From Bdellovibrionales bacterium (lineage in GTDB: Bacteria > Bdellovibrionota > Bdellovibrionia > Bdellovibrionales > JAGQZY01), in the NCBI GenBank assembly GCA_965218815.1, contig CBDCLX010000002.1:217074-281073 (forward strand): a stretch of 64,000 bases of DNA, given 5' to 3'. How positions within the stretch are numbered: the first letter of the stretch is position 1; every line of letters begins with the position of its first letter. The notes beneath the pieces were generated by a model. It made no database searches, was not told the DNA's origin, and saw only the letters and a list, made by a program, of their open reading frames with translations. Position numbers and translations under genes: made by a program. This document shows positions 1-64,000 of this stretch, piece after piece.

Positions 1-1279
1 GATAATTCGCTTTGATTTGTTCTGAGCATTCCTGAACATCTTCTCCAATAGAAGGTAATCTCTTGTCCTTTTGTTCTTTGAGGTTGATTTCAGCACGTTT
101 TTTGTTTTGATCCAGGGTTTGATCGCCCCCTATGGATGGGTCTACTTTGTTCATTGCTTCAATTTCATTTTCTAGGTTTTTAATTTTGTCATCAAACTTT
201 GATATTTCTTTACGTTTTTTACCCATACATTCTCCAAATTTTGTATTGTTTGATCTTTTCGTATATTTTTTAACTTCAGAGCGTTGTAGAAAATCATTGC
301 CTGGACTGACATTACAGACACCCATAACCTTGGGATTTCCAGCGTTTGTTTTATCGGGACAGACTCTTTTGGTCAGTTTCCCCATATCCCTCCAGAATTT
401 ATTGTTATAGGCTCCTGAAGGACGACTTCTTGATCCAGTTGCCATCCTTTCCCTTGCTTTGTCCCTTAAATTGATCATTTCCTTTTTAAGTTTTTCACAG
501 TTTCCGGTTTTTGGAATTTTTGCAGCGGTTGGTGCCGAGGCTGCCGAACAACCCTTTTTGGAAGTTTTACACAGAGCCTCCAGGGCCGCACGACAATACT
601 TTGTGGAACTTCTGCTGTTGCACCATGCCTGAACCCCCGCAGTGCTCTTTTCCATTTCTGAACTGAGTCTTGTGCAATAGGAACTTTTTGGACGTTCACT
701 GTTGCATTCGTTCAAAGTCCTTTTTAAAAGATCCATATTTCCCCTTTCCCGGCAATCTGGGGTGCTGTCCATTGAACAGGCAAGAACGGGTTTTTTGTTC
801 TCCTCTCTTCCGCTGCTTGCTGGTGGTGGAACCAAACCCAAATAGGGGGCACAGGGCCTTCGGTCTCCCGGACAACCGGAATCGGGGTCACAAGTTTCCC
901 CTGCCGGACAAATAGGTTTGAGTTCTCCATAATCCTGCTCTTTAAAAAAAGATAAAAAAGAAGTGTTCCGCATATAACCATTGCTGATGACTTCAGCAAA
1001 GGCCGGAGGAAGGAGGCTGTTTATAAGAGGATGATTGAAGGCGTATTTCCCCCCTTCAATCTGGAGGGCCAGTTTGGCCATGGTTTCCAGATAAACAGAC
1101 TGTTGTCTGGAATTAAGATATGAAAACCAGGTTGCATCGTAAGTGAAAGAGTAAACCTGTTTTTGTGCTTTTTTACTCTGTTTTGATCTTTTTCCTGTGA
1201 CTTTATGTGTTTGTGGTTTGGCTTCCACAAACGAGGCCATCAATACCAGGGACAGAAACAAAATCACTGATTTTTTCAT
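1..1279 (-). CDS. Secreted Cys-rich hypothetical protein, partial (runs off the left edge)
   Basis: Not in the ORF track because it has no stop in the window. I translated it by hand from the ATG at 1279 (GGAG SD upstream): MKKSVILFLSLVLMASFVEAKPQ... is a signal peptide. The frame stays open to position 1 (>=426 aa) with many spaced Cys. Track ORFs 475-1230 are off-frame shadows. Confidence 0.75.
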   Translation of the reverse strand, partial: MKKSVILFLSLVLMASFVEAKPQTHKVTGKRSKQSKKAQKQVYSFTYDATWFSYLNSRQQSVYLETMAKLALQIEGGKYAFNHPLINSLLPPAFAEVISNGYMRNTSFLSFFKEQDYGELKPICPAGETCDPDSGCPGDRRPCAPYLGLVPPPASSGREENKKPVLACSMDSTPDCRERGNMDLLKRTLNECNSERPKSSYCTRLSSEMEKSTAGVQAWCNSRSSTKYCRAALEALCKTSKKGCSAASAPTAAKIPKTGNCEKLKKEMINLRDKARERMATGSRSRPSGAYNNKFWRDMGKLTKRVCPDKTNAGNPKVMGVCNVSPGNDFLQRSEVKKYTKRSNNTKFGECMGKKRKEISKFDDKIKNLENEIEAMNKVDPSIGGDQTLDQNKKRAEINLKEQKDKRLPSIGEDVQECSEQIKANY

Positions 1280-1461
1280 AACAATACTCCTATTGTGAAT
1301 AAGGTTTACCAAGAAAGTTATCGTCAGAATGATTACAAAACTTCATAATAAAATGAAAATATGTTCTGATTGGCCGGACTTTACTCATCCAAAGTCCTGT
1401 TTTTGAAACTGATTTGCTAAATTATAGAGGGAACCGGCGTTGTTGCACATAGAAATTTTAG

Positions 1462-1528
1462 CCCGCATTTCTCATAAAGTTTCGTAGCGAGGCTGCCGAA
1501 CTCCTTGAAATTTAAAGAGAAATTCGGG
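1462..1528. mobile_element. IS1380-end MITE copy (67 bp)
   Basis: Starts cccgcatttctcataaa and ends agagaaattcggg, matching the IS1380 terminal inverted repeats at 15828/17147. Flanks are ttag/ttga. The internal tttcgtagcgaggctg is shared with the other copies. Confidence 0.7.
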
Positions 1529-1677
1529 TTGAAAGAGGATGAAAGGAAATGAGAAAAACCTGTTTGAGAGGCAGTGAGTCAAGAGGATTGGCTGTGTTTT
1601 TACTTGTCATGGGGACTGGTTGGGATAAAAGCTGGAAATTGCTCCTGGAAAAATGAGAACCTGGAGGGGGAGGAAGT

Positions 1678-2280
1678 ATGAAATCAATATTGTATATATT
1701 GGTAACTCTGTCGGCTTTTAGTATGGGTTGTGCACACAAAGGTGTTAGGCAGCAAACCGGAAAAATAAATAAGGGAAAAAAAGAACAACTCATAGTTCCA
1801 AATCCAGATGATTATACAGGAACCTGGAAAGTCGAGAAGGAAACTTATGGTTGTTTCCCAATCACAATTGAGAAGGGTCCTGCGAAGGACACCATAAAGA
1901 TAACAAGAAAATCAAGGGTAACATCAGTAAACATGGTATCAAAAGACTCTTCCTTTGACTCTCTCCCTCAGAACACAACTTATGATTATAAACACAAAAA
2001 GTATAAATTGTTTTCCTCTGCCCTGTATAAATTCATCCGTGGAAAAATTGTTTCTGCACATATCTGGTCTCCGGATACAAACGATTGGCTGGGGGTGGGT
2101 CTTCGTACCTGGACCCTTGATAAAGGGGTCTTAATCAAAAAGAAGGCCGGAATAACAATGCAAAAAAAATCCAATGATCATGATGATCCCGGAGAAAAAG
2201 CTGATAATGTTTTTAACCTTGATGGAGATGATGCCCTGATCCAATGGGAAGTCGAGTGCAAATATATCAAATCCGCTTAA
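1678..2280 (+). CDS. Hypothetical lipoprotein
   Basis: 200 aa with a hydrophobic N-terminus and lipobox-like SMGC. GGAGG SD upstream. Confidence 0.7.
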   Translation: MKSILYILVTLSAFSMGCAHKGVRQQTGKINKGKKEQLIVPNPDDYTGTWKVEKETYGCFPITIEKGPAKDTIKITRKSRVTSVNMVSKDSSFDSLPQNTTYDYKHKKYKLFSSALYKFIRGKIVSAHIWSPDTNDWLGVGLRTWTLDKGVLIKKKAGITMQKKSNDHDDPGEKADNVFNLDGDDALIQWEVECKYIKSA

Positions 2281-2430
2281 AAAAATTAAAGAAAATATTG
2301 AGAAGAGGACAAACACAGGAAGTTAATATCGACGAGCTCGTGGAGCGTATGGATGAAACGGAATCAGTAGTATCTTACGATCTATCACGATAAAAAAGTC
2401 AGCCCTGAAAAAGTCTATCTGATTTTTAAA

Positions 2431-3045
2431 TCACGGAGCCAGACGATAAACATCCCATGGGGACTCAAAAGTCTGACGGGTGAATTTGAGTCGATCATGG
2501 AGGCGAAACTTCCCGCTCTGCCAGAACTCAATGCTCAGAGGCTTTAACCGAAAGCCTCCCCAGTGGGGCGGACAGGGAATGTCTTTATTTTCAAATCTTT
2601 TTTCCATTTCCTTAAACCGCTCTTCAATTTCTTTTCGGTTTTTTATCTCCTGGCTCTGGGGGGAGGCCCAGGCTCCAATCTGGCTGCCCCGTGGACGGGT
2701 TTCAAAATAATCTTCTGACTCCTTAACCTCCATCTTTTCAACAAGACCCTGAACTCTCACCTGACGATGAAAGGGTTTTTCCCAGTGAAAACAAAGACCG
2801 GCTTCTGGGTTTTTTATTATCTCAGAAACTTTGGGGCTTTGATAATTTGTAAAAAAACAAAAACCCCTGTGATCAAAAATTTTAAGGAGAACCATCCGGC
2901 CTGAAGGCATTCCAGCACTATCCACCGAAGACAGAGTCATGGCTGAAGGTTCAAAGTTGTTATTTTCTTGAGCCAGTTCAAACCAGGTTTTAAACTCCAA
3001 CAAAGGATCCTGTCTGTTTGTTACAAAATCACTTTTATGTTCCAT
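2431..3045 (-). CDS. pdxH: Pyridoxamine 5'-phosphate oxidase
   Basis: Motifs PSGRMVLLK, FFTNYQSPK, RPRGSQIGAWASPQS, WGGFRL, IEFWQ, RLHDR. Confidence 0.95.
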   Translation of the reverse strand: MEHKSDFVTNRQDPLLEFKTWFELAQENNNFEPSAMTLSSVDSAGMPSGRMVLLKIFDHRGFCFFTNYQSPKVSEIIKNPEAGLCFHWEKPFHRQVRVQGLVEKMEVKESEDYFETRPRGSQIGAWASPQSQEIKNRKEIEERFKEMEKRFENKDIPCPPHWGGFRLKPLSIEFWQSGKFRLHDRLKFTRQTFESPWDVYRLAP

Positions 3046-3176
3046 ATTTATCCTTTGAGGTTCTATCTGAAATCTCGTGGAGTTTTCCTGATTCTTTAGT
3101 TTCTTTTATTGGATCTGGCAAGTAAATTGAAATGGTCAGCTCTGAAAAAGTCTCATCTGTCCAGTTAAAACGGGGG

Positions 3177-3668
3177 TCAAGAGCAACTGGAAAGTTTTTC
3201 CCATTTTTTTTGCCTGTCTTTGAGCAAATTCAAAAATGTTTTTCTTGGAATCAGTCGACCTCCAAATTGTTCAGTCACGTTTGTCACCATTTGAATATCC
3301 ATCCACTGATGTCCCCTGGATTTTAAAAATTCAACAAGATAAACCAGACAGGCTTTTGAAGCCTCCGATTTTTTAAAAAACAGACTCTCCCCACTAAAAA
3401 CACCTTTTATCAGAACTCCGTAGAGACCACCCACAAGCTCTCCCTCACACCAGGCTTCCACACTGAGAGCTTTCCCCCTGCGATGAAGCTCTTTATAAGA
3501 TTCTATCATTTCAGGCAGTATCCAGGTTTCTTCCTCACCTCCTCCCGGTACTTTGGCACAATTCTCAATAACCTTTCCGAATTCACGATTTAAAGTCAGT
3601 TCAAAAGTTTGTCTCTTCAAAACCTTTTGGGTGCTTTTTGGAACTTTAAATTCTTCAAAAAAAGAGAA
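3177..3668 (-). pseudogene. aat: Leucyl/phenylalanyl-tRNA-protein transferase, 5'-truncated
   Basis: Motifs SVEAWCEGELVGGLYGV, FSGESLF, ASKACL, MDIQMVT. The frame extends upstream only to about 3668 (EEFKVPKSTQKVLK), so the N-terminal part is absent. Confidence 0.85.
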
Positions 3669-3671
3669 AAC

Positions 3672-4107
3672 ATTTGTTTACCTGAAAATGAGGAATTTAT
3701 TGAAAAGGCTTTAAGCGTTTTTAAGGAAAAGATGGAAACACCCAATGATGCCATAAAAACTTCTTGCTCCCATAGATGATGCTTTTTTTAAAATCAGTGA
3801 AGAGGCCAGGCTGGTTTTACAGTGGGAGACAAGTCCCGGGGTGTTGTCAGCCTGGAAGTTTCAGGTGGAAAACATGAATTCGCAGTTTATGACAAAAGAG
3901 GAGTTTATCAGTATTCAGGATCAGATTAAACAACAGGCTTCTGTGAAAGGGAAACAGTTATTCATGCCCATCCGTGTGGCTGTGATTGGTCAACCTCATG
4001 GAACTGACCTCCAGTCACTGGTTCCACTCATTTCAGGAAAATCCCTTCTGGAACGGGTTCAGAAGGTGATTCATTACAGTGAGACTTTTCTGGAAGAATC
4101 TGAATAA
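3672..4107 (+). pseudogene. gltX: Glutamyl-tRNA synthetase, C-terminal anticodon-binding fragment only
   Basis: VKGKQLFMPIRVAVIGQPHGTDLQSLVPLI is the typical GluRS C-terminus. The HIGH/KMSKS catalytic domain is absent, and there is a frameshift near 3770. Confidence 0.75.
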
Positions 4108-4361
4108 AAGAAAAGGACAATACAGGGTAACAAATAAAAGAAAGAGTGTCCTGATTTTTTAAAAACAAGATATGTAATTTTTACAAGATTTTTGTTTTTT
4201 GTTGATCTTAATTTTATTTTAAGTATACTGATTTTATTTTAATTTTCATGGAATTTTTTGTGGAGATTATTTATCATAGACAGAATTTAGTTCAGTATAA
4301 AATAAAAAATCTTTAGTCTATTGAGGTTAAAAAAGAATACATCAACCTGGTAAGTATTTTT

Positions 4362-5375
4362 ATGAAAGACATTAAAGCATTTCTTATATTCTTGTTTGTT
4401 TTTGGAATTGTTCATTTTCCATCACTGTTGTTGGCTAATCTGAAAATCCATAGTCTGATTGATGTTATTTCTCCAACAGCCTGGGAGTTGAGGAAGACAC
4501 GCAGGATTTTTAGAGAGCTGGGCTATGATCCCGAATATTTAAGTAGAGAAGCTCCGGAACTCGATATCAATGAGTTGGCCATTGCGGTCAACGATCCGGC
4601 TCTAATTCTTACTATGAATAGAGTAGCCGGTCATCATGCTGGATCTTTTGAAGACATAAAAGACTGGGATCTATATGAGGAATTTTTCTATGCTATTTTC
4701 GATCCTCGGAAAAAGAGGCAGGCGGACTCTCTTTTTGATGTCCTTAAAAAGGATGTTGACAATTATATTAATGCTGCAGAAGAGGGCAAAAAGACCGGAG
4801 CTGGTCCTGATTTTGATTTTTTTAAAGAAACTGAAGATTTAAAAAAGAATAGAAGTACCATAGTGATTGAACAGTGGGTCAATGAGACAAGGCAAGTGGA
4901 AGAGGGATTGTCAGAATATTCGGCACAATTTAACCTGTTCGATTTTGTCGCTGTTGTGGTGGGTCGTTTTGACCGGATTGTCCGGAGTGCGTCTGTGACT
5001 GATGCTCCTCAGTTATTGAGAAGGTATTTGTTCAGGGTTGGTGGGGAAGGAACAATTGATGAAAAAATTTTCGCAGTATTCTCAAGTCTATCTTACCGTC
5101 CTACGAGAGGGGATACTCATGATTTTTTGGTGTCCAGAGTCCTGCAAAATGAAGAAGCCTTGAATGATGCACAGGTTCTTTTAAAAATCTGGAAACATCC
5201 CGGGACAAAAAGAAAAGAAACCAGAACGCAGTTGGGGGAAGCCATCATTGAGAAAAAACGAAATCTGAACTCAGAAAGTGATTTGGCTGAGAACAAGTTA
5301 TTTTTTGAAGCCTTATTTGTTGCCGCCAGAGAGAGTGATGGGTTTTCCCGTTTCCTCACTACTCTTTATAACTAG
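4362..5375 (+). CDS. Secreted hypothetical protein
   Basis: 337-aa ORF with an N-terminal signal-like segment. No recognisable family. Confidence 0.65.
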   Translation: MKDIKAFLIFLFVFGIVHFPSLLLANLKIHSLIDVISPTAWELRKTRRIFRELGYDPEYLSREAPELDINELAIAVNDPALILTMNRVAGHHAGSFEDIKDWDLYEEFFYAIFDPRKKRQADSLFDVLKKDVDNYINAAEEGKKTGAGPDFDFFKETEDLKKNRSTIVIEQWVNETRQVEEGLSEYSAQFNLFDFVAVVVGRFDRIVRSASVTDAPQLLRRYLFRVGGEGTIDEKIFAVFSSLSYRPTRGDTHDFLVSRVLQNEEALNDAQVLLKIWKHPGTKRKETRTQLGEAIIEKKRNLNSESDLAENKLFFEALFVAARESDGFSRFLTTLYN

Positions 5376-5559
5376 TCGTACAAATATGGTTTCAGATTCA
5401 GGGGAAAAAGGGGGATCAACCCAAAGGGCCTAAAGAAAGGTTTTTTTTAAGCCTCTTCACCTATAAGAGAAAATCCTTTCATCCCTTTTAAATCATTGGC
5501 ATTTGAAGGATTCATCATCACTATGCTGCCGTCATAGGGACAAGGAGACAAAAACCCCG

Positions 5560-6402
5560 TAATCACTGGTCAGGTTTCTTGAAAAACGGGAATTTTTAAT
5601 GGGTATTGGAACTTCAAAAGATGAGGCTGAAACCAGTATACGGAAAGTGAATTATGTCATTGTCTTCACTTTTTTCAGTTTTTTCCTCTTTTTAACGGTA
5701 TTCAGTTTTTATTTTGTGCGTGAGGTGATCCGGCCCATTGAATCTCTCATAAAGGCATCAAAGGAGTTGAAGGAAAAAAGAAAGGCCTCCTTCATCCCCA
5801 ATCACAGTCAAACGGAAATTGCTGAACTGATTGCTTTTAATGAAATGAGTGGCCAGATCATTGAGTCTGATAAGAAAATGCAAAAACAACTGGAACTTCT
5901 GGAACAGGCCAACAGAAAAATCAAAAACACCCAGGGCCAGCTGGTTCAGTCGGCCAAACTGGCCGGTTTGGGAGAGTTGGTGGCGGGGATCGCCCATGAA
6001 CTCAACAATCCCATTGGTTTTATTTACTCAAATATCAGTCATCTGAGAAATTATATGGAATCTCTTTTTGCGATTGTTGATAAAAGTCATGAATCAAAAA
6101 CAGATATACAGACTTTTATGGAGAAAAATGATTATCCCTACATTAAGGAGGATCTTCCAAAGTTAAAGGCTTTTGAGGAAGGGTCCAAAAGGGCAAAGGA
6201 TATTGTGCTGGGACTTGGAAGTTTTTCCCGCTCAGACAAAGATCAGACAAGTGACTTTGATGTGAACAGTGGACTTGAAAGTACTTTGGGATTGCTCAAG
6301 GGAGTTTTTAAAAACAAAATCACGATCCACAAAAACTATACTGAAGTTCCAAAAATCAGATGCAATATCAATCACCTCAGGTTCCTCTCATGGAAGCAAT
6401 GA
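5560..6402 (+). pseudogene. Sensor histidine kinase fragment (TM-HAMP-HisKA, truncated in HATPase)
   Basis: TM helix, HAMP-like RPIESL..., H-box GELVAGIAHELNNPIGF. Homology breaks at CNINHL (about 6375), before the N/G boxes. The N-terminus is frameshifted or missing. Confidence 0.8.
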
Positions 6403-6571
6403 TTTTGAGTTTGCCCTTCTCATATTGGGATTGTTTATTTTTTCTATGAAAATCACAAAAGATAAATAGTCCTTTAAAAAAGTTGTTATTTTTTAAAAAA
6501 TGTCATATCATATAATCTTTTGAAACTTTAATTAAACACAAGCTGTCTAAAGGTTCTAAAAGGAAATCTTT

Positions 6572-9500
6572 TTGTCTCAATCTGATAAAACCATTATAAG
6601 TCCTATAGCCATTGACCTTGGTGCCAAAAACACAGGCGTTTACTTTGCCCATTATAAAGCTGGCAGTCCTCTGAAAGAGATAGAAAAAGAGGGCAAAGTC
6701 TATCAGCTTGAAAAAAACAAATACACCTTATTAATGGTAAACAGAACGGCAAAACGCCATCAGAGACGTGGCTTTGACCGCAGACAGATGGCCAAGCGGC
6801 TTTTCAAACTGATCTGGGAAAAGCACTTTGGATTTAAGTGGGATAAGGACGTACAGCAAACCATTAGTTTTCTAATGAACCGCCGGGGTTTTACTTTCCT
6901 GACGGAGCAATATGATACTGAAATACTGAGTCGGTTCCCAAAAGAAGTCCATGATCTTTTACCAGACGAAATAAAGAAAAAAGTTCAAGAATACGAAGAA
7001 AACGATGCCTATAATTTTGATAGTGCCCTGAAAGATTGGGCCAAAAAAGACGAAGTAAAATCCATACTTAAGGCACTCAAGATAAGAGAAAACAGTGAGG
7101 AAACGGAACTGAAAAAATTAATTTTGGATTTTAAGACAGAAAGTTTTAAACTCGAAAATAAAAATTTCAAAACTCCAGAGCAACCTGAAGAAAATGCTCA
7201 AAATGAAGAAAAAAAGGATTATAAAAAAGATGTTTTTAAATGGAAACAACTTCACCTTCAACATCTTGTCTTTGCAATTTATAAAACCCATGACGAACTT
7301 GAATCAGGTGGTCGTCATCGTAGTAAATATTTTAAGGAAGTTGAGGATGTGTTAAACTGTGATAATCATAATCATGGCTATTTAAGGAGATTTTGTAAAA
7401 AACTTGACTCACAAAACTTCAACTTTAAGGGTTCTATCATTGAAGTGAAAACATTATCTCACTTAATCAGCCATATTAGCAATCTTGAACTGAAACCTTT
7501 ACGAAAATATTTTAATGATGAAAAACACAAAAAAGATGATTACTGGCATGAAAATCGCTTAAGGAAGATATTTGAACGCTGGATATTACATCAGTGGCGG
7601 GTGGATCCAGAAAAAAATAAAGACAAAGCCGAAGATAAAGATGGAGATTATAGAAAACTTTGTGAAGATTGGAAGAGCCACGAAGGTGAACTTGTAGATT
7701 TTTGGCTGAAAACAAATCCACTTTTTACTATTCCTCCCTACCAGAATAATAACAACCGACGACCTCCCAAGTGCCAGAGTCTCATCCTGAATGTTAAATT
7801 TTTAAACAGAATTTATCCTAAATGGCGGGATTGGTTGGAGGAGTTAAAAAAACTGGACTCAATCAAATTCTACCTTGGATTGATTGAAAATCAGGAATTA
7901 TTACAAAAGGAAGAAGAACAAAAAACCAATACAACAAAAAAGGATCAATACTACAAGTATGAAAAAGAACTCAAAGAACCTAAAAGTGGTAAAGGTAAGT
8001 CTTACTTTAATGATGAGGAAGATAGTTCTCTAAAAAGCAAAAACAAACGACGAACCAACTTTAGTCAGAGAGATCAAACAGATCTTGAAACCCGTACTCT
8101 TCAGTTTATTTTTGATCGAGTCAAGGACAATGACCTACTTAAACTCAATGAGATATACAGCCATGCAAAAAAAATCAAACAATTAAAGAGAGACTGGAAA
8201 GTTTCTCAACAATTTGCACAAATTTATGATGAGGATACAAGAAAAGCAAAAGAAGAACTGGATAAAGTCAGAACAACACTTGAAGAAACTCTTGAAGAAA
8301 GTAAATTGTCAGAGAATTTAAAAATAGGATATAATTTTAACAATGATGGTCTTTTTCCCGACGGCTCATTTCTCCATTTGATCTGCAAATATTATAAATT
8401 AAGAAAAAGAGCCAAAGAGGGTCGACTGTTTATTCATCCAGAGTACAGATACAAAGGTAAGAGTCGTGGTTACGAAAATACAGGACGTTTTGATGATAAA
8501 AACCATTTGCTCACTTATTGCAATCACAAACCAAGACAAAAGCGTTATCAAATGTTTTGGGATTTAGCGGGTTTGTTTCAGGTTTCATCTAAAACACTAA
8601 AAGAATTTATTGAAGAAAAAGATGGAAATACAACAGATGAGAAATTATTTAACTGGTTGAAAGACTTCAATGGTTTAAAAAGCAATTGTGAAAAAGCAGC
8701 AAAAGAACAAAAAGACCGTCGAGGCAGTTTAAAATCAGATATTCAAAGTGTTTTTAATTTGATTTCTTATAAAAAGAAAAGGTCATCCCATGACAAAGAA
8801 CTTAAAGACTCAGAAATCAAAATAATTTTAGAAAATTCAAAAGTGAAAGAGGCTTTTAAACTTTATAAGTTCTGCAACAAAGCTAAAAGATTAGCCCTAC
8901 AGATTACAGAAAATTTATATGATAGTTGTTCAAGACAGAAAAAGTGGAAGGAGAGTTTAGATAAAAACCCAGCCACTGCTGTGTTCTTCCTTGCTCAGAT
9001 CAATAATCTTGTTTTTAAAGAACGTAATGGCAATGCTAAGACTTGTCCTGTGTGCAGTGCTGATAATGCCCACCGTATGCAACAAGATGAGAAAGAAACC
9101 AGCACAAAAGCCCAACGTCTTTCTGCTATCAGTACACGTATTATTGACGGAGCGGTTATGAAAATGGCAAGGATTGTGAGTGGAGCTATTGCCAATGATA
9201 AATGGGAAAAAATTAAAGGGGAACTGGGAAAAGGTAACAAGGTTTGTATTCCCATTATCACGGAATCCAACCGTTTTGAATTTGAACCAAATTTGAAAGA
9301 TCTGAAAGGAAAAAAGAGCAATAGAAATGATAAGACATCAGAAAATATTTTTTCTGAGAAAAAAGACCGCATCAGACAGGCTGGCAATGGCATTTCTCCT
9401 TATTCAGGAGATCCAGTGGGAGATCAAGGAGACCTGGATCACATTATCCCCAGATCCCACAGAATATGGGGAACACTTAATGATGAGGCAAACCTTATTT

Positions 9501-11650
9501 TTACTAGTCAAAGAGATAACCGTACAGAAAAAGGAAACAACGAATATTCTTTGGAAAACTTGAATGCAAAATATAAAAGAGAACAATTTGAAACTGATGA
9601 TAAGGAAAAAATTCAGGAATGGATTATTGACCAAATTGGTGATGGCACAGATGAGGATTTTAAATTTGGAAAATACAGAAGTTTTATCAATTTAACACAA
9701 GATCAGAAAAAGGCCTTCCGTCATGCTCTTTTTTTGGATGGTCATTCTTTACGTAAAAAAGTCATCAAGGCCATTAACAATCGAACCAGGGCACTGGTTA
9801 ATGGAACCCAACGCTATTTTGCTGAAGCATTGGCAAATACTCTCTACAAAAAAGCCAAATTTATAAAAAAGGAAACCTTATTATCTTTTGATTATTTTGG
9901 TGTTGAAGCACAAGACAATTCACGGGGTGATGGAATCTATAATTTGCGTAAGGAACTTGTGGAATATTATAAACCTGATTTAAAAAGATACAATAAAACA
10001 TCAGAAGAATCTCAGGACTTATATTCACATCTCATAGACGCACAAGTAGCTTTTTGTATGGTTGCAGATGCTCACCGAAAAGAAGGAAGTTTAAAGCTCT
10101 GCCTGACTGATGATGAGGGACTTTGGTCTTGTGTTGACAGGGAGACAGGGGAGATTGTTCCCGAAAAAAATAAAATTTATGATGAAAGATTGTTTAATTT
10201 TATCCAAATAGACAGAAATTCCTTTAAAAAAGAATCTCTAATTCGTAAAAAGCCAAAGCCTAAAAAGAAGAATATTTCCTATCGCCCCTTATTTAATGAG
10301 AATGCTGTTGCCATGCACTTTTTAAAATTAATTCAAATTGATTTTAAAAAACAAAAACAATTCCTCTATCTACAGGGATTTCTTTCCTTGAATGATTTGA
10401 AAGAATGTCTTGAAGATATAGATGATGAGAATATGAATCAATCTCTAAAAGAATATGAAAAATACGCAAAAAGGATTCCAGATAACATCCTGGAAAACAC
10501 AAGAAACCTTTATCTTGATAGATTTAAGACTGTCAAAGAACAAAAAACAGGGATAACTGTGATTGAGGGTTTTGGCAGACAAAAGGCTGACATAAGAATT
10601 TACAGTTTGAATAAAACAACAGTCTATAATTTTTTGATAGAAAAATTTAATTCAAAAAAATCTTTTTTGCCAGATGAAGAAGATTTATCAATTTTAAAAA
10701 TTTTAGAAAAATCCTGGTATTTTACCAAGAAAGAAAACGTACTGAAAAAAAATAAGACAAAAGAAGAAGAGTTTAATAAACAAAACGTAAATAAATTTAA
10801 ATATGCAGGTTTTATCAATCCACAATTGGAATATGAATGGAAAAATCTTGAAAACAGTATCAATGAAAATAATACAGGTAAGACAATATATGAAAAAGTT
10901 GAGAATCATTTTTTGCATAAGAAAGAAAAAGATACAGGAGAATTCGTAAAAAAACATGATCACGAGCATCAAAAAGTAAGAAAAGTCTTTTCCCTGCCCA
11001 TAAGGAGTCAAAAAGGGTTCTTAATTAAAAAGAAAAACTGGAAAAATGAAGATGTTTTTTATTGTCGCCCTGCCAGTAATGATTTTTCACAGACAGTCTT
11101 ACACAAGAATCCATCTGGAAACATACCAGATACAAATAAAGATGAAAGACTGTCTAATATATACAGAAAAAGTAATATTTTTTATATTGCAGATATAACG
11201 AAATTAGAAAAGCAGTTAGAGTCTATAGATTCTGATCTGGCAATTGATCCAAACAAATATTACAATGCTGAAATTTCAGAAAAATTTAAAGATTATATGA
11301 ATAAAATTAAAAACAAAAGAACTGAAGAATCCAGATCCCAATTTAGATTTTATTTAACTTCAAAAAATAAAATGGATTTTGAAACATTTAAGGAATTTAT
11401 CTCATCTTATCCGTTTAGAACATTACAGGATCTAAAGGCTAAATACAGGGAACAGTATATTGATTCTTTACAAAATGAAGAAGATATAGAAGAAAAGATA
11501 AATGAAATTGAACAGATGGAAAATAAACCAAAAAATCTTTTACCCACACTGAAGCAGTTTCATCAGTTCTGGAGAGGTTCGCAGAAAGAAGAAATGTTAG
11601 AATATTCAGCCAAACACAATTTTACTCTTTCTGCCTCTGATGGAAGATAA
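6572..11650 (+). CDS. cas9: Type II-B CRISPR nuclease Cas9 (FnCas9-like), 1692 aa
   Basis: RuvC-I PIAIDLGAKNTGV, Arg-rich bridge helix NRTAKRHQRRGFDRRQ, Zn-site motifs PPKCQS / YCNH / TCPVC, RuvC-II IITESN, HNH DLDHIIPRSH...DEANL...DN...KGN, RuvC-III YSHLIDA. Long blocks are collinear with Francisella novicida Cas9 as I recall it. TTG start with AAGGA SD. Confidence 0.97.
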   Translation: MSQSDKTIISPIAIDLGAKNTGVYFAHYKAGSPLKEIEKEGKVYQLEKNKYTLLMVNRTAKRHQRRGFDRRQMAKRLFKLIWEKHFGFKWDKDVQQTISFLMNRRGFTFLTEQYDTEILSRFPKEVHDLLPDEIKKKVQEYEENDAYNFDSALKDWAKKDEVKSILKALKIRENSEETELKKLILDFKTESFKLENKNFKTPEQPEENAQNEEKKDYKKDVFKWKQLHLQHLVFAIYKTHDELESGGRHRSKYFKEVEDVLNCDNHNHGYLRRFCKKLDSQNFNFKGSIIEVKTLSHLISHISNLELKPLRKYFNDEKHKKDDYWHENRLRKIFERWILHQWRVDPEKNKDKAEDKDGDYRKLCEDWKSHEGELVDFWLKTNPLFTIPPYQNNNNRRPPKCQSLILNVKFLNRIYPKWRDWLEELKKLDSIKFYLGLIENQELLQKEEEQKTNTTKKDQYYKYEKELKEPKSGKGKSYFNDEEDSSLKSKNKRRTNFSQRDQTDLETRTLQFIFDRVKDNDLLKLNEIYSHAKKIKQLKRDWKVSQQFAQIYDEDTRKAKEELDKVRTTLEETLEESKLSENLKIGYNFNNDGLFPDGSFLHLICKYYKLRKRAKEGRLFIHPEYRYKGKSRGYENTGRFDDKNHLLTYCNHKPRQKRYQMFWDLAGLFQVSSKTLKEFIEEKDGNTTDEKLFNWLKDFNGLKSNCEKAAKEQKDRRGSLKSDIQSVFNLISYKKKRSSHDKELKDSEIKIILENSKVKEAFKLYKFCNKAKRLALQITENLYDSCSRQKKWKESLDKNPATAVFFLAQINNLVFKERNGNAKTCPVCSADNAHRMQQDEKETSTKAQRLSAISTRIIDGAVMKMARIVSGAIANDKWEKIKGELGKGNKVCIPIITESNRFEFEPNLKDLKGKKSNRNDKTSENIFSEKKDRIRQAGNGISPYSGDPVGDQGDLDHIIPRSHRIWGTLNDEANLIFTSQRDNRTEKGNNEYSLENLNAKYKREQFETDDKEKIQEWIIDQIGDGTDEDFKFGKYRSFINLTQDQKKAFRHALFLDGHSLRKKVIKAINNRTRALVNGTQRYFAEALANTLYKKAKFIKKETLLSFDYFGVEAQDNSRGDGIYNLRKELVEYYKPDLKRYNKTSEESQDLYSHLIDAQVAFCMVADAHRKEGSLKLCLTDDEGLWSCVDRETGEIVPEKNKIYDERLFNFIQIDRNSFKKESLIRKKPKPKKKNISYRPLFNENAVAMHFLKLIQIDFKKQKQFLYLQGFLSLNDLKECLEDIDDENMNQSLKEYEKYAKRIPDNILENTRNLYLDRFKTVKEQKTGITVIEGFGRQKADIRIYSLNKTTVYNFLIEKFNSKKSFLPDEEDLSILKILEKSWYFTKKENVLKKNKTKEEEFNKQNVNKFKYAGFINPQLEYEWKNLENSINENNTGKTIYEKVENHFLHKKEKDTGEFVKKHDHEHQKVRKVFSLPIRSQKGFLIKKKNWKNEDVFYCRPASNDFSQTVLHKNPSGNIPDTNKDERLSNIYRKSNIFYIADITKLEKQLESIDSDLAIDPNKYYNAEISEKFKDYMNKIKNKRTEESRSQFRFYLTSKNKMDFETFKEFISSYPFRTLQDLKAKYREQYIDSLQNEEDIEEKINEIEQMENKPKNLLPTLKQFHQFWRGSQKEEMLEYSAKHNFTLSASDGR

Positions 11651-11680
11651 CTTATATGAAATAATTCAAAAGGTTTATTT

Positions 11681-11920
11681 ATGAGTCCGACAATATTTAA
11701 ATCAAATGGATACCGGTTTTTCTTTTTCTCAAGAGAGGAGACAAGAAAACATGTTCATATCTTTTCAACAGATGGTGAATCAAAATTTTGGTTGGAACCG
11801 GAGATTGAACTTGCAAAAAATTACCATCATTCAGAAAAAAAACTTAGGAAAATTAAAAAATTGATAAAGGAGCATTATGATGAACTCATCAACGCCTGGG
11901 AAAAGCATTTCGGAAATTGA
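11681..11920 (+). CDS. DUF4160-family protein (predicted toxin of a DUF4160/DUF2442 TA pair)
   Basis: MSPTIF..NGYRFFFFSREE.R.HVH...GESKFWLEPEIELAKNY...AWEKHF is the characteristic DUF4160 pattern. Confidence 0.85.
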   Translation: MSPTIFKSNGYRFFFFSREETRKHVHIFSTDGESKFWLEPEIELAKNYHHSEKKLRKIKKLIKEHYDELINAWEKHFGN

Positions 11921-12146
11921 AGTGACGAATATCTCTTCACATGGTTTATGGTTGTACGTCCATGATGAAGAGCTTTTTATGTCCTATGAGGATTTTCCAT
12001 GGTTTAAAGGAAAAACCCTTGAGGCTGTTCTGAATGTTGAGGAAGTCTCTCTGGGGCACTATTACTGGCCAAAAATTGACATTGATTTGACCAAAGAGAT
12101 CATTCAAAATCCTGACAAATTTCCACTCAGGTCAAAAGTGAAATAG
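11877..12146 (+). CDS. DUF2442-family protein (predicted antitoxin partner)
   Basis: EVTNISSHGLWL....EELFMSYEDFPWF...VLNVEEV..GHYYWP.IDIDL is the DUF2442 pattern. It overlaps the upstream gene, and its TAG overlaps the cas1 GTG by 1 nt. Confidence 0.85.
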   Translation: MMNSSTPGKSISEIEVTNISSHGLWLYVHDEELFMSYEDFPWFKGKTLEAVLNVEEVSLGHYYWPKIDIDLTKEIIQNPDKFPLRSKVK

Positions 12147-13102
12147 TGAAACATTTAACCATTAGTGAATACGGAAGTTTTTTGGGTCTTGAGGTCAATC
12201 GCCTCCTGGTGAAAAAGGGAGAGGAAAAACGTCATTACCCACTCAATAGGTTATCAACCATCAGTATTGCAAAAAAAGGAGTCAGTCTTTCCAGTGATCT
12301 CATTGAGGCCCTCAGTGCCCGTGGGATTAAGCTGTTCTTTCTTGATTTTCGTGGAGTGACTCATTCAGCCCTTTTGGGACAATCCCAACATGGAGTGGTG
12401 GCTGTAAGGTTGGCACAACAGACCTTCTGTCAATCCGGTGATCTTAATGTTGCTGTCCAAATTATCCTTGGAAAAATTAAAAACCAAAGAGCTGTCCTGA
12501 ATTCTCTTTATAAATATCACCGCCATATATCACTCTCTCGTGTGTCTGAAGAACTCCTTTCAAATACAAAAAAAATAAGAGAAGTAAAAAACATTGAGAC
12601 TCTGTTGGGTCTGGAGGGAGCCAGTGCCTCTGCTTATTTCCAGGCGTTGCGTGAGGCTCAACTTTTTTCTTCAACTTTTGTCCGCAGGGAAGGGCGTGGT
12701 AGCCAGGAAATTAACAACTCCATGCTTAACCTTGGTTATGCCGTATTAAGCAGTTATGTCCTTAATTCCATTGTCAATGCAGGATTGGAACCCTACCTTG
12801 GAATACTACATAGTAAACGTCCAGGGAAAATGGCACTTGTCCTGGATTTAATGGAAGAGTATCGAGCCTGGGTTGTTGATAGGGCTGTGATTAAACTCCG
12901 TCAGCAGAGTGAGGGGAAAAACTGTCTGGATCAGAAACTTAAAAAAACATTCATCAAAGAAATCCAAACAACCTGTTCTAAAAAATATCCTTATCGTAAA
13001 AAGAAGCTCAAACTGGAACACATTATCCAACGTCAGGTGTACCGTCTTTGTGGTCATTTTTATAATGAAAAATGTTATAAACCTTACCTGTTTAAATGGT
13101 GA
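12146..13102 (+). CDS. cas1: CRISPR-associated integrase Cas1
   Basis: LLGLEGASASAYF, NSMLNLGYAVL, GLEPYLGILH, LVLDLMEEYR Cas1 motifs. Confidence 0.95.
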   Translation: MKHLTISEYGSFLGLEVNRLLVKKGEEKRHYPLNRLSTISIAKKGVSLSSDLIEALSARGIKLFFLDFRGVTHSALLGQSQHGVVAVRLAQQTFCQSGDLNVAVQIILGKIKNQRAVLNSLYKYHRHISLSRVSEELLSNTKKIREVKNIETLLGLEGASASAYFQALREAQLFSSTFVRREGRGSQEINNSMLNLGYAVLSSYVLNSIVNAGLEPYLGILHSKRPGKMALVLDLMEEYRAWVVDRAVIKLRQQSEGKNCLDQKLKKTFIKEIQTTCSKKYPYRKKKLKLEHIIQRQVYRLCGHFYNEKCYKPYLFKW

Positions 13103-13402
13103 ATGATGAATAAATTAAGGCAGGAATATTTAATTAGCTATGATATTGAAGACAATAAAATACGCACCCAATTGTATAAAGAACTTGTAGGATATGGGTT
13201 GCGTTCTGTTCAAAAGTCAGTGTTTTGGGGATATTTAAGTATTGCTGAATTACATTCTATCCAAAGAGATTTTCAAAGGCACCTTGATTCTCCTGACAAG
13301 GCTTTTATTACCCGTAGCAACTTCAATGGCAGAGGGCAGAGTTACTTTATTGGTCATTGTGAAAAAGATTTTAAGGATTGGGAGGAAAGTGATGTCATCT
13401 AG
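13103..13402 (+). CDS. cas2: CRISPR-associated Cas2
   Basis: YLISYDIED....LYKELVGYGLRSVQKSVFWG, 99 aa, directly after cas1. Confidence 0.95.
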   Translation: MMNKLRQEYLISYDIEDNKIRTQLYKELVGYGLRSVQKSVFWGYLSIAELHSIQRDFQRHLDSPDKAFITRSNFNGRGQSYFIGHCEKDFKDWEESDVI

Positions 13403-13970
13403 CATTCCCGTTAATCTTATTCGTCAATGGTCTTATTGCCCAAGAGTTGTTTACTATCAGGAGATGACAGAATTATCCAGGGTTGTCCACCCCTCTTGGG
13501 TAAAACAGGGTGAAATTTTTCATGAGGAAGAGAGTTTGCTTTGGCAAAGACGCAACTTATCCCGATTCAATCTAAAAGAGGGAAAAAAATACCATAACCT
13601 CTCCATACAAAGTCCCAATCTGGGACTCCATGGCATTGCCGATATGGTTATCGAAACAGATGATACTGTTTATGCTGTTGAGTTTAAATTATCCACCAAT
13701 AATAAAAAAAGAGGTGATGTATTACAACTGGTGGCATACGCCATGCTGATACAGCAATATTTTGAAAAACCAAGTCCCATGGGCTTTTTGATTGGAAAAA
13801 ATAAAATATTGCATCAAATTGTTATCGACCAGGAAAAATGCGAACAAGTCAAAATAATAGTCAGGGAAATTCGGATCATGATGGAAAAAGGTCAAAAGCC
13901 AGAGTCCAGTGCTTTTCTCACCCAATGCAGTGCTTGTGAGTATGTCAACTTTTGCAATGACAGACTTTGA
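13392..13970 (+). CDS. cas4: CRISPR-associated exonuclease Cas4
   Basis: Cys pattern QWSYCPR ... QCSACEYVNFC with the GIADMV / AVEFK / QLVAYA RecB-like motifs. The start is placed at ATG 13392 (GGAGG at 13381) rather than the track start of 13242. Confidence 0.93.
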   Translation: MSSSIPVNLIRQWSYCPRVVYYQEMTELSRVVHPSWVKQGEIFHEEESLLWQRRNLSRFNLKEGKKYHNLSIQSPNLGLHGIADMVIETDDTVYAVEFKLSTNNKKRGDVLQLVAYAMLIQQYFEKPSPMGFLIGKNKILHQIVIDQEKCEQVKIIVREIRIMMEKGQKPESSAFLTQCSACEYVNFCNDRL

Positions 13971-13982
13971 ATTTTGTTCTGG

Positions 13983-14018
13983 GTACAAAAAAACCGCATA
14001 AATGCGGTCTTTTTGTAC
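13983..14018. terminator. Bidirectional intrinsic terminator (cas4 on +, tracrRNA on -)
   Basis: gtacaaaaaaaccgcat-aa-atgcggtctttttgtac: a GC stem with A and T tracts on both sides. Confidence 0.8.
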
Positions 14019-14110
14019 TCTCTAAAAGAGAGTCAGACGTGATAATCAGAGGTCCGTTCATAATACTTTTTGATGATTACAGGTCATCAATAATGGGTTA
14101 TACTGAACTA
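13988..14110 (-). ncRNA. tracrRNA
   Basis: The minus-strand 5' part ucaguauaacccauuau (14090-14106) is a perfect 17-nt complement of the crRNA repeat. The following cuguaaucaucaaaaaguauuaugaacggaccucugauuaucacgucug closely resembles the F. novicida tracrRNA scaffold as I recall it. It ends in the terminator hairpin. Confidence 0.9.
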
Positions 14111-14112
14111 TG

Positions 14113-14141
14113 ATTTTACAATATGAACTGTATTTTGTCCA
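14113..14141 (-). promoter_or_regulatory. Sigma70-like promoter of tracrRNA
   Basis: Minus strand TGGACA-N17-TAAAAT, ending a few nt upstream of the anti-repeat. Confidence 0.65.
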
Positions 14142-14254
14142 TATTTTTCAACTTTTTTCGCAAAAAATGCCATGTTTTTAACAATCAGCAAACTTGCGAA
14201 AAAATATTTTCAAAGCCTCCTGCAATTACCTGATTTAACAGGATAATTGCAGGA

Positions 14255-14941
14255 CTTCCATCAGTATAACCCATTATCCAGACACTGAAACTCGGTTTTA
14301 TTTCGCAGACTTGCCGAGATTGAAGAACTTCCATCAGTATAACCCATTATCCAGACACTGAAACATGGCTAAACTTAGTTGTATGTTAATAAAACGTACC
14401 TTCCATCAGTATAACCCATTATCCAGACACTGAAACTTGTTTTGGGGAAAAACTGCTTATGCACGGAAATTACTTCCATCAGTATAACCCATTATCCAGA
14501 CACTGAAACAACAAAAGACAGATTTCCATTATTTCAAACTTATACTTCCATCAGTATAACCCATTATCCAGACACTGAAACTATGTTAATTGTCAAACAC
14601 TCAGAAAACCCTCCCACTTCCATCAGTATAACCCATTATCCAGACACTGAAACCATATTTCTGTGTCAGCTAAAGTTTTAGCCAATCTTCCATCAGTATA
14701 ACCCATTATCCAGACACTGAAACAGCAAAAGACAGATTTCCATGGTTTCAAACTTATAAACTTCCATCAGTATAACCCATTATCCAGACACTGAAACTTT
14801 AGCACATTTGCTTGAAAAAAAAGATTATTTCACTTCCATCAGTATAACCCATTATCCAGACACTGAAACAGCTCCATTTGTTCGCTTGTAGACAATCCTT
14901 CCACCTTCCATCAGTATAACCCATTATCCAGACACTGAAAC
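14255..14941 (-). CRISPR. Type II-B CRISPR array: 10 identical 37-nt repeats, 9 spacers of 33-37 nt
   Basis: Repeat GTTTCAGTGTCTGGATAATGGGTTATACTGATGGAAG (minus strand) starts on + at 14255, 14328, 14400, 14473, 14545, 14617, 14687, 14761, 14833 and 14905. The GTTTCAG start resembles the Francisella II-B repeat. Orientation is inferred from tracrRNA pairing. Confidence 0.98.
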
Positions 14942-15462
14942 TACCTGGTGCTGTTCGAAAAAACAATGTGCCTTTTCTTCCATCTCATCGTTAGGGGACA
15001 GAGGGTTTTCCCTTATTTTTTCAAGACTCTTTGTTTTGAAGGATATTTCCACGGAATCCCGGTCTGTTGCATCAGGATTAACAATATTAAAACTGATCTT
15101 CCTAAGAGGACCCTGATCATTTGCATCTCTAACATAAATGACTGTAGTCTCGTTGTCAGGGGAATTTGTAATTCTCATTTTAACCTTGTTCTCACTCTCA
15201 AATTTACGTTTTTGACCGAGTGGCGGATTAGGCGTAAAAAAAGAAATTAAACAATCAAAATACTTTACAGATCTAGTATTCTCTGCCGCTATTGATCGTG
15301 TTTCCTGGTTATAATATCTGACCTTTGGACTTTTGGATCCTTGGGTGAACTGCTGAAATGTAAGGTTATTTTTAGATGGCATTGAAGAGCAGGCTCCAAG
15401 GATCGAAACCAGAATTAAAGAGACAAATGAAAAGCCACTGTTTTTACAAATCCAGTGGTCAT
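14924..15462 (-). CDS. Putative lipoprotein whose 3' end reads into the CRISPR array (probable 1-nt frameshift near 15418)
   Basis: Lipobox ILGAC. ATG at 15462 gives MTTGFVKTVAFHLSL, which joins ILVSILGAC with one indel. The stop TAA lies inside repeat 10. Confidence 0.55.
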
Positions 15463-15470
15463 AATAAGGT

Positions 15471-15827
15471 AAAATCTTTTCATAATCGCTCCTCTGGACT
15501 CTCAGAAAACAGGGCAAGTCAGTGAGACTTGCCCGGGTTCAAGGTGATACTCCTACTGGTTGGGGATTCCCAACTCAACTCCCCTTTAAAAGGGCTGCTG
15601 CTGGATCTATCCACCAGCACCATACAGATGTGTGGTTTATTGAAACAATCCAATGACTTTTCTGACCATATTTTCAAGTGCTGCGATATCGTCCGCAGAT
15701 TCACCAAGAGATGTTACAGCAGTCATACTTTTTGTTGTAGGATCAATACTATAATTCATTTGTCCCAGGGATGCACCCTCTCCTGTAGAACTTAACTTGT
15801 CTGCACGGAGATAGGAGGAACCACTAG
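15471..15827. repeat. 357-bp direct repeat, copy A (3' end of the 18687-19643 gene)
   Basis: Same sequence as 18518-18874 apart from 3 substitutions I could see. It ends at CTAG, where IS1380 begins. Confidence 0.9.
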
Positions 15828-17147
15828 CCCGAACTTCTCATAAAGTTTGATTGAAGTCCTGTTTTTCTGAAATTTTAGTGGAATTTTCAGTCATTCCCAT
15901 TTTCCATAATGGTTGTTGAATAAAATTCTTCATTTTTTAACCAGTAGCAAGTCTTTGAAGAGATTTTTCAATGAAATTGATAAATTTTAACAACTTCCAG
16001 ACAAAACTCTGCCTGAACTCTCATGGAATCTAAAAATATTGCTTGATTTAAAGAAAATAAAAACTATCCGTAGCAAGCCTTTAAATTTATCATAATCCTG
16101 CGAAATAAATCCATAAAGGGATAGCCCGATGACATCTGAATATAAACCCTGCGAACACTCACCTTTACCAAAGCTCCTATCTTAAAAAGTTTCAACCTGA
16201 TTGTGGAACATTGAGCCTTGGCAAGGGCTGTACCCTTTAAGGCTTTCCTTCTCAACTCACTTATGAGAACATACGACACACTGGAAAGCCAAAGCCTGAG
16301 TTGATTGGATGTAAAATCATGAGTGCTCGTTCGGTCGGCAAACAAACATAACTGCTGCCCCTTGATCCTGTTCTCCATATCTCCACGGGCACAATAAAGC
16401 TCCTCATACAATGACTTGCCCTCATACTCCTGTTTGCAAAGGAAGATAACAATAGTTCCCATAATATCCATGGAAAAATCGATCCTCCTGATCCCCATGA
16501 AGAGGATCATCGGTGGCATCAAAATCAAGCCCAATCTCCTTGGGGGCTTTATCATGGGAATTTAAGAAAGTGGTTGCAAAAAACTCCTCCACCTTATCGG
16601 GATGACAAACAATCTTCTTGTATCCCTTGACTGTATGGGCTTCATGGGAACCCAACTCCAAACGATTTAATGTGCTTTTCCCTGCCAGGGCCGCTCCCCT
16701 GTCTGACTCTTTTGGACGATCCAATCCCATGGGGTCTGTCTTTCCAACCAGAGTGTGGTGCCAACAAAGGGTCTTTTCTTAAAACTTCATGATCGTTAAG
16801 GTCCTCATAACCAAGGCAAATTCCATAGACTCTCTGTGCAAGAAGATTTTTTAGAGGGTGTTCCACATATCTTTGATCCCTGTGGTCGGTGAAACAATCT
16901 GAAAAGCTTTGAAGAATTCCTCGCTTCTTATCAACTTCTGCCAAAAGCAGGGAACCGGCATCCGAGGTCACATGGCCTGCTGAAAAATCAGCAACCACCT
17001 TGCGTTGTCCCAAACCTTGAAATTCAATCTGTTTTGTAAAACACTCTGTATTCATGGGGAGTCCTTTCGTTTTTTTGTAATACCTCAATTTTATTGAGGA
17101 AATAATGAAAGTCACTCCCTTTTTCTATTTCTTGTGAGAAATTCGGG
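15828..17147 (-). mobile_element. IS1380-family insertion sequence, internally deleted (1320 bp)
   Basis: TIRs cccgaacttctcataa and (reverse complement) cccgaatttctcacaa (14/16). CTAG lies on both sides (15824-15827, 17148-17151). Confidence 0.85.
16064..17055 (-). pseudogene. IS1380 transposase, frameshifted and internally deleted
   Basis: Fragments TSDAGSLLL, GYEDLNDH, AGKSTLNRLE, LDFDATDDPLHG.QE.RFFHGYYG.YCYLP, then a jump directly to YCARGDMENRIK..NQLRL. Confidence 0.9.
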
Positions 17148-17275
17148 CTAGGACCATGCCAGTCTTTCAGAATGAGTTATTGTCAAAAAAAGAACAAAAA
17201 AGGATGTTTTATGGATATGGACATCCTCACTTTTTGTCAAGCACCTCTATTTTCGATTTCAGTTCAAAATAACCA

Positions 17276-17330
17276 TATAATGAATGAAGTTGCACTTTTT
17301 TCAACAAAAAGTGCAACTTCATTCATTATA
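17276..17330. promoter_or_regulatory. Perfect 25-bp inverted repeat: putative AbiEi autoregulatory operator
   Basis: tataatgaatgaagttgcacttttt-tcaac-aaaaagtgcaacttcattcattata immediately upstream of abiEi. AbiE operons are known to be autorepressed through a long promoter inverted repeat. Confidence 0.75.
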
Positions 17331-17932
17331 TGGAAATGGGACAAAATGAACTTAAAAAGCAAATTGATCGGCTGCTTCCACTTGGAGTCTTCTCAACAAA
17401 AGAAGCCACCGAAAGGCTTTCCATATCGCAGCCCACACTCTCTCGTTGGATAGCTCAAAGTGACCTAATCCAGAAGGTTTCAAGGGGCTACTATGTTCAT
17501 ACCAAGGCCAGCATCAACTACGAGTATCTCGATTATATCGTGGCTTGCAAAAAGTTTGGAAAAAACGCCGTCATTGGGGGCCTTTCGGCCATAGAGTTTT
17601 ACAAACTCACCGAACAGGTTTCACCTCAAGTCTGGGTACTGGTGCCACCATTGAGGAGGGTTTCAACGGACAACAAATATAAGGTGATAAAAACAAAATC
17701 TTCTTTGAAAGTTGGAGTGACTTCAATTGAGGGATTTAGAATCGTCAGTCTGGATCGTGCCCTTATTGAAGCCCTAAAATATCAATCAAAAATCGGAGAG
17801 GGTATTGCTTTTAAAGCTGTTACTGATGCCATCAAAAGTGGGCATACATCTGAGGATCGCCTTTATAAGATGGCAAAAAAACTCAACATGATTTCATTTT
17901 TAGAAAAGAAATGGGAACTCCTAACCGCATGA
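17330..17932 (+). CDS. abiEi: AbiEi-family type IV TA antitoxin / transcriptional regulator
   Basis: N-terminal wHTH (VFSTKEA...LSRW...IQKVSRGYY), GGLSA, SLDRALIEA. It overlaps an AbiEii gene. Confidence 0.8.
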   Translation: MEMGQNELKKQIDRLLPLGVFSTKEATERLSISQPTLSRWIAQSDLIQKVSRGYYVHTKASINYEYLDYIVACKKFGKNAVIGGLSAIEFYKLTEQVSPQVWVLVPPLRRVSTDNKYKVIKTKSSLKVGVTSIEGFRIVSLDRALIEALKYQSKIGEGIAFKAVTDAIKSGHTSEDRLYKMAKKLNMISFLEKKWELLTA

Positions 17933-18517
17933 AAGGCCCAGAAGCAAAAGCTCGCTCCATTGCACAAAGACTTTCAAACATTTCAAAAGAGATAAATATT
18001 TCTTATAGATATGTGTCCACCAATTTTTTTATTGAGCGTATGGTAGCAAGGATTCTTACAACCCCCCTTAGAGACAAGCTCATTTTTAAGGGCGGCTATG
18101 TTGGACTGAGAGTTTATGATTCTAAAAGATATACAGTGGACTTGGATGCAGTACTTCAATCTATAAAAGACAAAAAACGATTAGAACTCCTTCAAAAAGC
18201 CATTGAATCTGATATTGGTGATGGAGTCTGGTTTAATCTGGAACGCCAAGAGGACTTGCCCCTACAAACAATTCGCAGCGGAATAAAGCAGGTTTATCGC
18301 GTTGGCCTTGGTGTTCTTCCTGAAAATAAGACAAAGGCCGCAGTTGTTCAGCTTGATATTGGATTTGGAGACTCGATTGCCCCTGGCTCCATTGATACAA
18401 AAATTTCATCTATTCTTGGGGAATGCGAGATCAGTTGGAAGGTTTATCCAGTTGAGGCTATCATTGCTGAAAAACTCCATGCTTTTATTTGTAGAGACGG
18501 TGGTAGCTCAAGAGGCA
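17911..18517 (+). pseudogene. abiEii: AbiEii-family nucleotidyltransferase toxin, C-terminally truncated at repeat copy B
   Basis: LIFKGG, RYTVDLD, QLDIGFGD, YPVEAIIAEKLHA. It breaks at SSRGK, where the SRxKDxxD motif should continue. Confidence 0.8.
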
Positions 18518-18874
18518 AAAATCTTTTCATAATCGCTCCTCTGGACTCTCAGAAAACAGGGCAAGTCAGTGAGACTTGCCCGGGTTCAAGGTGATACTCC
18601 TACTGGTTGGGGATTCCCAACTCAACTCCCCTTTAAAAGGGGGGCTGCTGGATCTATCCACCAGCACCATACAGATGTGTGGTTTATTAAAACAATCCAA
18701 TGACTTTTCTGACCATATTTTCAAGTGCTGCGATATCGTCCGCAGATTCACCAAGAGATGTTACAGCAGTCATACTTTTTGTTGTAGGATCAATACTATA
18801 ATTCATTTGTCCCAGGGATGCACCCTCTCCTGTAGAACTTAACTTGTCTGCACGGAGATAGGAGGAACCACTAG
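18518..18874. repeat. 357-bp direct repeat, copy B
   Basis: Matches 15471-15827. Here the sequence continues uninterrupted into the intact gene. Confidence 0.9.
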
Positions 18875-19643
18875 GAGATATGTGAATGTGTGCATTTTTA
18901 ATGGAAAAATTGTTATTAATAAAGAGTACACCGGTTTTAACCTCATAATTCTGCGACTCCTCAAGTTCACCATCATTGTTTTGAGTGTAGCCAACCCCGT
19001 TTTCTATACTTACAGTGGCCAGTTTTTCTTCATTGCTTCCACCGAAGTTGGTTCCACCGGCATTGGTGAAGTTGACCCAGTCTTCTGAACTTCGTTGATA
19101 ATGATTGTCCCCCTGGTAAAATTGACTTGCAAGAATACATCGAACACTTATACCAGCAGGAAAGTCATAATCAAGGCGAAGCGTGCGATTTGTCAAAGTG
19201 TATTGGTACAAGCCATCCATTCCTAAAAGGGGTGCAGTATAGTCAGGTACGGCAGAACTAGGAAAAGTCCGAAAAGGGTAAATCTTACACCCGGAATCCA
19301 CTTTTGCCAAGGCTCTTTGTACGACTATTGATGAAAAATCCCCTCCAGAACTCGCAATTTGTGATTCCAGGTTATCAATTGCGGCATTTGCAGAACTCAC
19401 CTTTCCTATCAGTTTTTCGATTCGACCCCTCGCAAAAGTTAATTTCTCTTCCTTGTTTGTCAGTCGTGTAGACAGTCTCATGGCGTAGCTCTCCCAATTT
19501 TTACACTGTGTATTGGATGAGTTGCAGGTTTCGGGAGCCGAAAGAGCAAAGGCACTGACAGAGGCTGTCAATAACGCAAATATACCAGCCAGGCAGGTGA
19601 TGACTCTTGTTCGCTTTCCTTTGTTGTGTTTAACATTTGACAT
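18687..19643 (-). CDS. Secreted hypothetical protein with a coiled-coil segment
   Basis: Signal peptide (…ASVSAFA), a Cys pair, heptad-like RLTNKEEKL...IDNLESQI. AGGAGG SD. Confidence 0.7.
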   Translation of the reverse strand: MSNVKHNKGKRTRVITCLAGIFALLTASVSAFALSAPETCNSSNTQCKNWESYAMRLSTRLTNKEEKLTFARGRIEKLIGKVSSANAAIDNLESQIASSGGDFSSIVVQRALAKVDSGCKIYPFRTFPSSAVPDYTAPLLGMDGLYQYTLTNRTLRLDYDFPAGISVRCILASQFYQGDNHYQRSSEDWVNFTNAGGTNFGGSNEEKLATVSIENGVGYTQNNDGELEESQNYEVKTGVLFINNNFSIKNAHIHISPSGSSYLRADKLSSTGEGASLGQMNYSIDPTTKSMTAVTSLGESADDIAALENMVRKVIGLF

Positions 19644-20207
19644 AAATAATCCTCCTTAAAAATTCCACCCCTTAATTGGTGTGGAAGAGCGAGTTGCTCA
19701 ACATATTCAGAATTACCTATCGGAGGTATTAAAAAAAACTTTACAAAATTTTTTAAAAAAAATATTTTTTTTTTAAAAGTGTTTCTTATTGATTCACAAT
19801 GACCACTCAAATTCAACTTTTCAAAAACTCACTGACTTCTTTTGGCGGAAAAATCTCTTATTGATTCAAATGAACATCCAAATAACTTCCCTTAACTTCG
19901 GGATTTTTATTATCGGATTATTTCACCGGGCAACCTTAAAACCGAATATAAAATGGCTTTTAATTTTGTGTTGAATTTTTTAACAGCCGTTAATAATAAA
20001 ACATTTTTAATTCAAACGTCTCTTAATTCACGGAAAACTGTTAGGCATAATTTTTGCTCCTTTAAATAATCAGGAGTAGGGGGAATCAATATGAGACATA
20101 TTTTGATGAAGAGGCAAATAAAGTAACTACTTGCATACGCACTGAATTTCCTTCTGTCACTGCCACAATTTTGGATGAGATTGGTATGAGAAGTTCGGGT
20201 TAGGTTT

Positions 20208-20897
20208 TCACTCCGCAAGAATGCCGTTTTTAAGGCGGTAAATTCTGGGAAAGGCGGAGGCAAACTCCTGGTTGTGAGTCACAACAACCAGAGTCAGGCC
20301 CAGGTTTTTTTGTAGCCTGAAAAACAGATTCTCAATAATTTTCCCATTCTCACTGTCCAGGTTTCCAGAGGGTTCATCGGCAAAAAGAATTTCCGGGTTT
20401 TGTACCAAAGCCCTGGCAATGGCAACCCTTTGTCTTTCACCGCCACTGATTTCAGAAGGGTAATGATGTCTGCGTTGTTGAAGGCCCAGCCTTTCCATCC
20501 AGTTTTCAGCCCTGGTTTGGGCTTCTTTTTTTGAAAACCCTCCAATGCGGGAGGGAAGGGCCACATTTTCAAGGGCTGTGAGTTCCGGCAACAAGTGGTG
20601 GAATTGAAAAACAAAGCCCATTTTTTTATTCCGAAAGCAGGCCAGTTCGTCATCATTTTTCAGATGAAGGTTTTCCCCCCTATAGTAAAGTTGTCCTGAT
20701 GTGGGTTTATCCAGAGTCCCCAGAATGTGGAGCAATGTACTCTTACCTGCTCCTGAAACACCCATGATACAAAGGGCCTCACCCTGTTTGATATCAAGAT
20801 TGACACCTTTTAAAACCTCCAGTCTGGATTCATTCATGGAATAGGACCTGGTCACATATTTCATGGATAAAATGACATTAGTCATGGTCACACTCAC
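20208..20897 (-). CDS. lolD: Lipoprotein-releasing ABC transporter ATPase
   Basis: GVSGAGKST, GFVFQFHHLLPE, ISGGERQRVAIARAL, FADEPSGNLD. Follows a lolC/E gene. Confidence 0.9.
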   Translation of the reverse strand: MSVTMTNVILSMKYVTRSYSMNESRLEVLKGVNLDIKQGEALCIMGVSGAGKSTLLHILGTLDKPTSGQLYYRGENLHLKNDDELACFRNKKMGFVFQFHHLLPELTALENVALPSRIGGFSKKEAQTRAENWMERLGLQQRRHHYPSEISGGERQRVAIARALVQNPEILFADEPSGNLDSENGKIIENLFFRLQKNLGLTLVVVTHNQEFASAFPRIYRLKNGILAE

Positions 20898-22108
20898 TAT
20901 TCATATTTAAGGCCCTCAACGGGTGATAACCTGGCTCCCCGGATGGCGGGAGCCAGACTGCTTAACAGACAAATCACAAGGGTTGCCAGAATCACCCAGA
21001 CAACATCACTCCAGTAAAGATGAGTGGAAAAATTGGAGAGCCGGTACACATCTTCAGGCATGATAGGATAAATTTTCTGTAAATTATCAAAACCATAACA
21101 AAACAAAAACCCAAGCCCCAGTCCAAGGGACAAACCCATGGTCCCCAGAACCAAACCCTGTAAACAGAATAAAAACACAATATCTTTCCCCTTAAGCCCG
21201 AGGGCACGCATCACCCCGATCTGTGAGTAACGGCGTAAAACACCAAGAAAAAGTGTTGTTGAAACATTGAAGAAGGCAGCCACCACCATAATGAGCATGA
21301 TAAAAAAGAGAACGGTCTTTTCGTAACGAATGGCCTTGAATAAAGAACGATTGGTCATGGACCAATCCCGTACCGAGTAATCCCAACCCAAAGCCTCCTG
21401 AATTTTTTCCCCTTCCAGAGGGGCTTTTTCAGAATCCTGAAGCTTTATTCTGAAACCGTTTATTTTTTCACCCATTCCCATCATTTTCTGAACCTTTTTG
21501 GTATCAGCAATCATGATTCGTTCGTTGAACTCGTATTTGCCAAAATCCAGAATCGTGTGAACATAAAACCCCTCCACCTGAGGAAAAATTCGGGTGGAAC
21601 TGGATCTTGAAACTTTTGGCAGGATAGTCTTAAAATGGTCCCCCACTTTGAGTTTCAGTTTTTGAGCCACCACCTTGCCAAGAAAAGCCGGATGTCCAAA
21701 GCCCGGATTTTCAGACCTGTCAACCACTCTCCTGGTGAGGCCCTTCAGCTTCCTCAGCTTTTCCCAGTTCATTCCCTGCAGGAGAACAGCACTGAGATTC
21801 CCCTTATTGGCCACCAGAACCTCTGTACTCACAAAACCCAGAAACTCCCTGGCCTGGGGACTGGCCTTTCTGATTATTTCAATCACTTCCTGTGGGTTGT
21901 CAATACGTTGCCCCTGTTTGAAAATGTTAATATCTCCTGACACATCAATGATTGAACTTTTTAAACTCCTGGTGAAACCGCTGAAACCGCCCATACTCAC
22001 CACCAGAAAAGCCACTCCAAGGGTGATACCCAGGAGAGAGAAAAGAGTGGTGGGTTCAAAAAAAATTTTTTTTTGAAAAATCAATCTTCGATAAAGCCAG
22101 AAACGCAA
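20897..22108 (-). CDS. Lipoprotein-releasing ABC transporter permease (LolC/E family)
   Basis: 4-TM FtsX/MacB topology, IGVMRALG, PAIRGARLSPVEGLKYE. Confidence 0.88.
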   Translation of the reverse strand: MRFWLYRRLIFQKKIFFEPTTLFSLLGITLGVAFLVVSMGGFSGFTRSLKSSIIDVSGDINIFKQGQRIDNPQEVIEIIRKASPQAREFLGFVSTEVLVANKGNLSAVLLQGMNWEKLRKLKGLTRRVVDRSENPGFGHPAFLGKVVAQKLKLKVGDHFKTILPKVSRSSSTRIFPQVEGFYVHTILDFGKYEFNERIMIADTKKVQKMMGMGEKINGFRIKLQDSEKAPLEGEKIQEALGWDYSVRDWSMTNRSLFKAIRYEKTVLFFIMLIMVVAAFFNVSTTLFLGVLRRYSQIGVMRALGLKGKDIVFLFCLQGLVLGTMGLSLGLGLGFLFCYGFDNLQKIYPIMPEDVYRLSNFSTHLYWSDVVWVILATLVICLLSSLAPAIRGARLSPVEGLKYE

Positions 22109-22145
22109 ATAAACCTTCCTTTTGGATTTTAAACTCTTTTGGTTT

Positions 22146-23280
22146 TTAAAATCCCTCTTTCATGAATTTTAAATAGGAAAAAATAAAATCATTGAGATCA
22201 CCATCCATGACCTTCTGAACCTGACTGGTTTCCAGTGAAGTCCGATGGTCTTTCACCATCTGGTGAGGGTGCATGACATAGGATCGGATCTGGGAACCCC
22301 ATTTGTTGGCTTTTTTTTGTGAATTGACTTCGTTTTTTTCCTGCCGACGTTCCTCCAGCTGTTTTTCATAGAGAGCGGCTTTGAGGAGTTTCAGGGCCTG
22401 ATCCTTATTGGCGTGCTGACTTCGCTGGTTTTGGCATTGAACCACAATGCCTGTGAGGTTGTGGGTGATCCGAACGGCTGAGTCTGTGGTGTTGATATGC
22501 TGGCCTCCGGCCCCACTGGCCCGATAGGTGTCCACTTTGATATCCTCCTGTTTGATGGTCACCTCCCTGTCATCATCCACTTCAGGCCAGGCAAACACAG
22601 AGGCAAAGCTTGTGTGGCGGCGGGCATTGGAGTCAAAAGGTGAAATCCGGACCAGACGATGAACCCCGGACTCCGCTTTCAGGTAACCATAGGCGTAGGG
22701 ACCCTGGACACTCAGAGTGATTGATTTAAGACCGGCTTCCTCTCCGGAGGTTATTTCCAGGAGATCCATTTTATAACCCGCCCTTTCGGCATAGCGTTTG
22801 TACATCCGGTACAGCATTTCCGCCCAGTCACAGGCTTCTGTTCCTCCAGCCCCTGAGTTAATGGCAAGGAAGGCATTGTTGAAGTCGGAAGGTTCATCCA
22901 GTAATTGTTTAAGTTCCAGTTCATTGATGACTTTTCTGATTTGTTCAATTTCAGCAACGGCTTCCATAAAGGACTGTTCATCAGACTCCTCCTCAGCCAT
23001 GTCCAGCAGGACTCCAAGGTCATTGACTTTGTTATTCAGATTGTTCCACTGTTCCAGGGTTTTTTGGTGAATGGCAATATCGCGGTTGATTTTTTGCATT
23101 TCCAGTGGGTTTTTCCAGACCTCCGGGTTTTCTGACCGGTGCTTTAACTCCCTGAATTCTTTGAGACGGCGATCAATGTCAAAGATACCTCCGCAGTTGG
23201 ATTGATTTTGAAACCATGTCCTGAACCTGGCTTCGATACTGACTCAAATGGGTTGTGATATTTAAATTTTTGTCTTTCAT
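22146..23280 (-). CDS. prfB: Peptide chain release factor 2 with programmed +1 frameshift
   Basis: GAGGTEACDW, RISPFD (SPF), SGAGGQHIN (GGQ). ATG at 23280, and the frameshift site AGGTAT-CTT-TGA-C at 23190-23178. Confidence 0.96.
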
Positions 23281-23346
23281 TGAAATTCACCTTTTTTGTC
23301 TCCCGGGATTTTACAGGGTTTTATTCTTTCATCCAAACATTATTTT

Positions 23347-24939
23347 TCACTTTCTTTTCACTTTCTTCTGAAATTCCTTTTTAAGGAATTCCATTTCACT
23401 GACTTTTAAAAAACCGGCAAAGGAAAAATAAACCAAAGCCCCCAGGGCAATGAAAACAAGAAGCAGGATAAGATCCGGGACAAACAGTCCCTGCTTCCAT
23501 TTGAAAAAATGGACAAACCACAGGCTGACCCCCATGGGAAAAGCCGCAAGAGAACAACAGAAAAACTGTTTTCCAAGGGGTTTCCAGTTCAGAACACCCA
23601 TTTTCTTGTGCAGAAAAACAAGACATAAAAGAAGGTTAAGCAGGCTGATAAGAGCTGTTGAAAGAACAAGTCCGTAAATGGCTGATTTTGCCATAAGCCA
23701 GGGGGCTAAAAGGAGATGAATAAAAAGTCCTGACATGGAAACAAGGGCAGGAGTCAATGTGTCCCCCACAGCGTAAAAAGCCAGGTTCAGTATTTTCAGG
23801 GAACCCACACAGAGGAGAGTGAGACAGTAGATTTTCAGGATACCGGCCACAATGGGGACTTCCTGATTCGTAAACTGACCCCTTGAAAACAACACATCGA
23901 CAATGTCGTGTCCCATAAACCAGAGACCCACAGAAGCGGGAATGGCAAGAAAGTAAAACATTTGTAAATGCCGGCCAAGACTTTTGAGAAAAAGGTTTTT
24001 TTCATTTCCACTCCAGTACCCGGAGAGAGTGGGCAGGAGGGTGGTGCCAAGGCTTACGGCAATCAGGGAGATGGGAAGTTCCAGAAGACGATCCCCCAGG
24101 TAAATATAGGAAACTGTCCCCGGGGAAAGCTGGCTTGCAAAATAAAGGTTCACAAGAGCCAGAACCTGCAGGATCCCCCCTCCAAAAAAGATGGGTATGA
24201 ACTTAAGGATCATCTGTTGAACCAGGGGATGATTGATCCTGAAAGTGAGACGGGGAAGCACCCCTGACCTGATAACAGAAGGAAGAAGAACCAGGGCCTG
24301 AAGCCCCCCCCCAATGAGAACAGCCCAGGCTGCAATCATGGGAAGTCTGTCTTGAAATAAAACAAGGCTTGCGATGATTGCAAGATTCAGGAAAAGGGGG
24401 GCAAAACCAGTGAGGGTGAATTTTTTCAGACCATTGAGCAGGGCCATAAAAAAAGCAAAAAGAATGATAAAAAAGAGAAAAAACACCATGACCCGGGCCA
24501 TTTGGGTTGTCATGGAAAGTTTTCCCGGCACTTCCCTGAATCCTGAACCGCCAAGCCAGATGTTTATAAGGGGGTCCATAAACACAAAACAAAGTCCACA
24601 GATGAGAAGGGTGGTACCCACCAGGAGACTGAAGACCCCGTCAATGAACTGTTGCCTCTGAAGTTTTTGCCCTTCATGACTGAGCTTCACATAAATGGGA
24701 ATAAAACTGGCTGAAAGCCCCCCTTCTCCCAGCAAACGCCTGAAAAAATTCGGCAATCGAAAGGCTGCAAGCCAGGCATCCCGAACATCCAGGGGCATAA
24801 TGGAAAAAACAAGGGCATCCCGGACCAGTCCCAGAATTCGGCTGACAAGGGTTCCTGAACCAAAAAGAAGGGCCTTTTTCGCCAAAAAATCAGGTTTTCT
24901 CTCAGAAGGATTGGGCAATGGGAAGTGTCCTCGTTTCAA
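23347..24939 (-). CDS. murJ: Lipid II flippase MurJ (MviN)
   Basis: SRILGLVRD, AFRLPNFFRRLLGEGGLS, DRLLELP, about 14 TM. Confidence 0.93.
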   Translation of the reverse strand: MKRGHFPLPNPSERKPDFLAKKALLFGSGTLVSRILGLVRDALVFSIMPLDVRDAWLAAFRLPNFFRRLLGEGGLSASFIPIYVKLSHEGQKLQRQQFIDGVFSLLVGTTLLICGLCFVFMDPLINIWLGGSGFREVPGKLSMTTQMARVMVFFLFFIILFAFFMALLNGLKKFTLTGFAPLFLNLAIIASLVLFQDRLPMIAAWAVLIGGGLQALVLLPSVIRSGVLPRLTFRINHPLVQQMILKFIPIFFGGGILQVLALVNLYFASQLSPGTVSYIYLGDRLLELPISLIAVSLGTTLLPTLSGYWSGNEKNLFLKSLGRHLQMFYFLAIPASVGLWFMGHDIVDVLFSRGQFTNQEVPIVAGILKIYCLTLLCVGSLKILNLAFYAVGDTLTPALVSMSGLFIHLLLAPWLMAKSAIYGLVLSTALISLLNLLLCLVFLHKKMGVLNWKPLGKQFFCCSLAAFPMGVSLWFVHFFKWKQGLFVPDLILLLVFIALGALVYFSFAGFLKVSEMEFLKKEFQKKVKRK

Positions 24940-25037
24940 TTTTACACTGTCCTTTTTAAATTTTCACAGAGTTTCCCCATGAAAATCATAATAGTCATAA
25001 AGAGCTTGTTTTAAATCTTTTTTTCCATTATGACTAA

Positions 25038-25103
25038 CCCGCATTTCTCATAAACTTTCGGAAGCTTGACAGCCTCGCTACGAAAGTTTATGAGAAATGC
25101 GGG
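25038..25103. mobile_element. IS1380-end MITE copy (66 bp) with 4-bp target duplication CTAA
   Basis: ctaa|cccgcatttctcataaa...tttatgagaaatgcggg|ctaa: perfect 17-bp TIRs. Confidence 0.85.
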
Positions 25104-25138
25104 CTAATTCCCGTTTTAGTTATCCTGGAGGTTGGATT

Positions 25139-25405
25139 TTGGCAAATATTGTATCGGCAAAGAAACGGGCCCGTCAGTCACTGGTACGCAGGGATCGTAA
25201 CCAGCAGCTTAAAAAGGCTGTGCGTCATCTTGAAAAAAAACTCAGACAGGCTATTTCTGCAAAAGATAAAGACACAGTCCAAAGTCTGATTGGAAGCTAT
25301 GAAAGTGCCATGGCCAAAGCCGCCCAAAAAGGCAAATATCATCCAAAAACCGCCTCCCGTAAGATCAGCCGTCTGAATCTCTTTATGAACAAGGTTTTTG
25401 AGTGA
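25139..25405 (+). CDS. rpsT: 30S ribosomal protein S20
   Basis: ANIVSAKKRARQS..RR.RN...H.KTASRKISRL. TTG start after GGAGG. Confidence 0.95.
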   Translation: MANIVSAKKRARQSLVRRDRNQQLKKAVRHLEKKLRQAISAKDKDTVQSLIGSYESAMAKAAQKGKYHPKTASRKISRLNLFMNKVFE

Positions 25406-25412
25406 TTCTTAA

Positions 25413-25482
25413 CCCGAACTTCTCATAAATTTTCGTAGCGAGGCTGTCAAGCTTCCGAAAGTTAACCCGTATTTCTCATAAA
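25413..25482. mobile_element. Partial, nested IS1380-end MITE copies
   Basis: ttaa|cccgaacttctcataaa...gcttccgaaag followed by a second ttaa|cccgtatttctcataaa. Confidence 0.7.
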
Positions 25483-25529
25483 TTTAAAGTTCGATTAAAG
25501 CCTACAGCATAAGATCATAAATTTTGTCT

Positions 25530-28133
25530 CTACTTCTCTTTAATTAGTTTTCCAAAATCTTCTTTCCATGTTTTTTCCATGAGGATTTTGAAGATCATTT
25601 TCTGTTCATTTTCTGAAACAACTTCCATATCACCCACATTAACAGATTCATTTGTAGCGTGCTTTTCAAAAATCTCAAAGAGTTTCTTCTTATATTCTGT
25701 ATCATCATTTCCTTTTAGCTGGTCGCCTTTTGTTTCTAAAACAGAGAGCTTGTTTATTTTATTATCAGGACTGATAAAAGCCAAGAAATCAGGATAAACT
25801 TTCCTCTTCTGCCAGCCTTGTAGATGATAATCCTGTTTTGCGACCATCCTATGCCACCATTTAACTGCTTCTTGCTCATCTAAATACCAGGCCACTTGTT
25901 TTTCCAATTCATTGTAGTGACGCTGATAAGTTATATCAAAGAGCGACATTTGAAAACCTCTATCATCTTCTCTTCTTAAAACCTTGTCATTTGTAGAAAC
26001 AATAAAATCAATTTCATGTCCCATAGTCCAATTTATATCAATACGATTTTTAAAGATTTTAAAACAAAGAGAGCCTTCTTTTAATTTGTTTGTAAAAATT
26101 TTTTCTGAAAGGGTATCTATCTGTTTCCTTATATCCTCTTCTATGGATTCCAAAAGATAGGTTCTGTTTAAGTAAATTTTTTTATCCGATATTTTCTTGA
26201 CTTTTAAGGCTGTTATTGTTTCATCAAAAATTCTTCCAGCTTCCCAGGGATGGGGAATAAAATTGCAAAGCCTCTTCATTATAAATGAGTAATCTGTCTC
26301 TACCATATCTTCTCTTTTATTTTGACTTACATACGGCAAACTGAATTGACCCGCTTTGTCTTCCATATCCATTTTTATGGAATTAACTTGCAGGGAATCT
26401 ATATTTTCAGGATTCCAACTGTCCTTTTTTGAATAAGATATTTTTGAAAAATTTATGTTCTGGAGAATATCCTGTGCATAAATAATATTTCTCCATGAAT
26501 TTTTTTTTGTTTTACACAGTACTCTGGGAAGAAAAATTTTTGTCTTTTGAAATTTTGGATTCCTTTTTGTTGTCACTTTTTTGAAATCACTTTCCTCTGT
26601 TTTTACATAGTCAGCCAAATCATCCATGCCTTCTTTTTGCAGTCCCTTTCTAATGTCTGAAACAATCTCCTCAACATCTTTGTTATAACAAAAAATATAA
26701 CTCTCATTTAAAGATTCCATTGGAGTTCTTTGGGCATGAGGCTGTCTTAAAATCCTTCCTATTAACTGAGTGAGAGCCAATTTTGATTTTGCTTTGGATA
26801 AAATAACCAGAACATAAGCAAAAGGGCAGTCCCAACCTTCCTGAAGAGCTTGCTTTGTAATTATGAACTGCACCTGTGAAGTATCACTTAAAAGGCTCTC
26901 ATCCTTTAGTTCATCTTTTTCTGAAACCTTGATTTTAACAGCTTCCTCAGAGACTCCAAGATGATTGATTAAATACTCTTTTGCATCTTCGGAATGAATA
27001 AAATTTTTATCTTTTTGATCCCTTCCTGTTCGTTCTACCTGAACAAGCATAATTGGACGGATATATTTCCTGTTCTTTTCGTGGTATGTTTTACAGTCTT
27101 CTTCCAATTCTTTTATTTTATCATAGGCTTGGCACAAAGTTTTTTTCCAATCTCCTCTTTTTGAATTGGTAACATTTATAGGAAGTTTTATCATTTCCTC
27201 TTCTTTTAATCTCACTCCTGAAATACTAACAAGAACATTACTTAAGTGTTCTTTCATATTGGGAGTGGCTGATAGTTCAATGATAAATTTTGGATTAAGA
27301 CCGGACAGGGTGTTTCTCGCTAATTCAGAATAAGCTTTGTGCCCTTCATCCAACACCACAATAGGACGGGCAATCCTTATGGCATTTCCCAAACTGTGTT
27401 TGACGGAAACACCTTTTACACCTCCCAAAGATTTATTATTTCTATAAATATCCAGGTTGCTAATTTGAGAAAGAAGCCCCTCATTAGCCTGATAATTTTC
27501 AGGCTGTGGGAAAAAAGAAATAAATCTTCCTGAGTCTTTAAACATTCTCAAAGATTCGTTTGTCTCCCTATTTGCTGAAGGCAACATCAAAAGCATAACA
27601 CAAAGATATTCCTGTAAATCCTGCAAAGAAAAGGAATCTGTTTTTTCAATGATTTTAACTTTTCCGGCCCCGGCTCTTTCCAAAACTCTTCTGTAAAAAT
27701 GGGATCGATCTTTAAAATTTTTAAGGGTTTGGCTGTATATAGCTTTTGTGGGGACAATCCACAAGATTAAACCTGTGTTTTTTTTAAAGTAATCAAAGTT
27801 TATTTTTTCAACAGATGAAACGCCTATCAGAGTTTTACCTCCCCCTGTAGGCACTTTTAAGCATATATTTGGAATAGGATCTTCCAATTTATTCTTCTTA
27901 TTTTGATAGGGAAGACTTTGAAACTGTCCTTTTTTGTTTTTAAATTTAGGAAGTTTTTCGTTAGCCTGAAGGCTTTCCCATGTTTTTTGACAGTATTCCT
28001 CTATTTTTCTATCTCGCCATTTGCTTTTATGAAATTCTACTTCATCTTTTTCTTCTATATACTTTTCCTTTAAAAGCTTCAGATAGTAATCCAACTTTTC
28101 CAAACACAACTCTTGAAATTCTTTTAATTCCAT
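25530..28133 (-). CDS. res: Type III restriction enzyme Res subunit
   Basis: KVPTGGGKT, LDEGHK, ELSATP, LQEGWDCP, QLIGRILRQP, and C-terminal YPDF...LETKG nuclease motif. The true start is ATG 28133, overlapping the in-frame-corrected mod stop. Confidence 0.92.
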   Translation of the reverse strand: MELKEFQELCLEKLDYYLKLLKEKYIEEKDEVEFHKSKWRDRKIEEYCQKTWESLQANEKLPKFKNKKGQFQSLPYQNKKNKLEDPIPNICLKVPTGGGKTLIGVSSVEKINFDYFKKNTGLILWIVPTKAIYSQTLKNFKDRSHFYRRVLERAGAGKVKIIEKTDSFSLQDLQEYLCVMLLMLPSANRETNESLRMFKDSGRFISFFPQPENYQANEGLLSQISNLDIYRNNKSLGGVKGVSVKHSLGNAIRIARPIVVLDEGHKAYSELARNTLSGLNPKFIIELSATPNMKEHLSNVLVSISGVRLKEEEMIKLPINVTNSKRGDWKKTLCQAYDKIKELEEDCKTYHEKNRKYIRPIMLVQVERTGRDQKDKNFIHSEDAKEYLINHLGVSEEAVKIKVSEKDELKDESLLSDTSQVQFIITKQALQEGWDCPFAYVLVILSKAKSKLALTQLIGRILRQPHAQRTPMESLNESYIFCYNKDVEEIVSDIRKGLQKEGMDDLADYVKTEESDFKKVTTKRNPKFQKTKIFLPRVLCKTKKNSWRNIIYAQDILQNINFSKISYSKKDSWNPENIDSLQVNSIKMDMEDKAGQFSLPYVSQNKREDMVETDYSFIMKRLCNFIPHPWEAGRIFDETITALKVKKISDKKIYLNRTYLLESIEEDIRKQIDTLSEKIFTNKLKEGSLCFKIFKNRIDINWTMGHEIDFIVSTNDKVLRREDDRGFQMSLFDITYQRHYNELEKQVAWYLDEQEAVKWWHRMVAKQDYHLQGWQKRKVYPDFLAFISPDNKINKLSVLETKGDQLKGNDDTEYKKKLFEIFEKHATNESVNVGDMEVVSENEQKMIFKILMEKTWKEDFGKLIKEK

Positions 28134-29784
28134 TAAACACCCGCCATCCTGTAAATAGCAAAAGGCAACTGACAAAAGATGATTCCCTCTTTTGCTAATT
28201 CGTTGGCTGAATCAAAGTAATGAATGGGAGCAAACACGACAGCTTTTTTACATTTTTTTTGATTCATGATTTTTTGAATTTTCTCTTTTCTATCAAGATT
28301 TAAAGCGGAGGTGCTACTCCTAAAAATTTTACATCTGGTTTATAGATAACAAAAAAAGCTGTGTCTCTATCTGATTTTCCGATATAAAAATATTCATTTT
28401 CATTCACTTTATCTAAAGTTTGACCTGTTGCCATATAAAAAACATAGTTGGAAAGAACTTTATAACTTGGTAAGGATTTTCCTTTTATTAAATTTTCTTC
28501 ATTGATTTCTTTTCCAAGAGTGCAATAGGTAAAAGAACCACCCAGACCTTTTTTGAGTTTTTCCTCTTTGTGATTGGGAACACCTTTGATAACCCGACGG
28601 ACACGCTCTGCTGTGATCTCATTGGTATAATCCTCACACTCCACAAGGATAAACTTCCGGTTGCCTTCATCTTCCTTATTTAAGTCAAGAACCGCTTGGG
28701 CTGTTGTACCAGAACCGGCAAAGGAGTCCAGGATGATAGAATCTTTATCAGTAGTTATCTGCAAAATTTTTTTAATTAGTTTAGTTGGTTTAGGACTATC
28801 AAATTTATCTTCAGTAAGTATATTTTTTACTTCTCTTACTGCTTCTTGCGTATCTCCTGCAAAATCTCTAAGCCAAAGTGTTTCTGGAACAAGTCCCTGT
28901 TGGACTTCAGAAAGAAACCTTTTTATTCTGGGTACATTTTTCCCATCTTTTCCAAACCAAATACGATTATCTGAAATTAATTCAGTTAATTTGTTTTTTG
29001 AAAATCTCCAACAAAACCCTCTTGGAGGATTGACATTTCTACCGGAAGGAGTTTTAATGGTATAGTCATATTTTCTGTTATATGTTTTAACACCCATATT
29101 ATCTGGTGACCAAACACCACGAGGATCATTATCCTGATTTTTATAACGTGAGTCCTGCGTTTCAGTTCGTGGCAATAAATTCACAGAAAATTTATTTATA
29201 TCTTTAGTATAACTGAAAATAAATTCATATGTACTAGAAAAAAATTTTGCATCACTCTGACGAGAAAACTTTTTTTGCCAAGCTATAGTTGCAATAAAAT
29301 TCTGCTCCCCAAAAATTTCTTCCATTAACGCCATAAGTCTGAATTGTTCATTATCATCAATACTAATGAAAATCACTCCGTCATCAGAAAGTAGTTCCTT
29401 AAGTAACTGTAGTCGTGGCCACATCATACAAAGCCATTTGTCATGCCTCTCCAAATCGTCAATACCAACGACTGTTCCAAGCCATTCTTTGATTGAAGAG
29501 CTATTCACGTTATCATTATATTTCCAACCTTCATTTCCTGTATTGTAAGGTGGATCAATATAGATGCACTTGATTTTTCCGGCATATCTTGGCAAAAGGG
29601 CTTTTAAAGCATGAAGATTGTCCCCATGAATAATCAGGTTATCATCTAAAGATAGCTTTTCTTTTTTCCCGTTCTTTGATCTCTTTGGAAGTGATTTTTT
29701 TTCATCAATTTCCAATGAGCGAAAAGGCACTCCTAAATGGTGAGAATAAATAGTGGACTTTCCTTTAAAATGTAAAACCGGCAT
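28133..29784 (-). CDS. mod: Type III RM methyltransferase Mod (1-nt frameshift near 28320)
   Basis: IIHGDNL, IYIDPPYNTG, VIFISIDD, LDSFAGSGTT. After the frameshift the typical tail ...AVVFAP...IFCQLPFAIY continues to a TAA overlapping the res ATG. Confidence 0.9.
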
Positions 29785-30025
29785 CTGACCACCTGTTGAT
29801 TATGTACTTTAAGCACGACTTTTATATTAGACTTTGTCACACCCTTTTAACAGTCTTATATTATCAGATTAACTATAAGAAGCCTTTAATTTACAAGCCG
29901 GATCTGAATGAAATAGAGTTTAAAATCCGACTTTACTTTTCGGAATGATTATAAAGGGTTCTCTCCTAATGGGGTTGAATGAATTTTCCACTGCAACTGC
30001 CGAAACCTCATGAGAAATGCACAGG

Positions 30026-31657
30026 TTAACGATCAGTCCCCTTTCCATTGAGAAACTGACTCTGATTGTTCAAGTCCTCATAGACTTTTTCAATATTGGG
30101 AAAATAGAAAACAGGGGTGAATGACTGGGGGGAGGCTCCGTGGGCTGAACCACTTTCCCTGAGTCTTTTTTGCAGGAGAGCATTGATATTTTGGGTGTTA
30201 AGACCCTTTTTTTTGTTTTTCTCCATTTGCTGTTTCACCTGACGGTTCATGAATGAAGGCTCGGAACGATAACTTCCCCCCTGAGACCTTCCCGGTGCAC
30301 TCATGTAGCGGCCCGATGAGGAGGAATTCCCTCTTCTCCGGTGGCGGGGCTTTCTTCCCGCTGACCTGCCCCCTCCTTGGGCTCCACCACCCATGGAACC
30401 AGGCATACCACCCATCCCCCCACGAGGGCCACTAGTTCTGCTTCCACTGCCACTATCATTTTTTAAGGTTCCTCCAGGTCCAGGTCTTCCCCTGTTTGAA
30501 AAAGTCATATCCATCAATACTCTTGGAGGAAGAAGCCCATTGGCCCCCCCTCCAGTGTTTATGGGGCCAGGTTGGCTCACTCCGGCTCCAGGCACTCTGG
30601 CTCTGGAACTGGATATGCCTCCTCCATTAACGGGAGAAACACCGGTCCCCCCTCTTCTTTTTGTTGAATCACCAAAAATATTCCCCGGATTAAGTGAAAT
30701 GGGGTTCACAGGGGAACCAGTATCTTCTGGAAAGGGGCTGACAGCCTCTTTGTCTTCATCTTCTGAAGGGGAGGGCGTGGAATCATCCACTACAATCTCG
30801 TCATTCTTCTCCCCGGCCTCCACCTTCACGTTAGTGTCAAATTTATCTTCAATCTTGTCATTGTCAGTGGTTTCAGTGGGGTTGTTTCTTTCATAGGGAC
30901 TTGTGGGAGTTGCCGTGGTTGTTGAGACCCCACAGGCGGATTGGGGTTCACCACTTTTTGTCCCTGTGCACAAGACCACATTGATGGAGGCAGGCTGACA
31001 GGAGGGATCTAATAAACGACTTTCAATGTGTCTGGAACAAATTGCCCATGTCTGCTTTGGGGAGCACTGGGGGGAAGCCAGAAACCCTGTTATAAGATTG
31101 TTGCAATCATCTTTTGTTTTTGGGCTCTCATTGCAGTTTATGTTATTGAAAATAATATCCAGAATCTCTGGGCTGAACTCTGAACATCTCCCATGACTTG
31201 GAGATCTTTTATAACAATCGTACTCGTAGGGATTATGATTGTTCACATTGGCTGTTTTTCTCAAATGACTGCATTGTATAGGAGAGAGTTTTCCCTTTTG
31301 TCCTTTTTTCCGGCAATAGCAATCATCATAATAAACCTCAGCAGCTTTGGCACTGATGTCTGGTGTGACTTCCGGCAAAAGGTCTCCCACAGTACGACAA
31401 TGAATCTGTCCCAATTTTCCAAGCATGGCACACAAACATTCCCGAAAAAGTTGTGGGCTTGATTTTAATTCTTTACTATCCGCATAACCTTTAAAACAGG
31501 GGCCTGTATCAATCTCTCCAAACGTCCCCGTCACAGCATCACTGGGGCCTGCATCAATATCATCCCCAAACGCATCATCTTCAGCCTGGGCAAAACAGAA
31601 AAAGAAAAGAAAACCTGTTCCAACGAGAAAACTTTTTAAACCCATCATTTTCTCCAT
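30026..31657 (-). CDS. Secreted protein with Cys-rich N-domain and Pro/Gly-rich low-complexity C-domain
   Basis: Signal peptide, about 18 Cys in the first half, G/P/S-rich linker. Confidence 0.7.
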   Translation of the reverse strand: MEKMMGLKSFLVGTGFLFFFCFAQAEDDAFGDDIDAGPSDAVTGTFGEIDTGPCFKGYADSKELKSSPQLFRECLCAMLGKLGQIHCRTVGDLLPEVTPDISAKAAEVYYDDCYCRKKGQKGKLSPIQCSHLRKTANVNNHNPYEYDCYKRSPSHGRCSEFSPEILDIIFNNINCNESPKTKDDCNNLITGFLASPQCSPKQTWAICSRHIESRLLDPSCQPASINVVLCTGTKSGEPQSACGVSTTTATPTSPYERNNPTETTDNDKIEDKFDTNVKVEAGEKNDEIVVDDSTPSPSEDEDKEAVSPFPEDTGSPVNPISLNPGNIFGDSTKRRGGTGVSPVNGGGISSSRARVPGAGVSQPGPINTGGGANGLLPPRVLMDMTFSNRGRPGPGGTLKNDSGSGSRTSGPRGGMGGMPGSMGGGAQGGGRSAGRKPRHRRRGNSSSSGRYMSAPGRSQGGSYRSEPSFMNRQVKQQMEKNKKKGLNTQNINALLQKRLRESGSAHGASPQSFTPVFYFPNIEKVYEDLNNQSQFLNGKGTDR

Positions 31658-31856
31658 TATTTGTTTGCCAATTCCAGTTGCTTTCAGCCTTCAAAAAGAG
31701 GAAAAACATATCAATCCCAACCGGATCAGCTTTTTGCAAAACAGGTTCATTATAACATAAATTTTTGTATTTTCGTCGAATTTTTCCGGTTTTCTGAAAC
31801 GGTGGTCAATACACTCCATTTCTACAGATGACAGTTTTATACATTGCACAAACTGA

Positions 31857-33065
31857 TCATTGAGATTTCTGTTTGCTAACCCGGGATTGGCAAAGCATAA
31901 AAAGACGGTTAAGCCCCAGGGCCACCCCCACGGAAGGGGGCATGGCTGATTCCATTTCCCTGAAAAAGTTTTCATCAAAATCACAAAGGGGCCGACCCTC
32001 TTTTCGTCTCAATTCCTGTTCCATTTCAAAGCGTCTGATATTTTCTGAAGGGTCATTGACTTCCTGATAGGCATTGGCCAGTTCCACTCCCCTCCAGTAA
32101 AGTTCAAAGCGTTGACTCCACCCTTCTTTGTTGATTTGGGCCAGGGAGGCCTGTTGATGGGGCCAGTCAAAAATCACCATGGGGTTTTCTTTTCCCAGGT
32201 GAGGCTCCACTTTTTCCATGAAAATCCTGAAGAAAATATCATTCCATTGATCCCCCGGGTGGGTTTTAATATTCAATTGACAGGCCCAGTCCAGGAGTTC
32301 TTCCTGGCTGGTGTCCGCTTTTAGAACAAAAGAGGTCTGTGCTTTAAAGCACTGACTGAGATGAACCCTGTCCACCGGGACAGGCTTTTTCAAAAGGTGT
32401 TTGAGGAGTTCTGAAATGTCCTCCACAGCTTTTGGAAGATCTTCAAAACCCCGATACCACTCAAGCATGGTGAATTCAGGCAGATGATGGGGGCCGGGCA
32501 AATCATCCCGAAAACAGTTTTTAATTTCAAATATGCGATCATAACCCTGACACAAGTATTTTTTGAGATGAATTTCAGGACTGGTGGGCAGGCACCACTG
32601 GCGACCCGTGGCAGTGGCCCTGACAGTCATAAAGTCAATGTGGTGGTCCACTCCGGGTGAAGACACCAAAAAGGGGGTTCTTAGATGTAAAAAGTGATGG
32701 CAGGTAAAAAAGCTTTCCACCTGACTGAGAAACCCGGACCACTCTTCCGGCTCGGGGTCAAAGAGTTTTTCGTTCAACCTCCCGGAGGGTGAGAGAAGAA
32801 AAAGGGCTTTTCTTTGAGAACAAAAAAGAACAATATCACCTGAAACCAGGAGAGTGTGGGGGATGGAAACTCCCAGATGGGGGTGTTTGCATTTGTTTAA
32901 ATCTGAAATATTGATAGAATACTCTGAATCCTGGTTTTTGATGAAAAGACTTTGCCGGATGATTCTGTGAATACGGCCACAGAATCCGGTTTTCCATTTC
33001 CCCTTAACCACCGGGTAGGGTGTCCAGTACCTATCCAGAAATTCCTGTCTTTTTTTAATACACAT
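31857..33065 (-). CDS. epmA: EF-P lysine (R)-beta-lysyl ligase EpmA/GenX (LysRS paralog)
   Basis: PTSPEIHLKK, IFEIKNCFRD, HLPEFTMLEWYR, RFELYWRGVELANAYQE, PPSVGVALGLNRL. Confidence 0.85.
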   Translation of the reverse strand: MCIKKRQEFLDRYWTPYPVVKGKWKTGFCGRIHRIIRQSLFIKNQDSEYSINISDLNKCKHPHLGVSIPHTLLVSGDIVLFCSQRKALFLLSPSGRLNEKLFDPEPEEWSGFLSQVESFFTCHHFLHLRTPFLVSSPGVDHHIDFMTVRATATGRQWCLPTSPEIHLKKYLCQGYDRIFEIKNCFRDDLPGPHHLPEFTMLEWYRGFEDLPKAVEDISELLKHLLKKPVPVDRVHLSQCFKAQTSFVLKADTSQEELLDWACQLNIKTHPGDQWNDIFFRIFMEKVEPHLGKENPMVIFDWPHQQASLAQINKEGWSQRFELYWRGVELANAYQEVNDPSENIRRFEMEQELRRKEGRPLCDFDENFFREMESAMPPSVGVALGLNRLFMLCQSRVSKQKSQ

Positions 33066-33104
33066 ATTAAATTATACTGATCCTGTCGGAATTTTCACGG
33101 GTTT

Positions 33105-33641
33105 TTGTGGGTTTTTATAGAAAGGACTGGAAATTTCAAACCAAATGAGTGTAAAATCGTTTTAAAGGAGGTGATGATGTTTTCTTTTTCTCAAATTAAA
33201 AAAGAGTTGAATCAGCTTTTTAAAAAAGGTTCTGTCAGTTCGGAAATCAGTCGTCTGAAAAAAGAGCTGACGGATTTTGAAGTTTACAGGAAAATAAAGG
33301 AGCCAACCCAAAAACACCTCAATCAGCTGGAAACACAGTATCGAAATTTTTCATCAAGGATAGCCAGGAAACAAACTGAAATTGACAAAGAGTTTAAAAA
33401 GGCCGTCAATCTTGTAAAAAAAAGAAAAAAAGAGGCTGAGAATCATGTTCACAATCTTCGGAAAATGGCTATTGATAAGAAAAAGTCCGTTGAAAAAATG
33501 ATTCAGGATCAAATAAAAGCCTTTGGTCTCAATTCCAAAAAAACCAAAAAAAAGACAACCCGGAAAACCACCAAAAAAAAGACAACCAGAAAGGCAAAAG
33601 CCAAAAAAACAGGAAGAGTTCAAAAAAGACAGTCGGACTGA
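33105..33641 (+). CDS. Coiled-coil protein with a Lys/Thr-rich histone-H1-like tail
   Basis: Heptad-rich body and tail KKTKKKTTRKTTKKKTTRKAKAKK. Confidence 0.65.
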   Translation: MWVFIERTGNFKPNECKIVLKEVMMFSFSQIKKELNQLFKKGSVSSEISRLKKELTDFEVYRKIKEPTQKHLNQLETQYRNFSSRIARKQTEIDKEFKKAVNLVKKRKKEAENHVHNLRKMAIDKKKSVEKMIQDQIKAFGLNSKKTKKKTTRKTTKKKTTRKAKAKKTGRVQKRQSD

Positions 33642-33660
33642 TAACGCTGTACAATTCCGG

Positions 33661-33852
33661 ATGAACTGCGGGCTGGCCCGAATTTCTCACAAATTTTTTA
33701 CTGCGGCTTCCAATCTCCTCGAAATTTAAAGGGAAAATTTAAAAACTGGACTTCGACATAGTGCTACTATGCCTTCAGCCCATTTTCTAAATTTTCCCTT
33801 TAAATTTCGGAAGCTTGAAAGCCTCGCTACGAAAGCTTGTGAGAACTGCGGG
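33661..33852. mobile_element. Cluster of longer IS1380-end MITE variants in inverted arrangement
   Basis: TIR cccgaatttctcacaa at 33677. A second unit at 33779-33852 ends tgtgagaactgcggg|ctat. The shared core aagcttgaaagcctcgctacgaaag is also in the 25038 copy. Confidence 0.7.
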
Positions 33853-33955
33853 CTATTGTGTCCCAATGAAAAATGGTTTATGGTCTTTATTCACATGAAA
33901 AACCCATAAAAGTTCAAAATGGATCAGTGTCTTTTAAAGACTTAAAGAGAGGTGT

Positions 33956-36820
33956 TTGATGAAATCACATTCCAGTTTTGCCAATCGTCATCTGGGAATC
34001 AACCTGGAGGATCAGTCTGGAATGCTCAGTCTTCTGGGGCTTGGCAGTCTGGATCATCTCATTGATGAAACAATTCCAGAAAATATCCGACAACAGGGAG
34101 AACTGAAACTCCCGGAACCCCTCACTGAGGAGCAGGTTTTGACCAGGGCCAGGGAGTATGCTTCAGAAAATAAGATTTTTAAATCTTATATAGGGATGGG
34201 TTATTACAACACTTTCACCCCCAATGTTATCAGGCGGTGTATTCTCGAAAATCCAGGCTGGTACACAGCCTACACCCCCTATCAACCTGAAATTTCCCAG
34301 GGTCGTCTGGAAGCTCTTATCAATTTTCAAACCATGGTGCGGGACCTCACTGCCATGGATATAGCCAATGCCTCTTTGCTGGATGAGGGAACAGCCCTGG
34401 CAGAAGCTGTGACCATGGCCTATCAGTTCCAAAAAAAGAAAGGGGAAAAACTTTTTGTTCTTGAACCTGTTTTCCCCCAAAGTCTGGGGGTTCTTGAAAC
34501 CCGTTGCGAGTCCATTGGTCTTCAGATTGAAAGAGGTCATACACTTCCAGACTGGTTGGATGATTATTTTTGTGTGGTTATCCAGTACCCCGATGCTTTG
34601 GGGGCTGTTCAGTCTTCTGCAACAGCTATTAAAGAGGTCACGTCAGCCAAAGCCCTTTGTGTGGTGGCGGCTGATCTTCTCAGCCTCACTTTACTCAAAC
34701 CCCCTGGGGAATTGGGAGCTGATATTGTGGTTGGCACCACTCAACGTTTTGGTGTGCCCATGGGTTTTGGTGGTCCCCATGCTGCCTATCTTGCCACCAG
34801 GGATTCCCTCAAACGTCTGGTTCCAGGGCGGATTGTTGGTGTGTCCAGGGATTCCAAAGGCCGGGTGTCTTACCGGCTGGCTCTGCAAACCCGGGAGCAA
34901 CACATCCGTCGGGAAAAAGCCACCAGTAATATATGCACATCCCAGGTTTTGTTGGCCGTTATGGCTGGAATGTATGGGGTTTACCATGGTCCCGGGGGTC
35001 TTAAAGCCATAGCTGGTGATATTCACTCCAAAGCCTGTCTGTTGGCCTGGATTCTGGATCAACTTTCTTTTGAGCGGATGGCGGAAGATTTCTTTGACAC
35101 CCTTTTTGTTCGAATCACCGATCATGAGAAAAATCACCTGATAAAAAAAAGTCGGGGGCTTTCCGTAAATTTTAACTTTTTCAGCACGAGCCTGGTGGGA
35201 ATTTCCATTGATGAAACCACTTCAGACAGTGACCTGCAAAATATTGTGAATCTTTTCTCTGATCTTAAGGGAAAAGAACCTGAATTGATTGAATTAAGAA
35301 AATCTGAATCCAGTGAAAGCTTTCTCAATGAAAAATCACTGCGACACTCCCCCTATATGACCCATCCCGTATTTAACCGCTTTCATTCAGAAACTGAACT
35401 TATGAGATACATTCGTCGTCTTGAGAACAAAGACCTGACTCTGGCCAATTCCATGATTCCATTGGGATCCTGCACCATGAAACTCAATGGGGCCACGGAA
35501 CTTGTACCCATCACCTGGCCTGAGTTTGCCAGTCTTCATCCTTTTGTGCCTGTGGAACAGGCTCAGGGCACTCTGTCCATGATTGGGGAATTACAGAGTT
35601 TTTTGACTGAAATAACCGGATTCACCCATGTTTCACTCCAGCCCAATGCCGGTTCCCAGGGTGAATATGCCGGTTTGCTGGCTATTAAAAAGTACCATGA
35701 ACATAAGGGTCATGGAGAACGTCATGTTTGCCTGATTCCAGATTCTGCCCATGGGACCAACCCGGCCAGTGCTGTCATGGCCGGGATGAAAGTGGTGATT
35801 GTGAACTGTGATGACAGGGGAAATATTGACCTTATGGATCTTAAAGCAAAGGCCAGAGATTATGAGAACACGTTGGCTGCCCTGATGATAACCTACCCTT
35901 CAACTCATGGTGTTTTTGAGCCGGAGGTGAAAAAGGTCTGTGAAATTATCCACAACCATGGAGGACAGGTTTACATGGATGGAGCCAATCTCAATGCCAT
36001 GGTGGGCCTTTGTCAACCCGGCTTTTTTGGGCCTGATGTGAGTCATTTAAATCTCCATAAAACTTTTTGTATTCCCCATGGCGGGGGTGGACCGGGAGTG
36101 GGTCCCATTGCTGTGGCTTCCCATCTGGTCCCCTTTATGCCAGGACACAATCTTAACGATCTGGCCGGTCCCAAAACAGGCCCTGTGAATATCAGTGCTG
36201 CTCCCTGGGGCAGTGCTTTGATTTTGCCCATTTCCTGGGCTTTTATTGCAATGATGGGTCCCAGAGGTTTAAAGCGTGCCACCCAGGTGGCCATACTCAA
36301 TGCCAACTATGTGGCCCACCGTCTTAAGGATCATTACCCCATCCTGTACACAGGTTCTTTGGGGCGGGTGGCCCATGAGTGCATTATTGATCTTCGCCCC
36401 ATTAAGGAGGAAACAGGGATCACCGTTGATGATGTTGCCAAAAGACTTATGGATTATGGTTTTCACGCACCCACCATGTCCTGGCCTGTCCCGGGCACAA
36501 TGATGATTGAACCCACGGAAAGTGAGAGTCTTGAGGAACTGGATCGCTTTTGTAATGCCATGATTGCCATTAAGGGGGAAGTGGATCGGGTGAAATCCGG
36601 GCAGTGGCCTTTAAAAGACAACCCTCTGGTTAATGCCCCCCACAGTTTTTTTGATCTCATTGATGAAAAATGGCATCATCCCTACAGTCGGAAACAGGCT
36701 GTTTATCCTCTGCCCTGGGTTGAAAACCGTAAATTCTGGACTCCTGTGAACCGTACTGACCATGTTTACGGGGATCGCAATCTTTCCTGCTCCTGTCCCC
36801 CTTTGGAGGCTTACACATAG
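33956..36820 (+). CDS. gcvP: Glycine dehydrogenase (decarboxylating), P protein
   Basis: WYTAYTPYQPEISQGRLE, REKATSNICT, SHLNLHKTFCIPHGGGGPG, YGDRNLSCSCPP. Confidence 0.97.
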   Translation: MMKSHSSFANRHLGINLEDQSGMLSLLGLGSLDHLIDETIPENIRQQGELKLPEPLTEEQVLTRAREYASENKIFKSYIGMGYYNTFTPNVIRRCILENPGWYTAYTPYQPEISQGRLEALINFQTMVRDLTAMDIANASLLDEGTALAEAVTMAYQFQKKKGEKLFVLEPVFPQSLGVLETRCESIGLQIERGHTLPDWLDDYFCVVIQYPDALGAVQSSATAIKEVTSAKALCVVAADLLSLTLLKPPGELGADIVVGTTQRFGVPMGFGGPHAAYLATRDSLKRLVPGRIVGVSRDSKGRVSYRLALQTREQHIRREKATSNICTSQVLLAVMAGMYGVYHGPGGLKAIAGDIHSKACLLAWILDQLSFERMAEDFFDTLFVRITDHEKNHLIKKSRGLSVNFNFFSTSLVGISIDETTSDSDLQNIVNLFSDLKGKEPELIELRKSESSESFLNEKSLRHSPYMTHPVFNRFHSETELMRYIRRLENKDLTLANSMIPLGSCTMKLNGATELVPITWPEFASLHPFVPVEQAQGTLSMIGELQSFLTEITGFTHVSLQPNAGSQGEYAGLLAIKKYHEHKGHGERHVCLIPDSAHGTNPASAVMAGMKVVIVNCDDRGNIDLMDLKAKARDYENTLAALMITYPSTHGVFEPEVKKVCEIIHNHGGQVYMDGANLNAMVGLCQPGFFGPDVSHLNLHKTFCIPHGGGGPGVGPIAVASHLVPFMPGHNLNDLAGPKTGPVNISAAPWGSALILPISWAFIAMMGPRGLKRATQVAILNANYVAHRLKDHYPILYTGSLGRVAHECIIDLRPIKEETGITVDDVAKRLMDYGFHAPTMSWPVPGTMMIEPTESESLEELDRFCNAMIAIKGEVDRVKSGQWPLKDNPLVNAPHSFFDLIDEKWHHPYSRKQAVYPLPWVENRKFWTPVNRTDHVYGDRNLSCSCPPLEAYT

Positions 36821-37944
36821 CGAATGGGAACCAGTCCTCCCCATTTTGTTTTCATATTGGTGGTCTGTCCCTGATAAAGTCTTGCAATGTGGTTTTGAAT
36901 TTCACCTTCAAAGACGTGAAACCTGAGATCAAACTTTAACACCAGAGACTCGCCCTCATAATCAAAAGTTTTTTGACCGGCAGGGCATAATTCCTGGGCC
37001 ACGAAATCAGGAGCATAAATGTCATTAAAAGTCTTACGGGAAATGGTTTTACCCTTGAAAACGCCCTTTCCTCCATGGGATTGACTGGGTTTTAAAAAGT
37101 ATTTTTTCCTTTCACCCCACAAAATTTCCCTGCTTCCAAATTCTGAAAAGAGTCTTGATTGGGGTATGATATCAGCCAGCTCAGGATCCAGCATTTCTAA
37201 TTCATTCTTTAAAAGTTTCTGCCTTTTTTTATCAGACAAAAGAAAGTACTCTCTGGGGTTGGGTGAAAAAATCACTCTTTTGTTGACATAGTCATCTTTT
37301 AAAAGGCCGGACTCAGGTTCTGAAAAATAAAAATCAGTGAACCGGTTATAAACTTTTTGTATTTTTCCAACCGCTTCGTCTTTGTATTTGTCCAGGGATA
37401 AAATTTCCGCTGTATAGCCATGACTTTCCAGCCACTCCTGAAAAAGAAGAAACTCAAAATAAAGTCCTTCTTTTTCAGGATCACGATCCAGGATATGAAC
37501 GCAATCCCCCGGTTTAAGGGAAAGACTTTTTTTAAAACTCTTTAACAGATTTTTCATCCCTGGATCGGGAGTGACCTCTTTCTGGGCTTCCAGAAAAATA
37601 TGGGAGGAAATATACAGAGAGGCATTGGTGTTAATCTCAACAAGTTTTAACCCCATTTCCTCTGAGTAGTGAAAATCAAAGCAGGTCAGAAGAGATGGAG
37701 GCTTTGGCCAGTTCCGCCAGTTCATATCCCCGGAAAGTTTTGACTGATAACTTTCACTGTCTTTGATCCTGTAGATATTTGTCACAAACCTTTTGACCTG
37801 CGTAAAAACTGACAGAGGCAGTTTCAACAGGAATGGGGAAAAGAGGTGCGGACTAATAAGATTGTTCTTCCTGATTTCCAAAAAGCTTTTTGGATAATTT
37901 TTTTTTAAACAATCAAACAGATTTTTTCGTTTTTCAGACAGCAT
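36811..37944 (-). CDS. ATP-grasp (glutathionylspermidine-synthase-like) ligase
   Basis: FDFH...KLVEINTNAS, YNRFTDF, LKPSQSHGGKGV, VAQE, FDLR. Confidence 0.7.
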   Translation of the reverse strand: MLSEKRKNLFDCLKKNYPKSFLEIRKNNLISPHLFSPFLLKLPLSVFTQVKRFVTNIYRIKDSESYQSKLSGDMNWRNWPKPPSLLTCFDFHYSEEMGLKLVEINTNASLYISSHIFLEAQKEVTPDPGMKNLLKSFKKSLSLKPGDCVHILDRDPEKEGLYFEFLLFQEWLESHGYTAEILSLDKYKDEAVGKIQKVYNRFTDFYFSEPESGLLKDDYVNKRVIFSPNPREYFLLSDKKRQKLLKNELEMLDPELADIIPQSRLFSEFGSREILWGERKKYFLKPSQSHGGKGVFKGKTISRKTFNDIYAPDFVAQELCPAGQKTFDYEGESLVLKFDLRFHVFEGEIQNHIARLYQGQTTNMKTKWGGLVPIRYV

Positions 37945-37985
37945 GAAACGATGATACTGATTCTGTTTGGATTTTTAGATGTTGC

Positions 37986-38016
37986 TTCGGGTTTCCCCCT
38001 ACAGGGAAACCCCGAA
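37986..38016. terminator. Hairpin terminator downstream of ahpC
   Basis: ttcgggtttccc-cctaca-gggaaaccccgaaaaa. Confidence 0.55.
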
Positions 38017-38046
38017 AAATCCAGACAGACTCATATGTTTCCAAAG

Positions 38047-38571
38047 TTAACCGGTAACGATGTGTTTGTCTCCCGGTTTCCAGCCGGCAGAACAGAGTTC
38101 TCCGGATTGAAGCCCCTGGAGAACCCGTAAAATCTCATCGGCATCACGGCCCACATTCAGATTGTGAATGCCCATGTATTGCACAGTGCCCTCAGGGTCA
38201 ATAATATAGGTTCCCCGGGTGGCAATCCCCTGATCCTCAAGAAGAACTCCATAGTCCCGACTGACTCTTTTGGTGACATCGCCAATAAGAGGATAACCAA
38301 GATCTTTAAGATCATCGGCAATCCATCTTTTGTGGGAATGGACTGAGTCAATGGAACAACCAATGACTTCAGCTTCCAGTTCCCTGAACCTTGGAAGTTT
38401 GTCACGAAATTGGGTGAGTTCCGTGGGACACACAAAAGTGAAGTCCAACGGGTAGAAAAAAAGCACTGTCCAACGCCCTTTAAAATCGTTGAGGCTGATA
38501 TCCTTGAATTTTCCTCCATCAATGACAGCCGGAGCTGTGAATTGGGGGGCCGGTTGACCAATCATAGGCAT
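38047..38571 (-). CDS. ahpC: 2-Cys peroxiredoxin
   Basis: FFYPLDFTFVCPTE, IDSVHSH, RGTYIIDPEG, GELCSAGWKPG. Confidence 0.93.
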   Translation of the reverse strand: MPMIGQPAPQFTAPAVIDGGKFKDISLNDFKGRWTVLFFYPLDFTFVCPTELTQFRDKLPRFRELEAEVIGCSIDSVHSHKRWIADDLKDLGYPLIGDVTKRVSRDYGVLLEDQGIATRGTYIIDPEGTVQYMGIHNLNVGRDADEILRVLQGLQSGELCSAGWKPGDKHIVTG

Positions 38572-38720
38572 AATTACTCTCCTTGTTGTTTGTTTACTTA
38601 TACTTTCATGAGACCCTTTTTAAGGGTTTCGTGGAGTAAGGTCAAAGGGAATTGAATTTTGGAAGCTATTAGTCTAAAACCCTTTTTATAGAGTACTGAA
38701 TAGTTATATAATGTCAAGAG

Positions 38721-39497
38721 GTGATCGTGAAATTAATGAGTTGGAATGTGAATGGCCTCAGGGCCTGTCAGAAAAAGGGGTTTCTGGACTTTTTTGAACG
38801 GGAAAAACCGGATATTCTCTGTCTTCAGGAAACTAAAGCCCAAAAGGAACAGCTGGATCAGACTCTTATCAACCCCATGTCATACAAAAGCCATTGGACA
38901 TCCTCTGCCACCCGAAAGGGTTATTCAGGGGTGGTGACCTATAGCCATCTTCCTGTTTTCAGGGTGGACCATGGTATTGGCATTAGAAAATTTGATGAAG
39001 AGGGACGTTTTATTATCACTGAAATTGAAGATATTCTTTTATACAATGTTTATTTTCCAAATGGTTCAGCCCGCCAGGAACGGCATCTTTTCAAACAGGA
39101 GTTTTTGAGGAAATTTCTCAGACATTTGATAAAAATTCTTGCTACAGATAGAAAAGTCATTGTGGTGGGGGATTACAATGTGGCTCACAGAGACATTGAT
39201 GTTTATGATCCGGTCAGGCTTTCAGGGGAAAGTGGGTTTTTACCAGAGGAACAGGAGTGGTTCTCTGATTTTCTGGATGCAGGTTTTGTGGACACCTTTC
39301 GTTATTTTCACCCCCATGCAAAAGAGCGTTACAGCTGGTGGTCTTATCGCGAAATGGCCCGTCCGGCCAATCGGGGTTGGAGAATAGATCATATTTGCGT
39401 TTCTGAAAATTTAAAGCCTTGTTTGAAAAATGGAGATATCCGGGATCAACAGGAAGGTTCTGATCACTGTCCGGTGGTGCTGGAGTTTGATTTATAA
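38721..39497 (+). CDS. xth: Exodeoxyribonuclease III
   Basis: SWNVNGLRA, CLQETK, KGYSGV, NVYFPNG, GDYNVAH, GWRIDH, SDHCPV. Confidence 0.95.
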   Translation: MIVKLMSWNVNGLRACQKKGFLDFFEREKPDILCLQETKAQKEQLDQTLINPMSYKSHWTSSATRKGYSGVVTYSHLPVFRVDHGIGIRKFDEEGRFIITEIEDILLYNVYFPNGSARQERHLFKQEFLRKFLRHLIKILATDRKVIVVGDYNVAHRDIDVYDPVRLSGESGFLPEEQEWFSDFLDAGFVDTFRYFHPHAKERYSWWSYREMARPANRGWRIDHICVSENLKPCLKNGDIRDQQEGSDHCPVVLEFDL

Positions 39498-40006
39498 TGT
39501 TTTTTCGCCTTCTCTTTCTTCTCACTTTTGTTCCTCTCGTGGAGATTTATTTCTTGTTGAAAATCAGCAGGGTTATTGGCGGAATGAACACTTTGGCTCT
39601 GATTTTTGTCACTGGTTTTTTGGGGGCCTGGCTTCTGCGTCGCCAGGGTCACAGTATCTTGTTGGATTTGCAAACAAGCCATCGTCATCAGCAATTGCCT
39701 TCTGAAGCCATCACCAAAGGTTTGTTCATTTTTGTTGGGGGATTGCTCCTGCTCACTCCTGGAGTTTTCACTGATGCCATTGGTTTGAGTCTCATTTTTC
39801 CCTTCACTCAGTTTTTGTGGAAAAAGTTTTTCATGGGAGCCTGGCAGAGGGGGCTGGCCCGTGGCCGGATTTGGGTCCACTCCAGTTATGATAATTCCCC
39901 GGGTTCATCCCCCGTTTCCTCCAAACGGGATTCAGGTCGATCCATGGACTCCGTTGTTATTGATGTGGAAGCTCAAAATTCCCAAACCACAGATAAAAAG
40001 GACTAA
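39497..40006 (+). CDS. fxsA: FxsA family membrane protein
   Basis: VPLVEIYFL, GGLLLLTPGVFTDAIG. Confidence 0.88.
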   Translation: MFFRLLFLLTFVPLVEIYFLLKISRVIGGMNTLALIFVTGFLGAWLLRRQGHSILLDLQTSHRHQQLPSEAITKGLFIFVGGLLLLTPGVFTDAIGLSLIFPFTQFLWKKFFMGAWQRGLARGRIWVHSSYDNSPGSSPVSSKRDSGRSMDSVVIDVEAQNSQTTDKKD

Positions 40007-40187
40007 AATTCCTGCGTCGAAGATGTGAAAAGATTTTGAGCTTTTATTGAGTCAAAATTCACATGGATTTATCTTGGATAAATATTCTTTAAAAATCTTA
40101 GGCGAAAGTTTTTAAAAAAGATTCTAAATCGGAATAAATATTAAATTATTTTTCGTTATGTTCTTGAAAGCTCAGATATTATCTGAA

Positions 40188-40448
40188 TCAAAGTCTTTCA
40201 TATAAATCTTTGTAGAGTTCATTATTTTCTATTTCAGGATTTTTTTCTTTTATTTTTTCCAAAATTTTCTTAAGTTCTTCGTTAAAAACACTTATTGCAA
40301 AGTCTTGGGAGTTTTCTCTTCCAAAGCAATTCCATTTTAAAAGCAACAATAACTCCTCTGGATGTTCAAATATATGCGGTAACCTGCCTTTTTCATTATG
40401 CTTCTTTAAGAAGAAAACCAAAGTTTGGTCTTTGAATAACATCTTCAA
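40188..40448 (-). CDS. Hypothetical protein
   Basis: 86-aa ORF with a plausible upstream TATAAT. No family recognised. Confidence 0.4.
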   Translation of the reverse strand: MKMLFKDQTLVFFLKKHNEKGRLPHIFEHPEELLLLLKWNCFGRENSQDFAISVFNEELKKILEKIKEKNPEIENNELYKDLYERL

Positions 40449-40649
40449 TTTTTATACTGATCCGGTTTGAATTTTCATGGAATTTCTCTATGAAAGTCAC
40501 ATGAAAAACAAATGGTCTTCAGTATAATAATCTCTCTAATGAAAAGGCTTGTAACACATTATGCCGATCGTGTCAAGTGCGTACAATTTCAGGACCGACT
40601 GGAAAATTCTAAATCATTATAATCATTAAACTTCATTTTTCAGGGCCTG

Positions 40650-40955
40650 CTAATTACAACAATTCTTGTGAACAATAATTTCAGATATTTTTTCATTTCT
40701 GTCAATTAAGAAAACAATTTGCCAGGCATCTTGTCCTTGTTTCCGGGCGATCTCAATCATATATGTAGGAAACATCTCACTAAAATAGTGTCCGTCAGAG
40801 GGACCAAATAATTCCCTTATTTCATTTGCATGTTTTCCAATAAACTGTTTTTTCTTCTTAAGAAGGGAACAGGCCATCTCTGCCCTTATTGAGTCATTAG
40901 GTGCCTTCTTGAATTTTTCAATACTTAATGGAGCCCCCCGAAACTTTTTCCACAA
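40650..40955 (-). CDS. Hypothetical protein (5' part frameshifted, likely start near 41163); duplicated at 58655-58960
   Basis: 101-aa ORF. The upstream frame begins MSFILLILQGVF. Confidence 0.5.
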   Translation of the reverse strand: MWKKFRGAPLSIEKFKKAPNDSIRAEMACSLLKKKKQFIGKHANEIRELFGPSDGHYFSEMFPTYMIEIARKQGQDAWQIVFLIDRNEKISEIIVHKNCCN

Positions 40956-41144
40956 AATCCCCTGAAAAATCCATAAAGTAGCATTTTAGATCATGGTCCC
41001 CCAAAGCCCTGACAACTTCAAGAGTTCCCGCTATATTACATTCACCCCTTTCCATGGAGGTCACAGTGATATTGGTCAGATTTTTAACTCTATCGTCTAT
41101 GGCTGCTTCCAACTTTCCGTAATCCAGATCAGAATACCCCTTGG

Positions 41145-42039
41145 AGTATAAGAAGAATAAAAGACATTTTTCACAAAATTGAGAGATATTTCATCTTGTT
41201 TTTCTGGTTTTTTCTGGTTTTTTTGTTTTGCGAATTCCATTTTGAGGTCATTTGAGTGAGATTTTGATTGAGAATTTATGACTCCAAGTCTGGTTTGGCC
41301 GGAAAAGTGAATTTTTGAATAAGGGAATCCATGACAGGGAAAATTGATTCCACGTCAGAAGCTCTCATAAAAGAAAACTCATGAAAATTCAAAATCATCC
41401 TCATTCAGGGGAAGCTCTGGGAGAATGGGGCTCCGGGACTTTTGAATCCAACCCCGGATGGGTGAGAATATTTTTAATCACCTTTTTTAGGTGAATTCTT
41501 TCCCAGAGTCTTTAAGGTTTCAGTTGTGGAATCCACAGGTGTCACCGTACCATCAAAATCCCATAGAATGGAAATATTTCTATGCAACACTATTTAAATG
41601 ACTTGGATGATGGGCTTTTTTTCAGAGAATTTCTCTGTGACTTGGCCATAATCACCCCCTTTTTCATCATTTATCAGGATCTTACTTATTTGCTTTAATA
41701 ATGTCCATCCAATTTTTCCCAGGCTGGAACAGATCACATTTTTTCAGTAAAAACTTCAAAGGCTTTAAAAAAACAACCTGCAAACGACTATCAGAAAGCT
41801 CTTTCTGACATAAGGCAACTTGTCGAACAGACCCGTTTGGATTCAGGCTAATGGATTCCCTTATTCAAAAATTCACTTTTCCAGACAAACCAGATTTGGA
41901 GTCATAAATTTTCAATCAAAACCTCACTCAAATGACCACAAAATAGGATTCACAAAATAAAAAGATCAGAAAAAACCCGGAAAACAAGGATGGAATATCT
42001 CTCAATTTCGTGAAAAATGCCCTTTATTCTTCTTATACC
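41145..42039. repeat. About 190-bp imperfect inverted repeat pair (41145-41332 / 41851-42039) inside the direct repeat
   Basis: The reverse complement of arm 1 aligns with arm 2 (atggattcccttattcaaaaattcacttttcc ... ttattcttcttatac). The 520-bp interior holds a HAD-like DFDGT fragment. Confidence 0.8.
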
Positions 42040-43003
42040 CAAAATTTGATTTTATTGTTCTGTTTCTCCATTTGTGATTACCTATATCCACCATCTTAAC
42101 CAAGCCATTATCCTTTATTAGGCGTTCTCCGTATAAATAGTTCATGAGAGGGGGAACAAGTATTTGAGATGACATTGGGTAATGAAAATCTTGGATTGCT
42201 ACAACTAAAGGAGCATCTCCTATTTTTTCCCAATATCTTTTTTTTAATTTCCTGACTAAGGATTTATCTATCCTTATGCATGTGGCATCAGTATTCTGAG
42301 AAAGTTTTTTCCATTCTTCCGAACCAGGATTTAAATTCACATAAGAGGAGTCTGGATTCATGGCAGTGGCTTCAATAGCTACTTTTCCGATGGAATTTTG
42401 ACACAAAAAATCTGTTGCACTTTCTTCCAAAAATGAAAAGTTGGCTTCTGATAACATAGCATATAGATATAATTCCCATATCCTGGAGTGAAAACCATTA
42501 GATTGGAATTGATTAACGAATCCAACATCATTAGTTTGATAATACCTCATCAAGTACGAAATTAACTCCTTAGCTGGGAGGTATGACTTGTCAAATGCTA
42601 ATAACTTGAAATATTTGTCTAACTTTTCTTCTGTAAATTTAAGATGAAAGAAATCTAAACCCTTTTCACCTTTATCTCCTTGAAAGAAATCATCTCGTGG
42701 TTGTCTTGCCCAATAATCTAACTTCTTTTCTATTTCCCTTTCAGCTAAATATTTCTGGGAAAAATTAGTAGATATATCAACACATCTAAATCTTAGACAT
42801 TCATCTTGTCCAAGAACAACAACATTGTATTTTTTATCTGGGTAATCAAAAAAAATCACGCCAAGAACATTTTCTTTTTCATACCATCCCACTTCCTGTC
42901 CTATTTCTTGACTTAAAGGTTCTCTAATATATCCGGCTAGAGCGTCAAACCTTACCTTTTTAATTTGCTTCATAAATGCTCCTTTTCTTTTACTTTTACT
43001 CAC
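42002..43003 (-). CDS. Uncharacterised protein with a putative PD-(D/E)xK-like nuclease core, C-terminally truncated
   Basis: GFVNQFQSNGFHSRIWELYL, ATDF..., VAIEATAMN. AT-rich. It runs into the repeat boundary at 42044. Confidence 0.55.
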   Translation of the reverse strand: MSKSKRKGAFMKQIKKVRFDALAGYIREPLSQEIGQEVGWYEKENVLGVIFFDYPDKKYNVVVLGQDECLRFRCVDISTNFSQKYLAEREIEKKLDYWARQPRDDFFQGDKGEKGLDFFHLKFTEEKLDKYFKLLAFDKSYLPAKELISYLMRYYQTNDVGFVNQFQSNGFHSRIWELYLYAMLSEANFSFLEESATDFLCQNSIGKVAIEATAMNPDSSYVNLNPGSEEWKKLSQNTDATCIRIDKSLVRKLKKRYWEKIGDAPLVVAIQDFHYPMSSQILVPPLMNYLYGERLIKDNGLVKMVDIGNHKWRNRTIKSNFGYKKNKGHFSRN

Positions 43004-43113
43004 TTGATATGATTATAGGGAATTAAAACTTTCATATTTTCCCGATAATTATCCATAATTATACCATTCCTTCTTAGGTAAAAAACTATAAAAATTTTCA
43101 CGCTAATCAAAAA

Positions 43114-43473
43114 TCAGGTTTGATTTTCTGATAAATACTGGTCAAAAATTTCCATCATTTTAAGTTCCATTTGCTCTTTTGAGCCATTGAATTTTGAGAG
43201 TCTTTCCTTGATAAAAGCCTCCCTTTTGTCATTGTGGGAAAGGGAGTTCTCCTGGGCTTTTTTGACAACTTTTTCCAGGAGCTTTTCATCAGCCAAGTGG
43301 AAAAGATTCTCTAAAATGGCTTTGGGTCTTATCTTTTTTCCAAATGACTTTTTATTGGCCTTTTCCACAAGTTTTGAGACTTTTCTCATAAATTCCCTGG
43401 TAAAATAAACCGCCAAAGAGTCTCCTTTTTTAAAAACCTTTTTTAAAGGCTTTTGGGTATTGTTTTGTTCCAT
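43114..43473 (-). CDS. Small protein downstream of relaxase (possible DNA-binding accessory)
   Basis: 119 aa, basic, in an operon with the relaxase. Confidence 0.55.
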   Translation of the reverse strand: MEQNNTQKPLKKVFKKGDSLAVYFTREFMRKVSKLVEKANKKSFGKKIRPKAILENLFHLADEKLLEKVVKKAQENSLSHNDKREAFIKERLSKFNGSKEQMELKMMEIFDQYLSENQT

Positions 43474-43497
43474 ACTATTTACCTCCTCGTTGAATGT

Positions 43498-45387
43498 TTA
43501 AAATTCAAGACTCAAACCACGCTCTCTTTTTATGGCTTTTTCTATAGAGATGGTTTCAATAGAAATATCAAAAGACTTGAGTTTCTTTTTTTGTCGATCA
43601 ATAAAGTCTTTTTGATTGATTTGTTGCTCTTTATTTTTAGACTTAATGAACTCAATACTTTCAATATCCGGTCTTGTTGAAAGAAAAATGTGGAAAGTCC
43701 TTTCATTAAGACCCTTCAAAACCAAAGTTCCTTTGGGCTTTCCGTTTAATTCTTTTTTGCCGTCAACTCTTAGAAGATCGAGAAAATCCGTATAAACTGT
43801 AAGACGATTTTTATTATCACAGGATTCAATCAATGGACTATCCGATCTTCCATAATATTGGGCTTTGTAACCTTTATCTGAGTCCATTGTGTAACAAATG
43901 GCCTCTTTTTTCTTTTCATCCAGATAAAACCAAATACCTCCTTTTTTATCCACCTGGACTCTTTTTTCTTTGAAAAGATCATCAGTTAAATTTTTATTTA
44001 TTCCATAATGTTTGAAAAATTGTTTGACCTTTGATTTTGCAATCTTTGGGTTTTCTTTTTCTATTTTTGGGATATAAAAAGATTTATAGGGTTTTTTGAC
44101 TTCTCCAAAATACTGCTCAAGAAGCAAAAGATTTTTATTATCTGTGATCTTTGAAATAGCTTTTAAAAAGCTCACATCTTCATGGACACTGACAAGATCA
44201 ATAAGGGATCCCGTGGTTTTGTTTTTTGTATTTGTCCATCTGTTGCCACTGATAACAACGTGTTCCCGACCCTTTAAAACATTTTCGCCTTTTTGGTTTG
44301 TTCTGCAAGCTATATTGTGAGTCTTACAGTATTCCAAAATGTCGCTATTTGATGCCTTTCTTATCTGGTCAATAGGTATAATAGAATCCCGAAGCACATG
44401 ATCTGAAGGAAGATAACTCCTATGCCCATAATTGTTAATTCCAGTATAAGATTTTCCAGTTTTTTCTTTAAGTTTTTGCGTATTTCCTCTGAGAATTGAT
44501 CGTGAATTTGAAGCATCCAAAAGATCTCTTCTTCCATCTTGAAAATTGTTGATTCCATCTCTGATTTTCCTCCTTACCTGTGGTTGTTTTTCAAACAATC
44601 CATCATTTGATTTGAACTTTTCAATGAGACCGGGTTTGTCGTAATTGCGACCCAGTTTCTTCCCCCTGATTCCTTTTTCATGGCCTGTATAATAATAGGA
44701 AATAGTCTTTTCAGTGATTCCCACCCGGATAGAAAACTCATTTAAAATACCCACATACCCATCAAAATTTGTGGCATAACTTCTGGCAAAATCAGCTTTT
44801 TTGAAAAGGTCCAGTCTGTAAGAACTCCCACCCCGACGTTGAATCCCCCTGACCTCTCTAGGAAAGTTTTTACTTTTAACTCTGTCAGTTTCTCTGATAA
44901 TGGAAAGCCCATTTTCCCTTGAAATGTCGTTAGAAATAGCTCTGAGATTGTAGAGATGTTTCTTTTTATCAATAATGTCTCTTTTTCCTGTCTTTTCATT
45001 AACCGGATTCACCAGAATATGATTATGGGTCTTGTTTGTATCCGTATGGGTGACCACCATAAATTCATGATTTGGAAAGTAGTGTTTTGCCAGTTCTGTC
45101 CCCATAAAATTGACTTTTTCTGCTGATAAAAGTTTACTTTCCTGGGGAGAAAAACTGTGAATAACCTCAAAGGCCAGGTTAACATTTTGGCCTTGACGAG
45201 AATTATTTTTCCCATAACGGTTTTGAGTGTATTCAAATTGTTGAATAGCATTTCCAGCAATACAATTATGAGAGTTCACCACAAGTTCAGATCCCCTTTC
45301 TTTGAGTAAGTATTTCTCATAATTTTTTGCTGATATTCCCTGATTTTTTGGAATGTCTTTCCTCCATTTAATTTTTATGTACGCCAT
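43498..45387 (-). CDS. MOBP/VirD2-like relaxase with C-terminal extension
   Basis: N-terminal Tyr (YEKYL), FEVIHSFSPQE motif II, VTHTDTNKTHNHILVN HUH motif. The C-terminal region resembles a DUF3991/Toprim-like domain. Confidence 0.88.
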   Translation of the reverse strand: MAYIKIKWRKDIPKNQGISAKNYEKYLLKERGSELVVNSHNCIAGNAIQQFEYTQNRYGKNNSRQGQNVNLAFEVIHSFSPQESKLLSAEKVNFMGTELAKHYFPNHEFMVVTHTDTNKTHNHILVNPVNEKTGKRDIIDKKKHLYNLRAISNDISRENGLSIIRETDRVKSKNFPREVRGIQRRGGSSYRLDLFKKADFARSYATNFDGYVGILNEFSIRVGITEKTISYYYTGHEKGIRGKKLGRNYDKPGLIEKFKSNDGLFEKQPQVRRKIRDGINNFQDGRRDLLDASNSRSILRGNTQKLKEKTGKSYTGINNYGHRSYLPSDHVLRDSIIPIDQIRKASNSDILEYCKTHNIACRTNQKGENVLKGREHVVISGNRWTNTKNKTTGSLIDLVSVHEDVSFLKAISKITDNKNLLLLEQYFGEVKKPYKSFYIPKIEKENPKIAKSKVKQFFKHYGINKNLTDDLFKEKRVQVDKKGGIWFYLDEKKKEAICYTMDSDKGYKAQYYGRSDSPLIESCDNKNRLTVYTDFLDLLRVDGKKELNGKPKGTLVLKGLNERTFHIFLSTRPDIESIEFIKSKNKEQQINQKDFIDRQKKKLKSFDISIETISIEKAIKRERGLSLEF

Positions 45388-45763
45388 AGCCGTAATGAAT
45401 TTGTCTTGTTAAAATTCTAAATTGTTCCAAAACTAGATCCAGAGTGTTACTCCAACCATGTAGTAAACCAGAATTTAGTCGTCTGGCGATTTGATTTAAA
45501 TTATTCCCGATGCGGTTTAAATCTTTTCTCAAAACATCTAAATCATTTTCTTTAACAAGCACTTTTACTGGAGGCTTTCCAAAATAAGAGTTCCTCAAAA
45601 GTGCAGGAATGGACTTTCCAGATTCCTTACTTTCCTTTTTAATTCGTCTGTATTGGAGAGGGGACATTCTCACATTGCATTTTCCTCCAGAATATGATTT
45701 TGATAGTTTGTTTTCCTTCATTTGATTCCTCCATTTTCTTAGTTTTAATTTTGTGTTTTCCAT
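45368..45763 (-). CDS. mobC: MobC relaxosome accessory protein
   Basis: RHH-like CNVRMSPLQY, and the signature LNRIGNNLNQIARRLNSG. It overlaps the relaxase start. Confidence 0.9.
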   Translation of the reverse strand: MENTKLKLRKWRNQMKENKLSKSYSGGKCNVRMSPLQYRRIKKESKESGKSIPALLRNSYFGKPPVKVLVKENDLDVLRKDLNRIGNNLNQIARRLNSGLLHGWSNTLDLVLEQFRILTRQIHYGYGVHKN

Positions 45764-45859
45764 TTTTTGTAAATTGTTTTTTCTGATTTTATTTTCTAAG
45801 TTTGTGGTTTATTTTTTTATATTTTGTTTGTTGTATTTTTTGGTCATTTGGAGTCGTTT

Positions 45860-47171
45860 TCGTGATGCAAGTATGGACATTGGTGCCAATGTCCTTAAAA
45901 AAACTCCTACGGAGCAAGGGACTTTGCCCTTTTTTTGCTTGTTGGGGACAAGTCCACCAAACCCCTTTGGGGCCGCAAAGCGGCCCATAGAGGCTCGTTT
46001 CACTCACCGTTTTTCTCTTCACCTCCATCATAGAACAGCCCCCACGGTCTTAACGACTGTTCCTGTTGTGCTTGCAGTGTTGCTGGCACCACCTATAAAT
46101 TCTGGGGCTGTTTCCTGCCTGTTTTCCATCAACATGGGCCTTAAAAAAGGCATTATTGTTGGCACCGGCTTTAAAAACATCACCATGTGGGCACTTTGGG
46201 GAAGGGCCGCCATGATGACAACCTCCTCCATCTTTTCTTTTCTGATTTCAGGGAATACTTTTTCAAGTATTACCGAACTTTTTAAAAAGAAGAAAAAAAA
46301 GCAGAACAAGAAACATCATTCCGATGTTCTGGCTTCCATAGAATTACCAAGAATGGTTTCCTATATCGGGATTCCCATCCTTGGAGTTTTTGTGATGATT
46401 ATGGGAAAATCCTTTTTTGGTATTGATTACTGGCTCTCAGCCGTTGCTGTTCCCCTTGTTTTTGTTTTTTCAATTATGGCGGTAAAATCCACGGGAGTGA
46501 CAGCCATCACTCCCGGAGGGGTTTTGGGAAAAATGACCCAGGTCACTTACGCTATCCTGGCCCCCGGAAATATGGGAACAAACTTAATCACAGCGGGAAT
46601 CACGTCTGAAACCTGTCTGAGTGCCTCAAATCTTCTCATGGATATTAAACCGGCCTATATGTTGGGAGGAAAACCCAGACACCAGGCTATAGGACACGCC
46701 ATTGGAATTGTTTGTGGGGGATTGGTCGCCGTACCTGTGTTCTATATGATGTTTCAGGGGGATATTTCCCTATTCACCACGGAAAAATTTCCAATGCCTG
46801 GGGCCACTGTCTGGAAAGCCGTTGCCGAGGTTCTCTCAAAGGGTCTTGGTGCCCTTCATCCCACAGCCCAGGTGGCTGTCCTTGTGGGGGGCGTAATAGG
46901 TATTATTTTTGAATTTTTCAATCACAGAACCAGAGGGAAATTCCCTCTTTCCCCTATAGCTTTTGGGATCGCTTTTGTTTTGCCCTTTAATATTTCTTTG
47001 GAGTTTTTTATCGGCTCCTTGATTTTCTGGCTTATGGGAAAAAAACCTGAAGAAAAAAGATCTTTCCGTTTCCAGACAATTTTTGAAAATAAGGAGAGCA
47101 TCGGGGCTGGGATTATTGCCGGTGGTTCCATTGTGGGGATTGCACTGATGATTATGGAAACAGTGTTTTAA
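45860..47171 (+). pseudogene. OPT-family oligopeptide transporter, C-terminal half only
   Basis: TGVTAITPGGVLGKMTQVTY, ASNLLMDIKPAYMLGGKPRHQ, FPMPGATVW, GAGIIAGGSIVG. No N-terminal half or start. Confidence 0.8.
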
Positions 47172-47412
47172 AATAATGAATCCAATAAAAGATTATCATC
47201 GTTATTCTTTTTGTAAAATTGTGTTCTTCAAATACCTGCTTTATGGACATTCTCCAGATGAACTGCCCTTCTAAAACTCCATTGAAGCTGAAAACATGGA
47301 TAACTTCTCATTTCAGATTCAACTGGGAGATGCGGACGATCTTTTGGATGCTCTCATTTTTTTGAGCATTTAAATTTTCCAAAATATAAAAGATTTATTT
47401 AAAATAGCCTCT

Positions 47413-48537
47413 TCATTCTTGTTCACTGGATTTTCTTAAAGTAATAAAAACTTCTTTCAGTTCTTGAGAAACCGCACTACTTGGTTCATTTAAAACAAGT
47501 TTTTGGTATTCATTCAAAAAATCCATTCTAATTCTATAGAATAGATGAAGAAAATGTCTTATGAATCCTATGCAATCAAGAATAACAATCTCAACTCCGG
47601 TTGAGTCATAACTTTTTTTGGCAATTTCATTAACACTTTCATTTATATTTTCAGTTGTTATAAAAATATAATTGTCCATACTTGAAGATCTTTTGATTTT
47701 TTCCAAAGCTATATGGAGGTCATTTTCTGTAACTTCTTTTGTTTTCATCTCATAACAGGTCACTACATTATCATCATCAACCAAAGTTATTTCAACATCT
47801 CCAAAAGCTTTGGTTTGTTTATCTGCGGCATTATGGGGTTTTAAAGATAATACCTTCTGATTTAAATATTTTTCAGCGATCTTATAGGCTGCTGCAATTA
47901 TTAGAACAGAAAGTCGGGACGATTTTTTACAAGCTAAATGTTGAGTTAATAAATTAATTATATCTTCAACACTTAGATGGCTTTCATCTCTGGAAACTTG
48001 AAGGCCAGACATTAAAGTTTTGAGTCTTTCAGTATTCTCGTTCTTTATTGTTATTAAAATTCTAATACAATCTAAGAACATGACTTCGGCCTTGATCTTT
48101 CTTTTTTGGATGGCATCTAATAAAAATAAAATATCTTTATAAACATCTCTTGGTCTTCCAACCAGGTCTGCATTTAATGTCAATGTTTTGTTAATATTCC
48201 TTAAAGCAGGAGTTAAAAAAGCAGTGGTTGAATTACAGGGTAATTGATATTTGTTGATGAAATCAGATAAATATTTTTCATCATAGGTTCTTCCTGAAAA
48301 GGAATCATCTCCTCCGATTTCAGTATATGGTTTTCTAATATCCACTCTCGGTTGATGAATTTTTGCTAAAAGACAAGACATTAGCAATCTAATAGCCGCT
48401 CTATTTGTTGAACACCTTGCCACATAATCTATTTTTTTAAATATGACTAAATCAGAAGTAAATCTATTTCTTAAATTTAATTTGGTCTTTTGGTATGATT
48501 TTTCTAAAATTGAAATACATTTTTGTTCAAGAGTCAC
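47413..48537 (-). CDS. Type II restriction endonuclease (SacI-family-like)
   Basis: SGRTYDEKY, TAFLTPALRN, HNAADKQTKAFGDVE....CYEMK (PD-D/ExK). Its start overlaps the MTase stop. Confidence 0.75.
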   Translation of the reverse strand: MTLEQKCISILEKSYQKTKLNLRNRFTSDLVIFKKIDYVARCSTNRAAIRLLMSCLLAKIHQPRVDIRKPYTEIGGDDSFSGRTYDEKYLSDFINKYQLPCNSTTAFLTPALRNINKTLTLNADLVGRPRDVYKDILFLLDAIQKRKIKAEVMFLDCIRILITIKNENTERLKTLMSGLQVSRDESHLSVEDIINLLTQHLACKKSSRLSVLIIAAAYKIAEKYLNQKVLSLKPHNAADKQTKAFGDVEITLVDDDNVVTCYEMKTKEVTENDLHIALEKIKRSSSMDNYIFITTENINESVNEIAKKSYDSTGVEIVILDCIGFIRHFLHLFYRIRMDFLNEYQKLVLNEPSSAVSQELKEVFITLRKSSEQE

Positions 48538-49454
48538 AATGTCATACCTAATTCTTCAAAATTTCTTTGGACACTTTTGTTTTCAAAGGAAGAATTAATT
48601 TTTATTACTTTTTCAGGGTTATAGTTAGTCCATAGATTTTCTACTCTTATGTCTTTAGTAGAATGAATAATTTTTTTAGGCCCAGTAATTTTAAACCATT
48701 TCTTTTTAGGATAAATAGTTTTCATTAAATCACAGTCGTAATTGCTAATTGCAACCAACCCTTCTACAGAGTTTAAAACTTTGGCCAATTTTTTATGTTC
48801 CGTATCACTCATTTCGTTGGAATAAGATTTTGAGTCTCCTCTAGTTGAATGGATATATGGAGGATCACAATAAAATAAAGTTTTTGGAGAATCATATAGT
48901 TTTATAACTTCAACAGCAGGTCTGTTTTCTATTTGAACTCTTAATAATCTTTCAGCAATCTCTGGGAGAGCAGTTACTCCACCAAACCATCTGGAAATTA
49001 CACCTGACATACCTCTTCTTGATGTATTTTTACAATTTGCCCAACGACCAATAGATGCTGTTTGAGCTAAACCAGTTCTTACTTGTCTTGCACGAACATA
49101 GAATCTTCTTGCTCGTTCAAACGAGGTAAGATTAGAGTCTAATTCACAAGCTTTTGCAAATTCTTCTCTTGAAAATGGTGTCAATCCGATAGCTTCAATT
49201 AATTTTTCTTTGTTATTTCTCAGAACATTAAAAAAATTTACAACTTCTCCATCTAAATCATTATATGTCTCAATCATTGAGGGAGTTCTATTAAGCAATA
49301 CCGCTCCAGAACCAGCAAATGGTTCGCAATAATGATGACATCTAGGTAATAACGGCAAAAGCCAATCTAAATGACTGAATTTCCCTCCATACCAGCCAAA
49401 AGGAATTAGCTTTTTATTTTTTAGAGTGGCAATCGGTGCAGGTTTTTTGCCCAA
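48534..49454 (-). CDS. Dam-family (D12-class) N6-adenine DNA methyltransferase
   Basis: WYGGK, YCEPFAGSGAV, YNDLD, FYCDPPY. Confidence 0.92.
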   Translation of the reverse strand: MGKKPAPIATLKNKKLIPFGWYGGKFSHLDWLLPLLPRCHHYCEPFAGSGAVLLNRTPSMIETYNDLDGEVVNFFNVLRNNKEKLIEAIGLTPFSREEFAKACELDSNLTSFERARRFYVRARQVRTGLAQTASIGRWANCKNTSRRGMSGVISRWFGGVTALPEIAERLLRVQIENRPAVEVIKLYDSPKTLFYCDPPYIHSTRGDSKSYSNEMSDTEHKKLAKVLNSVEGLVAISNYDCDLMKTIYPKKKWFKITGPKKIIHSTKDIRVENLWTNYNPEKVIKINSSFENKSVQRNFEELGMTL

Positions 49455-50055
49455 TAGTCTATCCTCCTGATGACAATTAAGAGAATGATATTTTATAATT
49501 AGTTTTTATTTTTTTCCATAATTTTACTGAATAACATTTGAATACATAACGCAATGAGTTAAAACTTCTATGTGGTGAAGGATAGCCCAGTGGGCTATCC
49601 GAAACAGAGTACACCGGGCTTGCCCGGGGGTGAATGAACCTTCCTGAATGCATTAGCATTCAGGTCAGCTCCACATGGAGCTGTAACAGTAAGGACCACG
49701 GGCTTGCCCGTGGGAATCTATTTCTATTTGTAGGGATTTATTACTTTACAAATGCTGAGATTCATTTTCTTAAACCCAATGATCCAGAAAACAAGTCACC
49801 CAAGTACATGAGCTACATTCCTTTTTGAGCTTAAATTACATTAAAAATGATTGTAAGAGCAGAGGGGCTATGCTCAATTTTTGGGTAGAATCACATGACC
49901 AGCAGCATATAAGATGTATTATTTTGAGGCACTTTGCCTTTCTGATACCGGTCTTCGGTCAATTGGTCATTCATCCACTTGCTTTCGGTAATCCGTGTCC
50001 GTTCAAACACTATAAGAAGCAGTTTATTGCGGTGCAATAGTCAATTCCTCAGATG

Positions 50056-50084
50056 TTGACTTTTAATTATTATAGTCATAAATT
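50056..50084 (+). promoter_or_regulatory. Putative CBASS operon promoter with overlapping palindrome
   Basis: TTGACT-N17-TAAATT, with TGACT-N12-AGTCA (50057-50078) overlapping the -35 box and spacer. Confidence 0.4.
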
Positions 50085-50438
50085 TTAAGATGATAATTTT
50101 TTATATAATCATAATATAATTACTGACTATTTATAAAAGAAAGGAAATATGGAATATACAGATCAACAACTAAAAAATTATGTAAACCGGATTAAACTCA
50201 CTCAGGAGAAAAAAGCGTTTTATACCGAGCAAATTGACAATCTAAAAGGCAATGTTTCCAAAGCTATAAATAGTATGAAAAACACTAAAGTCACAAGGGT
50301 AAGAAGGGCGGGATCATGGAAGAAAGGTACAGCCTTGGCACCAAAGGGAGACTACCCCCTTGATATAGATATGGTGTTTTACCTGGATATTGAAGAAAAT
50401 ATTTTGTTTGATGCTGAGGAGCTTCGAGAAGAACTTAT

Positions 50439-51944
50439 GCCTCTTCACCAGAATTTGTGAATGAGTGGAGGTTCAGGTAATCTTCCAAGGGAATGATATA
50501 AAGCTATTTTAATGGATTTGTACTCCCTAAAACCGTAAGATTTTCTCATAGTCAGTTTTACTTTGTTGTTTAAACCCTCTACAATCCCCGATGAAAATTG
50601 TTTTTTGGCCCTAAACCAATTGAGAATGAGATCCTTATGTCGTCGAATCATCTTGGCTTCATGTTTCAAAGGCTCTATCCGGGAACGCATGACTTTGGTT
50701 GTCCAGCGAGCCAGAAACTTATCCGCCCATGAGGGGGATAAATAATCCCAAAAGAATTGGAACTCTTCTTTTAGTAAATAGGCCCTGACGCTCCTGAGGT
50801 TGTATTGTAAAAGTTTCTTCAAACCAACCTCCTGTTTTTCTGTCAGATTCTCTGAGTGCTTTAATAAAAGCCACCTGGAGTTTGTTAACACAGGGTCATA
50901 TCCATCCGCTTTCATCTGACGATGCTCTCCCGCTCTCACTTTATCTATTGCTTTGTTAATCCGAGCAACGATATGAAAACGGTCCAGGATATGAGTGGCT
51001 TGAGACACTCGATCCTTTATAACCTTCAAATAAGGTTTCCACATATCTGAGCAAACGTATTCAATAAGTTGTGTTCTTCTTGTCCCCAGCATATCAAAGA
51101 ACTTTGAAAAAGTTTCCTCTGTCCGCTCTTTTCCAATCCAAAGTAAACGGACACATCCGGAGTTGATCTGATAAACTAAAGTTAGATATTTATGCCCCTT
51201 TTTCCACTGAATCTCATCAACTCCAATAGCCCTGACACTCTCTAAACAGCGATGGGAAAGGCCCCACTCAACGATAAACTCCACAGAGCGAAAAACCTTC
51301 CCCCAACTTGTTCTAAACCGAACTGACACCTCTTTCCATGACAGCACCTTGGCCCAATTTGCCAGAAATTGCATATAGACTTTGGTTAATTGGTTTTTTC
51401 CATCACTCCATGGAGTTTTTTCAACTTTAACTCCACACCAAGAGCAGTTGACTCGTCTCATTTTATAACAGAAGAACACGGGAATTCCCCAGATAGGAAT
51501 AAATTCAAATTTTCGTGCCTTCGGGGATGTATCATAAATAGAAGCCTCCTGATGGCATCCCGAACAAATGGGGATACCATTTTTTCGAGGGTGAATTTGA
51601 ACATGAATACAAGTTTCCCCGCCCTCGGTGAATAAAGTTATTCTCCCGTAAACAAAAGACTTGAATTTGTAACATTTATTTAGGATAGTCTTTACCAGCA
51701 TCTTTTCGCCCTTTTTTGGTTGTTGTTTTCTCAAATTATGATTTACTGGAATCTGGCGGGAGATGCTATTTCAATATGAATCTTAATGCACTAAAAATGT
51801 GATTCGTTGAGCGGGGATGCTCAACGAATTGGGGTGTGGGGCAGAGCCCCATATCAGCCAGGATGGCTGTCCTTATTTATTCCACGAAATGACATTTAGA
51901 AGTTAAAAAGGGCTTTTTTTATCCACATCTTCTGGTGAATATCC
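50439..51944 (-). mobile_element. ISL3-family insertion sequence (1506 bp), 8-bp TSD GAACTTAT
   Basis: TSD at 50431-50438 and 51945-51952. TIRs gcctcttcaccagaatttgtgaat versus ggatattcaccagaagatgtggat (18/24). Confidence 0.93.
50445..51734 (-). CDS. ISL3-family transposase (intact)
   Basis: Zn-finger CSGC..CSWC, IGVDE, VCSDMWKPY, LDRFHIV, SGIVEGLNNKVK...YGFR. Confidence 0.95.
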   Translation of the reverse strand: MRKQQPKKGEKMLVKTILNKCYKFKSFVYGRITLFTEGGETCIHVQIHPRKNGIPICSGCHQEASIYDTSPKARKFEFIPIWGIPVFFCYKMRRVNCSWCGVKVEKTPWSDGKNQLTKVYMQFLANWAKVLSWKEVSVRFRTSWGKVFRSVEFIVEWGLSHRCLESVRAIGVDEIQWKKGHKYLTLVYQINSGCVRLLWIGKERTEETFSKFFDMLGTRRTQLIEYVCSDMWKPYLKVIKDRVSQATHILDRFHIVARINKAIDKVRAGEHRQMKADGYDPVLTNSRWLLLKHSENLTEKQEVGLKKLLQYNLRSVRAYLLKEEFQFFWDYLSPSWADKFLARWTTKVMRSRIEPLKHEAKMIRRHKDLILNWFRAKKQFSSGIVEGLNNKVKLTMRKSYGFREYKSIKIALYHSLGRLPEPPLIHKFW

Positions 51945-52610
51945 GAACTTATTAAAGCATTATGTAAGGCTTATCCTAATAAGGAAAAATCAGACTTTTC
52001 TGATGGTCAAAAAACTATTGGTATTGTTTTCAAAGGCTCTGGTCTTGAAGTTGATATAGTGCCATTTATTCCAGAAAAAGGAAATACAACTTATGGCAGG
52101 CAACCTCGAAAAAAAATAAATTCAGGGGAATTCAAAACCAGTGTTGATAAGCAGTTGGATTTTATAAATAAAATAAAAAATAATTGTTCCAATTTTACTT
52201 CTATTGTTCGTATTTTAAAAAGCTGGAGAAATTATAAAGAATTGGAGTTGTCTTCTTTTTCTATTGAGTTAATAGTAGCCCATTTGGTTGAAATCGGTAG
52301 GGTGTCTAATGATCCAATAAATCAGGTAATTATTACTTTTTTTGAATTTTTAGGCAACGGTTACCCGGTTAAAGTATATTTTTCAGGTGCTATCGGGTCA
52401 CAAACAGAAAATGCCCCTTGGGTGGCTGATCCAACAAATAATGAAAATAATACAATTAATATGTCTAATGATGAATGGGACGAAGTTGTAAAAGTGGCTG
52501 AACAAAGTTTTGAAACTCTTTCTTATGGAAAAATTGTTCAGGAAAATGGAAAAACATTGGATTTATGGAAAGAAATTTTTGGACCAGGTTTCAACATTCA
52601 GGAGTGATGT

Positions 52611-53099
52611 ATGGTAAATACCTCTACACAAACATATACCAAAACAGACATTCGTAAGGTTTTTGAAAACTTTCAAGCAGACTTACTAATGCTTGCTTTA
52701 AGAACGCAGGCAATGGAAAAATATCTTGTAAATGATTATGCACACGATATTCTTTTAATGACTAAGAATGGGTGTCTGAAATATATTCATATACAGTTGT
52801 ACAACTATTATGGACAACTGATAAAGGTTCATAAATACTCTGTAACAGAAAATTCATCATCAGCTTCTCAAAGACCGGGAGAAAACAAATGGCCATGTTT
52901 ACCTAATGGTGAACTATGTATAATAGTCGAACCTTCTTGTCATCAAAAACTTGAGGAACTTAAACAATCAGGACAACTAGAGATAAGTTGGGGACCTTCA
53001 TTTTTGTCAACTGATTACTCTGGAATGCGAAATGAAAATGTCAGATTCTATTCAAGCAATAATTATGGGTTACAACGTAATACTTTTGTAAACTTATAG
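52611..53099 (+). CDS. Bacterial HORMA-domain protein (Cap7-like)
   Basis: 162 aa between a CD-NTase and a TRIP13 ATPase. N-terminal TQTYT..., C-terminal YSSNNYGLQRNTF. Confidence 0.8.
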   Translation: MVNTSTQTYTKTDIRKVFENFQADLLMLALRTQAMEKYLVNDYAHDILLMTKNGCLKYIHIQLYNYYGQLIKVHKYSVTENSSSASQRPGENKWPCLPNGELCIIVEPSCHQKLEELKQSGQLEISWGPSFLSTDYSGMRNENVRFYSSNNYGLQRNTFVNL

Positions 53100-53103
53100 G
53101 AAC

Positions 53104-54000
53104 GTGATAATGTCACAAAATGCCTTTGATACGCAGAAAGAGCTACCGTCATCTGAATTGGAAAATATTTCTAAAACACTTATTGGTTTTGAAAGTCACT
53201 ACAAAGCATTAAGAAACCATTTAACGGTCATACTAATGCCTGACCATGTAAATAAGTGGAGTAAGAAACACCATAAACAGGTCCTACCATTATGTAAAAT
53301 AATCCAACATAGGTATCCACTTTTTCTTTTTAGTGGAGATGTTGGGACAGGGAAAACTGTTACGGCTGAATGTGTGGCAAACAGATTAACAAGTGATATG
53401 AGAAGAGATGGCTTTTTATTTAAGTTAAGTACAAGAGTAAGAGGTAAAGGGTTGCATGGAGAAATGAGTCAATTAATTCAAAATGCTTTTGAAAACTTAA
53501 CAGTTCAGGCAGGGAAAAAACGTCTGGTATTTTTATTAATAGACGAGGCAGATTCTATTGCATCACTTCGATCTACTGAACAAATGCATCAAGAAGAAAA
53601 GGCTGCTGTAAATACACTAATACAAAAAATTGACGAAATTCGCCAAGTAGGTGGTCGAGCAGTCGTATTTCTTTGCACCAACCGAGTGAGTGTCATAGAT
53701 CAAGCCATTGTTAGGCGTGCTGCATTACACATAGAATTTCCTCGACCTGATAAAAAACAATGTTTGGAATTATTGAAACATGACCTTCAAGGAATAAATT
53801 TAAGAGAAGAAGATCTAAATAAATTGGCATCTATGACTTCAAATGGTGGGTACTATAAAGATAATGGTTATACTTTTTCGGATTTTCGTTTACGATTTCT
53901 TCCAGAAGCTATTGCACGAGCTTTCCCAAATAAGGCTTTAACTTTCGATATTTTAAAAGAAACCGTATTAGCTGTAAAACCAAGTCCAAGGATCATTTGA
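53104..54000 (+). CDS. TRIP13/Pch2-like AAA+ ATPase (Cap6-like)
   Basis: SGDVGTGKT, VRGKGLHGEMS, LLIDEADSIAS.R...QMHQEEKAAVNTLIQ, CTNR...DQAIVRRA. Confidence 0.9.
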   Translation: MIMSQNAFDTQKELPSSELENISKTLIGFESHYKALRNHLTVILMPDHVNKWSKKHHKQVLPLCKIIQHRYPLFLFSGDVGTGKTVTAECVANRLTSDMRRDGFLFKLSTRVRGKGLHGEMSQLIQNAFENLTVQAGKKRLVFLLIDEADSIASLRSTEQMHQEEKAAVNTLIQKIDEIRQVGGRAVVFLCTNRVSVIDQAIVRRAALHIEFPRPDKKQCLELLKHDLQGINLREEDLNKLASMTSNGGYYKDNGYTFSDFRLRFLPEAIARAFPNKALTFDILKETVLAVKPSPRII

Positions 54001-54560
54001 TGCAAATCAGTAACTCTCAATTAAATAATCAAGAAATTTTCAAAAAATTGATAAAAAAATCTGAACTATGCCGGTATTGTCATTCGGAGCTAAAAGAACA
54101 ATATGTTGAGTCCAGAAACTGGAAGGAGTTTCTTATTCTTGTATTATCTGTATTTTTGATCGCTTTAGTCAATTTGTATTATAGAAAAGTATTGGACGGG
54201 GAATATATATTATTATTAATCTGGATTTTGCCTCTTGCCACAACTATAATACAAGGTTTAGACCATATTGTATTTAAGTGGACATATAAAATTGCAAAAC
54301 ATGAGTCAGCAGTAGCAATTTGGGGGAACTGGATTAGAGAAGCTGATTTTCTTGAGAAACAAATTCCTCATCATGAGAACTCTACAATAATTAATGAAAA
54401 AATGAAGAACATACAGGAAAGATATAATATATGTATGTCCAATACAGAACAAATTCCAAACAATAAATTTTTAGAGTACAAAAAGAAATTCAAAATACAT
54501 ATTTTGAAATCCAGAGAAATTGATGATCTTTCCTTGGAAGATATAAATGGAAAAAAGTGA
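53997..54560 (+). CDS. Two-TM (SLATT-like) CBASS effector candidate
   Basis: Two hydrophobic helices followed by KHESA..W and a helical tail. It overlaps the ATPase stop. Confidence 0.65.
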   Translation: MMQISNSQLNNQEIFKKLIKKSELCRYCHSELKEQYVESRNWKEFLILVLSVFLIALVNLYYRKVLDGEYILLLIWILPLATTIIQGLDHIVFKWTYKIAKHESAVAIWGNWIREADFLEKQIPHHENSTIINEKMKNIQERYNICMSNTEQIPNNKFLEYKKKFKIHILKSREIDDLSLEDINGKK

Positions 54561-55362
54561 GGATCTAACAACATCACAAAAAGAAAAATTAGAGTTTATA
54601 GAACTTCTCGCTTATTTTTATGGGATTGTGAATCGGGATGACATTATAAAAAGATTTGGTGTATCTTCAGCATTAGCTACAAATGTCTTATCTAAATACA
54701 ATCAAATGGCCCCCAAAAATCTTGATTATAATATACACCTCAAAAGCTATGAAATCAGTAAATCTTTCAAACCTATTTTCAGTGTTCGTATGTTACTTGA
54801 ACGTATTCCCGTATATACTGTACCTCCATTACATGGGAAAATTAAAGATGATGAGATTGATAGAATTGCCATAATATCAAGAGCCATTCAAAGAGTAAAT
54901 TCACTAAGAATTACTTATTCTTCTATGTCCAGTGGGACAGGAACACGACAAATTATTCCTGTGGCTTTTGCTAACACTCAACTTAGATGGCATTTGCGGG
55001 CTTATGATAAGAGAAAAAAACGATATGCTGATTTTGTCTTCAGAAGAATCTCAAAAGTAAAATTAATTGAAGATGACACTATAAAAGAACATGAACATCC
55101 TAATAACGATAAACAGTGGCATTCGTTTATCAACTTAAAGATAAAAGCACATCCACACAATGTAACAGATATTAACGCTATAAATAATAATCATGATATT
55201 AGAATCCGTGCAGCTATGGCTGGGTACTTTCTTCAACTTTGGAATGTTGATTGCTCATCAGACAGAAGTTTAAGAGGCCCAGAGTATCAATATTTTTTAG
55301 AAAATCTGGATGAAATTACTAAATTAACTGATTTAGAATTAGCTCCAGGATATGGAAAATAA
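54547..55362 (+). CDS. wHTH-WYL-WCX transcriptional regulator (CapW/BrxR-like)
   Basis: LEFIE...G.VNRDDI..RFGVS...Y...AP.NL.Y, ITYSSMSSG...R.I.P, RWHLRAYD, DF..RRI, IRAAMAGYFLQ.WNVDCS. Confidence 0.88.
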   Translation: MEKSEDLTTSQKEKLEFIELLAYFYGIVNRDDIIKRFGVSSALATNVLSKYNQMAPKNLDYNIHLKSYEISKSFKPIFSVRMLLERIPVYTVPPLHGKIKDDEIDRIAIISRAIQRVNSLRITYSSMSSGTGTRQIIPVAFANTQLRWHLRAYDKRKKRYADFVFRRISKVKLIEDDTIKEHEHPNNDKQWHSFINLKIKAHPHNVTDINAINNNHDIRIRAAMAGYFLQLWNVDCSSDRSLRGPEYQYFLENLDEITKLTDLELAPGYGK

Positions 55363-55555
55363 AATCATTCAAGTTTGGTTACGATGGTTAGAAGTGAAGT
55401 GAGGCTATTGCTCGGTAGATTAATTTATGCAGTCATTTTAGATTCTTTTGAATAGTGAATCCAATTTGTAATTGTTGTTCTCACTAATCAAGAAATCTTT
55501 GTAAATCCAAATAATATTGATATAATGTCTTATTAAGATTGGAGTAAACTTTCAA

Positions 55556-58500
55556 ATGTTTCAAGCTATTCCTGAAGGCCCTGATATTCCTGAAAAAATT
55601 CAACTTGATCTTGAAGATAATAATTTGGTTTTATTCTGCGGAGCCGGTATTTCCAAAAATAACGGACTGCCCTTGTTTAGTGAATTGGTTAAAAAAGCCT
55701 GTAAGGAGTTGAAAATAAAAGTAGATGAACAACCTCTTTTAAAAGAACTTTGGGATAAAGAAAATTATGACAGCATCTTGGACTTGGTTGAAGGTCAGGA
55801 TGATCTTTTGGGTTCACCGGAAACTTTAAGGAAAAAAGTCATTGATATTTTAAACGATTATCAAGGTGAACCTGAAATTCATAAAGCTCTTTTGGATTTA
55901 TCTGCCTTACCAGGCGGCGGGGGTCATCGACTGGTCACAACAAATTTTGACAGGCTCTTTTTTAAAGCCGGTCTTAACCCTCAATTATCGGACCAAGCTC
56001 CAAGGCTTGCCCCTCCAGGAAAAGAAACTTGGAGTCATTTGACTTTCTTACATGGTGTGATTGATGAGCAAAGAGACCCGGCAGGGAAAAATCTTGTTCT
56101 TACAAAAAAAGACTTTGGAAAGGCATATCTGAACGATGGTTGGGCCTCTGATTTTATCATTCAGCTTTTTCAGGATTTTACCGTCTTGTTTATCGGATAT
56201 GGTATGAATGATCCCATAATAAACTATCTTGTATCAGCTATGAAAGACAAACAAAAAGGAAAGGATCAAAGTGAAAGAAAGCCTTCCATATACGCTTTTT
56301 CCAGATACGGGGAAAACCAGTTGGAGGAAGTAAAAAACAAATGGAAATTCATAGGGATTGAACCCATACCTTATAAATTAAAAGAAAATGACGATCACTC
56401 TCTTTTGTATAGCACTATAAAAGAATGGTCCTCTTTAAAAACTTTAATGGGTAAAAAGCGATGGTTGAAGAAGAGGATTAAACACAGGGATCCAGACAAA
56501 GAAAACGGACAATCCGTTGCCTTTCTTTTGAAATCAGATGAAAATCTTGCAAAGTTTTTTTCAGAAAGAGATCCACCTGTTGATATAAGCTGGTTAAAAC
56601 CACTTTCTGAAAATGGCTTATTGGACAAATTCATAAAACCATCTTGGCAAAGTTCCGTTTTTGAAAAAATTCCTTTATGGGAACCTTTATCCAATTCAGA
56701 TTCACAATTGTATTCACATATAGCAACTTGGTTTTGTAAACATCTGGATAAAAGAGAACTCATTCACTGGGTGATAGATCATGATTGTTTTCTACACCCT
56801 TTATTAAAGAGGCGTATTCAATGGAAAATGGAAAACAAACAACCCAATGAACAGTCATTGAAATTGGATGAAGAAAAATCATTGTTTTGGAAAAATGTGG
56901 CAAGTATCAGTTACAATCCTCAAAAAATAAATCGTATTACAATAACCAATTTGATAGAAAAATTAAATGAAAAATATTCTTCCATCAAAGTCCATGAGTT
57001 ATTACAATGTCTGGACCTTTTTATTGCTTTTGAAAAATATCCTGGTCCGTTGGAGGAAATCTATAAAGAGTCCACTCCTGGGCCTAAAGACAATCCAGAA
57101 TCCAAAATTTACGAAACAAAATTAAAAGCCAGATACGACGATTGGCCGGATAAAATATCCAATGAAGAAATACTTTTGCTTCATGCCGAGGATTTTACGG
57201 ATTTATTAAAAAGAGCTATGGAAAAAGCCCCGGCTTTTAAAATGGTTGAAGGTCACAGAGGTTCTCTTTATATTACCAGGCCATCCATTGCGGATCATGA
57301 AAGAAACGATTTTTATAAGCATGACAACGAGTGGACCTACATTATCAATCTGGCAAGAGACAGCTTTGATCTTGTCATGAAAGAGGATAAATCCCTGGCC
57401 CGACTTTTACTGGAAAAGTGGAGACTTTATTCTTACCCCATATTTTATCGACTGATTCTTTACGCTATCACCAAGTACCCTGATTTAAATGAAAACATGG
57501 CCATTGATCTGCTCAAGAATCAAGACAACCATGTTTTGTGGTCATCATTTTGTGGAAGAGAAGTTTTGGAATATTTAAGAAAAAGAAAACACTCAGAGAA
57601 GAGCATTGAAACTCTTCTCAATTTGATAATGGAAGGACCACTAAGAAATATTGATGAAAAGATATTTAAAAATTTCAAAGACCAGTGTATCTATCAAAGA
57701 CTTCGCTGTTTCAGAGAAAACAAAAATATAACCATAACATTTTCTGAAAAAATAGAAAAATATTATAAAACCCTGAATGATATTTACGAAGAGTGTATGA
57801 ATGATCCTCAGAGTGATTTTCCTACCCGTCATTATTCTGGTTCAGATATTCCAGGAAGTTTAGAACCAGAGTTTTATGTTAATAAACCAATCGAATATAT
57901 TGTTAATCATATTAAAAATTCAGGAGAAAATGAACTCTTTCCTGAATACTTTGAAAGACAAAAAATAGGGTGTTTTTTGACGTTAAGTAAAAAAGAAATA
58001 GGTAAAGCCTTTGAAGTTCTTTTAAAACTTTCAAATGAGGATTTATTAAGTACCCCTTACTGGGGTGCCTTTTTGAATGAAATAACATTTGGGACACAAG
58101 ATAAAGAAAATAACAACTATTTTTTCAAAACCATAAATAGAATAGAAAACTGTAGTGATGAATTTATTAAAAAATCTTCATTTTTAGACATATTCAATTC
58201 AAGAGGCTATTTAATATATGGTAAAGATGAGGATAAGTTTAAAAAGTGGTGGAACAATCTTAGAGATTTATATATCTCCCCTCTTGCGGAAAATGAAAAA
58301 TCCGAATATCAGTCTTTTCACGAAGATTATCATTCATGTTTTGGAAAATTAACAAAAGCTGTTTTTTATGTTCTATGGAGACATTATTTTCCTCATACTC
58401 CTGACGAAACATCTATTGACATTCCAGAAACAATGAAAGACAGATTGTCAGAACCTTGGGGTTTCAAATTTGAAAAAGATGAAAAAATACCCCAACCAGT

Positions 58501-58627
58501 AAAGGAGTATTTTGAAATCCTTCTTAAAAAGGATATAAAGCTAATGAAAAGGCTTGTAACACATTATGCCGATCGTGTCAAGTGCGTACAATTTCAGGAC
58601 CGACTGGAAAATTCTAAATCATTATAA
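55556..58627 (+). CDS. Large SIR2-domain anti-phage NADase (Dsr1-like), C-terminus replaced by repeat sequence after 58540
   Basis: LVLFCGAGIS, VTTNFD, FLHG, TVLFIGYGMNDP, then a long helical region. The last 29 codons come from the 1509-bp repeat. Confidence 0.82.
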   Translation: MFQAIPEGPDIPEKIQLDLEDNNLVLFCGAGISKNNGLPLFSELVKKACKELKIKVDEQPLLKELWDKENYDSILDLVEGQDDLLGSPETLRKKVIDILNDYQGEPEIHKALLDLSALPGGGGHRLVTTNFDRLFFKAGLNPQLSDQAPRLAPPGKETWSHLTFLHGVIDEQRDPAGKNLVLTKKDFGKAYLNDGWASDFIIQLFQDFTVLFIGYGMNDPIINYLVSAMKDKQKGKDQSERKPSIYAFSRYGENQLEEVKNKWKFIGIEPIPYKLKENDDHSLLYSTIKEWSSLKTLMGKKRWLKKRIKHRDPDKENGQSVAFLLKSDENLAKFFSERDPPVDISWLKPLSENGLLDKFIKPSWQSSVFEKIPLWEPLSNSDSQLYSHIATWFCKHLDKRELIHWVIDHDCFLHPLLKRRIQWKMENKQPNEQSLKLDEEKSLFWKNVASISYNPQKINRITITNLIEKLNEKYSSIKVHELLQCLDLFIAFEKYPGPLEEIYKESTPGPKDNPESKIYETKLKARYDDWPDKISNEEILLLHAEDFTDLLKRAMEKAPAFKMVEGHRGSLYITRPSIADHERNDFYKHDNEWTYIINLARDSFDLVMKEDKSLARLLLEKWRLYSYPIFYRLILYAITKYPDLNENMAIDLLKNQDNHVLWSSFCGREVLEYLRKRKHSEKSIETLLNLIMEGPLRNIDEKIFKNFKDQCIYQRLRCFRENKNITITFSEKIEKYYKTLNDIYEECMNDPQSDFPTRHYSGSDIPGSLEPEFYVNKPIEYIVNHIKNSGENELFPEYFERQKIGCFLTLSKKEIGKAFEVLLKLSNEDLLSTPYWGAFLNEITFGTQDKENNNYFFKTINRIENCSDEFIKKSSFLDIFNSRGYLIYGKDEDKFKKWWNNLRDLYISPLAENEKSEYQSFHEDYHSCFGKLTKAVFYVLWRHYFPHTPDETSIDIPETMKDRLSEPWGFKFEKDEKIPQPVKEYFEILLKKDIKLMKRLVTHYADRVKCVQFQDRLENSKSL

Positions 58628-60049
58628 TCATTAAACTTCATTTTTCAGGGCCTGCTAATTACAACAATTCTTGTGAACAATAATTTCAGATATTTTTTCA
58701 TTTCTGTCAATTAAGAAAACAATTTGCCAGGCATCTTGTCCTTGTTTCCGGGCGATCTCAATCATATATGTAGGAAACATCTCACTAAAATAGTGTCCGT
58801 CAGAGGGACCAAATAATTCCCTTATTTCATTTGCATGTTTTCCAATAAACTGTTTTTTCTTCTTAAGAAGGGAACAGGCCATCTCTGCCCTTATTGAGTC
58901 ATTAGGTGCCTTCTTGAATTTTTCAATACTTAATGGAGCCCCCCGAAACTTTTTCCACAAAATCCCCTGAAAAATCCATAAAGTAGCATTTTAGATCATG
59001 GTCCCCCAAAGCCCTGACAACTTCAAGAGTTCCCGCTATATTACATTCACCCCTTTCCATGGAGGTCACAGTGATATTGGTCAGATTTTTAACTCTATCG
59101 TCTATGGCTGCTTCCAACTTTCCGTAATCCAGATCAGAATACCCCTTGGAGTATAAGAAGAATAAAAGACATTTTTCACAAAATTGAGAGATATTTCATC
59201 TTGTTTTTCTGGTTTTTTCTGGTTTTTTTGTTTTGCGAATTCCATTTTGAGGTCATTTGAGTGAGATTTTGATTGAGAATTTATGACTCCAAGTCTGGTT
59301 TGGCCGGAAAAGTGAATTTTTGAATAAGGGAATCCATGACAGGGAAAATTGATTCCACGTCAGAAGCTCTCATAAAAGAAAACTCATGAAAATTCAAAAT
59401 CATCCTCATTCAGGGGAAGCTCTGGGAGAATGGGGCTCCGGGACTTTTGAATCCAACCCCGGATGGGTGAGAATATTTTTAATCACCTTTTTTAGGTGAA
59501 TTCTTTCCCAGAGTCTTTAAGGTTTCAGTTGTGGAATCCACAGGTGTCACCGTACCATCAAAATCCCATAGAATGGAAATATTTCTATGCAACACTATTT
59601 AAATGACTTGGATGATGGGCTTTTTTTCAGAGAATTTCTCTGTGACTTGGCCATAATCACCCCCTTTTTCATCATTTATCAGGATCTTACTTATTTGCTT
59701 TAATAATGTCCATCCAATTTTTCCCAGGCTGGAACAGATCACATTTTTTCAGTAAAAACTTCAAAGGCTTTAAAAAAACAACCTGCAAACGACTATCAGA
59801 AAGCTCTTTCTGACATAAGGCAACTTGTCGAACAGACCCGTTTGGATTCAGGCTAATGGATTCCCTTATTCAAAAATTCACTTTTCCAGACAAACCAGAT
59901 TTGGAGTCATAAATTTTCAATCAAAACCTCACTCAAATGACCACAAAATAGGATTCACAAAATAAAAAGATCAGAAAAAACCCGGAAAACAAGGATGGAA
60001 TATCTCTCAATTTCGTGAAAAATGCCCTTTATTCTTCTTATACCCAAAA
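58541..60049. repeat. 1509-bp direct repeat, copy B
   Basis: Matches 40536-42044. Confidence 0.92.
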
Positions 60050-60412
60050 CAAGATAGACTTTACTCCTGATTGGAGCGTTTCATTGAGCATCAACAAGAA
60101 TTTATATTTCACTTCTTAACCTCCTACTTATAAGCGGGTTTTTAACCTTTTTAACCGGTTAAAAAAGCTCAAATTAAAAAGGAAATTAAGGCAAAGCTGT
60201 TGGATGCTCTGAGCGATCTCCCTTATCTATTTAGTTTTATTGAGAAATTTGTTTTTGATTTTTTATAGAAATTTCAAAATTTTTTTTGAGGCTTTTATTA
60301 TTTTCAATTTCTTTCACCACCAGAATCAAGCCGTCCATGAGTCTGACAGGCCTTTTTATATGAAACTTTAAAACAGATACTCTGAGGTTATTAGCTGAGC
60401 CTGAAAAGTCAC

Positions 60413-60538
60413 TGGGTAGCCTTCTCTCGGCTTGGATGTCAAGTGTCTTCGACCCTTCGGGCTGGCTCCGCCAGCACTTGACATCCGCTTCGTTTCGGCT
60501 CTTCGGCACCCAAGAGGAAACAGGGTTTCCTCTTTTTT
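60413..60538. other. GC-rich multi-hairpin element (candidate oriT/ssi region or structured RNA)
   Basis: 12-bp IR ggatgtcaagtg / cacttgacatcc encloses small hairpins. An outer gggtagcc / ggcaccc stem is followed by the hairpin aagaggaaac-aggg-tttcctctt plus a T run. Confidence 0.45.
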
Positions 60539-60878
60539 CAAAAAAGACATGCTATCAGTTGGAATAAGAGCTATTTAGAACTCTTCTTTTTCTTCTTTGT
60601 GACCTTTTTAGATTTTGAAATAATGCGATGTCTCTAACATAGGAAGTGGCACTAAATTCCAGAACGGATCAGCAAAACTCCGGTGAATTCATATATATAT
60701 TGGTACTTAAACTACTGGCTGGTCAGGGTATTCGTCAATCCGAATGGCTGGCAATCTTATTGCTCGATGCATTAAGTACAAAGCCCCTTGAACACTACCA
60801 CTTCTATTTTTAATTACACTTTGCAATATATGTTTTATTTTTCTGTTCCAAGTTCTATTATATGAAGAAATTTAATGA

Positions 60879-61238
60879 TTGGAGATCAAATTGTCTCAGT
60901 GGCACTTTTTTACATTCATGGTTTTAGAAAAAAAACCAAAAGACTCCGAACACCCTCAAGGAGATCGTGTATTGGACTGTTTTAGTTTTTCCACTCAGGG
61001 CATGAAAATTAAAGGGCAACCACGGTTTAATAAATTTAATGTAACTTTGTCTATCCCTCAAGATGGCTCATTAGTATCCACGCAGGTTCAAGTGATAAAT
61101 AAGCAAAAAGATTTTTTTGAAGTCCGTTTTATTAACCCATCTTCAAAACTATTAACAAAACTTTCTTGGTGGGATACGAGAACTACTCACGAGCGACCTA
61201 AATATTTTCCCGACCGAAATTTGGATATCGGCGTTTGA
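60879..61238 (+). CDS. Hypothetical protein, possibly PilZ-like beta-barrel
   Basis: DCFSFSTQGM resembles the PilZ D/NxSxxG motif, and the sequence has a beta-rich pattern. Confidence 0.4.
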   Translation: MEIKLSQWHFFTFMVLEKKPKDSEHPQGDRVLDCFSFSTQGMKIKGQPRFNKFNVTLSIPQDGSLVSTQVQVINKQKDFFEVRFINPSSKLLTKLSWWDTRTTHERPKYFPDRNLDIGV

Positions 61239-64000
61239 ACCAGGTTTGAACTTCTAAAATATCTTCATTATCCAAACCATATAACTCATTAACAAAAGGT
61301 TCTACTAAGTTCTCCATTTTAGCAGTAAGCCCTCTTTCTCCATAATGTTCCTTTTTTAATTGAATAACAGAATCACAAATATTTTTTGCTCTTTGAAGTT
61401 GTTCCAATGTGGGAACCACAACAGGAATATCCTTAAAATAATCGGTGGAAAAATCAACCGTATTACAAATAAACGCCTTGGATAAATATCTAATAATGTG
61501 AGAGGACAGTAAAATCAATAAAAATTTAGTTAGTCCTTTGTCAAAAGGTAGAATTAAATTTGCTTTATGACCAAAAATTCCACCAAAACTCAAATAGTAG
61601 TTAGGAGCGTATAGACCTGTTACTGTGCAAACAATACCTTCTTGGAAATAATATTTAGAGTTTTGAAAACGAGGTTTCTTTGAAGTACCTGGAGGCCATA
61701 TATTTCTATTCTTTAATGTCCTGACTGCTTGTTCAGACCAATCAATCCAATAGTCCACTGGTTTCCAAAAATTGTTTAATTCTCCTCCGGCAGTATCTTG
61801 TTCACCCCCTTTATCAAAAGGAACAAAATACTGGTCAGAAGAAGGATCTAATACCTTTATCCCGTTGGCTTTTTCATTTTCTGTTAATAAAGGCAACTTG
61901 TCAAATAAAACAGTGTTTCTCTCTGAGACATTTTGAATGTTTCTTCTTCTGGCATTTGGTCTAATACCCTCTGATTTTCTTAGAAAGATTTGATCATCTG
62001 CCGTGGCCAATCCCTGCATGACAGAAGCAATTTGCCAAAGTTTTACAATAGGAATTTTCATTCTATTTTTCTCTATCAACAGGCAATCAATTTCTTTATT
62101 TAATAACTTCACCCTTGATTCTGAAATGATATTTGCCACAGGCAAGTCAGAACAGAATAAAGATAATGAAGGGTTTCCGGAAAGAATAGGATAACAACAT
62201 TTTTTTTCATTCAATTGATTTCTGTTCGCAAATACTCCTTTTAAGTTCTCTCTTTTTACAGATGGATTTTTTAATCTTGAAAAAGAGAGCATATAAGGAG
62301 TTATATAAGATTGTAATCTTATTTTTTCAATTTCATTATGTTCTTTTTTTAAATAAGATAATGCTATCTCATAATCTTTGTTTTTTGGATGAATAGGCCA
62401 GGCATCTATAAATTCATAATATGTTGAACTCCTATTTTTTTCCAAAACAGATTCTTTTTTAAACTGAAATATACAAGAAAAAACATCTCTTCCCGGAAAA
62501 GCATTCCTATGTAGTTGAAATATTTTTTTGATTCTCATTTTATTAAAGATTTCTGCCCGCAAATTTTCATGAGTTTTTGTCATTAAAAAAGTATTGCTTA
62601 CAATAAACGATAGATACCCCCCGCTTTTCAAAGTGTTGATACCTTGGAGGATAAAACAACCATAGGAGTCTTTGCTTCCCAGGTTAAAATGTTTTTTAAC
62701 TGCGTCGGTAACTTTTACTCCATAAGGCGGATTTCCTATTATAAGATCAGGCTTAAAATTTGAAAATGTTTTAAAAAAACCATTTTCAAGAAAATCACCT
62801 TGAGCAACAACCGTAGAAAAATCAAATTTTTCCTCAGGAGCTAATGCCTCCCATAATTCTTTAGAACGATAAAGCTCTAAAAACATTCCAAGCTGAGTTG
62901 TCTGCACAGCAAAGGGATCTATATCAATGGCTTTAATGTGTTCCAATGTCTTTTGATGCACTCTAATAATATTATTATTTAACCCAGAATGTGAGTTAAT
63001 ATAGAAATTTCTTATTTTATTGTATATTTCCCTAACAAAATGTCCTGATCCACAAGCTGGCTCCAAAACTTTTTTATCGCCCCAGTCACCCAGACTTTTT
63101 TCCATTGAATCAACCATAGATTTTACAATCGGTTTTGGAGTGTAAACATTTCCAAGTGATTTAACTTGTAAGTCAAGCTCTTCTGATTCTATTAAAGCAT
63201 CCCAAATTTCTCCTATGGGATTGTCAGTATACTCAAAAAATAAGGCATGCATTACTCTGAAAGAAATTAATCGAATTCTTATATCTTCTTTACACTCTTC
63301 AGAAAGTATTAATACATCATATGGCTCTACTTTTAATATTCCCGGAAAGGATGAAGACAATTGATCTATCTTTTGAATGAGATTTACGGGTAGTGGTTCT
63401 ATATTTTGATCATATATGATTTTAATGAACAAAATTTTTAAAATAAAAGACAAAGAGATGCTAGATAGTATGGACTTGATAGCTTTTTTTTCATCGTTTA
63501 TCTCGTTAAGAGAATTATCTACAAAGGTTTTGCGTGTATTTAAAATTTTTCTGAAATTTGGCTCTCGACTTCCTAATTTACTAGAATGAAAAGTATATTC
63601 TTCAGGAAAATATTTTTTCGTCAAATCTTCAAAAATGGTTTTTCTTATTTTTGATAAGACTAAATTTAATTTAGATAAACTGATTTCTTCAATAAAAGAA
63701 CCAGAGCCTGCTTCTTCAATAATTCTCTGATAATAAGTTTCCTGGCAGGTTTTATAAGAAAATCCATCTTCATTTTTGCATCGTCTAAACCATTTATATT
63801 CTCTTCCGTTGGAAAGTAGAACGTAAGGTGGTGGCATAGAAAAACTATCTCCTAAACAGTAATCAAAGGCTTGTTCTTGATCTTTTGAAACAAGTTCTTT
63901 TCCTTCTCTTTTTGCTTCTATCAGTAAGAGAACTCTTTTATTTTCGTCAATAAAAACACCATCATAAGGGCCTATTCTTTTCCCTCTCTTTCTGACATAA
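61198..64000 (-). CDS. Type IIG/IIL restriction-modification fusion (nuclease-N6 MTase-TRD), partial at the right edge
   Basis: The frame stays open upstream of the track start to the edge (PYDGVF...LIEAKR...QAFDY...VLLSNG, an HsdR_N-like nuclease). Also GNVYTP, LEPACGSGHF, AIDID, IGNPPY, FIVSNTF. Confidence 0.88.
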   Translation of the reverse strand, partial: YVRKRGKRIGPYDGVFIDENKRVLLLIEAKREGKELVSKDQEQAFDYCLGDSFSMPPPYVLLSNGREYKWFRRCKNEDGFSYKTCQETYYQRIIEEAGSGSFIEEISLSKLNLVLSKIRKTIFEDLTKKYFPEEYTFHSSKLGSREPNFRKILNTRKTFVDNSLNEINDEKKAIKSILSSISLSFILKILFIKIIYDQNIEPLPVNLIQKIDQLSSSFPGILKVEPYDVLILSEECKEDIRIRLISFRVMHALFFEYTDNPIGEIWDALIESEELDLQVKSLGNVYTPKPIVKSMVDSMEKSLGDWGDKKVLEPACGSGHFVREIYNKIRNFYINSHSGLNNNIIRVHQKTLEHIKAIDIDPFAVQTTQLGMFLELYRSKELWEALAPEEKFDFSTVVAQGDFLENGFFKTFSNFKPDLIIGNPPYGVKVTDAVKKHFNLGSKDSYGCFILQGINTLKSGGYLSFIVSNTFLMTKTHENLRAEIFNKMRIKKIFQLHRNAFPGRDVFSCIFQFKKESVLEKNRSSTYYEFIDAWPIHPKNKDYEIALSYLKKEHNEIEKIRLQSYITPYMLSFSRLKNPSVKRENLKGVFANRNQLNEKKCCYPILSGNPSLSLFCSDLPVANIISESRVKLLNKEIDCLLIEKNRMKIPIVKLWQIASVMQGLATADDQIFLRKSEGIRPNARRRNIQNVSERNTVLFDKLPLLTENEKANGIKVLDPSSDQYFVPFDKGGEQDTAGGELNNFWKPVDYWIDWSEQAVRTLKNRNIWPPGTSKKPRFQNSKYYFQEGIVCTVTGLYAPNYYLSFGGIFGHKANLILPFDKGLTKFLLILLSSHIIRYLSKAFICNTVDFSTDYFKDIPVVVPTLEQLQRAKNICDSVIQLKKEHYGERGLTAKMENLVEPFVNELYGLDNEDILEVQTWFKRRYPNFGRENI

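Follow-up and report, generated by a model that had tools for sequence, protein, structure and literature searches.

Does the AT-rich stretch that lies among core genes of an uncultured Bdellovibrionales-like bacterium hold every part of a type II-B CRISPR-Cas9 system, and is that system an immune one? The window, by which we mean the whole stretch of 64,000 nucleotides that was analysed, contains one cas operon and, next to it, a set of RNA genes transcribed from the strand opposite to the cas genes. Taken together, the evidence makes it very probable that this intact type II-B locus serves adaptive immunity and entered the bacterium's chromosome by horizontal acquisition. The coding features of the operon are as follows.

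6572–11650, plus strand: cas9 (Csx12-type, II-B), 1692 aa, TTG start; matches to TIGR03031, PF21069 and FnCas9 structures
11681–11920, plus strand: DUF4160 gene (DhiT-like putative toxin), 79 aa; PF13711, E 8e-17
11877–12146, plus strand: DUF2442 gene (DhiA-like putative antitoxin), 89 aa; PF10387, E 3.5e-12
12146–13102, plus strand: cas1, GTG start; TIGR00287 (215 bits), PF01867
13103–13402, plus strand: cas2; PF09827, TIGR01573
13392–13970, plus strand: cas4, 192 aa from the ATG at 13392; TIGR00372 (88 bits), PF01930

The genes follow each other in the order cas9, DUF4160, DUF2442, cas1, cas2 and cas4, and are succeeded by the tracrRNA (minus strand), the leader and the array. The adaptation module consists of cas1, cas2 and cas4, with csn2 absent, and the DUF4160 and DUF2442 genes are the only additional ORFs of the operon. 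The start of cas4 was chosen by reference to 191-aa homologues, within an encompassing ORF at 13242–13970. Identity of Cas1, Cas2 and Cas4 to the products of related loci is 58–75% in the closer ones and 39–57% in the most distant; Cas1 by itself shows 64–75% identity to most of them and 47–58% to the most distant. A tracrRNA located between cas4 and the array, together with 37-nt repeats, characterises type II-B (Chylinski 2013, PMC3737331). Both are present here, with a Csx12-subfamily Cas9, the adaptation module, an anti-repeat in the tracrRNA and the RuvC and HNH residues.

The cas9 ORF is uninterrupted. In profile searches its product scored 622 bits against TIGR03031 (cas_csx12, cutoff 399) and matched PF21069 with an E-value of 6e-114, and FnCas9 structures were matched at E about 1e-266. 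In a 27-sequence II-B alignment the RuvC residues D15, E898, H1153 and D1156 and the HNH residues D956, H957 and N983 are invariant, as are four cysteines (C401, C650, C825 and C828); aligned counterparts in FnCas9 are D11, H969, N995 and C460/C657/C814/C817. The four cysteines are putative zinc ligands, an assignment reportedly made by Hirano et al. 2016. The closest relative of the protein among 5.8 billion proteins is only 55% identical. The original prediction of a divergent II-B Cas9 with intact RuvC and HNH motifs, in a locus where cas9, cas1, cas2, cas4, tracrRNA and array are each complete, was thus borne out in all its parts. It had also called II-B enzymes rare, which is right in a relative sense only, because at least 360 related Cas9 protein clusters are on record; the locus is therefore a previously uncharacterised addition to a well-described, already known family. 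The TTG start codon of cas9 was noted as a point against working immunity.

The RNA and signal features between cas4 and the leader are these.

13987–14106, minus strand: tracrRNA, ~120 nt, made up of anti-repeat, CUGUAAUCAUC..GAACGGACCUCUG..CACGUCUG core, variable stem-loop and terminator; defined by sequence and conservation
13993–14008, both strands: bidirectional terminator hairpin common to cas4 (plus) and tracrRNA (minus), with a T run from 13992 to 13987 after the stem on the minus strand
14113–14141, minus strand: tracrRNA promoter-like site TGGACA-17-TAAAAT, 10 of 12 consensus matches

The anti-repeat occupies 14091–14107, and its duplex with the repeat has a computed energy of -34 kcal/mol. 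The tracrRNA core is invariant across 23 loci, and the stem extension and terminator show covariation. In the published FnCas9 sgRNA the core CUGUAAUCAU..GAACGGACCUCUG..CACGUCUG is nearly identical. The promoter-like site would put the tracrRNA start at the anti-repeat, about 7 nt further on. A search of the whole window against Rfam gave no family at the gathering threshold, so that this tracrRNA is not covered by any curated Rfam model.

Beyond the tracrRNA lie the leader and the array.

14108–14254, no strand assigned: CRISPR leader, ~147 bp, defined by its boxes and by degenerate-repeat polarity
14158–14163, minus strand: leader box 2, TTGCGA
14194–14200, minus strand: leader box 1, TTCGCAA
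14219–14253: leader hairpin adjoining repeat 1
14255–14941, minus strand: CRISPR array, ten 37-nt repeats (crRNA sense GTTTCAGTGTCTGGATAATGGGTTATACTGATGGAAG) and nine spacers; repeat analysis

All ten repeats are identical (first ~31 nt: GUUUCAGUGUCUGGAUAAUGGGUUAUACUGA) and the nine spacers are 33–37 nt long. The array has the orientation of 35 related arrays. In about 29 of 37 loci the two leader boxes recur at set distances from repeat 1 (+54–59 and +90–96 nt), and degenerate repeats are cas-distal in all seven loci where they are clearly degenerate. The leader lies at the cas-proximal end of the array, and the predicted crRNAs are read towards it; neither this arrangement nor the boxes were part of the original prediction. 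No external promoter for the pre-crRNA stood out convincingly in a promoter scan, which is a point against working immunity. In most of the 35 arrays the repeats contain a -10-like TATACT/TATATT at positions 24–29, about 8 nt from the 3' end, and a generic promoter scan called no promoter inside the repeats. Type II-C arrays, such as those of Neisseria meningitidis and Campylobacter jejuni, carry promoters inside each repeat (PMC5965381). The present locus resembles them in that its crRNAs appear to be transcribed towards the cas genes and its repeats keep the -10-like TATACT.

A mechanism can be modelled on that of the homologous enzymes FnCas9 and PsCas9. Transcription of the array would run on the minus strand, in the direction of the cas genes, and the tracrRNA, from the same strand, would pair with each repeat over 18 contiguous bp followed by an interrupted lower stem. 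The duplex would then be processed, the documented route in type II-B being co-processing by RNase III (PMC5965381). Cas9 would find spacer-matching DNA beside a PAM, which its divergent WED/PI domain would recognise, and would cut that DNA with the HNH and RuvC sites. New spacers would be inserted by Cas1, Cas2 and Cas4 at the cas-proximal end, beside the structured leader.

The part of Cas9 that would read the PAM diverges strongly from FnCas9.

10094–11650, plus strand: WED/PI part of cas9, residues 1175–1692, including R1588 (EESRSQF) and R1616 (YPFR); AF2 and Foldseek

In the HNH/RuvC stretch, similarity to FnCas9 amounts to 311 bits over 332 aa, whereas the last 619 aa give 97 bits, and identity drops to 17–18% past RuvC-III, in agreement with the predicted pattern of an FnCas9-like protein that diverges from that point on. 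The AF2 model of the WED/PI part (pLDDT 87.9) retrieved FnCas9 with Foldseek at E 1e-16, at this same 17–18% identity, and PsCas9 at E 1e-12; as modelled, the fold still matches both enzymes despite the sequence divergence. Relatives of this part are few, with only 18 matches among 1.84 billion representative proteins. The proposed pairing of EESRSQF with the SR motif of FnCas9 is supported by the family alignment, where R1588 is the counterpart of the PAM residue R1556. The second FnCas9 residue, R1585, stands opposite S1612 in a pairwise alignment, a point that we list against our best explanation, and a clade-conserved arginine, R1616 of the motif YPFR, lies four residues downstream of S1612. 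The PAM may, as originally suggested, be other than NGG.

Known II-B systems put these features in perspective. The locus has in common with that of Francisella novicida U112 (FnCas9, PDB 5B2O and 9EHF) the cas9-cas1-cas2-cas4 genes, the 37-nt repeats and the tracrRNA between cas4 and the array. The two Cas9 proteins are strongly homologous from the N-terminus to RuvC-III, with catalytic and cysteine residues in common and the WED/PI fold kept, but differ in the WED/PI sequence, in the serine that aligns with R1585 and in the REC3 clamp, where the FnCas9 residues K788/K789/S792/Y794 align with N/P/A/F; the PAM of FnCas9 is NGG (10.1101/2023.01.08.523136). The Cas9 proteins of Parasutterella secunda (PsCas9) and of Legionella are characterised II-B nucleases found with TIGR03031 (PMC10482872). 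PsCas9 (PDB 8UMF and 9KO9), whose PAM is also NGG, matches the C-terminal fold of our protein, but PsCas9 and the Legionella enzymes (Lpn/LpCas9) are far more distant (179 bits) and about 230–260 aa shorter. The WED/PI domain is 44–53% identical to those of II-B loci in MAGs, for example L001 (Chlorobiota), L035 (Bdellovibrionales), L049 and L050, which have an equal tracrRNA core and leader layout; overall Cas9 identity to these uncharacterised loci is at most 55%.

The two small genes between cas9 and cas1, absent from the original prediction, set the locus apart from that of F. novicida. The DUF2442 and DUF4160 genes overlap by 44 nt, and the DUF2442 stop codon overlaps the GTG start of cas1. 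The DUF4160 gene lies between cas9 and cas1 in seven other II-B loci (54–77% identity), and DUF2442 had tblastn matches in nine loci. The pair occurs at the equal position in at least eight II-B loci from at least five phyla, with identity higher than for Cas9; L001 carries it, whereas the nearest Cas9 relatives, L049 and L050, lack it. By its Pfam matches and the 44-nt overlap, the pair has the layout of DhiTA of Dickeya dadantii, in which both domains are present, the DUF4160 toxin gene comes first and the DUF2442 antitoxin gene overlaps it (PMC8198452). Plasmid-borne DUF4160/DUF2442 copies have this layout too. Unlike DhiTA, the present pair sits inside a cas operon and is translationally coupled to cas1, and its DUF4160 protein, a putative toxin, is far under the NCBIfam cutoff for DhiT (toxin_DhiT, NF048015; 19.7 bits against 100), so that the equivalog level is not reached. 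It is conceivable, though we consider it rather doubtful, that the pair is a working II-B accessory, either an addiction module guarding the cas operon or a modulator of adaptation, and that the YPFR-type WED/PI domain reads a non-NGG PAM.

A sequence-intact locus could also serve mainly in endogenous gene regulation, as the scaRNA:tracrRNA:Cas9 complex of F. novicida does in repressing a lipoprotein operon, or be immunologically dormant. The array is small, a lipoprotein-like ORF (14924–15517, minus strand) adjoins it, and the II-B REC3 clamp, which permits repression without cleavage, has been described as family-wide (PMC12231574). Protospacers were not found in the searches made, which is also a point against the immune reading. 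A blastn search of the array against phage and plasmid records gave nothing significant, only two chance matches of 23–35 nt (E 0.6), exact part-spacer patterns for six of the nine spacers had no match in IMG/VR, neither one part-spacer pattern nor the repeat sequence matched JGI metagenomes, the spacers had no match in 48 other loci at up to 8 mismatches, and phage records gave no match to the arrays of the two nearest relatives. Against a regulatory role, the window contains no scaRNA-like degenerate repeat besides the tracrRNA anti-repeat, in contrast to F. novicida, and no spacer matches the window at up to 8 mismatches; nuclease residues and the complete adaptation module are also intact. 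We thus hold regulation or dormancy to be unlikely, and adaptive immunity to be the preferred reading.

Base composition and flanks bear on how the locus came to its place. As predicted, it is more AT-rich than the flanking core genes, cas9 having a GC content of 32.8% (28.9% in its C-terminal third) as compared to 44–48% for prfB, murJ, gcvP, epmA and lolC. The expected Bdellovibrionota-like host is supported by the closest organism-named relatives of MurJ (57%) and GcvP (60%), which are MAGs labelled Bdellovibrionales. A tblastn search of cas9 against PLSDB, for a plasmid origin, gave no match. It is highly improbable that misassembly or a binning error attached a locus from a different genome to these flanks, for although the GC of the locus lies 10–15 points under that of the core genes and the closest relatives of Cas9, Cas1 and the DUF pair are scattered over many phyla, Cas9, GcvP and MurJ are each recorded on a contig of 3,043,838 bp (3.04 Mb), the window holds other low-GC defence and mobile islands, the truncated histidine kinase gene and degraded IS beside the locus fit an insertion, and II-B loci are present in several Bdellovibrionales MAGs.

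The intact immune locus that we favour is at present one among several hundred uncharacterised II-B loci. II-B Cas9 proteins are prized for high specificity and staggered cuts, and the two studied in depth, FnCas9 and PsCas9, both use NGG. The locus provides a full parts list (protein, crRNA handle and tracrRNA) of a II-B enzyme whose PAM-reading domain is unusual; should its PAM differ from NGG, high-fidelity II-B editors would gain a wider targeting range. The TA-like pair within the operon and the leader, with its fixed geometry and its position downstream of crRNA transcription, could guide work on spacer acquisition and genomic persistence in II-B systems.

The array itself holds some further details. 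It is short, which was noted as a point against working immunity. Spacers 4 and 7 represent one protospacer in two variants, with a common end on the side of the GTTTCAG handle and another end that differs in length, a pattern as expected if acquisition is PAM-anchored. The array may moreover extend slightly beyond its tenth repeat.

14942–14984, minus strand: possible tenth spacer (14942–14976) and vestigial repeat stub CTTCCATC at 14977; 8-nt match in register

The stub matches the repeat over 8 nt in exact register, with no similarity past it, and resembles the truncated terminal repeats of two related loci, L007 and L036.

The window holds an intact, canonical-looking II-B CRISPR-Cas9 locus. 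A complete but divergent locus of this kind had been placed at 6572-14941 from sequence alone, and these coordinates are exact, since the cas9 ORF, the downstream genes and the array all fall at those positions. The main features of the locus and its surroundings are as follows.

5599-6402, plus strand: histidine-kinase ORF, ending at about the ATPase N-box and matching HisKA only partially
6572-11650, plus strand: cas9, TTG start, 1692 codons without interruption
11681-11920, plus strand: DUF4160 gene, 79 aa, downstream of cas9
11877-12146, plus strand: DUF2442 gene, 89 aa, overlapping the DUF4160 gene
12146-13102, plus strand: cas1, with a GTG start overlapping the DUF2442 stop
13103-13402, plus strand: cas2
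13392-13970, plus strand: cas4
14106 to 13987, minus strand: tracrRNA, comprising anti-repeat, linker and stem (CUGUAAUCAUCAAAAAGUAUUAUGAACGGACCUCUG...CACGUCUG), second hairpin, and terminator hairpin followed by a U run
14255-14941: CRISPR array, ten identical 37-nt repeats and nine spacers of 33-37 nt
16064-17115 (minus) and 17330-18594 (plus) region: DDE transposase (PF13701) split into two ORFs, with an HTH/AbiEii pair alongside
25530-29784, minus strand: type III restriction-modification in a low-GC island, Res 881 aa and Mod 494 aa
40536-42044 and 58541-60049: exact direct repeat of 1,509 bp, copies 18 kb apart
61198-63837, minus strand: PglX-like or type IIG-like DNA methyltransferase, 879 aa, at the window edge

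The Cas9 protein scored 622 bits (cutoff 399) on the NCBIfam equivalog model for II-B Cas9/Csx12 and matched Pfam PF21069 (E 6e-114). Against the PDB, all chains of Francisella novicida Cas9 (FnCas9) were recovered at E about 1e-266 and Parasutterella secunda Cas9 (PsCas9) at E about 1e-51. Among solved structures FnCas9 comes nearest, but the protein is not close to any characterised enzyme, its best identity in public protein data being 55%. II-B enzymes had been described as rare, which is not truly so in metagenomes, where at least 360 II-B Cas9 clusters were counted. In an alignment of 27 II-B Cas9s showing 45-58% identity to the window protein, the RuvC I, II and III residues (D15, E898, H1153, D1156), the HNH residues (D956, H957, N983) and four cysteines (C401, C650, C825, C828) are invariant. 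Their counterparts by pairwise alignment with FnCas9 include D11, H969, N995 and C460/C657/C814/C817, the last four of which reportedly bind zinc in that enzyme. The segment forming the REC3 clamp in FnCas9 (K788, K789, S792, Y794, Q798; PMC12231574) is present, aligned as N-P-..A-.F...Q, although several of the contact residues differ.

The stretch covering RuvC-II, HNH and RuvC-III (332 aa) gave 311 bits against FnCas9, and the final 619 aa gave 97 bits, most of them supplied by RuvC-III. An AlphaFold2 model of residues 1175-1692, built on a 61-sequence alignment (mean pLDDT 87.9), matched FnCas9 at E 1e-16 with 17-18% identity and a TM of 0.45-0.47 on query length, and PsCas9 at E 1e-12; no other structural match fell below E 0.1. 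In the WED/PI region the fold is thus predicted to be kept whereas the sequence is not. FnCas9 reads the second G of NGG by R1585 and the third by R1556 (10.1101/2023.01.08.523136). The original prediction had aligned EESRSQF with the PAM-reading SR pair of FnCas9, and the family alignment supports this by placing R1588 (TEESRSQFRF) on the Fn-type DNNTRPKVR motif. Pairwise alignment sets the Fn KSRYP on SSYPF, so that R1585 corresponds to S1612. A YPFR motif is conserved in the protein's own subclade, and in the family alignment its Arg is R1616, four residues past S1612, which may take the place of R1585. This WED/PI type is rare: a search of 1.84 billion representatives returned 18 matches at E <= 1e-3 and 7 at E <= 1e-30, and among the fetched II-B loci only L001, L035 and the two nearest Cas9 relatives, L049 and L050, carry it (44-53% identity). 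As a subject for PAM profiling the locus is a reasonable choice.

An anti-repeat (14091-14107), which matches the central part of the repeat in reverse complement, lies between cas4 and the array. A promoter-like site, TGGACA-17-TAAAAT (10/12 matches), ends 7 nt ahead of it. Comparison shows that the tracrRNA is real and on the minus strand, because over 30 related loci share the layout in this interval, the core does not vary among 23/23 aligned sequences, and both the stem 1 extension (four pair types) and the terminator covary. No Rfam model detects it. Given this strand, the crRNAs must be minus-strand transcripts too. The repeat in RNA sense, GTTTCAGTGTCTGGATAATGGGTTATACTGATGGAAG, is predicted to pair with the anti-repeat through 18 contiguous pairs and an interrupted lower stem (-34 kcal/mol), and the orientation of the array relative to cas9 is identical in 35/35 related arrays. 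In L021, a locus from a Myxococcales MAG, the interval from cas4 to the array holds two tandem copies of the tracrRNA core, about 130 nt apart.

Degenerate repeats are cas-distal in the 7/7 related loci where they are clearly degenerate, one further locus having a single mismatch in its cas-proximal repeat, and here a repeat stub (CTTCCATC) lies at 14977 in exact register with the array. This makes the 147 bp from the tracrRNA to repeat 1, at the cas-proximal end, the leader. With the RNA genes on the minus strand, it follows that crRNA transcription proceeds in the direction of the leader instead of departing from it. The leader (14108-14254) includes a hairpin adjoining repeat 1 (14219-14253, -22 kcal/mol), variable in sequence across related loci. 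Leader geometry is fixed, with a TTCG[C/A]AA box 54-59 nt from the repeat and an inverted partner, TTGCGA, at 90-96 nt, both in about 29/37 loci. Read by eye, the sequences of several relatives place the second box at the spacing of a -35 element from a -10-like hexamer that precedes the anti-repeat. Geometry and polarity are among the less expected features and are common to the whole subfamily, not to this locus alone. Most of the 35 arrays compared keep a -10-like TATACT/TATATT hexamer at repeat positions 24-29 of 37, 8 nt from the 3' end. It recalls the repeat promoters of type II-C, and promoters may by analogy lie inside these repeats; a generic scan, however, found none within the window repeats and only a weak site (9/12) outside the distal end of the array. 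A lipoprotein-like ORF (14924-15517, minus strand; lipobox LGAC) extends into the array and takes its final codons from the last repeat and from what may be a tenth spacer, the latter within 14942-14984.

Searches of phage and plasmid records, of the window and of the fetched loci gave no match to any spacer. Patterns taken from parts of 6/9 spacers were not found in IMG/VR, the single pattern tried in JGI metagenomes gave no match, and phage records held no targets for the arrays of the closest two relatives. Spacers 4 and 7 (14510-14544 and 14724-14760) are near-identical, with three differences, and are variants of one protospacer. This fits PAM-anchored acquisition in two events from related invaders, because the two agree at the GTTTCAG-handle end and differ in length by 2 nt at the other.

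The DUF4160/DUF2442 pair has the same domains as DhiTA, a validated type II toxin-antitoxin in which the toxin gene precedes its partner (PMC8198452), but sits within the cas operon, between cas9 and cas1. By tblastn, both genes occupy the same position in seven related loci (L001, L005, L011, L013, L016, L025, L039) and DUF2442 alone does so in L012 and L004, with 51-77% identity to the window pair. These loci come from MAGs of several phyla, under the labels Chlorobiota, Oxydemutatoraceae, Poriferihabitaceae, Arenicellales, Nitrospira and Thermodesulfobacteriota. Its distribution is patchy, since neither of the two nearest Cas9 relatives has the pair. Pairs of this kind are numerous on plasmids, where identity to the window pair is at most 53%. 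PADLOC has no model for the pair, and our literature search found no publication tying it to CRISPR. This TA-like pair, too, is among the less expected features, and concerns the II-B subfamily as a whole, not only this locus.

Cas9, GcvP and MurJ are each on record on a contig of 3,043,838 bp. The closest organism-named MurJ relative comes from a Bdellovibrionales-labelled MAG (57% identity) in a well-separated clade, all others being at 42% or below; the top named GcvP relatives are also from Bdellovibrionales-labelled MAGs (60%), as are 9/46 II-B loci in species-representative genomes. These observations, based on MAG labels, support the proposed Bdellovibrionota-like host. The GC content of cas9 is 33%, against 44-48% for core genes. 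No HATPase domain was detected in the histidine-kinase ORF (5599-6402), which was probably truncated when the CRISPR locus inserted 170 bp downstream. Directly past the array, the HTH/AbiEii toxin-antitoxin (AbiE) pair lies beside the transposase, whose split state points to a degraded IS. The low GC, the truncated kinase and split transposase at the borders, and the defence and mobile-element genes elsewhere in the window fit acquisition of the locus into a region rich in defence systems better than misassembly. Between the 1,509-bp copies lie a relaxase, an ISL3 transposase, CBASS-like genes (cyclase fragment, TRIP13), a WYL protein and a Dsr1-like sirtuin gene. Either a composite mobile element or duplication of an IS-like unit may account for this arrangement. 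The prfB ORF (22146-23099, minus strand) matched the RF2 model from position 44 onwards only, as expected because prfB has a programmed +1 frameshift near the gene start.

What the first reader, a model, noticed from the sequence alone, without database searches (positions are those of the whole stretch)
11651..12148. Protein toxin-antitoxin-like pair (DUF4160/DUF2442) built into a type II-B cas operon between cas9 and cas1
Seen in sequence: only 30 bp separate cas9 from the DUF4160 gene. The two small genes overlap each other, and the DUF2442 TAG shares a base with the cas1 GTG (TAGTG), which suggests translational coupling of the adaptation genes to this module. Established: canonical II-B loci (Francisella, Legionella) are cas9-cas1-cas2-cas4 with nothing in between, and DUF4160/DUF2442 is a predicted TA pair. 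Inference: this could be a protein-based addiction module that protects the Cas9 locus from loss (conceptually like CreTA in type I systems), a back-up abortive-infection arm, or a regulator of cas1-2-4 expression. I am not aware of this architecture being described for type II-B. It is my best candidate for a new system here.
Basis: partly seen in the sequence, partly recalled or inferred. Interest (0 to 1): 0.78.

Follow-up and report, generated by a model that had tools for sequence, protein, structure and literature searches.

The report
Toxin-antitoxin pair inside Cas9 operon
A two-gene toxin-antitoxin module of the DhiTA (DUF4160/DUF2442) family sits between cas9 and cas1 in this type II-B CRISPR operon, and the same arrangement recurs in about a quarter of related marine-symbiont loci, where it is inherited with the spacer-acquisition genes and most likely makes the locus hard to lose.

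Summary
A 79-aa DUF4160 gene (11681-11920) and an 88-aa DUF2442 gene (11880-12146) lie between a type II-B cas9 and cas1. They start 30 bp after cas9, overlap each other by 41 nt, and the antitoxin stop shares a base with the cas1 GTG.

It is not a one-off insertion. Of 38 species-representative II-B loci of this Cas9 clade, 6 carry the intact pair at the same junction and 4 carry decayed copies, across several phyla. Three ENA metagenome contigs also carry it, including the window's closest relatives.

The pair's divergence tracks Cas1 (r = 0.93) more than Cas9 (r = 0.68). Both genes are under purifying selection (dN/dS about 0.1). The antitoxin stop overlaps the cas1 start in every locus with an unbroken antitoxin gene. 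In the clear decay cases the toxin breaks first.

The family is an experimentally validated toxin-antitoxin system (Dickeya dhiTA, and a Thermus plasmid persistence module).

Best reading: a DhiTA-type module captured by the II-B adaptation cassette, co-expressed with it, acting as an addiction or stabilisation element. An abortive-infection backup or a regulatory role is not excluded. It is a new variant of known kinds. I found no published description. Toxicity and co-transcription are untested.

The parts
6572..11650 (+). cas9, type II-B (Csx12 subfamily), 1692 aa, TTG start, uninterrupted ORF
   Evidence: PF21069, E 5.7e-114; TIGR03031, 622 bits against cutoff 399; single ORF.
11651..11680 (+). 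30-bp spacer between the cas9 stop and the toxin start. It contains an AAAAGG ribosome-binding-like motif and is too short to hold a separate promoter.
   Evidence: No terminator-like site lies between cas9 and cas1, and promoter-like matches are at chance level.
11681..11920 (+). DUF4160 gene, the DhiT-family putative toxin, 79 aa
   Evidence: Pfam PF13711, E 8e-17. Weak full-length match to NCBIfam toxin_DhiT, 19.7 bits, below the cutoff of 100. dN/dS about 0.10 among CRISPR-linked copies. AlphaFold model with pLDDT 90, five strands plus two helices, no PDB fold match.
11880..12146 (+). DUF2442 gene, the DhiA-family putative antitoxin, 88 aa. It starts inside the toxin ORF (41-nt overlap) behind an AAGGAG ribosome-binding site. 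Its TAG stop overlaps the cas1 GTG.
   Evidence: Pfam PF10387, E 3.4e-12. Start inferred from homologues. dN/dS about 0.12. Model pLDDT 83; best PDB match is 3k8r, a protein of unknown function.
12146..13102 (+). cas1 (GTG start, 318 aa). Its start codon overlaps the antitoxin stop.
   Evidence: The overlap is conserved in all pair-bearing loci with an unbroken antitoxin gene.
13103..13402 (+). cas2
   Evidence: PF09827, E 3.2e-12.
13392..13970 (+). cas4. The likely ATG is at 13392, overlapping the end of cas2.
   Evidence: homology spans 13401-13967.
13987..14109 (-). Candidate tracrRNA. The anti-repeat lies at about 14065-14109, and a promoter-like site lies upstream at 14141-14113(-).
   Evidence: Duplex with the repeat at -34.2 kcal/mol, the best in the 5001-16500 stretch scanned outside the array. 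Sub-threshold Rfam match to Francisella sRNA FtrA over the full model, 51.5 bits, E 2.7e-5. Promoter-like site.
14255..14941 (.). CRISPR array: 10 identical 37-nt repeats (CTTCCATCAGTATAACCCATTATCCAGACACTGAAAC on the + strand). It is probably transcribed from the - strand, where the repeat reads GTTTCAG....

Best explanation
The two genes are a genuine DhiTA-family type II toxin-antitoxin module (DUF4160 toxin, DUF2442 antitoxin). It has become a stable, co-inherited passenger of the adaptation cassette (cas1-cas2-cas4) in one lineage of large-Cas9 type II-B systems that circulates among marine, largely sponge-associated, bacteria.

Proposed mechanism:
1. The operon is transcribed as cas9-T-A-cas1-cas2-cas4 from the cas9 promoter. 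This is inferred from the 30-bp gap, the absence of a terminator, and the overlapping reading frames.
2. The toxin is translated from its own weak ribosome-binding site. The antitoxin is translated from a strong AAGGAG site embedded in the toxin's 3' end, and it neutralises the toxin by binding. This is by analogy with DhiTA and the Thermus module.
3. Ribosomes finishing the antitoxin re-initiate at the overlapping cas1 start. This reproduces the cas9-to-cas1 coupling seen in loci without the pair.
4. If the locus is deleted, fails to be inherited, or is transcriptionally shut off, the antitoxin is presumed to decay faster than the toxin and growth stops. The cas locus, and especially its adaptation cassette, thereby becomes addictive.

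The module is selfish rather than required for immunity. It is absent from most relatives and decays toxin-first.

Shown here: family membership, conserved position and overlaps, co-divergence with Cas1, purifying selection, and the decay pattern. Inferred: co-transcription, toxicity in this host, antitoxin lability, and the addiction effect.
For: (1) Identity. Pfam DUF4160 and DUF2442 hits are well above threshold. The family is validated as a toxin-antitoxin system in Dickeya: toxin growth inhibition, neutralisation, and autoregulation by the complex (PMC8198452). In Thermus it is a plasmid persistence module lying directly downstream of rep; a plasmid without the second ORF could not be introduced into Thermus (PMC12724237).

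(2) Recurrence. The same junction, order and strand occur as follows:
- intact in L005, L009, L012, L014, L017 and L028;
- decayed in L001, L004, L013 and L023;
- together 10 of 38 genome loci spanning Chlorobiota, Nitrospira, Thermodesulfobacteriota and several gammaproteobacterial groups;
- also in L058, L059 and L060. These include the closest Cas9 relatives: L059 at 78% and L060 at 58% by local alignment, the latter listed at 55%.

(3) Co-inheritance.
- Toxin-antitoxin identity correlates with Cas1 identity (r = 0.93) more than with Cas9 identity (r = 0.68).
- L060 has a Cas9 close to the window's, but its Cas1 and its pair belong to the other group.
- Synonymous divergence (dS) of the pair is similar to that of cas1: window against L059 gives 0.66 and 0.52 against 0.76.
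- Third-position GC of the pair tracks the cas genes, r about 0.9.

(4) Function retained. dN/dS is 0.10 for the toxin and 0.12 for the antitoxin.

(5) Coupling. The antitoxin stop overlaps the cas1 start in all 11 loci with an unbroken antitoxin gene, as TAGTG, TAATG, TGATG, ATGA or TTGA. Loci without the pair mostly have the cas9 stop overlapping the cas1 start.

(6) Toxin-first decay, as expected if the toxin is active.
- L001 has a 1-nt deletion in the toxin and an intact antitoxin.
- L013 has the toxin deleted and the antitoxin intact.
- L004 has the toxin deleted and the antitoxin frameshifted.
- L023 keeps only a 58-nt remnant.
Against: - No experiment bears on this subfamily. The window's toxin reaches only 19.7 bits against the NCBIfam DhiT equivalog (cutoff 100), so it is a distant relative of the tested protein.
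- The Dickeya dhiTA cassette did not improve plasmid maintenance in E. coli.
- 28 of 38 related loci (about 74%) lack the pair and its remnants, and 0 of 80 further II-B-type loci have it. Any benefit is therefore not general.
- Canonical type II toxin-antitoxin modules carry their own autoregulated promoter. Here there is no room for one, and the homology to a stand-alone relative (L046/L047) starts only at the toxin start codon. Expression and the toxin:antitoxin ratio therefore depend on unknown features.
- L058 shows an apparently intact toxin with a frameshifted antitoxin. The contig has only 4x coverage, so this may be a sequencing error, but it is a possible counter-example to toxin-first decay.
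- The Cas1 tree places pair-bearing loci in about four patches. Multiple gains or recombination are needed, and the tree has no bootstrap support.
- The correlation statistics rest on 21 non-independent pairs from 7 loci.
Confidence: 0.5

Rival explanations
1. Abortive-infection or anti-anti-CRISPR backup. Because the pair depends on cas-operon transcription, a phage or anti-CRISPR factor that shuts down host or cas expression would stop antitoxin supply. That would free the toxin and arrest the infected cell when Cas9 immunity fails.
For: - The pair appears to lack its own promoter and sits inside the operon.
- A different toxin-type defence gene, a Fic/SoFic-like ORF, occupies the same cas9-cas1 junction in L039 and L041. 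This suggests the site recruits suicide effectors.
- The DUF4160 domain is used as an effector domain in Menshen anti-phage proteins (PMC12065111).
- The general immunity-suicide coupling hypothesis is established in the literature (PMC3506569).
- CrePA is a precedent among RNA-based modules (PMC12737573).
Against: - The pair gives no hit to any PADLOC defence model.
- No phage data exist.
- The pair tracks cas1 rather than cas9. That is unexpected for a sensor of Cas9 failure.
- Frequent decay and absence from most loci.
Confidence: 0.2
2. Expression regulator of the adaptation genes. The antitoxin or the toxin-antitoxin complex, together with the translational coupling, sets or gates Cas1-Cas2-Cas4 levels. 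For example, spacer acquisition would be allowed only when the antitoxin is being translated, or during toxin-induced dormancy.
For: - The antitoxin stop overlaps the cas1 start in every locus with an unbroken antitoxin gene.
- The pair co-segregates with cas1-cas2-cas4.
- The antitoxin is retained next to cas1 after toxin loss in L001 and L013.
- The DhiTA complex represses its promoter in Dickeya.
- The idea that dormancy buys time for adaptation is in the literature.
Against: - Loci without the pair achieve the same coupling directly from cas9.
- L004 has a frameshifted antitoxin with an intact cas1.
- No DNA-binding fold is recognisable in DUF2442; the best PDB match is a protein of unknown function.
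- No conserved operator was identified.
Confidence: 0.15
3. Neutral hitch-hiker. A mobile toxin-antitoxin cassette landed once or a few times in a permissive intergenic site. It persists only because toxin-antitoxin modules are hard to delete, with no effect on retention or function of the CRISPR locus.
For: - Close stand-alone relatives exist in the same microbiomes: L046/L047 (toxin 86%, antitoxin 80% identical to the window), Nitrospira loci L141-L148, and L204-L208.
- The family also occurs on viral contigs.
- Distribution is patchy and decay is repeated.
Against: - The position and the stop/start overlap with cas1 are identical across loci whose pair and cas1 sequences have diverged to near or beyond synonymous saturation (dS about 1.4-2.6).
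- The pair co-diverges with Cas1.
- The pair was found nowhere else in the flanks fetched around the 45 genome-collection loci, up to 10 kb on each side.
- In practice this rival differs from the best explanation only in whether the addiction has a measurable effect on the locus.
Confidence: 0.15

Closest known systems
DhiTA type II toxin-antitoxin system of Dickeya dadantii 3937 (DUF4160 toxin DhiT, DUF2442 antitoxin DhiA; PMC8198452)
   Same: Same two Pfam families. Same reversed gene order, with the toxin first and the antitoxin second. The two reading frames overlap. The proteins are small (79 and 88 aa).
   Different: - The sequences are distant: 19.7 bits against the NCBIfam DhiT equivalog cutoff of 100.
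- The overlap is 41 nt here against about 4 nt in Dickeya.
- There is no room for its own promoter.
- It is embedded in a cas operon and coupled to cas1, whereas dhiTA is a free-standing chromosomal bicistron.
- Toxicity is untested here.
Thermus thermophilus plasmid 'Persistence-Enhancing Module' (DUF4160 87 aa / DUF2442 92 aa, downstream of rep; PMC12724237)
   Same: Same domain pair. It sits immediately downstream of the key gene of a replicon or cassette and stabilises that unit. This is the closest functional analogue of an addiction role.
   Different: The Thermus module lies on a plasmid downstream of a replication gene. The window's pair is chromosomal and sits inside a CRISPR operon. 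Persistence was measured in Thermus and not here.
CreTA / CrePA / CreR (CRISPR-regulated RNA toxin-antitoxin modules guarding type I and V systems; PMC9458426, PMC12737573)
   Same: A toxin-antitoxin module nested inside a cas locus. The proposed outcome is that cells cannot afford to lose or silence the CRISPR system.
   Different: - Cre modules are RNA toxins or RNA antitoxins derived from degenerate repeats, and they need the Cas effector for repression.
- Here both partners are proteins under purifying selection.
- No ectopic repeat lies near the pair.
- Nothing suggests dependence on Cas9.
- The host system is class 2 type II-B.
Canonical type II-B CRISPR-Cas loci (Francisella / Legionella type: cas9-cas1-cas2-cas4)
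   Same: Csx12-type Cas9, cas1-cas2-cas4, an array, and a tracrRNA candidate with a sub-threshold Rfam match to Francisella FtrA.
   Different: Two extra genes lie between cas9 and cas1. The Cas9 belongs to a large (about 1600-1900 aa) environmental clade found mostly in marine-symbiont metagenome-assembled genomes.
Toxin-like genes embedded in type I/III CRISPR-cas loci (HEPN, RelE or PIN fusions and neighbours; the immunity-suicide coupling hypothesis, PMC3506569)
   Same: The general phenomenon of toxin genes inside cas operons.
   Different: Those cases are mainly in type I and III loci and use different toxin families. I found no report of a DUF4160/DUF2442 pair in a type II locus.

Membership tests
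DhiTA (DUF4160/DUF2442) type II toxin-antitoxin family | Toxin carries the DUF4160 (PF13711) domain | tested here: met
   E 8e-17, 61.7 bits against a cutoff of 23, full profile 1-65.
DhiTA (DUF4160/DUF2442) type II toxin-antitoxin family | Toxin is an equivalog of Dickeya DhiT (NCBIfam NF048015) | tested here: not met
   19.7 bits against a cutoff of 100, although the alignment is full-length, 5-76 to 4-76 of 84. It belongs to the same superfamily but is not the same orthologous group.
DhiTA (DUF4160/DUF2442) type II toxin-antitoxin family | Antitoxin carries the DUF2442 (PF10387) domain | tested here: met
   E 3.4e-12, 46.9 bits against a cutoff of 23.9.
DhiTA (DUF4160/DUF2442) type II toxin-antitoxin family | Adjacent, same strand, toxin first, overlapping reading frames | tested here: met
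   11681-11920 and 11880-12146, a 41-nt overlap. The same holds in all related loci.
DhiTA (DUF4160/DUF2442) type II toxin-antitoxin family | Toxin inhibits growth and the antitoxin neutralises it | not testable with these tools
   Only indirect support: toxin-first decay in L001, L013 and L004 and purifying selection on both genes.
DhiTA (DUF4160/DUF2442) type II toxin-antitoxin family | Own promoter, autoregulated by the antitoxin or the toxin-antitoxin complex | tested here: inconclusive
   Only 30 bp separate the cas9 stop from the toxin start. Promoter-like matches in the region are at chance level, 27 found against 26.6 expected. The upstream sequence is not shared with the stand-alone relative.
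Type II-B CRISPR-Cas | Cas9 of the Csx12 subfamily | tested here: met
   TIGR03031, 622 bits against a cutoff of 399. PF21069, E 5.7e-114.
Type II-B CRISPR-Cas | cas1-cas2-cas4 adaptation module downstream of cas9 | tested here: met
   The order is conserved in 37 related loci.
Type II-B CRISPR-Cas | CRISPR array plus tracrRNA | tested here: met
   Array of 10 repeats of 37 nt. The tracrRNA is only a candidate: an anti-repeat duplex of -34.2 kcal/mol and a sub-threshold Rfam FtrA match.
Type II-B CRISPR-Cas | cas9 directly followed by cas1 (canonical architecture) | tested here: not met
   A 495-nt insert with two genes lies in the window. The canonical state occurs in 24 of 38 relatives.
CreTA-type CRISPR-regulated toxin-antitoxin | RNA toxin, plus a repeat-derived antitoxin RNA that guides the Cas effector | tested here: not met
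   No degenerate or ectopic repeat lies near 11651-12148; apart from the array, the only repeat-related sequence found is the anti-repeat at about 14065-14109. Both ORFs are conserved as proteins, with dN/dS about 0.1.
Catalogued anti-phage defence systems (PADLOC-DB v2) | Match to a defence-system protein model | tested here: not met
   No hit for either protein at E <= 0.01.

The most novel reading that the evidence does not exclude
The DUF4160/DUF2442 pair is a functional accessory of a type II-B CRISPR system, and would be the first protein-based 'guardian' toxin-antitoxin of a class 2 (Cas9) locus. It is wired into the operon so that loss, silencing or anti-CRISPR-mediated shut-off of the cas genes releases the toxin. 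The result would be addiction and/or abortive infection. Antitoxin translation would also gate Cas1-Cas2-Cas4 synthesis. The cas9-cas1 junction would then be a dedicated docking site for suicide effectors, since a Fic/SoFic-like gene occupies it in another sub-lineage.
Probability: 0.25. Interest if true: 0.8.

Novelty: new variant of a known kind. Interest (0 to 1): 0.55.

Why it matters
Toxin-antitoxin modules that guard CRISPR loci are so far known only as RNA-based Cre modules in type I and type V systems. A protein toxin-antitoxin pair that is conserved inside Cas9 operons would extend this principle to class 2 systems by an unrelated mechanism.

It would also offer an explanation for how costly Cas9 loci are retained and spread among symbionts with streamlined genomes. 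It gives a natural series of intact, toxin-dead and fully decayed copies for studying the toxin-antitoxin life cycle. The compact (about 470 bp) cassette could be tested for stabilising Cas9 or adaptation cassettes in engineered strains.

If it proves to be only a hitch-hiker, it still documents that the II-B adaptation cassette recombines as a unit, separately from cas9.

Tried and rejected
- Structure-based function. The AlphaFold model of the toxin is confident (pLDDT 90), but Foldseek against the PDB gave nothing significant (best E 0.7). The antitoxin model matched only 3k8r, a protein of unknown function. Sequence searches of the PDB were empty or spurious. No mechanism could be derived.
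- PADLOC gave no hit. Pfam at E <= 10 gave no additional family, so the 'HIT hydrolase' label that JGI attaches to some homologues is not supported.
- Metagenome scan with a Cas1 profile: 80 loci, none with the pair. The collection mostly returned distant gut-type II-B loci, so it added negatives but no new positives.
- Viral-contig scans: DUF4160 relatives at 56% identity or less in 55 viral contigs, and no II-B cas1. This was not informative for the locus.
- Matching contig lengths to infer CRISPR linkage of database homologues. I rejected this as proof after P0254 (L205) turned out to be a stand-alone copy on the same 950-kb contig as a Cas9 homologue. Only directly inspected loci are counted.
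- Promoter and terminator scan: chance-level counts, not usable.
- A search for remnants in the 446-nt cas9-cas1 gap of L034, the window's nearest pair-less Cas1 relative, found none.
- CreTA-like ectopic repeats: none found.
- The DUF2442 tree of 128 short sequences is unresolved (neighbour-joining, no bootstrap). It shows only that CRISPR-linked copies fall in at least two groups mixed with stand-alone copies.
Full report
**1. Observation**

The window encodes, on the + strand, the following:
- a 1692-aa Cas9 (6572-11650)
- a 30-bp gap
- a 79-aa ORF (11681-11920)
- an overlapping 88/89-aa ORF (11877 or 11880 to 12146)
- cas1 (GTG at 12146, to 13102)
- cas2 (13103-13402)
- cas4 (about 13392-13970)
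- a 10-repeat CRISPR array (14255-14941)

Pfam assigns the small ORFs to DUF4160 (E 8e-17) and DUF2442 (E 3.5e-12). It assigns the large protein to the Csx12 lobe of type II-B Cas9. NCBIfam confirms II-B Cas9 above the equivalog cutoff.

The antitoxin TAG shares its last base with the cas1 GTG. Comparison with homologues places the DUF2442 start at the second ATG, 11880, behind an AAGGAG motif. This gives a 41-nt overlap with DUF4160.

**2. What the two genes are**

DUF4160/DUF2442 is no longer only a predicted pair.
- In Dickeya dadantii 3937 the pair was named dhiTA. The DUF4160 protein inhibits growth of Dickeya and E. coli. Co-expression with the DUF2442 protein abolishes this. The complex represses the operon promoter (PMC8198452).
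- In Thermus thermophilus plasmids a DUF4160/DUF2442 pair directly downstream of rep enhances plasmid persistence. A plasmid without the second ORF could not be introduced into Thermus (PMC12724237).
- DUF4160 is also used as a C-terminal effector domain in Menshen anti-phage proteins (PMC12065111).

The window's toxin is a distant relative of DhiT itself. It scores 19.7 bits against the NCBIfam equivalog cutoff of 100, over the full length.

The AlphaFold models are confident: pLDDT 90 for the toxin, with five strands and two helices, and 83 for the antitoxin. Neither has an informative PDB neighbour. The biochemical activity of the toxin therefore remains unknown.

**3. Is it a one-off insertion?**

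No. A Cas9 profile retrieved 45 loci from one-genome-per-species collections. Nearly all are marine metagenome-assembled genomes, many from sponge-associated lineages such as Poriferihabitaceae, Arenicellales, Bdellovibrionales and Nitrospira.

I scanned these with HMMs built from the homologues of each small protein. Of the 38 loci where the cas9-cas1 junction can be read:
- Six carry the intact pair between cas9 and cas1, in the same order and strand: L005, L009, L012, L014, L017 and L028.
- Four carry decayed versions:
  - L001 has a 1-nt deletion and substitutions of invariant residues in the toxin, with an intact antitoxin.
  - L013 keeps only the last ~20 nt of the toxin gene (the HMM scans suggested up to ~18 codons) and has an intact antitoxin.
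  - L004 has the same kind of toxin truncation and a frameshifted antitoxin.
  - L023 has a 58-nt remnant.
- In 24 loci cas9 and cas1 overlap (typically by 4 nt) or lie no more than about 110 nt apart.

The pair was found nowhere else in the flanks fetched for these 45 loci, up to 10 kb on each side.

The two closest database homologues of the window's toxin (87% and 84% identical) lie at the same junction in ENA contigs L058 and L059. L060, the contig of P0002, the closest Cas9 in the protein database (55%), also has the full pair; the original gene caller had missed the toxin.

Eighty further loci retrieved with a Cas1 profile from another metagenome collection have no pair. Eight are from this clade, and five of those have a readable junction. 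The rest are distant, largely gut-type II-B loci.

**4. Co-inheritance**

Among loci with the pair, identity of the toxin-antitoxin proteins correlates with Cas1 identity (r = 0.93) more than with Cas9 identity (r = 0.68). This rests on 7 loci and 21 non-independent pairs.

Two groups emerge:
- window, L059 and L058: Cas1 89-94%, toxin 84-87%, antitoxin 78-85% identical
- L012, L014, L017, L028 and L060: Cas1 83-93%, toxin 82-88%, antitoxin 69-86% identical

L060 is informative. Its Cas9 is one of the closest to the window's, but its Cas1 and its pair belong to the second group. The pair therefore travels with the adaptation cassette when cas9 and cas1-2-4 recombine.

L013 shows such an event directly. 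A diverged duplicate of the first ~93 nt of cas1 overlaps the cas9 stop. It is followed by the 3' stub of the toxin gene, the antitoxin, and a complete cas1.

Further support for long residence:
- Synonymous divergence of the toxin and antitoxin is similar to that of cas1. Window against L059 gives dS 0.66 and 0.52 against 0.76.
- Third-position GC of the pair follows that of the flanking cas genes across loci.
- Both genes are under purifying selection, with median dN/dS of 0.10 and 0.12 against 0.05 for cas1.

On a neighbour-joining Cas1 tree without bootstrap, one clade of eight loci carries the pair or its remnants in every member. The window group, L005 and L013 form three further patches. 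Either several losses or recombinational spread must therefore be assumed.

**5. Relation to stand-alone copies**

The subfamily is common as free-standing chromosomal pairs in the same microbiomes.
- L046/L047 are 86% (toxin) and 80% (antitoxin) identical to the window.
- Further copies occur in Nitrospira loci L141-L148 and in L204-L208.
- More distant copies occur on viral contigs.

Homology between the window and L046 begins at the toxin start codon and ends at the antitoxin stop. The transferable unit is therefore just the two ORFs, and the CRISPR-linked copies share no promoter region with the stand-alone copy.

Contig-length coincidence proved unreliable as evidence of linkage. I count only loci that I inspected directly.

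**6. Anatomy relevant to mechanism**

- No terminator-like structure lies between cas9 and cas1. Promoter-like matches are at chance frequency.
- The gap between cas9 and the toxin is 22-38 nt in all loci.
- The antitoxin start sits behind a conserved GAGGA/AAGGAG motif inside the toxin gene.
- In all 11 loci with an unbroken antitoxin gene, its stop overlaps the cas1 start, as TAGTG, TAATG, TGATG, ATGA or TTGA. L058 (a 4x contig with a frameshifted antitoxin) and L004 (antitoxin pseudogene) are the exceptions. This reproduces the cas9-stop/cas1-start overlap seen in loci without the pair.

The simplest reading is a single cas9-T-A-cas1-cas2-cas4 transcript, with cas1 translation coupled to antitoxin translation. 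This is inference. No expression data are available.

**7. Explanation and rivals**

I favour a DhiTA-type addiction or stabilisation module captured by the II-B adaptation cassette (confidence about 0.5).

The toxin-first decay series is what an active toxin predicts. The Thermus module shows that the family can stabilise the genetic unit it rides on.

Points against:
- The Dickeya module did not stabilise a plasmid in E. coli.
- Most related loci lack the pair.
- L058 may be a counter-example to toxin-first decay, though it is a 4x-coverage contig.

Rivals:
- An abortive-infection or anti-anti-CRISPR backup triggered by shut-off of the operon (0.2). It is supported by the promoter-less embedding and by a Fic/SoFic-like gene at the same junction in L039 and L041.
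- A regulator of adaptation-gene expression (0.15).
- A neutral hitch-hiker (0.15).

A CreTA-like mechanism is excluded. Both partners are conserved proteins, and no ectopic repeat is present.

**8. Novelty**

Full-text searches found DUF4160 or DUF2442 in 13 papers, none concerning CRISPR. Searches combining type II-B, Cas9 and toxin-antitoxin terms found no description of this architecture. These included a 2025 review of coupling between toxin-antitoxin and CRISPR systems.

Toxin genes inside cas loci are a known phenomenon for types I and III (PMC3506569). RNA guardians (CreTA, CrePA) are known for types I and V. I therefore rate this as a new variant of known kinds: a known toxin-antitoxin family in a new, conserved and co-evolving position inside a class 2 operon. 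Supplementary tables of the large screens for CRISPR-linked genes could not be searched, so an earlier listing there cannot be excluded.

**9. Verdict**

- Interest is 0.55. The conserved, cas1-coupled architecture across phyla is a genuine and testable finding. Its components are known, its function is unproven, and it is dispensable in most relatives.

Noticed in passing
L039:14871-15599 and L041:14913-15641: A 242-aa Fic/DOC-family ORF lies between cas9 and cas1 in two other II-B loci (Halieaceae and Poriferihabitaceae metagenome-assembled genomes). It scores Pfam Fic E 4e-11 and PADLOC SoFic / PDC-S04 E about 1e-9. This is the same junction that holds the toxin-antitoxin pair, so the junction may be a hotspot for toxin-type cargo.
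   Followed up: partly
L013:15010-15140: A recombination scar. A diverged copy of the first ~93 nt of cas1 overlaps the cas9 stop. It is followed by a ~20-nt stub of the DUF4160 3' end, an intact DUF2442 and a full cas1. The adaptation cassette with its antitoxin appears to have been joined illegitimately into a resident cas1.
   Followed up: yes
L060 versus window, L059 and L012/L014/L017/L028: Cas9 and Cas1 phylogenies disagree. L060's Cas9 is among the closest to the window's, but its Cas1 is 83-86% identical to the other group and only 73% to the window's. This indicates modular recombination between the effector and adaptation parts of II-B loci.
   Followed up: partly
window 13987-14109 (-): Candidate tracrRNA between cas4 and the array. 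It has a strong anti-repeat duplex (-34.2 kcal/mol), a sub-threshold full-length Rfam match to the Francisella sRNA FtrA (51.5 bits, E 2.7e-5), and a promoter-like site at 14141-14113(-).
   Followed up: partly
window 14510-14544 and 14724-14760: Two spacers in the array are near-duplicates. Repeat plus spacer are 96% identical, and the spacers differ at 3 positions.
   Followed up: no
window 16064-17115 (-) and 17260-17353: A DDE_Tnp_1_4 transposase is split into at least two ORFs, making a degraded insertion sequence just beyond the array. It is followed by a long near-perfect hairpin or palindrome that draws spurious miRNA-family matches on both strands.
   Followed up: no
L048-L057 (about 7330-8270) and L207:500-1652: In sponge-associated Nitrospira-like genomes a close DUF2442 homologue sits next to a nucleoside 2-deoxyribosyltransferase-family gene. 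DUF4160 lies between them in L207 and is absent in L048-L057. The slot is a variable one downstream of a UvrD helicase, and in L141-L148 it holds a plain DUF4160/DUF2442 pair. This may reflect alternative toxin partners for DUF2442.
   Followed up: no
L038:14380-17877: A 3.5-kb insertion separates the body of cas9 from its C-terminal segment (16599-17423). It includes a repetitive K/E-rich ORF, a HAD-like hydrolase and a 78-aa ORF with no family match. The Cas9 there is probably inactivated.
   Followed up: no
window 11681-11920 (toxin residues 22-26): Invariant R-x-H-x-H residues, plus E19, E20 and S29, form a motif reminiscent of a partial histidine triad. JGI labels several homologues 'HIT family hydrolase'. 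Neither Pfam (E <= 10) nor Foldseek supports a HIT relationship.
   Followed up: partly
window 5599-6402 (+): The ORF just upstream of cas9 has only a weak partial HisKA match (22.7 bits, below the cutoff) and no kinase domain was detected. It may be a truncated sensor kinase.
   Followed up: no
L058:1285-1543: The DUF2442 gene is split by a 1-nt insertion while the DUF4160 gene is intact. If real, this contradicts the toxin-first decay pattern. The contig has only 4x coverage, so a sequencing error is likely.
   Followed up: partly

What the first reader, a model, noticed from the sequence alone, without database searches (positions are those of the whole stretch)
14510..14760. Spacers 4 and 7 target two variants of the same protospacer, with a seed-region difference
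Seen: S4 aacaaaagacagatttccattatttcaaacttata and S7 agcaaaagacagatttccatggtttcaaacttataaa differ at 3 of 35 positions. They are flush at the end that is PAM-proximal given the crRNA orientation, and one difference is 2 nt from that end. Both reverse complements read as one peptide frame (YKFE[I/T]MEICLL). Inference: this records phage escape and re-acquisition at the same PAM, or two related phages.
Basis: partly seen in the sequence, partly recalled or inferred. Interest (0 to 1): 0.55.

Follow-up and report, generated by a model that had tools for sequence, protein, structure and literature searches.

The report
Two variant spacers, one viral site
Two of the ten memory units in this bacterium's Cas9 (type II-B) CRISPR array are independent captures of the same invader site in two sequence versions; this pattern is real but already known, and the invader itself could not be found.

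Summary
S4 (14510-14544, 35 nt) and S7 (14724-14760, 37 nt) differ at positions 2, 21 and 22 and start at the same base. S7 runs 2 nt further at the far end.

The locus is a complete type II-B system: Csx12-type Cas9, Cas1, Cas2, Cas4, and a Francisella-like tracrRNA on the minus strand. crRNAs are therefore minus-sense, and the shared (GAAAC-side) end is the PAM-proximal end.

No target was found for either spacer, or for any spacer of the array, in any collection searched. The PAM and the escape story therefore stay untested for this pair.

A survey of 68 related II-B arrays (1663 spacers) shows the pattern recurs. There are 19 variant pairs. All 12 with unequal lengths are flush at the GAAAC end, and their differences are 3-periodic, as expected for wobble sites. 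The 56 perfect duplicates all have equal length, as expected for in-array duplication.

One analogous pair maps to a single CCT-flanked site in a microvirus capsid gene.

Repeat decay and a conserved leader place new spacers next to cas4, so S4 is probably newer than S7.

The scan has noted the same pattern in at least seven other genomes. It is ordinary and of low interest.

The parts
6572..11650 (+). cas9 (Csx12 type, 1692 aa), the type II-B effector
   Evidence: TIGR03031 cas_csx12 at 622 bits (cut-off 399) and PF21069 at 382 bits
12146..13102 (+). cas1
   Evidence: TIGR00287 at 215 bits and PF01867
13103..13402 (+). cas2
   Evidence: TIGR01573 and PF09827
13242..13970 (+). cas4 (ORF limits; the true start is probably later)
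   Evidence: TIGR00372 at 88 bits, PF01930 and PF12705
13987..14108 (-). tracrRNA, with a 17-nt perfect anti-repeat at 14090-14106
   Evidence: Rfam RF02747 FtrA matched over its full length, 51.5 bits, E 3.9e-6, below the gathering score. Its duplex with the minus-sense repeat is -34.2 kcal/mol.
14194..14254 (+). Leader-like flank: a TTGCGAAAAAA motif (14194-14204) and a palindrome (14219-14253) that abuts repeat 1
   Evidence: The motif, at the same distance, and a palindrome or G-run next to repeat 1 recur in most of the 29 closest loci
14255..14941 (-). CRISPR array of 10 identical 37-nt repeats and 9 spacers; crRNA sense is the minus strand
14510..14544 (-). Spacer S4 (35 nt), probably the newer of the pair
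   Evidence: polarity
14724..14760 (-). Spacer S7 (37 nt), probably the older of the pair
   Evidence: polarity
14942..14984 (-). Tenth spacer (14942-14976) followed by an 8-nt remnant of a decayed terminal repeat (14977-14984)
   Evidence: similar truncated remnants follow the last repeat in L068, L073 and L083

Best explanation
S4 and S7 are two separate integrations by the Cas1-Cas2(-Cas4) module of a type II-B system. Both were cut from the same PAM-anchored site of an unidentified mobile element, which existed in two sequence versions. The adaptation machinery measures from the PAM, so both spacers start at the same base; the far end is trimmed less exactly, giving 35 and 37 nt. New spacers probably enter at the cas4-proximal end, so S7 was probably taken first and S4 three integrations later. 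The two versions most likely came from co-circulating, diverged relatives of one element, not from a one-step escape mutant. In guide terms, the only difference sure to lie inside the Cas9 guide is position 2 from the PAM. The S7 guide would meet the S4-type target with an rC:dA mismatch. The S4 guide would meet the S7-type target with an rU:dG wobble. Each spacer therefore covers a version that the other covers less well. Shown: the sequences, the locus type, the crRNA sense and the family-wide behaviour. Inferred: polarity, order of acquisition, the origin of the two versions and the functional effect.
For: The pair exists and is far beyond chance. The locus is type II-B, with a minus-strand tracrRNA and minus-sense crRNA. 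This agrees with RNA-seq of F. novicida in PMC3737331, where the array is transcribed opposite to the cas operon.

In 68 related II-B arrays there are 19 variant pairs. All 12 pairs of unequal length are flush at the GAAAC end; aligning them at the other end gives 20-29 mismatches. All 56 perfect duplicates have equal length, against 12 of 19 variant pairs with unequal length (Fisher P 2e-9). So variant pairs are independent captures and perfect duplicates are in-array copies.

The differences within variant pairs are 3-periodic: 65 of 91 fall in the dominant phase, against 49.4 +/- 2.7 expected. This points to synonymous divergence between related targets.

There is a direct analogue. L090 S3 and S12 map to one site in the capsid gene of a gokushovirus-like contig, with a CCT flank; the virus version differs from both spacers at wobble and other sites. 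15 of 20 spacer matches on that contig have CCN on the GAAAC side.

Polarity: mutated repeats sit at the cas-distal end in 20 arrays and at the cas-proximal end in 1. Only the cas-proximal flank is conserved.
Against: No target was found for S4, S7 or any other spacer of this array, so neither the PAM nor the two versions have been seen in an invader. The three differences (positions 2, 21, 22) show no 3-periodicity, and two of them are adjacent, unlike most family examples. Polarity rests on comparative inference, not on sister-strain arrays or experiment, and no spacer is shared between any two arrays. For FnCas9, single mismatches at positions 2-11 slow cleavage but do not abolish it (PMC11213958), so the two spacers may be partly redundant.
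Confidence: 0.5

Rival explanations
1. Escape and recapture within one invader lineage. The element was first targeted by S7, then gained changes that include the seed change at position 2, and the same PAM-anchored site was later captured again as S4.
For: One difference lies 2 nt from the PAM end. 14 of 15 variant families in related arrays have a variable site in PAM-proximal positions 1-10, and variable sites are over-represented there (32/12/33 for positions 1-10, 11-20 and 21-33; P 0.011). No perfect re-acquisition with a different length was seen among 56 perfect pairs, as expected if a working spacer makes recapture pointless. There is a precedent in Legionella type I-C arrays against LME-1, where the older spacer is mismatched in the seed or PAM and the newer one is perfect (PMC5071653).
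Against: One seed change would be enough for escape, yet there are three differences, including an adjacent double change at positions 21-22. The family pattern is dominated by wobble-site divergence. No target is available to show which version is extant. The position bins come from few families that are partly from the same arrays.
Confidence: 0.28
2. The two versions are paralogous copies of a repeated gene or domain within one invader, so both spacers came from a single element.
For: Nothing direct. The hypothesis is compatible with the same flush start and with non-periodic differences.
Against: No target has been found. In the one resolved analogue, L090 S3/S12 on the microvirus contig, there is a single site in the genome.
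Confidence: 0.1
3. In-array duplication of one spacer unit, followed by point mutations and a 2-nt change at the spacer-repeat junction.
For: Perfect duplications are common in related arrays: 56 pairs in 18 arrays. An earlier follow-up on another genome reported that some differences within such a pair arose inside the array (e1-5245622; not checked here).
Against: The neighbouring units S5, S6 and S8 are not duplicated. The lengths differ by 2 nt at the PAM-distal end. All ten repeats (370 nt) are identical, while the spacers differ at 3 of 35 positions. Perfect duplicates never differ in length, whereas 12 of 19 variant pairs do.
Confidence: 0.08
4. Assembly artefact: a single spacer was mis-assembled into two.
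For: None found.
Against: Both spacers lie in one contig of a two-contig, 3.05-Mb assembly. They have different neighbours, regular spacing and different lengths.
Confidence: 0.02

Closest known systems
Paired older and newer spacers against overlapping LME-1 protospacers in Legionella pneumophila type I-C arrays (Rao et al. 2016, PMC5071653)
   Same: One array holds two spacers for one invader site, and they differ in the seed region. The authors read this as a record of invader variation or escape followed by a new capture.
   Different: That system is type I-C with priming. Its target is known, and its older and newer spacers were ordered using strain comparisons. Here the system is type II-B, the target is unknown, both spacers start at exactly the same base, and the order is only inferred.
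Type II-B CRISPR-Cas of Francisella novicida U112 and Legionella pneumophila
   Same: The Cas9 is of Csx12 type and is followed by cas1-cas2-cas4. The tracrRNA lies between cas4 and the array. The array is transcribed against the cas operon, and the repeat begins GUUUCAG in crRNA sense. The PAM used for Legionella II-B is CCN, 5' of the protospacer. The same motif was recovered here for symbiont II-B arrays.
   Different: The repeat sequence differs. The host is a MAG-like 3.05-Mb genome at 41% GC, which another first-reader note tentatively places near Bdellovibrionota. The PAM of this particular Cas9 is untested.
L090 S3/S12 variant pair (Bathymodiolus endosymbiont II-B array), which targets a gokushovirus capsid gene
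   Same: The two spacers are flush at the GAAAC end, measure 34 and 35 nt, and differ at 4 sites.
   Different: A relative of the target was found: one site flanked by CCT, with the differences at wobble positions. For S4/S7 no target was found, and the differences are not periodic.

Membership tests
Type II-B CRISPR-Cas | Cas9 of the Csx12 subfamily | tested here: met
   TIGR03031 at 622 bits against a cut-off of 399; PF21069 at 382 bits
Type II-B CRISPR-Cas | Adaptation genes cas1, cas2 and cas4 downstream of cas9 | tested here: met
   TIGR00287, TIGR01573 and TIGR00372, all above their cut-offs
Type II-B CRISPR-Cas | A tracrRNA with an anti-repeat complementary to the crRNA repeat | tested here: met
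   Full-length match to Rfam FtrA, the Francisella sRNA at the Cas9 locus, at E 3.9e-6 but below the gathering score. A 17-nt perfect anti-repeat; duplex energy -34.2 against -11.6 kcal/mol for the wrong sense.
Type II-B CRISPR-Cas | NGG-type PAM 3' of the protospacer in crRNA sense (CCN next to the GAAAC end) | not testable with these tools
   No target was found for any spacer of this array. CCN was seen for 15 of 20 matches of related symbiont arrays and for one microvirus match.
Escape-and-recapture spacer pairs (as for Legionella LME-1) | The older spacer is mismatched to the extant target in the seed or PAM, and the newer spacer matches it | not testable with these tools
   The target is unknown
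Independent re-acquisition of one PAM-anchored protospacer | Same PAM-proximal boundary, a variable PAM-distal boundary, and neighbouring units not co-duplicated | tested here: met
   S4 and S7 are flush at the GAAAC end and measure 35 and 37 nt; S5, S6 and S8 are unrelated. The same behaviour is seen in all 12 unequal-length variant pairs in relatives.

The most novel reading that the evidence does not exclude
Type II-B adaptation has such strong protospacer hot-spots that the same PAM-anchored site is captured repeatedly from diverged viruses. Arrays would keep a second version only when the first guide fails. Natural variant pairs would then give an in vivo read-out of which guide positions matter for these Cas9s: variable sites are enriched in positions 1-10 and depleted in positions 11-20. 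The codon-phase bias (the N of the PAM at the wobble site, CC/GG at codon positions 1-2) would reveal the PAM without any target.
Probability: 0.15. Interest if true: 0.45.

Novelty: new member of a known kind. Interest (0 to 1): 0.2.

Why it matters
Taken alone, the pair is one more natural record that a CRISPR array can track two versions of one invader site. It adds little, because the invader is unknown. The modest added value lies in the family survey. In type II-B arrays, variant pairs can be told apart from in-array duplications by length, they mark the PAM-proximal end, and their codon phase agrees with an NGG-type PAM. These are practical rules for reading arrays whose targets are not in any database.

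Tried and rejected
**Target searches, all negative or chance.**
- Own genome: pattern search with up to 3 mismatches, and blastn-short of all 10 spacers.
- IMG/VR: a pattern with N at the variable sites, a wobble-N pattern that covers both phase-0 frames, and 24-mers of S1, S2, S5 and S9.
- Phage records: each spacer and the whole array; the best hits had E of 1 or more.
- Plasmids.
- Metagenome contigs: a 22-base pattern gave nothing. The shared 18-mer gave 45 loci whose flanks match at chance level.
- 185,579-species genome collection.
- 383 genomes of the same order, with up to 3 mismatches.

**Comparative array dating failed.** The repeat is absent from 40 relatives, and no spacer is shared between any two of the 68 related arrays.

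**The peptide-frame argument is rejected as evidence.** Four of the six frames are open in both spacers.

**Selection by FnCas9-like mismatch sensitivity is not supported.** FnCas9 tolerates single mismatches least at position 1 and positions 15-19, whereas variable sites in the variant pairs are depleted in positions 11-20.

Full report
**What is there.** The region 14255-14941 holds ten identical 37-nt repeats (+ strand CTTCCATC...CTGAAAC) with nine spacers of 33-37 nt. A tenth spacer (14942-14976) is followed by an 8-nt remnant of a decayed repeat. S4 (14510-14544, 35 nt) and S7 (14724-14760, 37 nt) are identical except at + strand positions 2, 21 and 22. They start at the same base, and S7 has two more bases at the other end. 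No other pair in the array is alike. The chance probability for such a pair is about 1e-11.

**Which system.** Upstream on the + strand lie four cas genes:
- a 1692-aa Cas9 of the Csx12 type (TIGR03031, 622 bits against a cut-off of 399);
- cas1;
- cas2;
- cas4.

This is the type II-B gene set. Between cas4 and the array, on the minus strand, Rfam finds a full-length match to FtrA, the Francisella small RNA at the Cas9 locus (13987-14101, E 3.9e-6, below the gathering score). It carries a 17-nt perfect anti-repeat at 14090-14106. The minus-sense repeat pairs with this RNA at -34.2 kcal/mol, and the plus-sense repeat at only -11.6. crRNAs are therefore minus-sense and read spacer then GUUUCAG. 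RNA-seq of F. novicida likewise showed the array transcribed opposite to the cas operon (PMC3737331). In a type II system the PAM follows the 3' end of the guide, so the end of each spacer that touches ...GAAAC on the + strand is PAM-proximal.

**Target searches.** Neither spacer, nor any other spacer of the array, has a credible match in any collection searched:
- the own genome;
- 50,697 phage records;
- 72,556 plasmids;
- IMG/VR;
- JGI metagenome contigs;
- the 185,579-species genome collection;
- 383 genomes of the same order.

The 45 metagenome hits to the shared 18-mer match at chance level outside the 18-mer. The PAM of this Cas9, the identity of the invader, and the choice between escape and two related invaders therefore cannot be tested directly.

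**Comparative survey.** Cas1 relatives gave 78 loci, mostly sponge and mussel symbiont MAGs, Bdellovibrionales, Sutterella, Succinatimonas and HTCC5015. Of these, 68 carry an array directly downstream of cas4, with the same sense and a 37-nt repeat ending in CTGAAAC (a few end in CTGAAAT); together they hold 1663 spacers with a modal length of 35.

Two kinds of repeated spacer occur in these arrays.
- Perfect duplicates: 56 pairs in 18 arrays, usually as blocks, and always of equal length.
- Variant pairs with 1-8 differences: 19 pairs in 8 arrays, this one included.

Twelve of the 19 variant pairs differ in length. All twelve are flush at the GAAAC end; aligning them at the other end gives 20-29 mismatches. 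The contrast in length behaviour is strong (Fisher P 2e-9). Perfect duplicates are in-array copies, and variant pairs are independent captures measured from the PAM. S4/S7 (35 and 37 nt, flush, neighbours unrelated) belongs to the second kind.

**What the variants are.** Differences within variant pairs are 3-periodic: 65 of 91 fall in the dominant phase, against 49.4 +/- 2.7 for random positions. The targets are therefore mostly coding, and the versions differ mainly at wobble sites. That is what diverged relatives look like, not single-step escape mutants.

One analogue could be resolved. The pair L090 S3/S12, from a Bathymodiolus endosymbiont, maps to a single site in the capsid gene of a 4.9-kb gokushovirus-like IMG/VR contig that encodes Phage_F, a Chlamydia-phage scaffold protein and Rep. 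The site is flanked by CCT, and the virus version differs from both spacers at wobble and other sites. Twenty spacers from three related arrays match this contig, and 15 of them have CCN next to the GAAAC-side end. One further spacer matches a blackfly microvirus capsid gene with a CCC flank. This agrees with the CCN PAM used for Legionella II-B (PMC5071653).

In 15 independent variant families the dominant wobble phase is 0 (positions 3, 6, 9 and so on) in 10 of 13 (P 0.0016). That phase puts the N of the PAM at a wobble site and CC/GG at codon positions 1-2, which is the arrangement most likely to keep a PAM intact between diverged relatives.

The S4/S7 differences (positions 2, 21, 22) are not periodic, so this pair is not a clean example of the synonymous class.

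**Is there a seed signal?** Fourteen of the 15 families have a variable site in positions 1-10. Variable sites number 32, 12 and 33 in positions 1-10, 11-20 and 21-33 (P 0.011). No perfect re-acquisition with a different length was seen. Both points fit the idea that a second version is kept only when the first guide fails, and they keep the escape reading alive. The sample is small and partly non-independent. The dip at positions 11-20 also does not match the reported FnCas9 profile, where tolerance is lowest at position 1 and positions 15-19 and mismatches at positions 2-11 only slow cleavage (PMC11213958).

For S4/S7, the difference certain to lie in the guide is position 2. The S7 guide on the S4-type target gives rC:dA, and the S4 guide on the S7-type target gives rU:dG. 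That the wobble is the better tolerated of the two is an inference from general Cas9 knowledge and was not tested.

**Order of acquisition.** Mutated or truncated repeats lie at the cas-distal end in 20 related arrays and at the cas-proximal end in one. Truncated repeat remnants one spacer length beyond the last repeat, as here, recur in L068, L073 and L083. The cas-proximal flank is conserved in most of the closest loci: a TTTGCGAAAA motif about 60 nt upstream, and a palindrome or G-run abutting repeat 1. The cas-distal flank is not conserved. New spacers therefore probably enter next to cas4, at the transcription-distal end. Chylinski et al. noted the same conflict between repeat decay and transcription direction for type II-C arrays. 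On this reading S7 is older and S4 newer, with S6 and S5 acquired in between. This remains an inference, because no sister array or shared spacer was available.

**Comparison with what is known, and verdict.** Arrays that hold two versions of one protospacer, read as a record of invader variation or escape, are already described; one example is Legionella type I-C against LME-1 (PMC5071653). Earlier notes of this scan report the same pattern in at least seven other genomes. This is a genuine but ordinary instance in a type II-B array.

My estimates are:

| Reading | Probability |
|---|---|
| Independent capture from two diverged relatives | about 0.5 |
| Escape and recapture within one lineage | about 0.28 |
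| Paralogous copies within one element | about 0.1 |
| In-array duplication plus mutation | about 0.08 |
| Assembly artefact | about 0.02 |

Interest is low (0.2).

Noticed in passing
G000:C2:2439753-2439945 (outside the window): An orphan, decayed mini-array with three repeat-like copies (13, 5 and 16 mismatches to the repeat as scored without gaps; the first copy also has a 1-nt insertion) and two spacer-length gaps, far from the cas locus.
   Followed up: partly
G000:C2:310598-310634 (about 29.5 kb beyond the window end): A solo repeat copy (4 mismatches) about 40 nt from a sequence that looks like a tRNA gene. It may be the scar of an earlier position of the locus or of an integrated element.
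   Followed up: no
window 14194-14254, and the same flank in L056-L084, L129 and L131: A conserved leader-like architecture in this II-B clade: a TTTGCGAAAA motif about 60 nt upstream of repeat 1, and a palindrome or G-run abutting repeat 1. The repeat sequences themselves differ between loci.
   Followed up: partly
L090:7625-11300 and L135:1-4934: The II-B array of a Bathymodiolus endosymbiont holds at least 14 spacers against one gokushovirus-like microvirus. Eight of them are among its first 12 spacers, on both strands, and most have a CCN flank.
   Followed up: partly
L057, spacers S5 and S10: A variant pair in opposite orientation (32 of 35 identical after reverse complement, offset 1). 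The same site was captured from both strands of two target versions.
   Followed up: no
L120:10044-13321; also L067, L059 and L073: Large block duplications inside II-B arrays, for example a block of 14 spacers repeated in the same order (S2-S7 as S19-S24, S9-S16 as S27 and S29-S35) in the Turicimonas muris locus.
   Followed up: no
15 variant-protospacer families in L056-L100 and the window: Variable sites are depleted in guide positions 11-20 (12 sites, against 32 in positions 1-10 and 33 in positions 21-33; P 0.011). This is unexplained and rests on few families.
   Followed up: partly
L088, spacers S12 and S13: Adjacent spacers overlap perfectly with a 4-nt offset. The implied flank of S13 is TCG, not CCN, so the PAM is relaxed (NGA-like) or the acquisition slipped.
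   Followed up: no
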